From the NCBI GenBank assembly GCA_030390025.1, contig JASTWF010000033.1:6512001-6576000 (forward strand): a stretch of 64,000 nucleotides of DNA. The letters are read 5' to 3'. This stretch comes from Squalus acanthias (Eukaryota). The notes under the pieces were generated by a model. It saw only the letters and a program-made list of their open reading frames with translations. It was not told where the DNA came from and did not search any database. A program made the translations under genes and the position numbers. Every line of letters starts with the position of its first letter. Within the stretch, counting starts at the first letter, position 1. Shown one piece after another: positions 1 through 64,000 of the stretch.

Positions 1-3000
1 TCCTGTCTTTTTAAAAATCGGTGTGACTGGTTCTGTATCTATAATATGCCTGTGTGACTGGTTCTGTCCCTTTAGAAAGCCTGTGTGACTGGTTCTGTCG
101 TTTTGAAAAGACTGTGTGACTGGTCCTGTCTCATTAAAAGCCCATTGTTGCTGTTCCTGTCTCTTTGAAAAGCATGTGTGACTGGTCCTGTTTCTTTAAA
201 AGACCTGTGTGACTGTGCCTGTCTCTTTAAAATGCCTGAGTTTCTGGGCCTGTTTCTTTAAAAAACCTGTGTAACTGGGCCTGTCTCTTTAAAACGCCTG
301 TGTGACTGGGCCTGTCTCTTTAGAAAGCCTGTGTGACTGGTCCTATCTCTTTAAAAAACCCTATGTGACTGGTACTGTCTCTTTAATAAACCCTGTGTGA
401 CTGTTCCTGACTCTTTAAAAAACCCCGTGTGACTGGTACTTTCTCTTTAAAAATTTATGTGACTGGTTAGGTCTCTTTAAAATGCCTGTGTGATTAGTCC
501 TGCCTTTTTAAAACCCTGTATGACTGGATCTGTCGCTTTACAAACCTGTGTGACGTGTCCTGTCTCTTTACAAACTATGTGTGACTGGTCCCGACTCTTT
601 AAAAACGTGTGTGACAGGTTCTGTATCCTTAAAAATCTGTTTGACTGGTTCTGTCTCTTTAAAAAGTCTGTGTGACTGGTTCTGTCTGTATAAAAAGCCA
701 ATGTGACTGCTCCTGACTCTTTAAAAGCCTGTGTGACTGGTTCGGACTCTTTAAACAGACTTTGTGTCTGGACATGTCTCTTTAAAAAGTTTGTGTGACT
801 GTTCCTATCTCTTTGAAAAGCCTGTGTGACTGGTCCTGACTCTTTATCAACCCTGTGTGATTGGTCCTGTCTCTTCAAAAGGGCTGTGTGACTGTTCCTG
901 TCTCTTTAAAAAGCCTGTGTGACTGGGCCTGTCTCTTTAAAAAGCCTGTTAAACTGGTCCTGACACTTTAAAAAGCCTGAGTGACTTGTGCTGTCTCTTT
1001 GAAAAGCCTGTGTGACTGATCCTGACTTTTTAAAAAGCAATTGTGGCAGGTACTATCTTTTAAATAGAAGGCATGACCGATGGACTCTTAAAAAAGACTG
1101 TGTGACTGGTTGTTTTTCTTTAAAAAGCCGGTGTGACTGGTCCCGACTCTTTAAAAACCAGTGTGACTGGTCCTGTCTTTTTAAAAATCGGTGTGACTGG
1201 TTCTGTATCTATGAAATGCCTGTGTGACTGGTTCTGTCCCTTTAAAAAGCCTGTGTGACTGGTTCTGTCGTTTTGAAAAGACTGTGTGACTGGTCCTGTC
1301 TCATTAAAAGCCCATTGTTGCTGTTCCTGTCTCTTTGAAAAGCCTGTGTGACTGGTCCTGTTTCTTTAAAAGACCTGTGTGACTGTGCCTGTCTCTTTAA
1401 AAAGCCTGAGTTTCTGGGCCTGTTTCTTTAAAAAACCTGTGTCACTGGGCCTGTCTCTTTAAAACGCCTGTGTGACTGGGCCTGTCTCTTTAGAAAGACT
1501 GTGTGACTGGTCCTATCTCTTTAAAAAACCCTATGTGACTGGTACTGTCTCTTTAAAAAACCCTGTGTGACTGTTCCTGACTCTTTAAAAAAAAACCGTG
1601 TGACTGGTACTTTCTCTTTAAAAATCTATGTGACTGGTTAGGTCTCTTTAAAATGCCTGTGTGATTAGTCCTGCCTCTTTAAAACCCTGTATGACTGGTT
1701 CTGTCGCTTTACAAACCTGTGTGACGTGTCCTGTCTCTTTACAAACTATGTGTGACTGGTCCCGACTCTTTAAAAACGTGTGGGACAGGTTCTGTATCCT
1801 TAAAAATCTGTTTGACTGGTTCTGTCTCTTTAAAAAGTCTGTGTGACTGGTTCTGTCTGTATAAAAAGTCAATGTGACTGCTCCTGACTCTTTAAAAGCC
1901 TGTGTGACTGGTTCGGCCTCTTTATCAACCCTGTGTGATTGGTCCTGTCTCTTTATAAACCCTGTGTGATTGGTCCTGTCTCTTCAAAAGGGCTGTGTGA
2001 CTGTTCCTGTCTCTTTAAAAAGCCTGTGTGACTGGGCCTGTCTCTTTAAAAAGCCTGTGAAACTGGTCCTGACACTTTAAAAAGCCTGAGTGACTTGTGC
2101 TGTCTCTTTAAAAAGCCTGTGTGGCTGATCCTGTCTCTTTAAAAAGTATGTGTGAATAGTCCTGTCTCTTTAAAAAGCCTGTGTGACTGGGCCTGTCTCT
2201 TTAAAAAGCCAGTGTGACTGGTCCTGACAATTTAAAAAGCCTGTGTGTCTGGTTCTGTCTCTTTAGAAAGCCTGTGTATCTAGTTCTGTCTCATTAAAAA
2301 GCCTGTGTAACATTTCCTGTCTCTTTAACTAGCCTGTTTATCTGGTCCTGTCTGTGCGCCTGCTCCTTTGTGTTTAATAACCCCAGTGACTGATCCCGAC
2401 TCTATAAAATGCAAATGTGACGGGTTCTGTCTCTATAAAAAGCCTGTGTGATTGTTCCTGTACCTTTAAAAGGCTGTGTGACTGGTCCTGTCTCTTCAAA
2501 AAGTCTTTGTGACTGGTCCTGTCCCTTTAAAAGCCTGTGGTTTGTCCTGTCCCTTTAAAAGCCTGTGTGACTGGTCCTGTCTCTTCAAAAAGCTGTGTGA
2601 ATGGTCCTGTCCATTTAAAAGCCTGTGTGACTGGGCCTGTCCCTTTACAAGACTTTGTGACTGGTCCTGTCTCATCAATACGGCTGTGTGACTGGTCCTG
2701 TCCCTTTGAAAGCTTGTGTGACTGGGCCTGTCCCTTTAAAAGACTGTGTGACTGGTCCTGTCCCATCAAAACGGCTGTGTGACTGGTTCTGTCTCTTTAA
2801 AAGCCTGTGTGACTGGTCCTGTTTCTATCAAATCTTGCGTGACTAGTCCTGTCTCTAGAAATAGCATTTGCGACTAGATCTGACACTTTAAAAAGCTTGT
2901 TTGACAAGTCCTTTCTCTTTTAAAAAGATTGTGTGACTGGCCCTGTCTCTTTAAAAAGCCTGTAAAACAGACCCTGACATTTTAAAAAGCCATTGTGACT

Positions 3001-5853
3001 GGTAATATCTCTTTAAAATGTCGACATGACTGCTGGACTCTTAAAAAAGATGTGTGACTGGTCGTGTCCCTTAAAAAAGCCTGTGTGACTGATCCTGTCT
3101 CTTTAAAAAAGAATGTGTGACTGTTCCTGTCTCTTTAAAAAGCCTGTATGACTGGTCCTGTCTCTTGAAAACGCCTGTGTGACGGGTGCTGTCTCTTTAA
3201 AAAGCATGTGTGCCTGGCCCTGTTACTTTCGAAAGCCAATGTGGTTCGTCCTGTCTCTTTAAAAAGCCTGTGTGCCTGCTCCTGTCTCTCTAAAACACTT
3301 GTGTGAATAGTCCTGTCACTTTAGAAAGCCTGTGTGACTGGTCCTTTATCTTTAAAAATCTATGTGACTGGTTAGGTCTCTTTAGAATGCCTGTGTGATT
3401 AGTCCTGACTCTTTAAAAACCTTTATGACTGGTTCCGTCGCTTAAAAAACCCTGTGTGACGTGTCCTGTCTCTTTAAAAATCTGTGTGACTGCTCCTGTC
3501 TCTTTAAAACTCTATGTGACTGGTTCTGTATCCTTTCAAATTTGTGTGACTGGTTCTGACTCTTTAAAATGCCTGTGTGACTGGTCCTGTCTCTTTGAAA
3601 TGCCTGTGTGACTGGTTCTGTCTCTTTAAAAAGCCTGTGTGACTGGTCCTCACTCTTTTAAGCAGGCTCTGTGATTGCTCTTGTCTCTTTAAAAGTCTGT
3701 GTGACTGGTTCTGTATCCTTAAAAATCTGTGTGACTAGCTCTGTCTCTTTAAAATGCCTGTGTGACTGGTCCTGACACTTTAAAAAGTCTGTGTGACTGG
3801 ACCTGTCTCTTTAAAAAGTTTGTGCGTCTGTTCCTATCTCTTTGAAAAGCCTGTGTGACTGATCCTGACTCTTTATAAACACTGTGTGATTGGTCCTGTC
3901 TCTACAAAAGGGCTGTGTGACTGGTCCTGTCTCTTTAAAAAGCCTGTGTGACTGGGCCTGTCTCTTTAAAAAGCTAGTGTGACTGCTCCTGACAATTTAA
4001 AAAGCCTGTGTGACTGGGCCTGTCTCTTTAAAAAGCCTGTGTGACTGGTCCTGACTCTTTAAAAAGCCTGAGTGACTTGTTCTGTCTCTTTGAAAAGCCT
4101 GTGTGACTGATCCTGTCTCTTTAAACTGTATGTGTGAATAGTCCTGTCTCTTTAAAAAGCCTGTGTGACTGGGCCTGTCTCTTTAAAAAGCAAGTGTGAC
4201 TTGTCCTGACAATTTAAAAATCCTGTGTGTCTGGTTCTGTCTCTTTAAAAAGCCTGTGTGTCTAGTTCTGCCTCTTTAAAAAGCCTGTGTAACATTTCCT
4301 GTCTTTTTAACTAGTCTGTTTATCTGGTCTTAGCTGTGCGCCTGCTCCTTTGTGTTGAATAAGCCCGTGTGACTGATCCCGACTCTTTAAAATGCAATTG
4401 TGACGGGTTCTGTCTCTATAAAAAGCCTGTGTGATTGATCCTGTACCTTTAAAAGCCTGTGTGACTGGTCCTGTCTCTTCAAAATGTCTGTGTGACTGGT
4501 CATGTCCCTTTAAAAGCCTGTGGCTGGTCCTGTCGCTTTAAAAGCCTGTGTGACTGGTCCTGTCTCTTCAAAAATCTGTGTGAATGGTCCTGTCCCTTTA
4601 AAAGCCTGTGTGACGGGGCCTGTCCCTTTAAAAGACTGTGTGACTGGTCCTGTCTCATCAAAACGGCTGTGTGACTGGTCCTGTCCCTTTGAAAGCTTGT
4701 GTGACTGGGCTTGACCCTTTAAAAGACTGTGTGACTGGTCCTGTCTTATCAAAACTGTTGTGTGACTGGTTCTGTCTCTATAAAAGCCTGTGTGACTGGT
4801 GCTGTTTCTTTCAAATCTTGTGTGACAGTTCCTGTCTCTAGAAATGACATTTGTGACTAGATCTGACTCTTTAAAAATCTTGTTTGACAAGTTCTTTCTC
4901 TTTAAAAAATGACTCTGCGACTGGCCCTGTCTCTTTAAAATGCCTGTAAAGCTGAACCTGACATTTTAAAAAGCAATAGTGACTGTTACTATCTCTCTAA
5001 AAAGTCGACATGACTGATGGACTCTTAAAAAAGACTGTGTGACTGGTCGTGACCCTTAACCAAGCCTGTGTGACTGATCCTGTCTCTTTAAAAGAGATGG
5101 TGTGACTGGTCCTGTCTCTTTAAAAAGCCTGTATGACTGTTCCCGTCTCTTTAAAACGCCTGCGTGACGTGTGCTGTCTCTTTAAAAAGCATGTGTGCCT
5201 GGCCCTGTTACTTTAGAAAGCCAATGTGATTCGTCCTATCTCTTTAAAAAGTCTGTGTGTATGACATGTCTCTTTAAAAAGCCTGTGTGAATGGTCCTGT
5301 CTCTTTTAAAAAGCCTGTGTGACTGCTCTTGTCTCTTTAAAAAGCCTGTGCGACTGGTCCTGACACTTTAAAAAGCCTGTTTGACTGGTCCTGACCCTTT
5401 CAAAAGCCTGTGTGACTGGTTCTGTCTCTTTGACAAGCCGGTGTACTGTTCCTGTCTCTTTAAAAAGTCTGTGTGACTGGTCCTTAATCGTTTATAAACC
5501 CCGTGTGAATTGTTCTATCTGCTTAGAAAGCCTGTGTGACTGTTCTATCCCTTGAAAATGCCTGTGTGGCTGGTCCTGTCTCTTTAAAAAGTATGTGTGA
5601 CTGGTTCTTTCTCTTTAAAAAGGCCTGTGTGTCTTTTCCTGTCTCTTTAAAAAACCTGGGTGACTGGTTCTGTCTCTTTAAAAAGCCTGTGTGACTGGTA
5701 CTGTAATTTTAAAAAACCTGTGTGATTAGTCCTGACTCTTTAAAAAGTCTGCATGACTGGTCCTGTCTCTTTAAACACCCTGTTTGATTGGTCCTGACTC
5801 GTTACAAAACCTGTGTGACTGGTTCTGTCTCTTTAAAAAGCCTGTGTGACTGT
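1..5853. repeat. Satellite, ~31-bp unit (30-bp variant), consensus GCCTGTGTGACTGGTCCTGTCTCTTTAAAAA, with higher-order duplications
   Basis: Unit visible throughout. Diagnostic variants recur at 141/1311 (1170 bp apart) and 2352/4334 (1982 bp apart). Confidence 0.97.
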
Positions 5854-6334
5854 TTGTGTAAAAGTGTGTGTTAAAAGAGTGAATGTTTACCTGACTGTGA
5901 ATGTTTAAGAAGTAATAGTAATTCTTTTGTCTGGAAGTCTGTCTTTAAAAGGAGTCTGTCATTTTTGTTTTAGCTCCACCCACTCTTTTGTAAAGGGAGC
6001 TAAAAGCTGTTTAACCCTTTGAACACTTGTCTTGAAGGATGGACCAGCGTGTGTTGTTTTATGTTTGTTAATTGTTTTACAAAAGATAAGCTTCAGCCTT
6101 GAAGTCACAGTTGCCAATGTGCCTGGAAGGAAATGAGTTTGAATGTTTACAAGGCTTGGGTAATTGTCTCTTTGTTAATGTGGCTATGGTTTCTTTCTTT
6201 TCCAAGTGATACTGGTTGGATTAAAAAAAAATCTGGATTGAATTGGAGTTATTGAGGTTAATTAACCTATTAAAACCATACTTTCATTGTGGCCACGTTA
6301 AAAATCTGGTTGGTGTAAATTTGTGTAGACTGCA

Positions 6335-8040
6335 TTGAATGAGATATTTAATGGTCTGAAACCAGACTTTAAAATATTTACAGTCTTGGGTACAGAACGT
6401 GTTCTGGTCCATACCATTGGCAGAGGAATCACAAGGAAATTCGGCTTTACTGTCAGGGATAGACAGTATACATGGACCAGGGTCCCACAGGGGTTCCACA
6501 ATAGTCCAAATATACTCCACCGTGTACTCAGTCAAGCCTTAGACGAATTAGACCTATCAAAGTATCAGAGTGCCCTACTCCAATATGTCGATGACATAAT
6601 GATCGCATCAGAGGATGCCAAAGGACACATGGGGGTATTACTAGCCACCCTCCAGACACTTAAGAAAGCTGGCTTTAAATTGAACCCAAAAACGCACAGG
6701 TTAGACTGTCCAAAGTAAAGTATGTAGGACACGAAATTAGCCAGGGGTATAAGGCATTCTCGCAGGAACAAAATGCAGCCATAAATGACATGCCAAGGCC
6801 AGTGAACGTCCGGGAAGTGATGAAAGTGTTGGGACTATTTAACTACTGCAGGAATTATATATCAGACTTTGCAGGGAAAGCAGAGCCGATTCAACGGTTA
6901 GTTAAAGGTGGGAGACGGAGCAGGAGGAAGCATATAGGGCCCTTAAACAGGAATTAATAACAGGCCCAGCCCTAGGACTGCCAGACCATACCCGACCCTT
7001 CCACTTGTACTGTGACGATGACCAAGGGAGTTATTCAGCCGTGGTAATGCAAGATCACGGAGGGAAACAGAGACCCGTTGCGTATTACTCCACCAAGAGG
7101 GATCCAGTAACGAAGGCAATGCCACGATGTGTGGCTGCAATAGATTGTGCCACATGGGCGGTGCGAGTAAGCGAACCGATAGTGATGATGGGAAAGGTAA
7201 TTTTGCATACCCAACATATCTTTGTGGAACTACTTAACACAGGAAAGTTGGGAACCATATCGGATAGCAGAAAGGCTAAATGGGAAGCTATATTACTCCC
7301 CAGGGATGGTAATGTGATAATACAAAAACATACCGGGGTTAATCCAGCCACGGGCATATTAACGGAAGGGGAGGAACATAGCTGTCAGGTGGAAATGGAG
7401 GAGGAAATAGGCAGTGGAGTAAAGGAAGTCCCACTGGAAAACCCCGATATGGTGATTTATGCAGATGGATTCCGAAAATATATCAACGGAGAATCCAGAA
7501 CAGGTTGGGCTGTAGTAAATCAGGAGGGAAATACCTTATTGAAAGGAGCCCTATATGGAGATAAGTCAGTACAGGTAGCGGAGCTAGTGGCCCTAATAAA
7601 AGCATTGGAAAGGGGATTAATAAACGGGTAAATGTCTACACGGATAGCCGATATGCCTTTGGAGTGGTGCATGATTATATGACACTATAGGCCCGGAGGG
7701 GTTACATGACCTCCACTGGAGAGAGTAATAAAACATGGAAAACTAATAGAAAGATTAGTTAAGGCTGCACGGGCACCCTTAGAAACCGTGGTAATTAAAA
7801 TAAAGGCCCACACGAAGATAGACATGGACTCACAAGAACCCCAGGACCCGGCCCCCATAGGGAATAGGTATGCGGACTTAGCCGCAAAATTAGCTGCGCA
7901 AGGAATGCAATCAGAGACCGCGTTCAAAAACGAAATAAATATGGTCATGACGGTCAGTGGGGTACAGGAAGTGAATATAATGGAAGTACAAGAAAATACT
8001 AGTAAAGAGGGAAAGGAGAAATGGAAACACTGGAGACAGA
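6335..8040 (+). pseudogene. pol: pol fragment: RT, connection (degenerate RNase H) and retroviral-type RNase H; frameshifted, integrase missing
   Basis: QYTWTRVPQGFHNSP, LLQYVDD; RPVAYYS connection motif; VIYADG...QVAELVAL...VYTDSRYAFG...IKIKAH...GNRYADLAAK. Confidence 0.92.
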
Positions 8041-8217
8041 CCAAGCCGGTGATGGGGCCCGGGGAAGAGATTTCCCCATCTCTTGGGGACCCTATGATTA
8101 AAAGGAAATAATAACGAGAATTGACCTGCCTTTTCTCCGCTATATTTGATCAGGACCGGATTTCGAAGGACTAAGTCGATTCTTCGGGTCGCTATTTTAC
8201 CTTTCTCTTTCTTACAG

Positions 8218-8688
8218 ATGAGCGAGGCTGACCTCAGTTCTGCCACCACTTCAGGGGATGTCGACCTTTCGACGGTCCAGTTTTTCGACTTAATCAGGGA
8301 TCCTGCGAACTCTCATTACTATACGACTCTCACCTTCCCTGGGAATCACCCCTTGACTCTAGAGTTCCGATTATCTCCCTTTTGTGGTAGGACTACCGGA
8401 CCCCTCGCCCTACATCCCAACAGAACTCAGAATCTTTTATTCACCCTACCCCGCGCAGAGGAGACAGATCGGTACCAAGACACAGCTGCTCCTTGGGAAC
8501 CGCTGGTGTCGGGATGGGAGGAGCTTCCCCAGTGGATATCCACTCCCTTTTATAGGCCATCCTACCTCCGAAGGAGGACAGTGCAACCTGTCTTCACACA
8601 TTCCCGTCCGACGGCTCCTAACCCTCAACGAATTACGATAAGTCAGATAAGTTACATTGAGCCACTGTCACAAGGCCACCGCCTCTGA
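8218..8688 (+). CDS. Orphan ORF between pol and env, possible spliced accessory protein (~156 aa from the ATG)
   Basis: Polypyrimidine tract + CAG (TTTTACCTTTCTCTTTCTTACAG, ends 8217) immediately before the ATG. Open frame MSEADLSS...GHRL with no recognisable homology. Confidence 0.45.
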   Translation: MSEADLSSATTSGDVDLSTVQFFDLIRDPANSHYYTTLTFPGNHPLTLEFRLSPFCGRTTGPLALHPNRTQNLLFTLPRAEETDRYQDTAAPWEPLVSGWEELPQWISTPFYRPSYLRRRTVQPVFTHSRPTAPNPQRITISQISYIEPLSQGHRL

Positions 8689-8888
8689 CTCAACGCCACG
8701 TATGAAGTAGCCTTAACCCCGCTCCGAGCATTGCGTACACGGCTAATAGCAGGACAGACCGAAAGGGGGCCGGAAATAGACAGAGGGTCAGAGGGAGAGA
8801 GCGAAAGAGCCTGCTAGTTACCACAATCTAGTGCCGAGACTGTTAAACGAGCTGGGCTGTTTATGCCTAGTGGTGATATAGGATAACG

Positions 8889-9917
8889 ATGGAATGGCTT
8901 ATCATGGGAATGATGGGGTTACTGTTCGGCGAACAAACAACACCCACCACGGCGCTGGGGTCCTGCCTCGACCGACCTGGATCCCCCTTTTTTCTGTGAG
9001 ATGACCACTGGTCCACACAAACCACACCAGTAAAATCACAGGAAGAAAGGACAGGATATGCTGCCAGAAAAATGCGGAGCGTTGGGACCCCTTATGTACG
9101 CCTACCCTAAAGAGATGTCAAGCTTTCGGGATTACAGAACAATACGAGGAGCTACACCTTGTGATTGACTGCTACTGGGGTGCCCCCCCACCCCCCTTCC
9201 GCCCCCAGTGGTTTCCAGGACACCACCCTCCCCAGAGTGCGAGCCACTGACCTGCTAGTGGGCTGGTGTTCACCCGTACTGGGGATATATTGTATGATAA
9301 CGTGCGTCATGAATTATTGTCAGTGGTGCTGAACCTGGCCACACCGCCCTGCCTGCTTGGTGTTCACCGCAATCTCAACAGTTATACCAGCACCTTCTAA
9401 CACAGGTATTGAAACAAGGCACAGATCGTAGCGGAGGCAGATACAGACACAAAAGCCGGCGGGTATGGTGACGTAAGAGGTCTTTAGTCAATGATGCAGC
9501 GACGGTCTTTAACACCGGCACATCGGCCGTTAACATAATTGATCTGGCTACCATAGAACAGAAGGTCCGGGATCTGGGTTCCCGCATTAATGCCATCTTA
9601 CAAGAGCAGAATAAGAATGAGGGCCAAGTGTTAAAGGAGGACCAGATATTAACCGTATACCTCCAGGATATAGCTACTGTATTAGAAACACACGCACAGA
9701 CTATAAATAAGCTAACTAAAGAGGAATACAATACCTCACAGTAGGGAGCAGAAAACGACGTTTGCAGCACATATGGGAATTGGATAGTGGAGCAAACCCG
9801 AGAAAACCTGGAACAGATACAGGCGGGGGAGGTACCCCTGTGGATTACAAACCAACAGTTAAAAGGGACTCTGACTCGCGGACATGCTGTTTGTCAATTC
9901 CGAGCCATGATACGGGT
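8889..9917 (+). pseudogene. env: env-like fusion glycoprotein, 3'-truncated by a CR1 insertion
   Basis: Signal-like MEWLIMGMMGLLFG; furin-like RKR at 9472-9480 followed by SLVNDAATVFNTGTSAVNIIDL; NDVCSTYGNWIVEQTRENLEQIQAGEVPLWI matches the element B env. Confidence 0.8.
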
Positions 9918-10530
9918 ACAGGATTTGAGTACAGGAGCAAGGATGTCTTACTGCAGTTGTACAGGGCCTTGGTAAGATCACACCTTGAGTATTTTGTGCA
10001 GTTTTGGTCGCCTTATCTGAGGAAGGATGTTCTTGCCATGGAGGGAGTGCAACGAAGATTCACCAGGCTGATACCTGGGATGGCAGGAATGACGTATGAG
10101 GAGAGATTGGGACGATTGGGCTTATATTCGCTGGAGTTCAGAAGAATGATAGGAGATCTCATTGAAACTGGACTACACAGACTTGATGCAGGAAGGCTGT
10201 TCCCGATGATCGGGGAGACCAGAACCAGAGGTCACAGTCAAAGGATAAGGGGTAGGCCATTTAGGACAGAGATGAGGAGGAATTTCTTCACCCAGAGAGT
10301 GGTGAATCTGTGGAATTCTCTACCACAGAAGGCAGTTGAGGCCAATTCATTAAATATATTCAAGAAGGAGTTAGATATTTTTCTTAAGGCTAAAGGGTTC
10401 AAAGGGATATGGGGAGAAAGCAGGAACAGGGTACTGAATGTGGATGATCAACCATGATTGCATTGAATGGCGGAGCAGGCTCGAGGGGCCGAATGGCCCT
10501 ACTCCTGATCCTATCTTCTATGTTTCTATG
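9918..10530 (+). mobile_element. CR1 LINE 3' fragment
   Basis: LQLYRALVRSHLEYFVQFWSPYLRKD...RNFFTQRVVNLWNSLP; tail (TTCTATGT)n. Confidence 0.93.
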
Positions 10531-10549
10531 TCTATATTTCTTTGTTACA

Positions 10550-11670
10550 TAGCATGTGTACCTGGTCTTACCTCTTTAAAAAGCTTGTGTATCTAGTTCT
10601 GTCTCTATAAAAGCCTGTGTTACATTTTGTGTCTTTTTAAATTGCCAATGTGACTGATGCTGAAACTTAAAAAAGCCATTATGATAGGTCGTGTCTCTTT
10701 AAAGCGACTGTTTTTCTGTTCATATCTCTAAAATGCATGTGTAACTGGTCCTGTCGCTATAAAAGAACTTTATGACTGGTCCTGTCTCTTTAAAAAGCCC
10801 GTGTGTCTATATCTGTCTCTATAAAATGCCTGTGTTACTTTTCGTTTCTCTTTAAAAAGCCTGTGTGTCTGGTCCTTTCTTTTTTAAAAAGCTTGTGTGA
10901 CTGGCCCTGTTTCCGTAAAAAGCCTGTGTGGCTGTCCCTGTCTCTTTAAAATCATTGTCGGACTGCTCCTGCATCTTTTAATGCCTGTGTGACTGATTCT
11001 GACTCTTTAAAATCCATTTGAAACTGGTCTTGTCCCTTTAAAGCGCCTGTTTGTCTGTTCCTGTCTCTATAAACAGCCTTTGTGGTTGAACTTGACCTTA
11101 AAATAACCTGTGTGACTGCTCCGATCTCTTTAAAAAACTTGTTTGTCGTGTTCTGTCTCTTTAAAAAGCATAGGTGACTGGTCATATCTCTTTAAAACGC
11201 CTGTGTGATAGGACCTGTCTCATCAAATACCTATGTGTCTGGTCCTGTCTTATTAAAATGCTTGTGTGACTGATTCTGTCTCTGTAACCAGTCTTTGTGA
11301 CTGGTCCTGTCTCTTTAAAAATCCTGTGTGACTACTCCTGTCTCTTTAAAACGCCTGCGTGACTTATTCTGTCTCTTTGAAAAACCTTTATGACTTGTCC
11401 TGTCCCTTTAAAGCGACTGTGTGACTGGTTATGTCTCTTTAAACAGCCTGTTTGCTGTTCCTTTCTCTTAAAAAGGTCTGTGTGACTGGTCCTCTCTTTA
11501 AAATGCCGTTGTGACTAATTCTGTCTCTTTAAATCCATTTTCTGACTTGTCCTGTCCCTGCAAATCGCCTGTGTGACTGGTTCTGTCTCTTTAAATAGCC
11601 TGTTTGCTGGTCTTTTCTCTTAAAAAGGTCTGTGTGACTGGTCCTGTTTCTTTAAATTGCCCATGTGACA
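10550..11670. repeat. More diverged continuation of the 31-bp satellite
   Basis: Same TGTGTGACTGGTCCTGTCTCTTTAAA unit. Confidence 0.93.
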
Positions 11671-11699
11671 GCTGATATCTTCCTGAAGTCTACAGCTTG

Positions 11700-13075
11700 C
11701 TTCTTCACTATCAACAACGGTCATTTTTTGTATCATCTGCAAACTTCTTAATCATGGCCTCAACATTGAAGTATAAATCATTGATATATACCACAAAAAA
11801 GTGAGGGGACCTGGTACTGACTCCTGTGGAACCCAACTGGTAACAACCTTCCAATCACAAAAACACCCGTCGATCATTGCCCTTTGCTTCCTGCCACTGA
11901 ACCAATTTTGGATCCTACTTGCCACTCTATCGTGGATCCCATGGACATTTATATTTTTGACTAACTTGCCATGCGGTACCTTGCCAAAGGCCTTGCTAAT
12001 ATCTATTTGGACGACATCAAATACACTACCCACATCGGCCTTCCTCGGTAAATTCAATCAAGTTACTCAGACACGATCTTCCCTTAACAAATCCATGCTC
12101 ACTGTCCTTGATTAATCCGTGCCTTTCTAAATGCCAATGTATACTGCCCCTCAGAATTATTCCAATATACTTCCACCACCAAGGTTAGGCTGACTGGCCT
12201 GTAATTGGCCTATCTATTTCTCCCTCTTTAAACAACGGTACAACGTTAGCAGTTCTCCAGTCCTCTGGCACCAGTAGCCGGACAGGAATAGTAAATGATA
12301 GTCTGAGCCTCCGCTATTTACTCCATTGCCTCTCCTAACAGCCTGAGATACACTTCTTCTGGGCCTCGTGATTTATCTGCTTTCAAAGATGCTAAAACCT
12401 TAATATTTGCTCTCTCACTATGTTTAACTCATCTAATATTTTACACTCCTCCTACTTAACTGCAATGTCTGCATCATCCCTTCTGCTGTGAAGACAGATG
12501 CAACGTATTTATTAAGAACCATACTCATGTCTTCCGCCGCCACACACAGGTTACCTTTTTGGCCTCTAATAGGCCCTAATCTTTCCTTAGTTGTCCTTTT
12601 GCTCTTTATGTATTCATAAAATATCTTTGGGTTTTCCATGATTTTACTTTCCAATATTTTTTCATGTTCTCCCTTTGCTTTCCCAAATACCTTTTTAATT
12701 TCAACCCTGCACTTTCTCTACTCCTGTAGGCTTTCTGTAGTATTGAGCTTTCGATGTCTGACAAAAGCTTCCCTTTTTTTAAATAAGAGCAGGAGTAGAC
12801 CATACAGCCCCTTGAGCCTGCTCTGCTCTCTGTCCCTTGAAATGCAAGGGGATCTAGATTTGGGTGAACAACCCTTTTTATTTGTGGGAGCATATTTTCT
12901 CTGGACCCTACCTATCACCTCGTTGAATTCTTCCCACTGCACTGACGTTGATTTACCTTCAAGCAGCTGTTTCCAGTCCACATTTGTAAAATCACATCTC
13001 AGCTTAGTAAAATTAGCCTTTCGCCAATTGAGAACTTTTAAGCCTTGTCTATTTTTGTCGTTTTCAAGACTGGGG
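11700..13075 (-). mobile_element. CR1 LINE ORF2 fragment (degenerate)
   Basis: Minus-strand DISKAFGKVPH, VPQESVPGP, LNWRKANF, ENPKIFYEYIKSKR. Confidence 0.9.
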
Positions 13076-13079
13076 AATT

Positions 13080-14090
13080 TAATATAGATGTTCAAAATTA
13101 TGATGGGTTTTGATAGAGTAAGAAAGTCTGTTTCTAGTGGCAGAATCTTCAGTACCCGGAGGAAACAAGTTTAAGGTAATCAGCAAATGAACCAGAGGAG
13201 AGATGAAGACAATTTTCTTTATGCAGTGAGATGCTGATATTTGGAATGCACTGACTGAGAACGTGGTGGAAGCAGATTCAATAATATATTTCGACAGGTA
13301 ATTGGATAATTTTTTGAAGGTGAATTTTTTATAGCGCTCTGGCTGTAGAGTAGATCTAATTAGAAAGCACTTTGAAAGAGACAGCACGGACACGTTGGCG
13401 GAATGGCCACCTTCTGGGCTTAGTTGTCCTCTTATTCTTTAAGTAATTATCAAACATGCTTTATTAGTCGTGGCATAGAATACAAGAGCAGGTGCGTTAT
13501 GCTTCAACTGTATAAAACACAAGTTAGGCCTCAGCTAGAGTACTGCGTGCAGTTCTGGTCACCACATTACAGGAAAGATGTGATTGCACTAGAGAGGGTA
13601 CAGAGGAGATTTCCAAGGATGTTACCGGGAGTAGAGAATCTTAGCTATGAGGAAAGACTGGATAGGCTGTGTCAGTTTTCCTTGGAACAGAGGAGGCTGA
13701 GGTGTATAAAATTATGAGGTGTATAAAATTATGAGTGGCATCGATAAAGTGGATAGAAAGGAGCTATTTCACATGGCAGAGGAGTCAAAAACCAGGGGGC
13801 ACAGATTTAAAGTAATTAGTGGAAGGTTTGGGTGGATGCTAGGGAAAATCTATTCATCCAGAGGGTTGTGGGGGTCTAGAACTCGCTGCGTGAAAGGGTG
13901 GTAGAGGCAGGAACCCTAAACACATTTCAACAGTACTTGGTTTTGCACTTGGGATGCTCTAACCTGCAGGGCTACGGACCAAGAGCTGGGAAGTGTGATT
14001 AGCCTGGATAGCTCTTTGTTGGCCGGCGTGGAAATGATGGGCCGAAATGGCCTCCTTCCGTGCTGTAACTTACTGTGATTCTATGATTCT
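13080..14090 (+). mobile_element. Two adjacent CR1 3' fragments (~13080-13425 and ~13450-14090)
   Basis: RPQLEYCVQFWSPHYRKD; 3' UTR GGGCCGAAATGGCCTCCTT; (ATTCTATG) tail. Confidence 0.88.
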
Positions 14091-14129
14091 ATGAACAGGG
14101 AAGGGACAGAAAATGACAAGAACAGTGTC

Positions 14130-15500
14130 CACAAAAAGCAGGACAAATCAGTCAGTGTACTCTCAATCGTCACCAAAGTGATGGAAGGTGTCATCAACAG
14201 TGCTATAAAGCGGCAATTACTTACCAATAACCTACTCACTAATTGCCAGTTTGGGTTCCGCCAAGACTACTCGGCCCCCCACTTCATTACAGCCTTGGTC
14301 CAAACATTGATAAAAGGATATGAATTCCAGAGGTGAGCTGAGAGTGACTGCCCTTGACATCAAGTCAGCATTTGACCGAGTGTGGCATCAAGTAGTCCTA
14401 GTAACACTGAAGTCAATCGGAATCTGGGGGAAAACTTACAACTGGCTACCGTCATACCTAGCACAAAGGAAGATGGTTGTGGTGATTGAAGGTCAATCAT
14501 CACAGCACCATGACATCGCTGCAGGTGTTCCTCAGGGCAGTGACCTAGGTCCAACCATCTTCAGCTGCTTCATCAATGACCTTCCCTCCAACATAAAGTC
14601 AGAAATGGGGATGTTCGCTAATGACTGCACAGTGTTCAGCGCCATTTACAACTCCTCAGATAACGAAGCAGTCCATGGTCGCATGCAACAAGACCTGGAC
14701 GACGTTCAGGCTTGGGCTGATCCGTGGTAGGTGACATTCGCGCCACAGAAGTGCCAAGCAATGACTATTTCCAACAAGAGAGTATCTAACCACTGCCCCT
14801 TGACATTCAACGGCGTAAACCTCGCCGAATCCCCCACCATCAACATCCTGGGATTCAGCATTGATCAGAAACTTAACTGGACCAGCAACATAAATACTGT
14901 GGCAACAAGAGCAGGTCAGAGGCTAAGTATTCTGCGGCGAGTGTCTCACCTCCTCACTCCCCAAAGCCTTTATACCATCTGCAAGGCACAAGTAAGGAGT
15001 GTGATGGAATATTCTCCACTTGTTTGGATGAGTGCAACTCCACCAACACTCAAGAAGCTCGACACCGTGCAGGACAAAGCAGCCCATTTGATGGGCACCC
15101 ATTCACCAAGTGAAACATTCACTCCCACCACCACCGGTGTACCATGTCTGCATAGTGTACCATCTACAAGATGCACTGCATCAACTCGACAAGGCTTCTT
15201 CGGCTGCACCTCCCAAACCCGCGACCTCCAGAAGGATAAGGGCAGCAGGCCCATGGGTACACCACCACCTCCAAGTTCCCCACCAAGTCACACACCATCC
15301 TTACTTAGAAGTATATCGCCTATCCTTCATCGTCATTGGGTCAAAATCTTGGAACTCCCTACCTAACAGCACTGTGGGAGTACCTTCACAACACGGACTG
15401 CAGCGGTTCAAGAAGAAGGCACACCACTACTTTCTCAATGGCAATAGGGATGGGCAATAAATGCTGGCCTTGCCAGAGTAGCCCACAACCCATAAACGAT
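14130..15500 (+). mobile_element. CR1/L2-superclade LINE 3' fragment with RT (second family)
   Basis: QFGFRQ, ALDIKSAFDRVWH, GVPQGSDLGP, FANDC, YKAQVRS-like motif. Confidence 0.9.
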
Positions 15501-15939
15501 TTCTTTTTAAACTGCAGTTAAACACGGCTTATAGAATTAATAGCTGGATAGAGAGACTTACCAGGAACAGCAACAGCAGCAAGGAGGGGGTAGTAAATGC
15601 ATTGAATAATCAGAAGTGAGTAATAGATTCGCGTGTCTAATGTTAGATAATCAAAATATTCAGAAAGAAAATCAAACGCCCAGGAAAAACTTTTGCCCAT
15701 TGCGGTAACAATCCAATCTTCTGTTCTCAGATTCCGACTCCCTGTCTGTGGAGCAGCGCGCTGATCCATGTTTTAACCGGAGGTGATGCTTTCACTGACA
15801 CTATGGGATAACACATTGAAAGGAGTCCCTTATTAATAGAAGAGGGAAACCCTGCACTGATACAATTAGGGTCCATGGAGACTGACATTAATTACAGTCG
15901 CTGAACAAACAACTTCAGTTAACCCCTTTCGATCCAACA

Positions 15940-16320
15940 ATCTCTGGACCAAAGTAAAGTTAAACATTTCCCCGGTCCGGATGGGATGTATGGGGTTTGC
16001 TGAGCGAAGGAATGGTGGAGATAGCGCAGGATCTGGCTAAAAGATTTCAATCCTCCTTGTTATGAGAGTGGTGCCAGAGGACTGGAGCGTTGCAAATGTT
16101 ACACCATTTTTTAAAAAGGAGAGAGAGATAAACCTTGTAACTACAGGCAGACAGCCTAACGTCGGTGGTGGGTAAACTTCTAGCGGCCATATTCCCGGGG
16201 AAAATTATCTGTCACTTGGAAAATACGTGAATTATCAGCAAAGATTATTTTAAAGTCAGAGTTTTTCTGACAAACTTGATTGAGTTCTTTGATGAAGTAG
16301 CGGAGAGGGTTGATGAGTTG
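15940..16320 (+). mobile_element. Degenerate CR1 RT fragment
   Basis: GTGCCAGAGGACTGGAGCGTTGCAAATGTTACACC (VPEDWSVANVTP); TNLIEFFDE. Confidence 0.8.
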
Positions 16321-17094
16321 ATGTCTTAAAACAAACATTTGTTTGTTCACTTGAGTAGTCTTATGGTTATAATCATTTTATTCTTTAGCTTCAGCATCAA
16401 AAGCAATTTACGAGCAGAGTATAGTCACAAATAGATCACACCAACCTAGGCATGGAATTTTCTGTGCTACCTGAAAAATGTATAATGCTTACAATAATAC
16501 ACTGTTTTCTTATCAAACTATAACAGACATTGACAATTATGGGCGTCGCTGGCTACTGCATTTTCTTCAACATACATCAACAACGTCAGAAGAACATAAA
16601 AACATTGTGGCCTTTGTGCTACCCTGGTCTCTTTCTAAGCCTAACATAACATGTCTAATCTACATTTTATGGAAATATCCAAGGCCGCTTGGTTGTGAAC
16701 ACCGGCTGTTGCGGAGTGAAATCTCTCGCTCTCTCTCCCTCTCTCTCCAATAATGCAAACCACATTTTCCCAATATCGAATGAACTAAACATGAACAACT
16801 TTCAGAAGCTGAAGTCCATATGTCATCATTTTCTCCCCGATGGGTTACCTCTTAGCAACGTGTTTGATATCCTTCTTTGTCTTTAATATTTCTGGCTTCC
16901 TCTTAGTGCCCTTGCTATCACCTTACCTTTCCGTATATTTTCTATCACCCTCATTGATTTCCTCACACGACATAATGCAATGGCCAGGATCCCTAATGCT
17001 ATTATCTGAGGTATCACCAATCCCATCTGAAATAATTTAACCCATGTGTGTGACGCCACACAATTCAGGATTTCCTAGAGTCTTAATTTCCTAT

Positions 17095-17500
17095 TCTATT
17101 TTCTCTTGAAAAAAGAAGGCTGATGAGTGATTTAACAGAGGTCTTTACATTTATGACAAATTTAGATAGTGTGGATACAGAGAGAATATTTCCACTTGTG
17201 GGGAAGAGCATAATTAGAGTCCATCAATATAAGGTAGTCAATAAGGAATTCAGAAGAAGATTCTTTATCCAAAGAGTGGTGTGAAAGAAGAAATCTATAC
17301 CACAGGGAATGGTTGAAGCAAATATTAAAGATGCATTTAAGGGGAGGCTAGACAAGCATATGAGGGAACAGGGAATAGAGGGTTATGCCGATAGATTAAG
17401 ATGAGGAAAGGAGGGAGGAGGCTTGTGTGGAGCATTCATGCTGGCATGGACTGGTTGCGACGAATGGCTTGTTTCTGTATATCTTATGTAATCCTTAATG
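17095..17500 (+). mobile_element. Degenerate CR1 3' end
   Basis: Remnants of the FFxQRVV and FKGRLDKHM motifs plus the CR1 3' UTR. Confidence 0.75.
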
Positions 17501-17539
17501 TTTATTATGTTGCAAAATATGTGAAGTTCTCCTTCCATA

Positions 17540-20035
17540 GATTATAATCTCCATTGTGTGAGTTTGTCGGTCTGCAGATTATGGATTTCAAACTGAGGGC
17601 TCGGTGGTGCCTATAATGTCCATTGTGTGAGGTACATTTTCTGCAGATTATGGATCTCAAAATGAGGGCTGGAGGGGATCTATAATGTCCATTGTGCGAG
17701 GTTCTCGTTCTGTAGATTATAGATTTCAAACTGAGGGCTGGAGGGGATCTATAATGTCCGTTGTGCGAGGTCCCTATTCTGTAGATTATGGATTTCAAAC
17801 TGAGAGATAGAGGGGATCTATAATGTCCGTTGTGCGAGGTCCCCATTCTGTAGATTATGGATTTCAAACTGAGAGATATAGGGGATCTATAATGTCCATT
17901 GTCTGAGGTTCTCGTTCTATTGATTATAGATTTCAAACTGAGCGCTTGAGGGAGTCTATAATGTCCATCGTGTGAGGTTCTCGTTCTGTAGTTTATAGAT
18001 TTCAAACTCAGGGCTGGAGGGGGGTCTGTAATGTCCATTGTGTGAGGTACTCGTTCTGTAGATTATAGATTTCAAACTGACGATTCGAGGGGGCCTATAA
18101 TGTTTAATGTCTGAGGTACTCTTTCAGTAGATTATGGATTTAAACTGAGCGCTATTGCGGGTCGATAATGTCCATTGTGCGAGGTTCTCGTTCTGTATAT
18201 TATAGATTTAAAACTCAGGGCCAGAGGGGATCTACAATATCCATTGTGTGAGGATCACGTTCTGTAGATTCTAGATTTGAAACTGAGCACTAGAGGGGGT
18301 TTATAATCTGCATTTTGTGAGGTACTCGTTCTGTAGATTATATATTTCAAACTGAGTGCTAGAGGGAGTCTATAATGTCCATTGTGTAAGGTACTCTTTC
18401 TGTAGATTATAGATAACAAACTGAGGGCTAGATGGGGTCTATAATGTCCAGTGTCTGAGGTTCTCGTTCTATAGATTATAGATTTCAAACTGAGGGCTAT
18501 TGGGGTTTATAATGTCCATTGCGTGAAGTGCTCGTGCAGTAGATTGTATATTTCAAACTGAGGGGTAGAGGGGGTCTATAATGTCCATTGTGTCAGGTCC
18601 TCCTTCTGTAGATTATAGATTTCAAACTGAGAGTTGGAAGGGATCTACTATGTCCATTATGTGAGGTCCTCCTTCTGTAGATTATAGATTTCAAACTCTG
18701 GTCTAGAGGGGGTCTATAATGTCCATTTTGTGAGGTCCTCGTTCTGCTGATTATAGATTTCAAACTGCGGGCTAGAGAGGGGATATTGGGCCAAAAATTC
18801 ATCCAGGTGCGCGAGAGTATGCACTGCGTACTCTCGCGTATTCCCTCTGCAATTGCCGGTTTTCTGCATGCCCTGCGCATGCGCTGAAAACCGGCAACTG
18901 GTCTTTTGAAAAGGGGGGCTTTCCTCGGTGCATCGCGTGCGCGCTACAGGCTGCACGCACGCTGTGCACTTCATGCTTTGGACGCGCAGGTAAGTACGGA
19001 AGATTTTAGAAATGGAAAAAGGAGGAGTAAGACCCACTTTTAACAAGGTAAGTAGTGAATTAAGTATTTTTTTGAATTTTTTTTAACAGGTATATCTTTT
19101 TTAGAGACTTTAAAGACAGTTAAGTTTATTTTTATAACTTTTTAAAAGATTTTAAATTTTTTCAAAAATTTAATTTTTTATTTAAAATGGTTAATTTATT
19201 TAACTATACTTATTTTATTAATGTGATGGGTTTTTTTTAAATTTAATTGAGGTTTAGCTGTTATTTTGGGGGGGTGTAAGATTCATAGATTTCACAGTAC
19301 GTAAGTGAAACTTATGAAAGGAAGATGGTGTGCTGCCATTGGCTCTAACTGAGTCACGTGATCCCACAGCTCGCACGAATTCACTACGCCGGTGGGATAC
19401 GCAAGCACTGCCCGGCTGATGTCTAGAACATCAAGTTCGTGCGAGCTGGATGTGAAAAAGCACAAGCGGAGTGAGAGTCCGCGGGGAAGGCTTACCCCCG
19501 CGGGAACAGATCGAGATCAATTTCTGGGCCATTATGTCCACTGTGTGAGTTTCCCGTTCCGTAGATTACGGATTTAAAACTGAGGGCTAGAGGGGGTCTA
19601 TAATGTCAATTGGGTGAGGTCCTCGTTCTGTAGATTATAGATTTGAAACTCAGGGCTACAGGCGGGATTTAATGTCCATTGTGTGAGGTTCTCGTTCTGT
19701 AGATTATAGATTTCAAACTCAGGGCTACAGGCGGGATTTAATGTCCATTGTGTGAGGTTCTCGTTCTGTAGATTATAGATTTCAAACTCAGGGCTACAGG
19801 CGGGATTTAATGTCCATTGTGTGAGGTTCTCGTTCTGTAGATTATAGATTTCAAACTCAGGGCTACAGGCGGGATTTAATGTCCATTGTGTGAGGTTCTC
19901 GTTCTGTAGATTATAGATTTCAAACTCAGGGCTACAGGCGGGATTTAATGTCCATTGTGTGAGGTTCTCGTTCTGTAGATTACGGATTTCAAACTGAAGG
20001 CTAGAGGCGTGATATAATGTCCATTGTGTGAGGTT
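17540..20035. repeat. 69-bp tandem repeat, interrupted by a MITE
   Basis: Unit AATGTCCATTGTGTGAGGTTCTCGTTCTGTAGATTATAGATTTCAAACT...; period 69 (19681/19750). Confidence 0.96.
18788..19530. mobile_element. Non-autonomous PIF/Harbinger-type MITE
   Basis: Imperfect TIRs GGGCCAAAAATTCATC / GATCAATTTCTGGGCC flanked by ATT on both sides. A related copy lies at 35079-36359. Confidence 0.8.
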
Positions 20036-20044
20036 TCTTGAATC

Positions 20045-20595
20045 GTCTCATTCTCTAACACCTCTTCACTTCTAATTGGGGCACATTATGATGTTTTGGC
20101 GGCAACAATATTTTATCACTGGTTTGGATTTTTCCCAGCTGGAAACACACAGAAACAGTGTTCCGGTCTGGGCCAACTTGTTAATCCAACAATCATAAAA
20201 GCGGCTGCGGTGGTCACACAGTATCTTTCCTTGCCTTTGTATGCTATATTAGTGCGGCTCCATTCCCAGAGTCTTTGACTCATCTCACAATTGAATGATT
20301 CCTCATCAATAATAAACCCGGAGGCTGGAGTTGAATGTTATGTACCACATCACACCTACAAACTCAAGTGGTCCCGTTTAGGCTGAAGCGCTCTATGTCC
20401 GGTGCTATGCAAGTTTTGGCGTTCTTTATCAGCTGGCTTGGGTATTCTTCATCTTGTTTATGTATCGGCCCTATTACAGAGTCTTTACCGACTACGATAG
20501 ATCTTACTATCCAGTACACTTCCCAAGGTTGACTCCCAATCTTTGCTGACAAGTGTAGTACCAGTATAAGCGGTATGAATTCCTCGTCCATCCTC
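20045..20595 (-). pseudogene. env: Isolated env fragment of the same F-like family
   Basis: Minus-strand AYKGKERYCVTT aligns to VYKEQGIYSWTT of the element B env. VGKDSVI aligns to FLKDSVL and NGTT to GRTT, in the same order. Confidence 0.55.
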
Positions 20596-20599
20596 TCAT

Positions 20600-21980
20600 G
20601 TTTTATTCGTTCATAGGGTGCGGGTGTCGCCGGCAAGGCCAGCATTTATTGCCCATCCCTAATTGCCCATGACAAGTTGGTGGTGAGCCGCCTTCTTCAA
20701 ACGCTGCAGTCCGTGTGGTGAAGGTACTCCCTCAGTGCTGTTAGGTAGGGAGTTCCAGGTCTTTGACCCAGCGACGATGAAGGATCAGAGTTATACTTCC
20801 AAGTCAGAATGATGGGTAACTTGGAGGCGAACTTGGAGGTGATGATTTTCCCATGTGCCTGCTGCCCTTATACTCCCAGGCGGTAGCAGGTCGCAGGTTT
20901 GGGAAGTGCTGCTGAAGAAGCCTTGGCGAGTTGCTCCAGTGCATCTTGTAGATGGTACACTGCAGAGGTAGGCTAGTGGTGGGGGGAGTGAATTGTTAAG
21001 GTGGTGGATTGGGTGCCAATCAAGTGGGCTGCTTTGTCTTGAATGGTGTCGAGCTTCTGAGTGTTGTTAAAACTTTACTAATCCAGGCAAGTGGAGAATA
21101 TTCCATCACACTCCTTACTTGTGCCTTGTAGATGCTGGAAAGTCTTTGGGGAGACAGGATGTGAGACACTCGCCGCAGAATACCAGCTTCTGACCTGCTC
21201 TTGTTGCCACAGCATTTATGTGGCTGGTCCAGTTAAATTTCTTGTCAATGGTGACCCCCAGGATATTGATGGTGGAGGATTAGTTGATGATAATGCCGTT
21301 GAATATCAAAGCGTGGTGGGTAGATGTTCGCTTGTTGGAGATAGTAATCGACTGGCAATTGTGTGGCGTGAATATTACCTGCCACTTATCAGCTCAATCC
21401 TGAATGTCTTTCAGCTCTTGTTGCATGACGGCATGGACTGCTTTATTATCTGACGAGTTGTGAATGGCGCTGAACACTGTGCAGTCAACAGCGAATATTC
21501 CCATTTCTGACCTTATGAAGGAGGGAATAATCATTTGTGGAGCAGCTGAAGATGGTTGGGCCTAGCACACTTCCCTAAGGAACTCCTGCATCGATGTCCT
21601 GAGGCTGTGATGATTGACCTTCAACCGCCACAGCCATCTTCCTTTGTGCCAGGTATGACTCCAGCCAGTGGAGCGTTTCCCCCCCCCCGATTCCCATTGA
21701 CTTCAGTTTTACTCGAGCTCCTAGATGCCACACTCGGTCAAATGCTGCCTGGATGTCAAAGGCAGTCACTCTCACGTCTGGAATTCAGCTCTTTTGTCCA
21801 TGTTTGGATCAAGGTTGTAGTGAGGTCTGGAGCCGAATGGTCCTGGTGGAACCCAAACCTGGCACCAGTGAGCAGGTTATTGGTGAGTAAGTGCCGTTTG
21901 ATAGCACTGTCGACAAAACCTTCCATCACTTTGCTGATGGTTGAGATAATACTGATATAGCGGTAATTGGCAAGATTGGA
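20600..21980 (-). mobile_element. LINE 3' fragment, same family as 14130-15500
   Basis: RVTAFDIQAAFDRVWH; 3' end is the reverse complement of AGGGATGGGCAATAAATGCTGGCCTTGCC. Confidence 0.9.
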
Positions 21981-21984
21981 TTCA

Positions 21985-22770
21985 GAAAATATAGGAGCAG
22001 GAGTAGGCTATTCTGCCCTTCCATCCTGCTCCGCCATTCAATATGATCATGGGCTTGGGGAGAACACGCGTGGAGTACTGTGTGCAGTTTTGGTCTCCTT
22101 ACCTAATAAAAGATATACTTGCCATAGAGGGAGTGCAGCGAAGTTTCACCAGACCGATTCCTGGAATGGCAGGCTGTCGTATGTGGAGAGATTGCGTCGA
22201 CTAGGTCTGTATTCACTAGAGTTTAGAAGAATGAATAGGGATCTCATTGAAACGTATAAAATTCTGACAGGGCCAGACAGACTAGATGCAGAGAGGTTGT
22301 TTCCCCTCTCTGGGAGGTCTTGAACGAGGGGTCACAGTCTCAGGATACGGGACTGAGATGAGGAGAAATTTCTTTACTCAGAGGGTGGTGAACCGGTGAC
22401 ATTCTCTTCCACAGAAGGCTGTGGAGGCCAAGTCACTGAATATATTTAAGAAGGAGATAGATAGATGTCTAGACACAGAAGGCATCCAGGGGTATGGGGA
22501 GAAAGCGGCAATATGCTATTGAGATAGAGGATCAGCCATGATCATATTGAATGGCGGAGCAGGCTCGGAGGGCCGAGTGGCTTACTCCTGCTCCTATGTT
22601 TCTTCTATGTTTCTATGTTCCATAATCGATAGAATTTTGGAAGATGACAACCAATGCAACCACTATTTCCATGTCTACCTCTTTTAGTACTCTGGAATGC
22701 AGATTAGCCGGCCCTGGGGATTTATTACTTTCAGTCCCATTAATGTCTCCAGTCCTGTTGTTTTATTACT
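21985..22770. mobile_element. Mosaic of CR1 fragments (main piece on + at ~22070-22620)
   Basis: LGLYSLEFRRM, RNFFTQRVV and TTCTATGT tail; short minus-strand pieces on each side. Confidence 0.85.
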
Positions 22771-23335
22771 GTGTAAGGTATCTGACCAAGGGCACTGTAT
22801 GTACAGAGCCACTGACTCGGAGCCTTGTAGGTACAGGGTAACTGATCATGGGAATTGTGGGTAAACTCACTGACCCTTGGCATTATGATATGGTCACTTG
22901 CCTGGGTATTGTGGGTACATGACCTATGACCCTAGGCATTGTGGCTAAGGTATCTGTCCAAGAGCACTGTGGGCACAGAGCCATTGACTCTGGGCCTTGT
23001 AGGTACTGGAGAACTGATCTTGGACATTATGCGTATATCGTCTCTAATCCTAGACATTGAGGGTACACATTCGCTGAATCTGGGCATTTTTGTTACAGCA
23101 GTACTGACCCTGGGACTTGTGGGTACATAGTCAGTGACCCTGGGCCTTGTGTGTGCAGGGCTACTGAACCTGGGGAATGTGGGTGCTGTGTCACTGACCC
23201 GGGGCCTTGTGGGTTCCGTGTCACTGACCCTGGGCCCTGTGGGTACAGAATTACACGTTCAGCGCCTTGTGGGAAAAAGGTCATTGAACCTGGGCTTTGT
23301 GGGTAGAGGGTCACTGACCTTGGCGATTCTGGGTA
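22770..23335. repeat. 30-bp minisatellite (TCACTGACCCTGGGCCTTGTGGGTACAGAG-like)
   Basis: TCACTGACCC at 23191 and 23221. Confidence 0.9.
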
Positions 23336-23486
23336 GTTGTTATACTGGGGCAGGAAGTTGTTATAGAGTTCTTCCTATGCCAATAAATCTGTTAAAATTA
23401 TTTTAGTTGATTTTTTTTAGTTCAAGCTTTTCAAGGAGCATTCTAAGGAGCTGCAAAAATGTTTAAAATTGGAGATGTTAAAAAAG

Positions 23487-23558
23487 CTCAGCGTCGGGGA
23501 AATGAAGCCTGGTCTCCCGCGTGACAGGCGGGGATACTCACCACGATACTAACGATGC
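23487..23558 (-). tRNA. tRNA-Asp(GTC), degenerate, probable pseudogene
   Basis: Reverse complement ...TCGTTAGTATCGTGGTGAGTATCCCCGCCTGTCACGCGGGAGACC... matches vertebrate tRNA-Asp. B box and acceptor stem are mutated; T6 run just downstream. Confidence 0.9.
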
Positions 23559-23604
23559 AGATTCTGTCAGTGGAAAAAAATGTCCTGTGAACAGAGTTAG
23601 AAAG

Positions 23605-23850
23605 AGGCAGAATAGACACAGAGAGAAAGAGACAGGGACAAAGAGAGAGACAGACAGGGACAAAGAGAGACGCAGACAGAGACAATGAGTGAGACAGAGA
23701 CAAAGAGTGTGTCAGAGACAAAGAGAGTTACAGATAGAGACAAAGAGAGAGTCAGAGACAAATAGAGACTGATAGAGACCAAGAGAGAGTCAAAGACAAA
23801 GAGAGAGCCAGACAGAGACACGGATAGAGAGAGAGACACACACAGAGCGA
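23605..23850. repeat. (GA/GACA)n microsatellite
   Basis: Visible directly. Confidence 0.9.
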
Positions 23851-23869
23851 GAGCCTCGTTTGACATCTC

Positions 23870-24330
23870 ACAGAGTGGTCCCAGGGATGAGCGACTTCAG
23901 TTATTTGGAGAGACTGGAGAAGCTGGGATTGTTTTCTTCAGAAGGTTAAGAGGAAAGTTAATAGCGGTTTTCAAAGTTACAAGTAGTTTTGATAGAGTCA
24001 ATAAGGAGAAAATGTTTCCATTGGCAGGAGGGTCGGTAACCAGAGGTCACCGATTGAAGATAACCGGCAAAAGAACCAGAGGGGAGATGAAGAGAATTTC
24101 CTTACGAAGCGAGTTGTTGTGATCTGGAATGCGCTGCCTTAAAGGGTGGTGGAGCAGATTCAATAGTAACTTTCAAAAGGGAATTGGATCAATAATTGAA
24201 AAGCAGAAATTTGCAGGGCTGTGGGGAAAGAGCAGGGGAGTGGAACTAATTGCAGAGCTCTCTCAAAGTGATAGCGCAGACTTAATGGGCCGAATGGCCT
24301 CCTTCTCTGGGTATTAAGCTATGATTCGAC
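23870..24330 (+). mobile_element. CR1 3' fragment
   Basis: ERLEKLGLFS-like start, WNALP, GGGCCGAATGGCCTCCTTCT 3' UTR. Confidence 0.85.
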
Positions 24331-24481
24331 CATCTATGTGTCTCTCCACTCCAGTGTCAAAGGTGCAAAGGATTTTAATCCAAATAATAACCCGTGAGAT
24401 TCTGCTTGGATTTTTTTTTAATTATAAAGATTGTATTTTAAATATTACCGAAAACCATAAAATGATAAAAAAATATTCTGA

Positions 24482-24556
24482 TGATCCGTACCGAGATCAA
24501 ATTCCGCGACCTTGGTGTTATTATCACCACTGTCGCAACTACTGAGGTAACCGGCC
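24482..24556 (-). tRNA. tRNA-Ile(AAT), degenerate, probable pseudogene
   Basis: Reverse complement GGCCGGTTACCTCAG...GTGGTGATAATAACACCAAGGTCGCGG...GTACGGATCA matches tRNA-Ile(AAT); T run downstream. Confidence 0.85.
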
Positions 24557-24923
24557 AGGAAGTGCCCATTGGCTGGCTGGGAGCGCAGGCTGGGCGATTG
24601 ATTTGCAGGCTCACACTGGGTGACAGAGTTACTGTTCAAACATTGAACACAGCACATCGCTTAAATATTGTTAACTGTTCCTATGTACAACTAGTGGCAG
24701 AGTGTAAATCGAAAGTAACTGAAAAGGAGCTAAGAAACTTAATTCTGAAAATTATTATCGCACCACCGCTGAACAGTCCCTCCCTCAAACACTGTCCCGG
24801 TCTATTAATGAGCCGCAGTGGGCGGCCGGGTCCGCATCCAGAGGGGGAATCACGCCCATTCGATTGGGAGACGAGCGTTTAGGAGCGGAAAATGTCTACT
24901 CTTATTATGAAGGAGACGTAAAG

Positions 24924-24999
24924 TAACGAAAACCTGGGATTGAACCAAGGATCTTCATGATTTTTCAGTTTAACCCTCTCCCAACTGAACTACTGCGGC
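24924..24999 (-). tRNA. tRNA-Phe(GAA), degenerate, probable pseudogene
   Basis: Reverse complement GCCGCAGTAGTTCAGTTGGGAGAGGGTTAAACTGAAAA...TGGTTCAATCCCAGG. Confidence 0.82.
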
Positions 25000-25916
25000 T
25001 TCACAGGAAGTTAAATGTTGTGTCAATCTTTTGGAGGATGTTCTAACCACGGATGGAATGGCCCCTCCCGCTTATTGCTCACTTCGGGGCATGGGACACG
25101 ACCAGATCTCGGAGCTCAGGTTGTGTTAATGTAAAGCTGGAGTGTTCATCAAGATACAAAGATGACACACCCGTGGGGATCTCACAGTGTTGGACACAGC
25201 GTGAAATGCACTGAAATGTTCATATAAAGTTACAGAATACAACACATGTGTAAAATTCCCCGTGTCTTTCTCGGCACTGATGGATTGTGAAGGGGGAGAC
25301 TGGCCGAAGTCCAACTGAGACGCACTGATCCCGATCCACTCTACAACAGCAGGAATGGTGCTGAGCCCCACGCAGAGCTGAAAATGCCCAGGCTCCATCC
25401 CCGGCCTGTGGTCTCTTAATTCCTCACTCAATGGGCTACTGAGCAATACAGGAAGGGCTCAGGCCTGATGAATATCTCAATGCACCGGATAATTTAAAAC
25501 TGCCTGCGGCCCAGACACGCTCTTGTTCCAGTCTTGCACACGTTGCTAAGTTTCAAATGTGGCATTTTTAACACTGGCAATGAATTGATTGATAGCCATG
25601 CTGTGATATGCTAAGGTTGTTGGGGAGATGCAGTTCAAGAAGATGCCTGCAAGAATGAGAATAACCGTGACTGTTCTGACACTGTGAGCTGCAGTTAAAT
25701 GTGGGCATGTAAACATTTAATGTGCCTCGTTCCGAATGTTGACAGAAAGGGCTATTCAGTTCCTGCTGACTTTTTTTGAAACAGCTGGCATTTTACAGAA
25801 GGCAAGGACATGTATTTTGTCTCGCTTTACCGAATGACGAATGAACTAGGCTGAAAAAAATCGATTGTAGCTAATTCCTCAAGATGTAATTGAACGTAAA
25901 AGTGAAAAAATACCGT

Positions 25917-25998
25917 ATATCAGGAGACGAATTCGAACCCACGCCCAGAAAAAACTATAACCTAACCACAGTGTCTTAGACCGCTCGGCCAGCCTGAA
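25917..25998 (-). tRNA. tRNA-Leu (CAG-type body, anticodon now reads TAG), probable pseudogene
   Basis: Reverse complement TCAGGCTGGCCGAGCGGTCTAAGAC...GGCGTGGGTTCGAAT...CTCCTGATA. Confidence 0.85.
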
Positions 25999-26522
25999 GC
26001 AAGAAATTGGAATGAACAAATAAAAGAAAAATAGTTAGGAGTTTTGTGAATCTTTGGAAATGCTTTGGGAAACGGAATGAGAGGAGAATGAAGGGTTGAA
26101 ATGCCCGACTGTCCAGGGGCGGTCAAGGCACCTTTCCCTGGTTTCAGATACAGGAACATTTACTCTGATGTTAGCGGGGAAGTTAACTAATCGGAGCCAT
26201 TTAAAAGATTCGCGTTCCTGCAGATCAGGAATTAAAACCTAACACCGGCTTCTGGACAATCAGAATAGTTCATCACAGACAAAGAACCGAATGGCTCGAA
26301 GGGAGATCCGCGCCGGTTGCGGGAGAGCTGGTTGGCGGTCACATGGATGTGTCTGCAATGTCCGGGACCAGGCTGCTGCCAGGTATCCACAATCAATGTT
26401 CCACCTTTTATTTTGGAAAAGTAAAACTGATAGTGGACAAGTTCCACCCTGATCGGAGCAATCTGAAGCGTTAACTAATTGACACCCTGGTTTAGGAAGC
26501 CTTACAAAAGGGGTTTGCATCT

Positions 26523-26596
26523 TTTTCTGTGGTGCAATTGTTTAGCGCGTTCGGCTGTTGATTTAAAGTTTGGTGGTTCGAATCCACCCAGGGACG
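26523..26596 (+). tRNA. tRNA-Asn(GTT), degenerate, probable pseudogene
   Basis: TCTGTGGTGCAATTGTTTAGCGCGTTCGGCTGTT...GGTGGTTCGAATCCACCCAGGGACG; T run ~13 nt downstream; anticodon stem disrupted. Confidence 0.9.
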
Positions 26597-26918
26597 AAGT
26601 CTGTAACTGTTTTTTTTCCCCTGAGGATTCAGTGCCACACACTTACAGGTTGTTAATGTGCGCTTTGGCTGCAAGAACATAGTCCACAAACATTGCCAGG
26701 GGTGCTGTTATCCACTGAGTTCCCACTCAATACTTTTGCGAGTATTAATTTCACGTAAAATTATGACAAAATCTGGATGTATCATATCCCTCCATCCAAC
26801 TCATTGGAAATAAATTATGCTATTGGGTTTAAAGGAACTGATGGAAATTGATTCTAGGAATGTATATATTGAACTGGAACACGTACTTGCCCCGTGTGAG
26901 GCTACATTTAACTGTTGG

Positions 26919-27290
26919 CTTGAGCACACACATCTAGGCAGACACTCCAGTGCAGTATTAAGGGCGAGCTGCAATGTCGGAGGTGCCGTCTTTTGAATGA
27001 GAAGTTAAACCGAGGCCTCGTCTGCTCTCTCAGGTGGATGTAACAGATTCCATGGCACTATTTCGAAGAAGAGCAGGGGAGTTTTCCCCGGTGCCCTGGG
27101 GCCAATATTTATCCCTCAAACAACATCACTAAAACAGATAATCTGGTCATTGTCACATTGCTGTTTCTGGGCGCTTGCTGCCGCGTTTCCTACATTACAA
27201 CAGTGACTGCACTTCAAAAAGTACTTCATTGGTTGTAAACCGCTTTGAGACATCCGGTGGTGGTGAAAGGTGCTTTAGAAATGCAATACT
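26919..27290 (+). mobile_element. Deu-domain SINE (SacSINE1/AmnSINE1-like), 5'-truncated
   Basis: GGAGGTGCCGTCTTT...GTTAAACCGAGGCC...CTCAGGTGGATGTAA...CATGGCACTATTTCGAAGAAGAGCAGGGGAG core; GGTGCTTTAGAAATGCAA tail. Confidence 0.85.
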
Positions 27291-27419
27291 TAAATATTCG
27301 AACTTGTGCTAACTTCACTGCTATTGAATTCTATTGCATTAGAAATCAACCCCAGTTCCTTGCAAGTATTTTAATTGCTTTGCTGACCAGCGATACTGAT
27401 TTAATTATTTATTCACCTG

Positions 27420-27584
27420 CTCTTTCCCCGCTATTTTTAATAAAATCAAGTATACTTTCCAAATCCCATTTGAATCTTACTGATGTCTCTGCTTCCACCA
27501 TCCTTTCAGGCAGAGTATTCCAAATCACAACAACTTGCTTTAAAAAAAAGTCCTCCTCATGTTGTCTCTGGTTCTTTTGCCAAT
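27420..27584 (-). mobile_element. CR1 3' fragment split by the Penelope insertion (continues ~32884-33010)
   Basis: FFLKQVVVIWNTLPERMVEA on the minus strand; resumes after the TSD. Confidence 0.8.
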
Positions 27585-27671
27585 GATGCGGAGATGCCGG
27601 TGTTGGACTGGGGTGGACAAAATTGAGAGGTCGCACAACTCCAGGTTATAGTCCAACAGTTTTATTTGAAA

Positions 27672-27713
27672 TCACAAGCTTTCGGAGCTATCGATTGCTC
27701 CTTCCTCAGGTGA
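27672..27713 (-). ncRNA. Minimal type I hammerhead-like motif in Penelope pLTR
   Basis: Reverse complement UCAC-CUGAGGA-A-GGAGC(aaucgaua)GCUCC-GAAA-GC-UU-GUGA. Confidence 0.7.
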
Positions 27714-28196
27714 AGTAAATTAGATACAGAATCGCCAAAGCATATATAGATAGAAAACAAAGCATGTGTACCTTACAATTGCAGACCACTAAATTAAATC
27801 ATCCCGACTATCTGCCGAGGTGTGATAAAGTTAATTAAGTCAGCCAGGAAGGTACCACATCAAAGACATAGCAAGATACAACTGAGACAATGAGGTGTAG
27901 TCGCAGGGGTTCTAACGTGTCTAAAGCTGCCGTCTGTATGTAAAACGAAAAGCTTTAAAATTTTTACTTTTTTACTGGGAAAATTTTTACTTTTTTACTG
28001 GGAATCACATCTGTGAACAAGCTAACGACGACTCGAGTCCGGATCACGTCATGTATCGTGACATAAACCCAAGATCCCGATTGAGACCGTCTTCATGAGT
28101 GCGGAACTTGGCTATCAGTTTCTGCTCGATGATTTTGCGTTGTCGTGTGTTTCTAAGGTTGCCTTGGAGAATGCTTACCCGCAGATCCGAGGCTGA

Positions 28197-29330
28197 ATGT
28201 CCTTGACTGCTGAAGTGTTCCCCGACTGGGAGGTAACAATCCTGCCTGGCGATTGTTGCGCGGTGCTCGTTCATACGTTGTCTCAGTGTCTGCATGGTCT
28301 CGCCGATGTACCATGCCGCGGTGCATTCTTTCCTGCAACGTATGAGGTAGACAACGTTGGCCGAGTCTCATTCCTGGACACACGAATCTCCATCAAAGAC
28401 GGACACCTCAGCACTTCACTCTACCGCAAGCCCACGGACAACCTCACGATGCTCCACTTCTCCAGCTTCCACCCTAACCATGTTAAAGAAGCCATCCCCT
28501 ATGGACAAGCCCTGCGAATACACAGGATCTGCTCAGACGAGGAGGAACGCGATGGACACCTACGGACGCTGAAAAACGCCCTCGTAAGAACGGGATATGA
28601 CGCTCGACTCATCGATCGACAGTTCCGACGGGCCACAGCGAAAAATCGCATAGACCTCCTCAGAAGGCAAACACGGGACACAACCAACAGGGTACCCTAC
28701 GTCGTCCAATACTTCCCCGGAGCGGAGAAACTACGCCATGTTCTTCGCAGCCTTCAACATGTCATCGATGACGACAAACACCTCGCTAAGGCCATCCCCA
28801 CGCCTCCACTACTTGCTTTCAAACAGCCGCCTAACCTCAGAAGTACCATCGTTCGCAGCAAATTACCCAGCTTTCAGGATAACAGCGACCACGACACCAC
28901 ACAACCCTGCCATGGCAAACTCTGCAAGACATGCCAGATCATCAACACAGTTACCACCATCACACGTGAGGGCACTACCCACCAGGTACATGGTACATAC
29001 TCATGTGACTCGGCCAACGTTGTCTACCTCATACGTTGCAGGAAAGAATGCACCGCGGCATGGTACATCGGCGAGACCATGCATACACTGAGACAACGTA
29101 TGAACGAGCACCGCGCAACAATCGCCAGGCAGGATTGTTACCTCCCAGTCGGGGAACACTTCAGCAGTCAAGGACATTCAGCCTCGGATCTGCGGGTAAG
29201 CGTTCTCCAAGGCAACCTTAGAAACACACGACAACGCAAAATCATCGAGCAGAAACTGATAGCCAAGTTCCGCACTCATGAAGACGGTCTCAATCGGGAT
29301 CTTGGGTTTATGTCACGATACATGACGTGA
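28197..29330 (+). CDS. Chimeric ORF: antisense junction sequence fused to the Penelope thumb and an intact GIY-YIG domain
   Basis: Open frame runs across the inversion junction at 28365-28367; the C-terminus lacks the premature stop. Confidence 0.4.
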   Translation: MSLTAEVFPDWEVTILPGDCCAVLVHTLSQCLHGLADVPCRGAFFPATYEVDNVGRVSFLDTRISIKDGHLSTSLYRKPTDNLTMLHFSSFHPNHVKEAIPYGQALRIHRICSDEEERDGHLRTLKNALVRTGYDARLIDRQFRRATAKNRIDLLRRQTRDTTNRVPYVVQYFPGAEKLRHVLRSLQHVIDDDKHLAKAIPTPPLLAFKQPPNLRSTIVRSKLPSFQDNSDHDTTQPCHGKLCKTCQIINTVTTITREGTTHQVHGTYSCDSANVVYLIRCRKECTAAWYIGETMHTLRQRMNEHRATIARQDCYLPVGEHFSSQGHSASDLRVSVLQGNLRNTRQRKIIEQKLIAKFRTHEDGLNRDLGFMSRYMT

Positions 29331-29660
29331 TCCGGACTCGAGTCGTCGTTAGCTTGTTCACAGATGTGATTCCCAGTAAAAAAGTAAAAATTTTCCCAGT
29401 AAAAAAGTAAAAATTTTAAAGCTTTTCGTTTTACATACAGACGGCAGCTTTTGACACGTTAGAACCCCTGCGACTACACCTCATTGTCTCAGTTGTATCT
29501 TGCTATGTCTTTGATGTGGTACCTTCCTGGCTGACTTAATTAACTTTATCACACCTCGGCAGATAGTCAGGATGATTTAATTTAGTGGTCTGCAATTGTA
29601 AGGTACACATGCTTTGTTTTCTATCTATATATGCTTTGGCGATTCTGTATCTAATTTACT

Positions 29661-29702
29661 TCAACTGAGGAAGGAGCAATCGATAGCTCCGAAATCTTGT
29701 GA
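29661..29702 (+). ncRNA. Minimal hammerhead-like motif, mutated copy
   Basis: Same core, but UCAA in helix I and GAAAUCUU breaks the AAGCUU palindrome. Confidence 0.6.
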
Positions 29703-29789
29703 TTTCAAATAAAACTGTTGGACTATAACCTGGTGTTGTGCGACCTCTCAATTTTGTCCACCCCAGTCCAACACCGCCATCTCCGCATC

Positions 29790-32468
29790 ATGACCACTAT
29801 CGACACCACAAACTGCCGGCTCAAAGTGGAGAGAATCGCCAAGAAGATCGCGCATATCGACACCGACATCAAGTATCTACAGAGATGCAAGAAAGCAGAC
29901 AAGATCCCGAAAGGACTACAGATCACGAACGCACTCAAGTCGACATACAACACAGACTACGCTGAGAGACTCTGCCGTCGTACCTCTCGCACACTCCTCA
30001 ACCATCTCGTACACCAGCTCTACAGCAAACGCCACAACCTCGAAACCAAGATAGAGTCCATGCTCTCAGCCTGTGCTCAGGACACAGCAGACCAGTTACG
30101 AGACACCACCAAACAGACGAGGCAACAGAACTACGCTGCCTACATGCGCATCAAGAACAGGAAGCTGGAGAAACTCGGCATCACCACCAGCAGCAACCAA
30201 GCCTCCCCCGGTACCACGGCTGCAACCACAGGGAAGTCCATCGTCAACTTGTCCGACCATACCCTTCAACCAGACGAAATCGAAGTTCTCGCCCTAGGGC
30301 TCAAGTTCTGCCCAACCTCCAAAATGGACCCCATCGGTCTCGCGGCAGACACGGAGGAATTCATCAGGAGAATGAGGCTCCGGGAATACTTCCACAAATC
30401 CCAAGATGTCAGCAACAAACCCAATGAGACAATCAATGATCCAGAACAGCAGACAGAGGGACTCGCGGTGCAGCAACCGAAGAAAAAAGAGTCAAACTGG
30501 ACCCCTCCGGAGGGTCGCTGCCCCAAGCTTGACATGTATGCTCAAGCTGTCAGGAGATGCATCAACGCCAGATTCATCAGCCGCACTCACAAGACAGTCC
30601 AGAATGTCACCCGAGCACAACGCAACGCCATCCACGCTCTCAAGACCAACCGCAACATTGTCATCAAACCAGCGGACAAAGGAGGAGCCATCGTCATACA
30701 GAACAGAACGGACTATTGTAAAGAAGCATACCGACAACTGGACAACCAGGAACACTACAGACAGCTACCCGCAGATCCGACCAAAGAACACACCCGCCAA
30801 CTCAATAGACTGATCAAGACCTTCGATCCAGACCTTCAAAACATCCTACGCGCTCTCATCCCACGTACTCCCCGCGTGGGAGACTTCTACTGCCTCCCAA
30901 AGATACACAAAGCCAACACACCCGGACGTCCTATCGTATCAGGCAATGGAACCCTGTGTGAGAACCTCTCTGGATACGTCGAGGGCATTCTGAAACCCAT
31001 CGTACAGGGAACCCCCAGCTTCTGTCGCGACACTACAGACTTCTTACAGAAACTCAGCACCCACGGACCAGTTGAACCAGGAACACTCCTTGCCACGATG
31101 GACGTATCGGCACTCTACACCAGTATCCCCCACGATGACGGCATCGCTGCAACAGCCTCAGTACTCAACATCAACAACAGCCAATCTCCAGACGCCATCC
31201 TACAACTCATCCGCTTCATCCTTGACCACAATGTCTTCACCTTCGACAACCATTTTTTTACCCAAACACACGAAACAACCATGGGGACCAAATTCGCACC
31301 CCAATACGCCAACATCTTCATGCACAAGTTCGAGCAAGACTTCTTCGCTGCACAGGACCTCCAGCCAACGCTGTACACCAGATACATCGACGACATTTTC
31401 TTCCTTTGGACCCATGGCGAAGGATCACTGAAAAGACTACACGATAACATAAACAAGTTCCATCCCACCATCAAACTCACCATGGACTACTCCTCAGAAT
31501 CGGTCTCATTCCTGGACACACGAATCTCCATCAAAGACGGACACCTCAGCACTTCACTCTACCGCAAGCCCACGGACAATCTCACGATGCTCCACTTCTC
31601 CAGCTTCCACCCTAACCATGTTAAAGAAGCCATCCCCTATGGACAAGCCCTGCGAATACACAGGATCTGCTCAGACGAGGAGGAACGCGATGGACACCTA
31701 CGGACGCTGAAAAACGCCCTCGTAAGAACGGGATATGACGCTCGACTCATCGATCGACAGTTCCGACGGGCAACAGCGAAAAATCGCATAGACCTCCTCA
31801 GAAGGCAAACACGGGACACAACCAACAGGGTACCCTACGTCGTCCAGTACTTCCCCGGAGCGGAGAAACTACGCCATGTTCTTCGCAGCCTTCAACATGT
31901 CATCGATGACGACAAACACCTCGCTAAGGCCATCCCCACGCCTCCACTACTTGCTTTCAAACAGCTGCCTAACCTCAGAAGTACCATCGTTCACAGCAAA
32001 TTACCCAGCTTTCAGGATAACAGCGACCACGACACCACACAACCCTGCCATGGCAAACTCTGCAAGACATGCCAGATCATCAACACAGATACCACCATCA
32101 CACGTGAGGACACTACCCACCAGGTACATGGTACATACTCATGTGACTCGGCCAACGTTGTCTACCTCATACGTTGCAGGAAAGAATGCACCGTGGCATG
32201 GTACATCGGCGAGACCATGCAGACACTGAGACAACGTATGAACGAGCACCGCGCAACAATCGCCAGGCAGGATTGTTACCTCCCAGTCGGGGAACACTTC
32301 AGCAGTCAATGACATTCAGCCTCGGATCTGCGGGTAAGAGTTCTCCAAGGCAACCTTAGAAACACACGACAACGCAAAATCATCGAGCAGAAACTGATAG
32401 CCAAGTTCCGCACTCATGAAGACGGTCTCAATCGGGATCTTGGGTTTATGTCACGATACATGACGTGA
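29790..32468 (+). pseudogene. Penelope RT + GIY-YIG endonuclease ORF (~892 codons) with one premature stop at 32310
   Basis: IKPADKGGAIV, LPKIHK, GRPIVS, MDVSALYTSI, RYIDDIF, NVVYLIRC...YIGET. TGA at 32310 reads GGA in the other two copies. Confidence 0.95.
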
Positions 32469-32798
32469 TCCGGACTCGAGTCGTCGTTAGCTTGTTCACA
32501 GATGTGATTCCCAGTAAAAAAGTAAAAATTTTCCCAGTAAAAAAGTAAACATTTTAAAGCTTTTCGTTTTACATACAGACGGCAGCTTTTGACACGTTAG
32601 AACCCCTGCGACTACACCTCATTGTCTCAGTTGTATCTTGCTATGTCTTTGATGTGGTACCTTCCTGGCTGACTTAATTAACTTTATCACACCTCGGCAG
32701 ATAGTCAGGATGATTTAATTTAGTGGTCTGCAATTGTAAGGTACACATGCTTTGTTTTCTATCTATATATGCTTTGGCGATTCTGTATCTAATTTACT

Positions 32799-32840
32799 TC
32801 ACCTGAGGAAGGAGCAATCGATAGCTCCGAAAGCTTGTGA
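32799..32840 (+). ncRNA. Minimal type I hammerhead-like motif in Penelope pLTR
   Basis: TCAC CTGAGGA A GGAGC AATCGATA GCTCC GAAA GC TT GTGA. Confidence 0.72.
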
Positions 32841-33159
32841 TTTCAAATAAAACTGTTGGACTATAACCTGGTCTTTTGCCAATAACATTGAATCTGTGTC
32901 CTCTGGTTACCGACCTCACTGCCACTGGAAACAGTTGCTACTTGTTTACTCGGTAAAAGCAATTTAAGATTTTGATCACCTCGATCGAACCTCCTCTTAA
33001 ACTTCTCTGCCCAAAGGATTTCCTGGGAATTTAGGGTCTAATTTAGCCACCACTGATATTGTATACAATTAATGCAAAATATAGCAGTAAACTGAGTATT
33101 GAGACAACTGTATATACAGGAATTAGGTGCAGTTATTAGGTGTTATATGAATGTGTTTT

Positions 33160-33610
33160 CAACCGAAGCTCAGTCACGATCTCATTGAATGGCGGAGCAG
33201 GCTCGAAGGGCCCAATGGCCTATTCCTGCTCCTATTTCTCATGTTCTTATTTTGCCCAGTCAGTCTACGTCCTCCTGAAGTCTGTTACTGTCCTTCTCAT
33301 TGTGTACTACATTTCCGAATTTCATTTCATTTGCAAAATATAATATTATGTTGTTTATACCCAACTCTAGATCAATAATATGTATAAAAAAGACCAGTAC
33401 GCCTAAAAGCGACCCCTGGGGTATACCTCCATCCAGTCTGAAAAACAACAGCTCACCACTACTCTCTACTTTCTGTTCTTTCGGCAATTTGCTATCCATA
33501 CTGCCCTGGCGCTTTAATCCCATGGCCTAAAATTTTACGTATACGTTTATTATGTGATATTTTAACGAACGCCTTTTGAAAGTCCATATACACAACATAA
33601 AACACACTAC
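33160..33610. mobile_element. CR1 pieces: short 3' tail on + (~33160-33250) and RT fragment on - (~33260-33610)
   Basis: GGCGGAGCAGGCTCGAAGGG tail; GIPQGSLLG and FANEMKFG on the minus strand. Confidence 0.8.
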
Positions 33611-33884
33611 CATCATGATGTGTCTATTTTCCTATCAAACTGCATCACCGTGAATTCATCGATGTTTAAGTTCACTTACCAATTAGCAGCATAGTCTGCA
33701 AATTTTCTAATTGTGTGATGTCTTCTAGGGAAATGTTTCTTCAATATTTGAAGTGAAGCATCAGTTGCAGTGAATAAAATCAATAATAATTAATGAAGAC
33801 AGATATCTACAACTGTGTGAGAGATTGCAAATGTATCTCTCTTTGCGACTTCCAGTATCAATTTATGCATCCAAAATCCTCAGG

Positions 33885-34530
33885 TCATAACCACCTCACC
33901 TAATATCCTCAGCTCCACCACACTCACCTAATATCTTCAGGACCTCCCCACGCCACCTAATATCCTCAGCTCCTCCCTAGCCCATCTAATATCCTCAGCT
34001 CCTCCCCACCCCACCTAATATCCACAGCTCCCCCCCACCCCACCTAATATTCCCAGCTCCTCCACACCCAAATTAATATCCTCAGCTCCTCCCCACCCTA
34101 CCTAATATCTTCAGCTCCAACCACAATAACTAATATCCTCAGCTCCTCCCAACATCATCGAAAATCCGCAGATCCAACCACCCCACCTAATATCCTCAGC
34201 TCTTCCCAATCACATCTAACATCCTCAGCTCCTCCCCACCCACTACTGCTTTTCGAAGAAGTTGGTGAAGATATTATATATTTCAAATAACAGAACTGCT
34301 GTCCTGTTTGCTTCAGCCTCACTTTGTGACATTCGATATCTAATTATGCATCGAACATCCTAAACTCCTCCCCACCCCGCCTAATATCCTCAGCTCCTCC
34401 CCACCCCACCTAATATTTAGAGTTCCTTCCCACCCCACCTAATATCCTCAGCTCCTCCCACCCCAAATAATATCCTCAGCTCCTCCCTACCCAAACTAAT
34501 ATCCTCAGCTCCTCCCCATGCCACCTAATA
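33885..34530. repeat. ~29-bp minisatellite CCACCTAATATCCTCAGCTCCTCCCCACC
   Basis: Visible directly; interrupted at ~34245-34350. Confidence 0.92.
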
Positions 34531-35191
34531 TGTAACCTGCTTTACACTTAATAAAAACCGCTGCTACTGAGTAGAGGTGGAAATTTTGAACGAATTGTGA
34601 GATGATGACAGACAGATTCAAAATGAGGTAGATAAGTGTGCGATCCTTTGTTTGTCTGGATTCAAAATGGAGGACGTCTGTATGTAGTCCTTCGTTTGTA
34701 AGACCACATGGACAGGAAGGGGGTACACAGGGTGAAGAGAAAATCCCGCCCTCCACAGACGTCAAAGGAACATGATCGTATCATACAGAAGGAACACCAA
34801 TCAGGGAAATTAGGGAGTGAAACTGACGAATCAGAGGAAGGCAGCTAAAAAAAACACAAGGGAGCCATGCAGGAGAACATTATAAAGGGAAGCTAAAGCA
34901 GCGTGAAAACTCAGAACAAAGGAAGCTGTTTGACTGTCCAGTCAACTGTTGAAAGCTACCACCAACTCGGATGGATCATGTGTGGAGGAGTGTATGCATG
35001 AAAGTCAGACATTGAGCGTATGTATTGCTGGGGAACGTTTATGTACGCTTCACTTATTAAACTGTGGGCATATATTATGGCCCAAGAATTCGGCCGTTCT
35101 CGGGTGAGTACGCGCTGCGTACCTGCATGCACTGCGCATGCGCGGGAAACCGGCACTTGCGGTATGGCGAAGGGGGCAGTTCCTAGGTGAA

Positions 35192-35728
35192 ATAACAACA
35201 GAAAACGCTGGAAAAACTCAGCAGGCCAGGCAGCATCCGTGGAGAGAGAAAGAGAGTTGACGTTTCAGGTCGATGACCTTTCATCAGAACTGGGAAGAGC
35301 TGGAAATCAAATAGATTTAAGGCCAGGGTAAAGCTGGGAAAAGGGGGAGGGGATAAAGGAACAAAGGAGGAGATGAAGAGACATTAAGAGACATTAAGAG
35401 ATATGCAAGGCTAGAGGTGGTGTTAATGTGACAGATTAAGGCTGAATGAAGTGTGAAATCTACTGGCAGAATGAAGGACAGCTGCCAGCTTCTAGGAGGA
35501 AAAAAAAGGTGGGGGGGACAAATAAAAGGGTGGATAAAATAAAATATAAATGTGATTGGAGCTGAGGTTATGATCTAAAATTGTTGAACTCGATATTGAG
35601 TCCAGAGGGCTGTAGCGTGCCTAAACGAAAGATGAGGTGCTGTTCCTCGAGCTTACGCTGAGCTTCCGTGGAACAGTGTATTAGGCCGAGGACGGTGAGG
35701 TCAGAGTGGGAGTGAAGCGGTGAATTAA
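35192..35728 (-). mobile_element. 5'-truncated Penelope element (second family) inside the MITE
   Basis: 14-bp TSD AGTTCCTAGGTGAA (35178-35191, 35729-35742); minus strand encodes HSHSDLTVLGL...RKLEEQHLIFRLGTLQPSGLN. Confidence 0.9.
35255..35291 (-). ncRNA. Minimal hammerhead motif with canonical core
   Basis: Reverse complement AGUU-CUGAUGA-A-AGGUC(auc)GACCU-GAAA-CG-UC-AACU; GUC triplet. Confidence 0.75.
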
Positions 35729-36611
35729 AGTTCCTAGGTGAACCGTGTGCGCACTAGAGGATGCACGCACACAGCACACGTAGGTTTTTTTTCAGGTTTC
35801 AACGCGAGGGTAAGTATGGAAGATTCTACACAAGTAAAAAGGACGCGCAAGACCCCTTTTGAACAAGGTAAGTAGCTAATTAAGTATAATTTTAATTTTT
35901 TTCAACAGGTTTATCTTTTCTAGAGACTTTAAAGAAAGGTAAGTTTGTTTTTATAACTTTCAAAAAGTATTTTAATTTATTCAAAAATTTAAATTTTTGT
36001 TTAAAGTGATTAATTTATTTAAGTATATTTATTTTATTAATGTGATGGTTTTTTTTTTATTTATTTGAGCTTTAGCTGTTCTTTTGGAGCCGATTTCAAT
36101 TCACAGATTTGACAGGTCTCCTGTCAAATCTATGAATGAAAGATGGTCTGCTGCCATTGGCTCTCCATGGCCCACATGATCCCAGGGGTCGCATCGCACT
36201 AACTGCGCCCCTGGAACACGCAAGCACTGCGCGCCGGCTCTAGGGAGAGGCCCAGGGCCCGAAGTTCCTGTGGGCCCAAAACACAATGGCAGGCGCGGTA
36301 AGTAAGAGCGCGCGCGATCCTTACCCCCTTGGCAAGCCGGCCACCCGAATTTCTAGGCCATTGGTAGGGTACTTATATGTACGCTTGAATTAATAAATTG
36401 TAGCGCATAGATATTGCTGGTGTACTTATATGTATGCACGAATCAATAAACGGTAGGGCATATATATATCTCGGATACTTGTATGTACGCATGAATTAAC
36501 AAACTGTAGTTTGAATAAAGACCAGTTTTATAGATAGCAAACTTATCTGTCACTGTTACGCTTATTTCTAATTCTCGAGGTCCGAACAGCAGTAGGAGTA
36601 AGTCTTACAGA

Positions 36612-36629
36612 TTCGCGACACGAAGGGAC
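36612..36629 (+). promoter_or_regulatory. Degenerate primer-binding site, probably tRNA-Arg
   Basis: TTCGCGACACGAAGGGAC directly after the LTR; resembles TGGCGACCACGAAGGGAC. Confidence 0.6.
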
Positions 36630-38164
36630 CTTGAGTGAAAAAAACGTTTTTGTTAATCTCAATGGCGGATAAGCAAGGGCAAAATGTGCAAGCAAAATAA
36701 GCAAAGGGATGGACAGAAGGTCGATTAGGAAATAACGCATGGTATAAGGCGATATGACTGTTCGCCTATGAAAGGCAATCAGTTCAAAATAAAAAAGTGG
36801 TGGAAGAATAAACCAGAGAGATTGAATAACTGAAACGAAATGCGAGCGACAGGGAACCAGTGGTGAACCACTTGCTGAAAGACTTAGATGAACGGAGTGC
36901 TCATGGGGAAAATACTGAATGTAAAAATAATACAGAGCAGCAGAATGAGGTGGGAGATAAAGAGGGAAACACATTTAATTTGCAATCTGAAAACTCGGCA
37001 AAGGAAGAAGAAAACATTGTTTTGGGAAGCCATGAATAGCTGCTGATATGACAATTTTGTAGAGAAAGGAAAAAAGGAAAATTACTGTTTTACCACACAA
37101 AGCTATCAGCGTTTGTGCCGAGACAAATGTAGCACAAGGTTTGCTGAGTGAAAGGAACCTTAAAGGATGCTGGAATTTCAGTTTGTGTGAAAGTTTGTGT
37201 TAAAGTGTGGAAGTTTTAAGCTGCAGTATTCCTTTTGTCTGAAAGTCTGTTTTTGAAACAAAGTGTCTATTGCATTTGTTTTAGCTCCAACCACTTTTCT
37301 GTGCCTGGAGCTGAAGCCGTTTAACCCTTTGTTGCATGTAGGATGGTGAAAAGAGGACAGGAGAAAAGGAAAGGTTCTGCTCCTTTTCGTATTCCATTGT
37401 AGTGATGTTTGAAAAAACGTGTATGAATGTTTTGAAGTTACAAGCTGAGGAAAGCTTCTCCCTCTTTTCAAGTGGTAATGGTTAGTTTAAGTTATTGGTT
37501 TGAATTGAATTGCAGTTATTGAGGTTAATTAACGTGTTTAAATGCAAACCTTTATTTTGGCCTCCGTGAAATTCTGGTTGGTGTAAATTGTGTGAAAGCC
37601 TCTAGTTCCGGACATGAGGCAATCACATCAACAATTGGTATTTTCGAAATTTATGATAAATTTCTCGTATGTCTGCTCAGGAAAATAAAAGTAAATACTA
37701 TTGTGTCTGGAGTTTATCACAGAATGTTTATGAAGTCTGATGTTTTTACCTGCTGAAGTGAATCTTAACAGATTTTAAAGGCAAAAGATTTTGCAAAAGT
37801 AACAGTATTTTATTGACGAGTTATAAATGGTATGTGGCTTTGTTTTCTTTTGAAAAGAAAAGTTAACTAACCAATTAAATTGAAGTGATGCAATTGCGTG
37901 TGTCTGACAATTTGCCTCGCCATCTTGCAAACCGCCAAATGCATTAACCATTTCTGCCGGCAGCTGGGCTTTTTTATTCACCACATAATAACTTTTTATT
38001 GATGAATGAATTTTAGAGATATTGGGTATTATTAAATTTAAGTTTGTTTAATTTGAGTGGATCTATGCCCACATTGACAGAAGGGAATCAGGAATTGACG
38101 AATTAACCCATTCGGCTTGTAGGAATGCCCCAATGGATTGTCTGTTTTTTTTTCTTTTAATGCT

Positions 38165-38865
38165 GCAAGATTCCTAGGTTGGAAGAAGTCTTCCCGTGCA
38201 AGTCGACCACAGCCTCCTGGACGGCCAGGACCCTATTTAACGTAATATGCTCCAGCTGGGGACTTCCTCGTGTGGTAAGCCACTCTGAAATTGTTAGGAA
38301 TTGAAAGGAAATTGCATGTGACCCACAACCCAAAATCATCGGGGTTTGTGAAAAGAATGAACTTTACGTTGAAGTCGGCCTTACGAAAGGAATTAAACAA
38401 TCAGCAAACTAAGTGGGATGAGGTATTTCGCCTAATCCTTATGGGGATACATAGTAACAAATTCGAAGGAACGGGTCACTCTCCTCATGAACTGGTAATG
38501 GGGAGACCCATGTGAAACCCCTCAGAACTGTTGCTCCCCACTCTGGCTGATAAGCAAATTAAGGAGGCGCCTCTGGACAAATCTCTGAGCAACCTGCGGG
38601 GAACTTTAAAGTAATTGAATAAGAGGACCGTCCACAAAATTGGGAAGGCACAGCAACACGACCGCTTACACTTGGCTATGAGTAAACCCCAGGAGTGGGA
38701 AGTAGGGAACCAGGTAATAGTACGGAACTATGTGAGAGTGGGAGTTTTTGAACCATTGTACAAGTGACATTATAACATTACTGATAAAGATTGTCCCCTG
38801 GTATACGCTGCTGAGTTACCTAAGAGGATCAAATGGTTCCATATTAATCAGATGAAGCACCACCG
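38165..38865 (+). pseudogene. pol: Integrase C-terminal half
   Basis: WGLPRVV, HNPKSSGFVKRMNFTLK, TGHSPHELVMGR, KWFHINQMK. Confidence 0.88.
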
Positions 38866-39423
38866 AAGAAGGGAATTGGGATGGAAAAAGGAGAATAGAA
38901 ATGTTCTGATCCTCACAACCCTGAGTGAAGGGTTGGACGTGAGTGTGATGTGGTGGGATGATGATCCAGGGATGCCAAGGCAACCGGGTCCTGCTCTCGG
39001 AGCAGCAGGAACACAGCAACCTGCAGCAGTGTCCACGATTGTGCAGGGTCAGGGAGCACAATCCTGTGCAGGGTCAGGGACCACAATCCTTTGCAGGGTC
39101 AGGGACCACAATCCACTCTAAGACGAAGTAGTTACCAGTTGAAAATCAACCCAACATGGATCCAACTGGGAACAACATTTGCACCCTCAGGAGGAGCAGG
39201 GAGAAAACCGAAAAGGAAATGATGTTGAATAAGCTTATGTGAATATTACCTGTGTTACGTGTTACAAAAGCTCCAGGATGGGGAAACTCCTGTACGCATT
39301 GAGCGCTTTGATGCTCGTGGTGGAAGGGATTGAACTATATCAGGAATCGCAGCAGCTCGGAAACTGAACCAATGGAACCACAAACTCACTGGATACCGAG
39401 TTTTCTGTTGTAAATGAGATGAA

Positions 39424-40690
39424 TACATAGATACATAGAAGATAGGAGCAGGAGTAGGCCATCCGGCCCTTCGAGCCTGCTCCGCCATTTAATGAGATCA
39501 TGGCTGATCCTCCAATTCAGTATCCCGTCCCCGCCTTCTCTCCGTAACCCTTAACCCCTTTTGCCTGTAGAAATATATCTAATTCCCTCTTAAATATATT
39601 TAATGAGCTGGCGTACACTGCCCTCTGTGGCAATGAGTTCCACAGGTTCACCACCCTCTGAGTGAAGAAATTCCCCCTCATTTCTGTCCTAAATGGTTTA
39701 GCCCTTATCCTTAAATTATGTCCTCTAGTTCTGTTCTCACCCGCCAAGGAAAACATTCCTTCTGCATCTCGTCTGTCTAGACCCGTCAGAATTTTATACA
39801 CTTCTATGAGGTCCCCTCTCAATCTTCTGAACTCCAGTGTGTACATCCCTAAACTACATAGTCTCTCCTCATAGGTCAATCCCGCCATTCCTGGTATCAG
39901 CCTGGTGAATCGCCGCTGCACCCCCTCCATGGCAAGAACATCTTTCCTCAGATGAGGCGACCAAAACTGTACACAGTACTCGAGGTGTGGTCTCACCAGT
40001 GCGCTGTACAGCTGCAGCAAGGTATCCCTGTTCCTGTATTCCAACCCTTTTGCTATGAAGGCCAGCATACCGTTTGCCTTCTTGATCGCCTGTTGCACCT
40101 GCATGCTCGCCTTCAGTGACTGGTGTACAAGAACACCCAGGTCTCTCTGTACTTCCCCCTCTCCCAATTTATTGCCATTTAAATAATAATTTGCCCTCCC
40201 GTTCCTGCACCCAAGGTGGATAACTTCGCACTTGTCCACATTATAGTGCATCTGCCATTTATCCGCCCAATCACCCAGTCTGTCCAAATCGCTCTGGAGC
40301 TTCCTGGTCTCCTCCTCTGAGCCCACCCCCCCCTCCTAGTTTAGTGTCGTCTGCAAATTTGGAAATGCTGCATCCGACTCCCTGATCCGGGTCATTAATG
40401 TAAATTGTGAACAGCTGGGGACCCAGGACAGATCCCTGTGGTACCCCACTTGTTACTGCCTGCCATTCAGAAAATGAGCCGTTTATTCCAACTCTCTGTT
40501 TTCTATCTGACAGCCAGTTCTCTATCCACGTCAATACTTTCCCCTTTATCCCATGAGCTTCAATTTTCCCTGCTAATCTTTTATGTGGGACCTTATCGAA
40601 GGCCTTTTGGAAGTCCAGGTACACCACATCTACTGGCTCTCCCCCATCTATTTTACCAGTTACTCCCTCAAAAAATTCCAATAGAATGGA
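39424..40690 (-). mobile_element. Young CR1 3' fragment inserted in element B
   Basis: [32 protein letters not shown]; long open frames. Confidence 0.95.
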
Positions 40691-40978
40691 ACAATGAAAA
40701 ATCAAACTATAACATGTTATAATTGTACAGTGAGGTTAACGGAGCAGAGGGTTCATGAGGGGCAAATGATTTGTTTCAAATGCTCAAATGAGATCACTCC
40801 AAATGGGAGGATCCTGGAACTCGGTTTGCACCGGGTGAGACCACACATGACCTGAGATTGAGGTAGGCAGGCGGAATTGTGGCTACCACGTTAATTGATA
40901 GGACAAGTTACTGTTGGACAAATTTCTGTTCAGGTAATCACACAGGATTATATATGTGTGTAAACAGAAATTTCTCCC

Positions 40979-42763
40979 ATGATGATTCACAAATTGAAAA
41001 TCGTAATGATAATATTCAATGCCCTGATTAGTCAAAAGAAGCCATTCAATTAAAGGCGAAAGAGAAACTAATGCCACCCGATGAAGGGAGTGAAAAGTGC
41101 CACACCCCATCCCCTGCTTCAATTAACGGATTGGTATTAGTTCAGAGTGAGTTAACAATGTTAAATGATGTTGTATTAGATGCGAGGGAGGTTATTATCA
41201 ACGTGCCTAGTCTTGCCTTGCCTACATGGTGCAATGAACCCACTAGGAACTAGCTAAGAGATAGAAAAGCGCAGTTAATGAAAGCAGGAGAGGAACCTCA
41301 AGCCACGAAATCCTGGTACAGAGGAGAAAGCGCAGTGTGGTCAATAATATAGCAACAATGTGGAATACCGCATCAGGATGGGTAAATACAGGGGATATTA
41401 TGAGCCTGAACCATCAAATGGGAAAACTAAGAGAAAAGTACAGAAGGCATTAAGAAACCAGAATAGCATAGTTTAAGTACAATTAGAAGCAGAATTGACG
41501 TTGACAATTCACATGCAAGGGTTGGTCAAATTGCTGGAAAAGCAGGCCATAAACAACATGACAAGGGAGGATAGAAACGCCTCTGATCAGGCAGCACAAA
41601 ATGATGCATGCGCGATGATGAGTTCTTGGATTCTACAAGACAAAGGGAGGAATTTGAATAGAATAGCTGAGGGTAGGGTTCCAATTTGGATGGAAGATGA
41701 ACACCTTAAGGCAGCGGAATGGTATCAAACAAACTTGACAGTGTGTCAGTTGCGAAGTCTTACTGTGGTATGTGTCGCCCTACATGAAGGTAATCAGACT
41801 AGCGATGATAACTTGATAGGAATCATACTGAGAATACCCGTAATGTCCAAACCTTCGGCACCACTGCGGGTGTATAAGGTAGCCAATATGGGTTTCCTGA
41901 AAGATAGTGTTTTATATAAATAGCCCGGATATGTTGTTAAATATAACCAATCTCTCTATGAGTTAAAATTACATCGATTTAAGACCCAAGGAAGAACCAC
42001 CATGTGTATGTATAATGTTTTGAATGATGAAGAGCCGTTATGCGGATTGAACTTGACAAGCATGTCCCAGTATCAGTTTCAGGTCACTGCCGTAAGTTCG
42101 AAACAATATAACATCGTTGTTTATAAGGAACAGGGTATCTATTCTTGGACCACCACAGTAACAAAGTATAAATATGGGCACAAGAATGCTACAATATGCC
42201 TGGTATCTAACAGTACTATCTGTATTAAGGCTAAAAGGATGGTAAAAATCGGAAACAGGACTATTCTGCCTTTAATGGATCAGAATCCAATACATGTCAA
42301 TGCATCAAGCGGGGTAGATGATTTGGGGAAATAAGTGTCCATTTTTGGATATTGGTTACCTTGGAGAAATGAAAATCTCACTGAGTTTGTCAAACTGATT
42401 GGAGAAGTCGGAAGGACATTCTCAATATTAAAAGGGAGGAATTTTGCTCATGCCAGAATAAAAACCTCGTTAATGAACGAGGCGACTTCTTGGTGGGATT
42501 TGGGATTTAATCGAATGGACTTAGGTCCATGGGTAAGACTGTGCTCACAAGCTCTGCTATGGTTACCGTTAATGTGTGTGATCGCCAATATGTGGGAATG
42601 GGGAAGGCGGACAAGACTTAAACAAAAAAGAACAAGGGAAGACAATTTAGGCATACCAGGGAACTGTTACGGAATCCTCTTTAATAATGTGAAATGTGGG
42701 TATAGATATTGTATTATAGGGGATAAAATGGACTATGTCCGATTGGAATACATACTGCTCTAA
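40979..42763 (+). pseudogene. env: Near full-length env-like fusion glycoprotein with stops and frameshifts
   Basis: RRKR (41322-41333) then SVVNNIATMWNTASGWVNTGDIMSL; Cys-containing ectodomain; SWWD...PWVR then a hydrophobic TM-like segment. Confidence 0.82.
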
Positions 42764-42816
42764 CTCTGGTGAAATGTCTGCACATGAATAAACATGAGAG
42801 ACATTTAAGGGAGGAA

Positions 42817-43597
42817 AGTAAGTTTTTAAAATTTGCAATGAAACCGCTGCTACCGTGTGGAGGACGAAGTTCAGAATGAATTGTGAAATAGTTACAGACG
42901 GATTCAAAATGAAGGACATCAGCATGTGTTCTTTGTTTGTGAAGACACAAAATGGTGGAAGTCAGCAGGGGGTCCTTTGCCTGGTGGTCAGCACATGGTC
43001 CTTTGTTTCAGAGGCCGCATGAACAGGAAGGAGGTACATGACTAACAAGGAAGACCCGCCCCCAGACACCTCACAGGAACATGAACGTGTAATGCGGAGG
43101 GAACTCCAATCAGGAAGGTTTGGAGTGAAACTAATCTATCAGAGGTAGGCAGACAGTGATATAGGAGAGGGGCTAGCAGAAAGGCTTTATAAAAGAATAA
43201 CCCATAGGCGGGAAATAAAAACACATAAAACAGATCAAAAGAACAGATGAACAGAGAAGGCAGTCCAGTCTATGTTTTGATTTACGACTTTCCCTGGACC
43301 GATCACCCAGAGATAAAGGAGTATGTATGAATGTCGGACATAGAGCTTAGATATTGTTAAAAGGGATACTTTTATATTTGGTTGACATGGAATAGAAATC
43401 GCTCAAAGGTAGCGTGTAAATTGCTGGGAAATACTTTAATGTGAGGGTAAAATGGGTGCATATTGATTGCAACGTACACTTGAGTTTTAAACTGTAGTGT
43501 GAATAAAGACCAATTTTATTGATCACAAACTTGTCTGTCATTGGTACGCTTCGTCGTAATTCATGAAGTCCGAAACGTAGTAAGAGAAAGGTTCACA
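42817..43597 (+). repeat. 3' LTR of element B
   Basis: AAACCGCTGCTAC, GATTCAAAATG and ACTGTAG..TGAATAAAGACCA shared with the 5' LTR; follows the PPT. Confidence 0.8.
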
Positions 43598-44080
43598 CGT
43601 GTCAATCGCAGATAAAGCCATCTCTGACCACTTCCTCGTATCGCTCTTCACCCACATCCCCATTCTAACCCCCCAACCCCACCTAACTACTCTGTGTCCG
43701 CCCCTAGAAAAAAATCTCTCCATCTCTCGTACAACTTCACTCATAAACTCCCAGCTGTCCAGCGTTTGGCACTCCATTCAACATGACATTTCTGCAGCTA
43801 CATATCTGCTCAACCACACCATCACCTCCAACTATTCCCTATTTAAACAATTACTCCCTCTCACCTTCGCCATTCCCGCTGGTACTGCAATCATCTTCGC
43901 TCCCTTAAGTCCAAGTGACGCAGACTTGAACGGATATGGCGGACAATTGGTTGAGCCATTCAATGCCAGATCTGACTGGAGAACATAAAGTACTATCGGG
44001 TACTGCTCGCGTCTGCCAATATTGCTCAATATTGAAGAATAATTCTGGAATGCAAAGATAAATCCGGCTTCTATTCTTCA
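43598..44080 (+). mobile_element. L2/CR1-like LINE fragment (end of APE domain)
   Basis: ISDHFLV endonuclease motif followed by a degenerate linker. Confidence 0.65.
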
Positions 44081-44084
44081 CTTT

Positions 44085-45917
44085 TAACCCATTAGCTTAC
44101 CTGTTGTAATCGAGTAGAGTCCATAAGAACAAAAGAACATCAGAAATAGGAGCAGGAGTAGGCCAATCGGCCCTTCGAGCCTGCTCCGCCATTCAATGAG
44201 ATCATAGCTGATCTTCTGCCTCAACTTCATTCACCGGCCCTATCTTCATCTCCCTTGATACACTTACTAGTCAGAAATCTATCGACTTCTGTTTTGAATA
44301 TACACAATGACTGAGCCTCCACATCCCTCTGGGGTAGAGAATTCCAAAGATTCACCACCCTCTGTGTGAAGAAATGTCTTCTCAACTCAGTCCTGAATGG
44401 CCTACCCTTTAATCTGAGGCTCTGGCCCCTGGTTCTAGATTCCCCACCAAGGGAACCATTTTCCCAGCTTCCAACCTATCAAGCCCTGTAATAATTTTGG
44501 ATGCTTCAATGAAATCCCCTCTCATTCTTCTGAATTCAAGAGAATACAGGCCTAGTTCAATCAATCTCTTCTCATACGACATTTCCACCATCCCAGGAAT
44601 CAATCTCGTGAACCTTCGTTGCAATCCCTCTATGGCAAGTATATCCCTCCTTAGGTAAAGAGAACAAAATTGTACGCAGTACTACAGGTGTGGTCTCACC
44701 AAGGCCCTATATAATTGAAGTAAGACTTCTTTACTCCTGTACTCAATCCCCTTGTAATGAAGGCCAGCATACCATTTGCCTTCCTACTGGCTAGCTGTAC
44801 CTGCACATTCATTTCAGTGATTCATGTACAAGGACACCCAGGTCCCTTTTAGCATCTGCATTCCCCAATGCTTCACCATTTAGGAAATACTCTGCCTTTC
44901 AGTTTTTTTTAACAAAGTGGATAACTTCACATTTTCCACATTATATTCCATCTGCCATGTTGTCGCCCACTCACTGAGCCTGTCGATATCCCCTTGCACT
45001 CTTTTCACATCCTCTTGACAACTGACACTGACACCTAGCTTTGTGTCATCAGCAAATTTTGAAATGTTACATTTAGTCCACTCATCCAAATCATTGATAT
45101 TGATTGTGAATAACTGGGGCCCAAGCACTGATCCTTGCACTAGTCACAGCCTGCCATCCTTAAAAAGACCCGTTTATCCCTACGCTTGGTCTTCTCGCTG
45201 TTAACCCATTCTCAATCCATGCTAGTATACTGCCCCCAATACCATGTGCCCTTATTATGTTCACCAACCTCTTGTGTGGGATCTTATCAAAGGCCTTCTG
45301 AAAATCCAGATACATATATCTATCGGTTGCCCTTTGTCTACTCAACTAGTTATAACCTCAAATAACTCCAACAGGTTTGTCAAACAGGATTTCCGTTTCA
45401 TAAATCCTTGTTGACTCTGCCCAATCTTACTATTAGTTTCGAAGTGCCAGTTATTGCATTCTTTATAATATATTCCAGCATTTTCCGAACTACTGATGTG
45501 AGGCTAACAGATCTGTAGTTCCCCGTTTTCTCTCTCCCTCCATTCTAAAATAGCAGGGTTACATTTACTATCCTCCAATCTTCAGGAGCCGTTCTATAAT
45601 CAATATCATTTTGGAAGATGACAACCAATGTGTCCACTATCCCAATGGCCACCTCTTTCAAATACCTAGGATGTAGATCTTCCGGTCCTTGGAATGTATC
45701 GAATTTTAGTCCCATTAATTTTGCTCGTACTGTTTTTTTACTAATAGTAATTTATTTAAGTTCAGCATTCTCGCCACACCCTTGGTTTTCTCCAGGATGC
45801 CAGTAGGCTATTGTTTTGATGTGCATGAGTGTGTGTGTTTAATAAACTTATTCCAAATTGTTTCAAAAGAATTGGTCTTGCTGTCAATTCAACGCCAGTC
45901 GAAATAAAATGCTTACT
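44085..45917 (+). repeat. Truncated 5' LTR of element C, split by a CR1
   Basis: 44085-44127 and 45803-45917 match adjacent parts of the 3' LTR (~52350-52391 and 52397-52511). Confidence 0.85.
44123..45800 (-). mobile_element. CR1 3' fragment
   Basis: [28 protein letters not shown]. Confidence 0.93.
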
Positions 45918-45921
45918 TAAC

Positions 45922-45939
45922 TGAGGGCTCGTCTGGGAT
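45922..45939 (+). promoter_or_regulatory. Primer-binding site, tRNA-Pro
   Basis: TGAGGGCTCGTCTGGGAT vs canonical TGGGGGCTCGTCCGGGAT (2 mismatches), 4 nt after the LTR. Confidence 0.85.
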
Positions 45940-46109
45940 CTGGTGAGACAGCTTTACATAATTCTTTTAAACAATTGGAAATTTCGGGAGTTGCGATTCT
46001 TACCTGTGGTGCGAAGTTTAAAAGTAAATTGAAAAGTCACAGGAGGAAGGGATTGGGAGCAGAAAAAAAGCCAGCAAAAGATGTAGCTTTAGCCTAACAT
46101 GAGAAAATA

Positions 46110-47955
46110 TATGGAAAGGTGACCATAAGCGACTTATAAGAGTTACGGGCACGATGCATCTGTAAGGGCCAACATGCGTCCTTTGGGGAGCTCGTGGCAT
46201 TTATCCAGGAGAGGTTAGATGAGGGAAAGGTAAGGCCCAAACAGGCAAACGGTCTCTTGGCATTCGGAACACATTACTGTGCTCGGTGAGATGAGGAATT
46301 AATGAGGCAAGATGCAAAAGAGATTCGAGATTTAAAGGGAGAGATACAAGATTTAAAAGAGCTAAAAGTCAAAGAGATTAAACTAAAAGAAAAAGTGATT
46401 CAAAGTATGAAAGAACAGAAAGAAGAAGGCATCCAGCTTGTTAGGCAGTTAAAGGAGGGAGAACTCCATCATTTCAGACAAGAAATCGATCGATTAAGCC
46501 ATAGTATCAGGCAACTAGAAAGAGGAGCCGAGCAGGCAGCTTCATTGCTACAGCAGCAAAGCCTGTCAAATTTAAATGCAGGAGCAGCAGTCGCTGCAGC
46601 AAGTGAAACCAGATTATATTTCAAGAAATATAAATTGGAAAACCGGGGGCTCCAGCAGGAAGTAGAAGACGTTAGGGGGCATTAAGGAAGCAATTAAGAA
46701 ACCACATAGGGAGGCAGACCACTCCCGGTGCTACCTAGAAATAGCGCGACTAAAGAGTAAATTAGGGCAGCAACAGCCTCTAGTATCCGCAGTAACACGG
46801 GGAGCCATAACAGAGACAACAGAAGGGGATGAGGGGCAGACAGATTGGGAAGAGGAAGGCAATCAGTATAATTCCCAGGAGGGTGGTGAAGGATCGGTTA
46901 CCTTGGAGACGCAATGACCAAATGTAGCAGTAGTGACCACCTCCTTACAGCGTAATGTGCATGTTCACATCACTGGTAACCATACCGACTCACGGCCCTT
47001 ATCTGGTGCTGATGCCACGGAGTGGAGCCACGAGTTGGGGCCCATTAATGATGGGGACGACCCACTGGTAGTTAATAGGAGGTGGGCAGATTTCAGGAGG
47101 GTTCACCCTGAGTTAGAAGGGGGAGATTCCTCCTCTTGGCCAGTTCCACTTCTTTAAAGAATAATCTGCCAGATGCGATCCTCCAGCGTGGCACAGCGAC
47201 CGATGCAGTCGTGACCGAGATCCGAAACCATTTAGGGATCCAATCTTAAACTTAGTGGATATGCTTAGTCAGACCAAACAGCGCCCAGAAGAGACCCTAG
47301 AAGCTTCAGTAATCGCCTGTACGATATCTATGAACGTACCCAGAAACAGACACCCGCAAATTCTGCAGCAGGAAAGAATCAGGAACAATTCCAAACGATG
47401 TTCCTGACCAAATTCCACTCTTTAGTTCAAACCACCCTGGGCATAGCCGTGAGGCCCACCGATCAGTGGACAGATATAGAGACAAACTTTCAAAGAGCCT
47501 GGGAGATGGTAAAAGACCAGTTAAAGGTGAAGGCACCACCCACCGTAAAGAAACCAGTGTCAGCGGTGGAGGGATCTAGGTACTACCCCTTTAGGGGACA
47601 GTGCTTTAATTGTAAGAAGGAAGGTCACCGAACAAAACACTGCAGGAGACCCAGACAGGCACCGGACCACGATGCAACGCTTAGATACCTCCCGAGAGAC
47701 GAACCCAAATCCTCTGGGAAAGAACAACAATTGGCTCAGTTAGTTATCCATCTAAAAAAGGACGAATCCAAGCCCTCTGGGACGGATCAACGATTGCACC
47801 AATTGATAACCCTCATGAAAGCCCAAATTGTCACGAGGGAGATGCAAAATCATTTACCGGTGCACACAATCGCCAATGCACACCCACTGGGAATGGAAAA
47901 TCCTATTGTCAATGCACACCCATTGGAGGGACCCCTCCAAGGATCCACCCTATGA
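46110..47955 (+). pseudogene. gag: gag with long coiled coil and one CCHC knuckle
   Basis: E/K/Q-rich heptads 46302-46685; CFNCKKEGHRTKHC. Start is approximate. Confidence 0.85.
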
Positions 47956-50900
47956 CGGTGTTTGGCCCCCAAAGTTTGGTCGGAAGTGGGGTTCCGACGT
48001 GATGGTAGCGGGGAGACCAGTATTCCTTGTAGTCTTAAAAAGAGGGCCAGCAGCTGATTATGCTTATAGACACTGGCTCAGCCGTTACCATTATTCACAT
48101 CCCATACCCTGAACGCCATGCAGCGGAGGCCAAGGGTTGTATGTTCCTTAAAGGGTTTAATGATGATACAACCACCGCGTATACAGGGAAGGCCGCTGAA
48201 CTTCAGTTGGGAGGCCTCACCTATAAGGTCCCAGCGCCCATGCTAATGACCAAACCCGGCGGAAGGGGAATTTTTGCGACTGATGTGTTGGATCAGTATG
48301 GCACGTTAATAGATTACAATCGGGACTGTTTTTGGATGGGATTAGGAAATAATGCAAAAGTGAAAGAAATTTCAGATGTTCACTCGTTTTTTGCTATTAA
48401 AAATCCATCCGAGTATGACCCTCTGGGGAGCGAAAATGAAGCTGTGGCAAAACTAATTCAGGAACACCTAGCGCTGTTTGCCACGTGCAAGCACGATTGT
48501 GGAGTAATGGCAGGCGAAGAGTCTATTGAGGACACCCCCACCCATTCACTAAACAGTACCCCATACCAAGGGAGAGTCAACCTTACATCCGAGAAACCAT
48601 AAAATCCCTAGTCGAGCAGGGTGTTGTTAGGACATGCACTTTCACAACCAATTCACCCACATGGTCGGTTAAAAAACCTGATAGCAGCTGGCGACTGACT
48701 ATTGATTATAGAAAGTTAAATTCTGTAACGCCAGCCTGCTCACCGGTAGTAAGAGAAGCTGAAAATTCTGCTGGTTCCAAGTATTCTCGACCCTCGACAT
48801 CCCCAATGGATTCTCGAGTATCCCTGTTAAAAGAGAGGACCAGTACAAATTCGCGTTCACATTTGAGGACCAGAGCCACACCTGGACATGCCTGCCTCAG
48901 GGGTTCCACAATGACCCCACGATCTTCCACAAAAAATGGCTGCAGTTTTACAAGACTTTTCCCATCCCACCTGCTTGCTACAGTACGTAGACGGTCTACT
49001 GCTGGCAACCGATAACATGGAGGAGCATCGGTCCCTTTTGCACGAACTGTTGACATTGTTGGTTCAGGCGGGACTAAAGGTGAATCCCCGTAAGGCTCAG
49101 TTGGTAATAAAACGGGTCACCTTTCTGGGAGTGTCCATTTCTCCAGAGGGGACGTCCCCCGACTCCCACAAGGTGGGGATAATAAAGCGACTACCATTAC
49201 CCACTTCCAAAACAGCCCTACGATCATTCTTGGGTTTGGTGGGGTAACAAAGCACTTAATCCCAGGCTTTGCAAATTTTGCAAAGCCCCTGCATGATTTG
49301 ATAAAACTGCAGTTGATGACAGATGCCCGGCATGACTGATGCTCACACCCAGTCCGTGACGTAATTAAAAACAGCAGTGACACAATCCGCATGTCTGATT
49401 CGTCCGGATCCCAAGCAGCCCTTCCATTTGGAGTTTGGGGCCACAGAACAAAGCCTCGCCGCAGTTCTGTGCCAAACGCGATCTAATCGACGACAGCCCA
49501 ATGCATATGCGTCTTGAAATCCTGCAGGGGGCAGAAAAGACGTATACCGCGTGCGAGCGCCACCTGCTGGCCGTCTTCTGGGCGGTACATTTTTTCAACT
49601 TTATTTCAGGGCTACAAGCGACCATCCTTCAGTGCGCTCACCCGCCTCTGAACCTACTGATGCAACCTGGAGATTCGCTAGTTTCCTCGCAGCGTCTCAG
49701 CAAATGTACATTGCAATTTATGGAAAGAGACATTGGTATCATTTCCCAACCCACCACATTGCTGCCACAATTTCTGGTTTATGAGGGGGAACCGCATGAA
49801 TCATTAACTTTGAGACCCATCCTGTGCAGAAAGTGCACATACAGGGAGCCCCAGATGTCTACATCGATGGGTCCTCATATCACATCGAGGGATCCCGCCA
49901 CACCGGGTATGCTTTGGTATTGCCAGAGTGAACCATCCAGCGACGATGCAACCGACAGTCCTCACAATATGCTGAAATCGCCGCACCTCTAACTGCCGTG
50001 AAAGAAAACTCAGATAGACCCGTTAATATTTGGTCCGATAGTGCCTATTCTATATACAGCATGCTCTCCTTGTCCCTATACCACAAAAATGACTACCGCA
50101 CAATAGACGGTAAGGCCCTGGTCCATGGGCGATGGTTATGCCTGCTCTGGTCATACCTTAAACAGTGATCCCAACCCTGCTTTATTGGAAAGGTAGCAGC
50201 CCATAGGAAACGAGTTCCACATAGTGAGGGAAATTCCAGAGCAGAGAGAGCAGCCAAGGACGCTGCGATTGATGGGGAGATAGAAGATATAGTTGTTGAG
50301 CCCTGCAATGCTATTAGCAAGGGCTCCCCAACGGATCACATAGATTTAGAATCCCTGCAGGAGCAATACTGGCCATAAGCCTTTGTAAGCGCCTGGCACG
50401 AGGAAGGCACACCCCTTCCTCAACCAACAGTCTGGGCCCCCAATACCAGACTAGCCACTGCCCCTGACTCAGCGGAGCAGTTGCTGATGTTCAAGAGAAA
50501 GCCACACACCAGAGTTGGGTCAGGAACTGCTCTCCCTCTTTCACTCCAACCCCACGGCAGGGCACTATTCGGACCTGGTAAACTTCAATGAGGTAACATC
50601 CACAGCTTGGTGATCTTCCATGTGGGAAACAATCAACCTACATGTGGCACGATGCCTATCGTGCCTGCGGCAAAATCCTCCCATGTGCACTAACCGAGCC
50701 TCGCTTCAAAGCACGCCCCCACCGCAAGGGCCATGGACTCACCATCAGATACACTTCATTGGGCCACTTCCACAGGCGCAAGGCAGTTTTCAGCATGCCC
50801 TAATGGTGGTGGATACATTCACGGCAGCCAAAACATTATTACATCAGATGTCTTGTAGGTGGGGAATACCGGTACAAGTGGACAGCGATCAAGGTTCGCA

Positions 50901-51520
50901 CTTTACCGGTAAGATTTTTACCCATCTGCAGGAAATGATGTGGATAAAACACAAACTATATATTGCTCACCACCCCCAGTCGTCCGGAGGGGCCGAAAGG
51001 TGGAACAGGACCCTCTAGTTAATGTTACAAAAATTGTGTGCGGACCACCACACTCAATGGGCTAACATGCTGCCAATGTGCTTAATGGCAATGAGGTCCA
51101 GACATCATAAGACAACAGGAGTCTCCCCATATCAGGCCATGACGGGGAGACTCATGAGAACGCCAGGCCAGCTATCACTAACGGGGATGAGCCCCTTGAC
51201 AAATGGAACCATGTAGTTCCAAATGGCTGGAACAATTGGTAGATCACACCAATCAGATGAATCGATTTGTGGTCACGAAATTGGGGAAGTCAAAAAGCCA
51301 AGTTAAAAGGTACTTTGAGAAGAACGTACATCCCTTTGAGTATCAGGTGGCGGACACCGTAATGATTCCAACTTATGGGCAAAAGAAGCATGCCTTTGAG
51401 CCCAGGAAGTGGGGACCGCATACGATTATAGTCCGATTGAATCACGCAGTTTATTTGATTCAGTTACGGGGAAAAAGGACATTGAGTACCAGAAATGCTG
51501 TCATAGTAAACAGTTAAAAA
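47956..51520 (+). pseudogene. pol: pro-pol, multiply frameshifted
   Basis: LIDTGS; WRLTIDYRKLN; TWTCLPQGFHN; LQYVDG; YTACERHLLA; second RNase H (YIDGS, WSDSAY); integrase CLSC, VDSDQGSHFT, HPQSSGGAERWN. Confidence 0.93.
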
Positions 51521-51562
51521 CTGCCAAAGAGTAAATACTACACTGATCTTTTTTTCCCACAG

Positions 51563-51769
51563 GACAGGATACGGATACAGATGACACAGAACAATCCCAT
51601 AAAAAGCAGAGCTCTACAGAAGCTAGGAGCTAGCCCATGGTGGGAAACAATGTATAATGTTAGACAACACCCCTGGCTGAGAACCCTCTCAATGCTTATG
51701 AAACTGGCACAAGCAATAATTGTAGTGGTGGGGATCATCATGAACCACATTATGCAAGCCCTGAGATGA
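51563..51769 (+). pseudogene. env: env C-terminal remnant directly after a splice acceptor
   Basis: CACTGATCTTTTTTTCCCACAG acceptor; PWWETMYNVRQHPWLRTLS + hydrophobic stretch resembles SWWDLGFNRMDLGPWVRLCS of element B. Confidence 0.6.
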
Positions 51770-51820
51770 TAAACCAAATGAGGGGTCAATAAGGATATTT
51801 CCCCCTCAAGGCGGGGAATC

Positions 51821-52511
51821 TGTAAGAATAAAAATATATATTTTGTATGTGTGATGGACTCGAGACTATTAATATAAGATGTATGTAATAAAAATGAATT
51901 TGATGTGTATGTATTCATCTCCCTGGGAGCGGAGCTCAAGGCAACGGCGCAAAACTTAACAAAAGACACCTGCATAACTGGATAACCCCCCACAGAGAAT
52001 CACCATCGAAACTCAACATTGAAACTCAAGTGCCATTAACAGGTGTTAATAAACAATTAACTGAAGCAAGAAATGGCACCAGCCATTGCAGACAGATAAA
52101 TGTTCAAAGGTAAACTAATCAAGAACTGCCATGAAACTATGACCCCTTCCTGGGGTCTTAGCAAATTAGACTAGAGACAATGGACTGAAAAAGTTGTAAA
52201 ACAAGGAACTCAAAGGCGCGCTCTCTCTCTCTCTCTGTGGTTGACCACATGGAAAAACAAGAAGCCCACCCTCTGCAGACCAGACCAAGAAGCAAGGAAA
52301 AAGCCCGTGTGCATTGCTTGACTCAGGGAAGTAAAAGTCTGTGTAAATGTAACCCATTACCTCACCTGTTGTATTCGAGTAGAGTCCATAAATAGTAGTA
52401 GACTATTGTTTGATGTGAATGCATGTGTGTGTTTAATAAACTTATTCCAACTTGTTTCAAATGAAATCGTCTTGCTGTCAATTTAATGCCAGTCGAAATA
52501 AAGAGCTTACA
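51821..52511 (+). repeat. 3' LTR of element C (691 bp)
   Basis: TGTAAG...CTTACA inverted termini; PPT AAGGCGGGGAA before it; AATAAA inside. Confidence 0.92.
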
Positions 52512-55500
52512 TATTATATTGCAAACTGATATTTCATCGCAATGTTCTATTGCATTGCAAAAGACGATTATATTGCAGTGATATTCATTGCAATGCGCTA
52601 TTTCATTGCAATTGACTATTATATTGCAAAGTAATATTCCATTGCAAAGGTCTATTGCATTGCAAATGATGATAATATTGCAAAGCGATATTCCATTGCA
52701 ATGTTTTATTGCATTGCAAAGGATGATTATATTGTAAAGCGATATTTCATTGCTATGATCTATTGCATTGCAAAAGACGATTATATTGCAGTGATATTCC
52801 ATTGCAATGTGCTATTCCATTACAAATGACTATTATATTGCAAAGTGATATTCCATTGCAGTGTTCTATTGCATTGCAAATGACTATTATATTGCAAAGT
52901 AATATTCCATTCCCATGTTCTATTGCATTGCAAATGATGATAATATTGCAAAGCGATATTCCATGGCAATGTTCTATTGCATTGCAAATGACGATTATAT
53001 TGTAAAGCGAATTGTCATTGCAATGTTCTATTGCATTGCAAAATACGATTATATTGCAGTGATATTCCATCGTAATGTGCTATTGCAATGCAAATGACGA
53101 TTATATTGCAGCGATATTCCATTGCAACGTTCCATTGCATTGCAAATGACTATTATATTGCAAATTAATATTCCATTGCAAAGGTCTATTGCATTGCAAA
53201 TGATGATAATATTGCAAAGCGATATTCCATTGCAATGTTTTATTGCATTGCAAAGGATGATTATATTGTAAAGCGATATTTCATTGCTATGATCTATTGC
53301 ATTGCAAAAGACGATAATATTGCAGTGATATTCCATTGCAATTAGCTAATACATTGCAAATGACTATTATATTGCAAAGTGATATTCCATTTCAATATTC
53401 TATTGCATTACAAATGGCGTTTATATTGCACTGATATTCATTGCAATGTGCTATTTCATTGCAAATGACTATTATATTGCAAAGTGATATTCCATTGCAG
53501 TGTTCTATTGCATTGCAAATAACTATTATATTTTAAAGTGATATTCCATTGCAATGTTCTATTACATTGCAAATGACGAATATATTGACAATTGATATTC
53601 CATTGCAATGTTCTATTGTATTGCAAATGTCTATTATGCTGCAAAGTGATATTCCATTGCAATGTTCTATTGCATTGCAAATGACGATTATTTTGCAAAT
53701 CGATGTTCCATTGCAATTTGTTATTTCATTGCAAATCACTATTAAATTACAACGTGATATTGCATTGCAATATTCTATTGTTTTGCAAATGTCTATTATA
53801 TTGCAAAATGATATTCTATTGCAATGTGCCATTGAATTGTAAAGAACTATTATATAACAACGGGATATTAGATTGCAATGTTCTATTGTATGCAAATAAC
53901 TATTATATTACAAATTGATATCCCATTGCAATCTGCAATTGCAATACAAATGACTATTATATAGCAATGTGATATAACTCTGTAATGTTCTATTGCATTG
54001 CAATTCACTTATTTTATTGCAAAGTGATGGTGCATTGCAATATTATATAGCATTACAAATGACTACTATATTCTTAAGTGACATTCCATTGCAATGTTCT
54101 ATTGCATTGCAAATGACGAGTATTTTGCAAATCGATATTCTATTGCAATTTGCTATTGCATTGCAAATGATTATTATATTAAACAATTATATTCCATTGC
54201 AATGTGCTATTGTTTTGCAAATGACGAATATATTGCAAACCGATATTCCAGTGCAATATGCTTTTGCATTGCAAATGTCTATTATATTGTGAAATGATAT
54301 TCTATTACAATGTTCTATTGCATTACAGATGACTACTATACTGTTAAATGATATTCCATTGCAATGTTCTGTTGCATTGCAAATGACTATTACATTGCAA
54401 ACTGAAATTCCATTGCAATGCGCAATTGCATTGTAAATGAATATTATAATGCAAAGTGATATTCCGTTGTAATGTTCTATTGCATTGGAAATTACTTATT
54501 TTATTGCAAAGTGATATTCCATTGCAATGTTCTGTTGCATTACAAATGACGACTATATTCTTAAATGATATTCCATTTCAATGTGCTATTGCATTGCAAA
54601 TGTCTATTATATTGCAAAGTGATATTGCATTGCAATATGCCATTGCATTGCAAAGGAATATTATATAACTACGTGATATTAGATTGCAATATTCTAATGC
54701 ATTGCAAATAACTATTATATTGCAAAGTGATATTCCATTGCGATGTGCAATTGCAATGCAAATGACTATTATATTGAAAAGTGATATTCCATTGCTATGT
54801 TCTACTGCATTGCAAATGACGATTATATTGCAAAGTGATATTCCTTTGCAATGTTTTTGCTTTGTAAATGACTATTCTATTGCAAATTAATATTCCAATG
54901 CAATATTCTATTGCATTACAAATGACTATTATATTCTTAAGTGATATTCCATTGAAATATGCTCTTGCATTGCAAATGACCTATTTTATTGCAGAATGAT
55001 AGTCCACTGAAATGTTTTATTGCATTGCAAATAACGATTACATTGCAAAGTGATATCCCACTGCAAAGTGCTATTGCATTGCAAGTGACTATTATATTGC
55101 AAAGCGATATTCCATAACAATGTGCAATTGCATTGCAAATGACTATTACATTACAAAGTGATATTCCATTGCTATGTTCTATTGCATTGCAAATGACGAT
55201 TATGTGGCAAAGTGATATTCCACTGCAAAGTGCTATTGCATTGCAAATGACGAATATATTGCAAAGTGATATTCCATTGCAATGTTCTATTGCAATGCAA
55301 ATTGGAAAAGAACATAAGAACATATGAAATAGGAGCAGGAGTAAGCCATTCGGCCCTTCGAGCCTGCTCCACCATTCAATGATATCATGGCTGATCTTCT
55401 GCCTCAACTCCATTCACCGGCCCTATCTACATATCCCTTGTTGCCCTTGCTAGTCAGAAATCTATCGACTTCTGTTTTGAATGTACCCAATGACTGATAA

Positions 55501-57305
55501 TCCACCGCCCTCTGGGGTCGAGAATTCCAAAGATTCACCACCCTCTATGTGAAGACATTTCTTCTCATCTCAGTCCTGAATGGCCTACCCTTTATCCTGA
55601 GGCTGTGACCACTGATTCGAGACTCCCCCGACAATGGAAACATTTTCCCAGCATTCACGCTATCAAGCCCTGTAATAATTTTTTATGCTTCAATGAGATC
55701 TCCTCTCATTCTTCTGATTGAAGAGAATACATGTGCTAGTTTACTCTATCTCTTCTCATACGACAGTCCCGCCATCCCAGGAATCAATCTCGTGAACCTT
55801 CGTTGCACTCCCTCTATGGCAAGAATATCCTTCCTTAGGTTAGGCGAGCAAAACTGCACACAGTACTCCAGGTGTGGTCTCACCAAGGCCCTATATAATT
55901 GTAGCGAGACGTATTTACTTCTATAATCAAATCCTGTTGTAATGAAGGCCAGCATGCCATTTGCATTCCAAATGGCTTGCTGCACCTACACATTCCCTTG
56001 CAGTGACTCATGTACAAGGACACTCAGGTCCTTTGGCCATCTGCATTCCCCAATCTTTCAACATGTAGGAAATACTCTGACTTTCTGTTTTTTCTACTAA
56101 AGTGGATAACTTCACATGTATCCACATTATATTCCATCTGCCATGTTCTCGCCCACTCCCTGAGCCTGTCGAGTTCCTCTTGAAGCATCTTCACATCCTC
56201 TTCACAACTGACACTGCTTTGTATCATCAGCAAATTTGGAAATCTTATATTTAGACTCCTCATCCAAATCATTGATATCGATTGTGAATAGCTGGAGCCA
56301 CAGCACCAATCCTTGCGGTACCCCACTAGTCACAGCCTGCCATCCTGAAAAAGGCCCGTTTATCCCTACTCTTGGTTTTCTGTCTGTTAACCAATTCTCA
56401 ATCCATGCCAGTATATTTCCCCCAATTCCATGTGCCTTAACTTTGCTCACCAACCTCTGGTGTTGGATCTTATCGAAGGACTAATGAAAATCCAAATACC
56501 CCACATCTACCGGTTCCCCTTTGTCTACTCTACTGGTTAAATCCTCAAAGAACTCCAATAGGTTTGTTAAACAGGATTTCCCTTTCATAAATCCATGTAG
56601 ACTCTGCCCAATCTTACTATTAGTTTCTAAGTGCCCAGTTATTGCATCCTTTATAATAGATTCCAGCATTTTTCCAATTACTGATGTGAGGCTAACAGGT
56701 CTGTTGTTCTCCGTTTTCTCTCTCCCTCCATTCTTAAATTATATTACAGTGATATTCCATTGTAATGTGCTATTGCATTGCAAGTGACGATTATATTGCA
56801 AAGTGATATTCCATTGCAATGTGCTATTGCATTGCAAATAACGTTTATATTGCAAAGTGATATTCCATTGCAACGTGATATTACATTGTAAAAGACTATT
56901 ATATTGCAAATTGATATTCCGTTGCAATGTTTTATTGCATTGCAAATGACTATAATATTGCAAATTGATATTGCATTGCAATGTGCTATTGCATTGGAAT
57001 GACAATTATAATGCAACGTGATATTCCATTTCAATGTGCTATTCCATTGCAAATGACGATTATATTGCCAAATGATATGCCATTGCAATGTTCTATTGCA
57101 TTACAAATGACTACGATAGTGTTAAGTGATATTCCGTTGCAATGTGCTATTGCATTGCAAATGACTATTATATTACAAAGCGATATTCCATTGCAATGTT
57201 CCATTGCATTGGAAATTACTATTATATTGCAAAGTCAGATTCCATTGCAATGTGCTGTTGCATTGCAAATGAATATTGTATTGCAAAGTGATTTTCCATT
57301 GTAAT
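52512..57305. repeat. 54-bp AT-rich satellite (52-bp variant), interrupted by a CR1
   Basis: GATATTCCATTGCAATGTGCTATTGCATTGCAAATGACTATTATATTGCAAAGT; 18-aa periodic ORFs. Confidence 0.96.
55308..56738 (-). mobile_element. CR1 3' fragment, similar to 44123-45800
   Basis: GFMKGKSCLTNLLEFFE, KFADDTK, RPHLEYCVQF; (CATAAGAA) tail. Confidence 0.93.
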
Positions 57306-57482
57306 GTTACATTGAAAGAAAATTTATAGAGGCCATTCTGATTCTTGCGATGACATTCCCTGTGCCAGACAGCAAGGAAACTCTTCTGTAATTACCGCTT
57401 CGGATTTGTCTCCTTTCTTAAAGATGGTCACGATTACGGCGTGGGAGAGCTGGATGGTATCTGGTAGCAAATGCATTTGAAC

Positions 57483-59545
57483 TATGTCTGTCTGTCTCTG
57501 TCTTTCTTTACCTCTCTCTGTCTGTTTCTGTCGCTGTCTGCGTCTCTGCCCGTAAATAATAATGCCTCTCTCTGTCCGTATATGTCTATCTGTCTCTTTC
57601 TCTGTTCTCTCTGTCTCTGTCTGTCTCTGTTTTGCTGTCTAAAAATGTCTGTCAGACTGAGTCTTGTCTGATTGTCTCTGTCTGTCTGTCTGCCCCTTTG
57701 TCTATATCTGTCGGTCTGACCGTTTCTTTCTCTGTGTATGTTGGTCTATCTCTGTCTGGTTGCCTGGGTCTCTGTCTGTCTGTTTCCATGTCTGTCTTTC
57801 ACTCTTTGGAGCTATTTCTCTTTCTCTCTTCTATCTCTGATTCTCTCGCTCTGTTGTCTCTCTCAGTCTGAGTCTGGCACTGCCTCTCTGTCTCTGCATG
57901 TCTGTGCCTGGCTGTCTGTCCATGTCTGCGTGCCTGTTTCTGTTGGTCTGTCACTCTCCGTCTTTGTCTCTGTCTCTGTCCGTTTGTTTCCCCGTCTGAA
58001 TGTGCCTCTGTCTGCCTGTCTTGTTCTCTATGTTTGATTCTCTGTCTGTGTCTGTCTATCTCTGTGTGTCTCTCTCTGGCTCTCTCTGTCTTTGTCATTC
58101 ATTCTGTCAGTTTCTGACGCTGTCTTTGTCAGCTGTCTGCCTGTCTCAGTCTGTCTGTCTGTCTCTGTGTCTCTATCTCCAACCCTGTCATTCTTTCTCT
58201 CTCTCTCTCTCTCGCTCTCTCTCTTTCTGCCAGTTGTTGTTGCTGTCGGTGTCTCTGTCCGTCTGCATCCCTTTCTCTTCCTGTCTGCCTGTCTACATCT
58301 ATTTCATTCTCTGTGTCTAACTCTATCTGGCTCTGTCAATCTGAGTCTAATCCTCTGTCTGTCCGTCTCTGCTCTGCCTTTCTGACTTTGACTGGCTCTG
58401 TTTATCTGTCTGTCTCTGCATGTCTATTTCCATCTCTCTGCCAATATGTCTCTCTCTGTTGGCTCTGCATAGCTGTCTGTCTGTCTCTGTATGTCCTTGT
58501 TGTTGTCTGTCTGTCTATGTCTGTCTGTGTCCCTGTGTGTCTGTGTCTCTGTCTGCCTGTTTGTCTGTCTGCATATTTCTGTGTTTTTCGGTCTCTCTCT
58601 GTCCATCTCTGTGTCTTTTTCTGTCTATGTTTCTCTGTCTCTGTCTGTTCTCTCACTCTCTCTCTGTCAGTTTCTGTCGCAGTCTGTGTCTCTGCCCGTC
58701 TCTGTCCCTATCTCTGTCATTCTGTCTGTTTGTGCCTATTTCTTTTCCTGCCTACCTTTGTCTGTTACTTTGTCCCTCTCTGTCTCTCTGTCTTTCTCTG
58801 TTTGTCTGTCTGTATTTGTCTCTCTGTTTCTCTCTGTCTGTTTGTATCTGTTCGCCCATGTCTCTGTCTATGTTTCTGTCTCTCTGTCTCTTTCTCGCTA
58901 TTTCTCTGGTTCTCTCCCTCTGCCGTCTCTCTCGGTCTGAGTCTGTCCGTGCCTGTCTGTCTGTCTCTACATGTCTGTCCCTGGCTGTCTGTCCATATCA
59001 GTGTGTCTGTATGTGTTGTCTGCCACTGTAGGTCTGTGTCTCTTTCTGTCTATCTCCCCCTGTCTGTCTGTCGCTGTCCCTCTCTTTCTGGCTCTGTCTG
59101 TATTTGTGTCTCTCTCTGTCTGTCTCTGTTGCTGTCTGTCTCTCTCTACCTGTCTATGCTCTCTTCTGAATGTGCCTCTGTCTGCCTGTCTCTATCTGTC
59201 TGTCAGTCTGTCCACCTGAACTCTGCCTGTGTCTCTGTGTTAGTTTCTCTGGCTATATCTGTCTGTCTCAGTCTCTATGTCGGGCTGACTTTCTCTGTCC
59301 CTCTCTCTGGCTCTGTCTGTCTTTGTCTTTCACTCTGTCAGTTTCTGTCGCTGTCTTTGTCTGCTGCCTGCCTGTCCCAGTCTCTCTGTCTGTGACTGTC
59401 ACAATTTATGTCTGTCTGTGTCTCCCTCTCACCCGCTCTGTCTGTCTTTGTCTCTCTGTCCATCTCTTTCAGTTTATGTTGCTGAATGTGTCGCTGTCCG
59501 TCTGTATCCCACTCTCTGTTTGTCTTTCTGTCTGTTTCTCGGGTC
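57483..59545. repeat. (CT/GT/CTGT)n low-complexity tract
   Basis: Visible directly. Confidence 0.95.
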
Positions 59546-59549
59546 TGCT

Positions 59550-60450
59550 ACTAGTTTGAGTGCTGTAATAGTTTGAGGTGCTGTTTTTGCTTGAGGAGCT
59601 GTATTAATTGAGAGTCTGTATTAATTTGAAATACTGTATTAGGTTGCGGTGTTGTATTAGGTTGAGGTGTTGTATTACAGTGCGTTGATGTAGTAATTTA
59701 AGGGTCTGCATTATTTTAGGTAATGTGCTAGTTTCAGGGGCTTCATTAGTTTGAGGTACTGTATTAGTATGAGGTACTGTATTAGGTTGAGGTGCTGTAT
59801 TAGTTTGAGGTACTCTATTAGTTTGATGTACTCTATTAGTTTGAGGGCCTGTATTAGTTTGAGGGGCTGTATTAGTTTGAGGGGCTGTATTAGTTTGAGG
59901 TACTGTATTAGTTTGATGTACTCTATTAGTTTGAGGGGCTGTATTAGTTTGAGGGGCTGTATTAGTTTGAGGGGCTGTATTAGTTTGAGGTACTGTATTA
60001 GTTTGAGAGGCTGTATTAGGTTGAGGTGCTGTATCAGTTTGAGGTACTCTATTAGTTTGATGTACTCTATTAGTTTGAGGGGCTGTATTAGTTTGAGGGG
60101 CTGTATTAGTTTGAGGTACTGTATTAGTTTTAGGTACTGTTTTTGATTGAGGTACTGTATTAGATTAAGTGGCTTTATTAGTTTGAGGTACTGTATTAGT
60201 ATGAGGTACTGTATTAGGTTGAGGTGCTGTATTAGTTTGAGGTACTCTACTAGTTTGAGGTACTCCAGTAGTTTGAGGGGCTGTATTAGTTTGACGCACT
60301 GTATTAGTTTGAGGAGCTGTATTTGTTTGAGGGGCTGTATTAGTTTGAGGGGCTGTATTAGTTTGAGGCACTGTATTAGTTTGTGGAGCTGTATTAGTTT
60401 GAGGGGCTGTATTAGTTTGAGGGGCTGTATTATTTTGAGGTGCTGTATTA
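59550..60450. repeat. 18-bp minisatellite GTATTAGTTTGAGGGGCT
   Basis: Visible directly; 6-aa periodic ORFs. Confidence 0.95.
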
Positions 60451-60454
60451 CACT

Positions 60455-60705
60455 TCATCCCAGGGGCCATGTATTAATGGGAGTATCTGTCACTGTAGAA
60501 TTGTACTGAGTGTGGGTCACTGACCGCAGTGGAACACCTGACCCCAGTGGACATGTATTGGTAGGAGTATCTGTCACTGTAGAATTGTAGTGAGTGTGGG
60601 TCACTAACCGGAGTGGAACACCTGACCCCATTGGCCACGTATTACTGGGAGTATCTGTCACTGTAGAACTGCACTGAGTGTGGATCACTAAATGGAGTGG
60701 AAAAA
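60455..60705. repeat. 84-bp tandem repeat, ~3 copies
   Basis: GAGTATCTGTCACTGTAGAA at 60481, 60565 and 60649. Confidence 0.92.
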
Positions 60706-60849
60706 CTCGGTTCCAATTTGAAATTATTGTTTTAGATGACTAATCTCTCTCCTTCATGTAGCTGCATTCGTGTTTTCCGAATGTAATCAAATGGCAAAGA
60801 GAAGATTTTTGCTTTTGGTTGAAGAAGTTTAGTTATAAGCATATGAGAC

Positions 60850-61345
60850 GCTGCAACGATTGTTCACTAGATTGATTCCTGGGATGAGAGGGCTGTCCTA
60901 TGTTAAAATAATGTTTAGAATGTGCCTATACTCTCTGATGTTTTGGAGAATGAGAGGTGATCCCATTGAAACATACAAGGTTCTGAAGGGGATTGCCAGG
61001 GTAGATGCTGAGAGCTTGTTTCTCCTGGCTGGAGTGTCTAGAACTAGGGGGCATAGTATCAGGATAAGGAGCAGGCCTTTTTTGACCGAGATGAGAAGGA
61101 ATTTCTGCGCTCAGAAGTTTTTGAATTTTTGAAATTCTCTGCCCCTGACGTCTGTGAATGCTGAGTCTTTGAATATATTCAAGACTGAGATAGATGAATC
61201 TTTGGACTCAAGGCGAATCAAGAGATAGTGAGATCGGGCAGGAAAGGGCTATTGAGGTCGATGATCAGCCATGATCTTATTGAATGGTGAGCTGGATCGA
61301 GGGGCCGTATGGACTACTGCTGCTCATATTTCTTATGTTCTTATG
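60850..61345 (+). mobile_element. CR1 3' fragment
   Basis: FTRLIPGMRGLSY...TEMRRNF; (TTCTTATG) tail. Confidence 0.88.
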
Positions 61346-61964
61346 TTCATATTTAAGGTGAAATGTATTGATAATACTTTGTTTCCTATTGAACTGCACC
61401 AACATAAACAGATGTTAACTAATTACTGGCAGATAAACAGCAGGACAGCAGTGTTACATTATTCAAATTCTCTGTATAATGAATTATTCTTATTCTATCT
61501 ATAGTTATTGTAAACATTTTAATTGATTTGCTGCTGAATAATCTCCTTCCCCCAAAACGGTCCTGAGAATCTGTGGGTCATGAGTGCTGAATTTCATTAT
61601 GTTACCTTTCGACGGGAAGAATATTGAGCTGTGGTTATTGATTAATCCACTTCTGTAACTTATTACGTTTTGACGAACCAGTTCTTATCTCTTATTCAGA
61701 GTCTCTACACAGGTAACCTGCAACGATCTCTGGCCTTAGCTCAGTGAGGTGAGTCCCTGCGAGGAGGGACACGTATAACTGAAGAACATGCATATCAGGT
61801 TTTCACAATAGAGGTATCAGTCCCAGGTGCATTTAATAATATCATTCATAAATTGATAATAATGTAATATATAGGGCAATGCTACAATAAATAAAACACT
61901 TCAATATCCACAATGATTAAATGAACTGATGAATTGTGATTAATTTTACTCAAGTTACGGAGAA

Positions 61965-63312
61965 CTCCTTAGAATTTACAGCACAAAACAGGTCATTCGG
62001 CCCTACTAGATTATGCCAGTGTTTATGCTCCACAGGAGCCTCCTCCCACCCCTCTTCTTTAACCCTATCAGCATAACCTTCTACTGCTTTCTACCTCGTG
62101 TACTTGCCCAGCTTCCCCTTAAATGCATCTCTGCTATTCTTCTCAAATACTCCAAGTTGTAGGGAGTTCCACATTCTAACCAATCTCTGAGTAAAGACAT
62201 TTCTCCTTAATTCCGTATTGGATTTAATAGTGACTATCTTTTATCGATAATCTCCAATTTTGCACTCGCGTCACAAGTATAAACATCTACCCTATGTTAC
62301 TCCTTCACAATTTAAAGGCCTCTATTAGGACACCCCTCAGCCATCTCTTTTGTAAAGAAAGGAGACCCAGCCTGTTCAATCTTTCCTGATGTTTATAATT
62401 TCTCAGTTCTAGTATCAACCTTGTAAAAAAATTCCACTTTCTTCTGAGCCTTAATATCCTTTATGAAATATGGAGATCAGCACTGCACACAGTACGCTCA
62501 GTGTGGTATAACCTAGGTTCTATATAAGTTTAAGCTAACCTCTTTGCTTTACGATTCTATTCTTCTAGAAATGAAACCCAGTGCTTTATTTGAATGTTCA
62601 TCGTCTTGTTAACATGCGTTGCTGCTTTAAATGATTTGTTAATCGGTACCCCTGTACCCCATTCCGAATCTGATTTTCCAAGGAGTATTTGGGAATCTTA
62701 TTCTTCCTACAAAAATGCAATACCTGTCACTTAGCTTTATTGAAATTAATTTGACATTGAAACGCCCTTTCTAGAAGTTTATTAATGTCTTCAGGTATTG
62801 TGTTGCATTATTCCTCAGTATTGACTGTATTCCCAATTTAGAATCGTCTGCAAATTTTGATTTTGTGCATCTGCTTCCCGAATCAATATCGTTTATGTAA
62901 CTGTTGAAAAACAGTGGTCCCAACGCCGATCCTTGTGGAACATCACTTCTCACCATCCACCTATCTGAGTAAATAGCTTTATCCACTACTCCCTATTTTC
63001 TGTACTTGCAGCCATCTTGCTATCCATTCTGCTGCTTGTCTCCTAACTCCACTTGCTCTGTGATTCAGTCTGCTGTCTGGTACCTTATCCAATGGCTTTA
63101 AAAAAATCAAAGTACATTACATCTACTACATTACCCTTATCTAACCTTTCTGATATTTATTCAAAGTATTACTCAAGCAGGACATTCTAAAGCGGGTGCA
63201 GGAACAGGGGGACATGGGTGTACAGGTACAAAAATCGTTGAAGTAGGCAGGACAGGTTGAGAAAGCGGTTAAAAAAGCTTACAGGAATCTGGGCTTTATA
63301 AATAGAGACATA
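61965..63312 (-). mobile_element. Degenerate CR1 (minus, ~61965-63170) plus a short plus-strand CR1 piece (~63190-63312)
   Basis: [18 protein letters not shown] on the minus strand. Confidence 0.82.
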
Positions 63313-64000
63313 GGGATAAAAATTTACTTGGTTGCGCCTCCCGTTAGCGCCTTAAGAGGGCGCTAATGGGGCGTTAAGCCGTTAACGCCCGGGCGCAGCG
63401 ATGTTTGCGCCGCTCGAGAACTTAGCTTGAGATTGTGCGGCGTCGCTAAAACTTACCGCTGCGACCACCTGCGCGCGCAGATTGTGACGTCATTCCATGG
63501 TGCAACGCCCTTGGGGCGCCCCGGAGCGGAAATTGAGTGGCGCCCCCTGCCTTACCGCCTGGCGCTTCCAACGACCGGAAGACTGGAACGCTATCAATCG
63601 GTGTGGGGCTGGGGGGGGCGCTATTTAAAGGGGGCCTCTTCCTGTCTTTTTCTGTGGTCAACATTTATGCACCACTCGTTCTGAGAGAGAGAGAGAGATT
63701 CGGAGAGAGAGAGAGAGAGACTTCTACATTGACTCAACGCTTTGTGAGGTAGTTTTGCCTATTCATCCTAACTTTGTTGCTCCTTTATTTGCTGTACCTC
63801 ATTACTTTTCTGGCAAAGAGAATATGGGGGCTGCAATGATTGGGCGCGTCGTCCTGCTCCAGCTGAATCGGAGGATACCAAGACGCAGACAGAGAGTGGC
63901 AATGATGGCCAGACAGAGGAGGGCCATCAGGCGCATGTACAGGAGAGCTTACCCTCCCAGGATATATCGTGAACAGCTCTCCTACATCCATATGTCCGAG
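63313..64000 (+). mobile_element. Left end of a PIF/Harbinger transposon, running off the window
   Basis: Begins GGGATAAAAATT, similar to the MITE TIRs; GC-rich subterminal region; transposase-like ORF start. Confidence 0.7.
63824..64000 (+). CDS. N-terminus of a Harbinger (HARBI1-like) transposase, partial
   Basis: MGAAMIGRVVLLQLNRRIPRRRQRVAMMARQRRAIRRMYRRAYPPRIYREQLSYIHMSE; the Arg-rich YPPRIYR...SYxxMSE pattern recalls Harbinger transposase N-termini. Confidence 0.65.
   Translation, partial: MGAAMIGRVVLLQLNRRIPRRRQRVAMMARQRRAIRRMYRRAYPPRIYREQLSYIHMSE

Follow-up and report, generated by a model that had tools for sequence, protein, structure and literature searches.

The window analysed here, a 64,000-nucleotide stretch of Squalus acanthias DNA, contains at 34531–43597 a dead, decayed endogenous retrovirus (ERV) that lacks reverse transcriptase (RT) and belongs to a family designated A. 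Very probably, the envelope protein (Env) of this family is a class I fusogen of the paramyxovirus F type, as predicted from a model of a relative, which carries a probable Ig-like N-terminal domain and is combined with a canonical retroviral Pol, neither lokiretroviral (Loki) nor foamy.

The element lies on the forward strand. Its 5' LTR (34531–36609, ends approximate, TG...CA-like) contains an unrelated insert at about 34850–36480, and its 3' LTR (42818–43597) matches both LTRs of the sister copy L031 (67%) and the LTR parts of the sister copy L106 (77–81%). The two LTRs were compared over two intervals, 34555–34844 with 42841–43152 (69%) and 36501–36602 with 43489–43590 (80%). Because they are only 69–80% alike, compared with 95–96% in sister LTR pairs, the window copy may be a chimera. 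Dating the copy by its LTRs was rejected, as they are interrupted and may differ in origin; in this copy no PBS was identified and no target-site duplication was recognised. Between the LTRs, a decayed gag remnant (36696–36891) is 74% identical in nucleotides to the gag region of L106 and L031/L039, and an integrase remnant (core and C-terminal part, 38176–38965) was matched by tblastn with the family-B Pol, over residues 985–1225 only (46–51%). Protease, RT and RNase H were not found in the window copy.

The env gene opens with a signal peptide (MGKLLYALSALML), its ATG being at 39278. Its first 49 codons (39278–39424), which include one stop, are 90% identical in amino acids to residues 6–57 of the unbroken frame L004. 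The gene is then split by a minus-strand LINE, a non-LTR retrotransposon (39425–40683; Pfam RVT_1, E 1.4e-16) that we take to be of the CR1 type, and resumes at 40685, env being in register with sister copies on both flanks. A second copy of this LINE is present at 44137–45374 (69% match). A previous sequence-only reading had placed the env start at 40979, with 118 codons before the furin site RRKR and 475 after it. The counts stand: RRKR is at 41322–41333, 114 codons separate it from 40979 and 118 are counted through it, and 475 codons lie between it and the stop at 42761. The start does not, as the ATG at 40979 is in another frame, which closes after 24 codons. Two sister frames without interruption in the region have 275 and 276 residues from Met through RRKR, in the order signal peptide, probable Ig-like domain and F2-like part of about 82 residues. 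The short-N/long-C split, described in the same reading as typical of F, therefore applies to the F-homologous core (82 residues before cleavage) and not to the whole protein.

In the window copy, the probable Ig-like domain (C...GLYMC; 40730–40965, boundaries approximate) is broken by a frameshift; its counterpart in the family-B Env, by alignment, is the region with V-set Ig matches. The F2-like part, as delimited by the comparison of the family-B model with F, extends from 41122 to 41333 and ends in RRKR. It is followed by the F1-like ectodomain (41334–42487; profile match, E 7e-110), with the fusion-peptide position, heptad repeat A, Cys-rich beta domains and heptad repeat B, and then (42488–42763) by a Trp-rich, WW-containing membrane-proximal stretch (SWWDLGFNRMDLGPW), a TM segment (about 42530–42596) and a frameshifted cytoplasmic tail. 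The heptad region, Cys-containing ectodomain, Trp-rich region and TM seen previously were all recovered. For a fusion peptide, the residues that follow RRKR (SVVNNIATMWNTASGW) are rather polar.

Besides the LINE, the env of the window copy carries seven or more in-frame stops, small deletions and frameshifts near 40.8, 41.3, 41.4 and 42.6 kb, and Pfam gave nothing relevant with its pieces or with the post-cleavage read (P0001). The C-x6-CC and LQNR..LD patterns were absent from P0001 and from the unbroken relative P0005, in agreement with the earlier observation that no CKS-17 or CX6CC motif was evident; the CX6CC pattern was matched in one of seven env proteins tested, a frog protein, at its TM end. 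Gamma-type Envs are defined by an ISD (CKS-17) together with CX6CC in TM (PMC9967133, available portion), a combination that these proteins do not show.

A protein search of the 3.7-Gb genome yielded 150 listed matches, 53 to family A (57–100% identity) and 97 to related families (32–44%); these counts are lower bounds, 150 of 6238 candidates having been scored. Because 53 of the listed matches are 57–100% identical to it, the window env is not a chance frame. At the nucleotide level it is 89–92% identical to six family-A sisters and 87% identical to the env of L106. L106 itself carries gag, PR, RT, tether, RNase H and IN, and the order LTR-gag-pro-pol-env-LTR was found in L106 and in family B. 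In both families, gag and pro-pol share a reading frame, separated by just one TGA. A tether and a second RNase H are present in the family-B Pol and in L106; these are common to all retroviruses and are not diagnostic of Loki. Two family-B elements (L033–L034, G000:C3:90693500-90713499) form a tandem pair that is 99.98% identical over 8.9 kb, owing either to a very recent duplication or to an assembly artefact.

Most family-A copies lack pol. Among 30 copies, two (L106 and L118) had their own RT, 14 had IN only, three had gag and PR only, 10 had no pol piece and one lay beside a family-B element. This split is biased, as seven of the 30 copies were chosen by a query combining IN and env, and it refers to the 6–9 kb upstream of env, insertions being able to shift pol beyond a 10-kb stretch. 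The env gene was nevertheless selected: in 28 copies (two tandem near-duplicates excluded), the ratio of replacement to silent changes was 565/192 = 2.94 for private variants, versus 75/73 = 1.03 for variants common to at least three copies (Fisher p 2e-8). Private variants are neutral-like and shared ones are depleted in replacements; therefore, env was functional while family A spread. In conclusion, these counts show that env was under purifying selection during the spread of the family.

The fold was predicted on the unbroken family-B Env L033 (784 residues from near the start), to which the family-A and window Env is linked by homology (28% identity over 543 residues, E 7e-59). With a 65-row alignment, AlphaFold gave a mean pLDDT of 61 (core 80–90) and a pTM of 0.42; the single-sequence prediction (pLDDT 34) was unusable. 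Compared with the PDB by Foldseek, this model matched paramyxo- or pneumovirus F in all 38 matches listed (best E 1.9e-11). VIA aligned 333 residues with hPIV3 F (Z 12.7, rmsd 10.6), and a wide structure search gave Z 11.1 for F and Z 8.4 and 8.1 for foamy Env. The overall fit is loose, with TM-scores of about 0.3 by query and rmsd of 5–35. The match starts at model residue 246 (NGLV motif), which corresponds to F residues 25–38, the start of F2; the F2 equivalent comprises about 85 residues, and the preceding residues, about 240, are extra. The best matches in BFVD were lispivirus glycoproteins, walleye epsilonretrovirus Envs, baculovirus F and paramyxovirus F, and the first match in the ESM Atlas was Fusion glycoprotein F0 (0.93, 205 features). 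Sequence and profile searches of the PDB with the env family did not find F, and Pfam Fusion_gly matched three of 20 family members (best E 0.014). The predicted model of the relative thus combines an F2/F1 fold, a furin site, heptad repeats, Cys-rich beta domains and a TM segment. A gamma-type TM was absent among the fold matches, which by itself excludes nothing. Together, these predictions support an F-protein-like Env in the window family, not a gamma-type SU/TM. The F-like envelope proposed from the letters of the window is thus supported, and the comparison with viral fusion proteins suggested at that time, carried out on the family-B relative, gave only F among the listed PDB matches and no gamma-type TM.

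The extra N-terminal domain is probably Ig-like. Residues ~90–175 of the L033 model match V-set Ig domains in the wide structure search at middling scores (Z 5–5.8). The family-A N-terminal region alone gave weak V-set leads (0.85–0.89) and no match in Pfam, and the best Pfam Ig_3 match had an E of 0.0098; the family-A Ig-like region is without the Trp of the family-B motif. Because some members of the env family (eel, coelacanth) have no extra domain, the Ig-like head is not universal.

A profile search of 1.84 billion proteins returned 63 homologs at E<=0.001. Nineteen were looked up; of these, seven came from sharks or rays, seven from frogs and one each from coelacanth, eel and rohu. By sequence homology, the env family thus spans cartilaginous fish (sharks and rays), frogs, coelacanth and teleosts, and identity is about 20% across its shark, frog, coelacanth and teleost members. 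Three database proteins with a related env are from skate (75%) and sawshark. A further homolog search added only teleost-type relatives of P0219, none of them named as a Loki or SnRV Env, and a Loki Env was absent from the results of all the searches made. Clusters from Mantella, Bombina and Discoglossus (P0149, P0160 and P0168) contain many near-identical annotated env copies (16, 3 and 32 members).

This distribution bears on whether the F-like env was acquired late and by this lineage alone, with an RNA virus or some other element as donor, in which case the gene would be uninformative about the ancestral retroviral Env. Such a capture is possible, if rather less than probable. It is favoured by the divergence between Env A and Env B (28–31% identical) compared with that between their RTs (70–80%), which indicates that env moves, or evolves, independently of pol, and by the presence of arthropod lispivirus glycoproteins among the best BFVD matches. 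It accounts poorly for a family that extends over sharks, frogs, coelacanth and teleosts at such low identity, and for the matches to the walleye epsilonretrovirus Envs (E 2.5e-11 and 7.4e-10) and to foamy Env.

As the window copy has no RT, its sister L106 stood in for it in phylogenetic trees. A homolog search supplied the references (the first tree used 65 of its 120 listed matches), which were labelled by motif against the supplement alignment of PMC7947760. Loki was represented by three rows, all from eel (P0022, P0033 and P0042), SnRV by P0024, and foamy by one long-branch row from an element with a PF03408 env in the same genome; gamma, epsilon and ERV-L labels were assigned here from motifs and Pfam. 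Five trees were built (77, 42, 44, 32 and 29 rows, the 29-row tree under a mixture model). In all of them, families A and B and another element of the window, element C, were placed inside canonical retroviruses (100/97–99); the L106 and family-B RTs grouped at 100/100, inside canonical retroviruses at 100/98–99. The shark–frog–coelacanth group that holds the three had a bootstrap of only 80–94, and the branching order inside canonical retroviruses was without resolution. Loki was sister to all canonical retroviruses, as published. The AU test rejected a grouping of A and B with the Loki-motif RTs (p 0.022); for a 14-row group, defined after the first tree, p was 0.0003 with Loki and 0.22 with SnRV. 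The RT motif of the family, LPQGFH.SP.IFH, is like that of SnRV, and the Loki motif is PFGY.N. Scanning IMG/VR identified no RT relatives. The RTs of A, B and C are neither Gypsy nor epsilon, and neither a Metaviridae RT nor a single RNase H was found; the grouping with ordinary Gypsy or epsilonretroviruses that an RT phylogeny might have revealed, according to the sequence-only reading, was not seen. These trees support the assignment of families A and B to canonical retroviruses, and not to lokiretroviruses as that reading had it.

Accordingly, it is most improbable that the element is a lokiretrovirus, which would be the first in cartilaginous fish. The F-like Env with an RXKR site and the dual RNase H of the relatives speak for this idea, and, by eye, the NGLVL and post-cleavage motifs line up with those of the Loki Envs in the PMC7947760 supplement; the RT motif and the two AU values contradict it. 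Moreover, the Loki Envs displayed there have a signal peptide directly before F2, a hydrophobic fusion peptide and no extra domain, and in this genome a Loki RT query leads to a single different locus, which is decayed and is not of family A. A decayed RT (L120, G000:C7:114567220-114567552) groups with the eel Loki-motif RTs (100/96) and is likely a real lokiretrovirus fossil; no Loki env was present within 30 kb of it.

That families A and B belong to the SnRV clade proper (CmiERV lineage I type), only the Env fold being new, is nearly an even call. The RT motifs match those of SnRV by eye, the AU test does not reject the grouping, and SnRV-related ERVs have been published for elephant shark (CmiERV lineage I, PMC4422223, accessible text) and coelacanth; no supported join of SnRV to the shark–frog–coelacanth group was, however, obtained in any of the five trees. 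The earlier suggestion of an uncatalogued family may hold for env, SnRV-related ERVs of cartilaginous fish being already on record.

Foamy Env is known to be F-like (PMC11468914, available part), and its Z scores in the wide search would agree with a foamy-like virus. This origin is nevertheless very unlikely: the shark-family Envs do not match PF03408, the foamy Env family, although PF03408 matches 11 other places of the genome; they have a signal peptide of the cleavable type; their extra domain is N-terminal, not inserted; and the AU test gave p 0.033 against A and B with the single long-branch endogenous foamy row. The 11 places with a foamy-type env (L069–L079) were accompanied by a foamy-type RT upstream in four of the six stretches fetched.

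Several other elements were observed in the window. Element C (45802–52513) has LTRs that are 88% alike, gag-pro-pol with a dual RNase H, an RT in the same retroviral group as families A and B, and only a C-terminal env remnant (51572–51775); a tblastn env match was absent in eight of its eight sister copies. A broken element at 6300–9930 contains pol together with an env from the F-like family, and its 89-residue RT piece branches separately, together with P0021, P0016 and the foamy row (99/95). Because this RT branches elsewhere, the F-like env type may occur on several pol lineages. An env-family fragment (E 5e-12) is present on the minus strand at 19957–20337. At 27583–32879, an 869-codon open frame with an RT, presumably Penelope-like, lies amid inverted repeats of 739–789 nt that are 99% alike; this element looks very young.

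We favour the interpretation of an F-type Env on a canonical Pol, and propose that Env would be made with a signal peptide and cut at the RRKR motif, probably by furin. The F2-like strand would remain with the C-terminal subunit, whose heptad repeats, Cys-rich beta domains and TM suggest that it refolds like F1 to bring about membrane fusion. Since retroviruses have no separate attachment protein, receptor binding would most likely be ensured by the N-terminal Ig-like domain. The family spread under purifying selection on env, mostly, judging from the copies examined, as pol-deleted genomes, which intact helpers such as family B are likely to have packaged and copied. The window copy later decayed and received its LINE insertion. 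Spread of defective genomes by complementation has been described (PMC8922424, portion available).

More tentatively, and with somewhat less than even confidence, these elements may form an unnamed deep lineage of canonical retroviruses of sharks, rays, coelacanth, frogs and teleosts, with an F-type Env that bears an Ig-like head on several branches; together with the Loki, foamy and walleye Envs, they would then point to an F-type ancestral Env of vertebrate retroviruses, of which the gamma-type SU/TM would be a later replacement. Wang and Han (PMC9040795, available text) preferred separate origins of Env in canonical retroviruses and in Loki, since the Envs of the two showed no similarity. 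An F-like Env in one more canonical lineage, distinct from foamy viruses and present in four vertebrate classes, would make the question of the ancestral Env testable by a structure-based tree. A small N-terminal Ig-like head would be a third way to add a binding module to the F scaffold, beside the RBD insertion of foamy viruses and coronavirus S1. An F-like env alone cannot identify an element as a lokiretrovirus, and screens that demand the standard TM motif may overlook this group.

Among known systems, Loki (PMC7947760, PMC9040795, accessible portions) shares with the shark family gag-pol-env, the tether and RNase H, and an F-like Env that has a signal peptide, an RXKR site, a coiled coil and a TM segment. 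In the shark family, by contrast, the RT falls within canonical retroviruses, Env has some 190 additional N-terminal residues whose fold is probably Ig-like, the post-cleavage peptide is polar and a membrane-proximal WW motif is present. Further traits of Loki are an IN close to CGIN1, an RNase H that groups with that of foamy viruses and, in some, an smc gene; in the available part of PMC7947760, Loki was found in none of six chondrichthyan genomes. SnRV-like, clade Huo and class III ERVs (PMC4422223, PMC4977317, PMC8922424, as far as accessible) share its RT motifs and hosts (cartilaginous fish, coelacanth and amphibians), and SnRV-like ERVs are, like it, among canonical non-gamma retroviruses, but the comparison concerns RTs alone and gave no supported RT clade in our trees, and the accessible text gives no account of the Env fold in these ERVs. 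F-like or Ig-bearing Envs are undescribed in SnRV-like or shark ERVs in the accessible text of the literature searched, which included PMC10435555, PMC12583693, PMC13709493, PMC12287698 and PMC11089739, subscription journals and Repbase being outside its coverage; the available part of a preprint (bioRxiv 10.1101/2023.10.26.564294) announces vertebrate ERV work to appear elsewhere.

With paramyxo- and pneumovirus F (PF00523; 1ztm, 3maw, 3rki), the shark-family Env shares a predicted fold that begins at the start of F2 and continues through F1, an F2 equivalent of about 82–85 residues and about 450 residues after cleavage, whereas it is only 11–15% identical, has an extra N-terminal domain, is encoded by a retrovirus and has no partner attachment protein. 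The walleye epsilonretrovirus Envs (WEHV1 Q9WHI8 and WDSV A4GTG3), classed as non-gamma in the accessible part of PMC9967133, match the L033 model through their BFVD structures, but they are 1159–1317 residues long and the shark-family RT is outside the gamma/epsilon clade; our literature search found nothing on their likeness to F. Foamy Env (8rm0, 8rm1; PMC11468914, available part) also has an F-like core in a canonical retrovirus, but there the RBD is inserted within the F scaffold, whereas the extra domain is N-terminal in the shark family, and the RTs are apart. F-like Envs in Loki and foamy viruses and SnRV-related ERVs in a cartilaginous fish were thus known; what appears new here is an F-like Env, as predicted, in a non-foamy canonical lineage.
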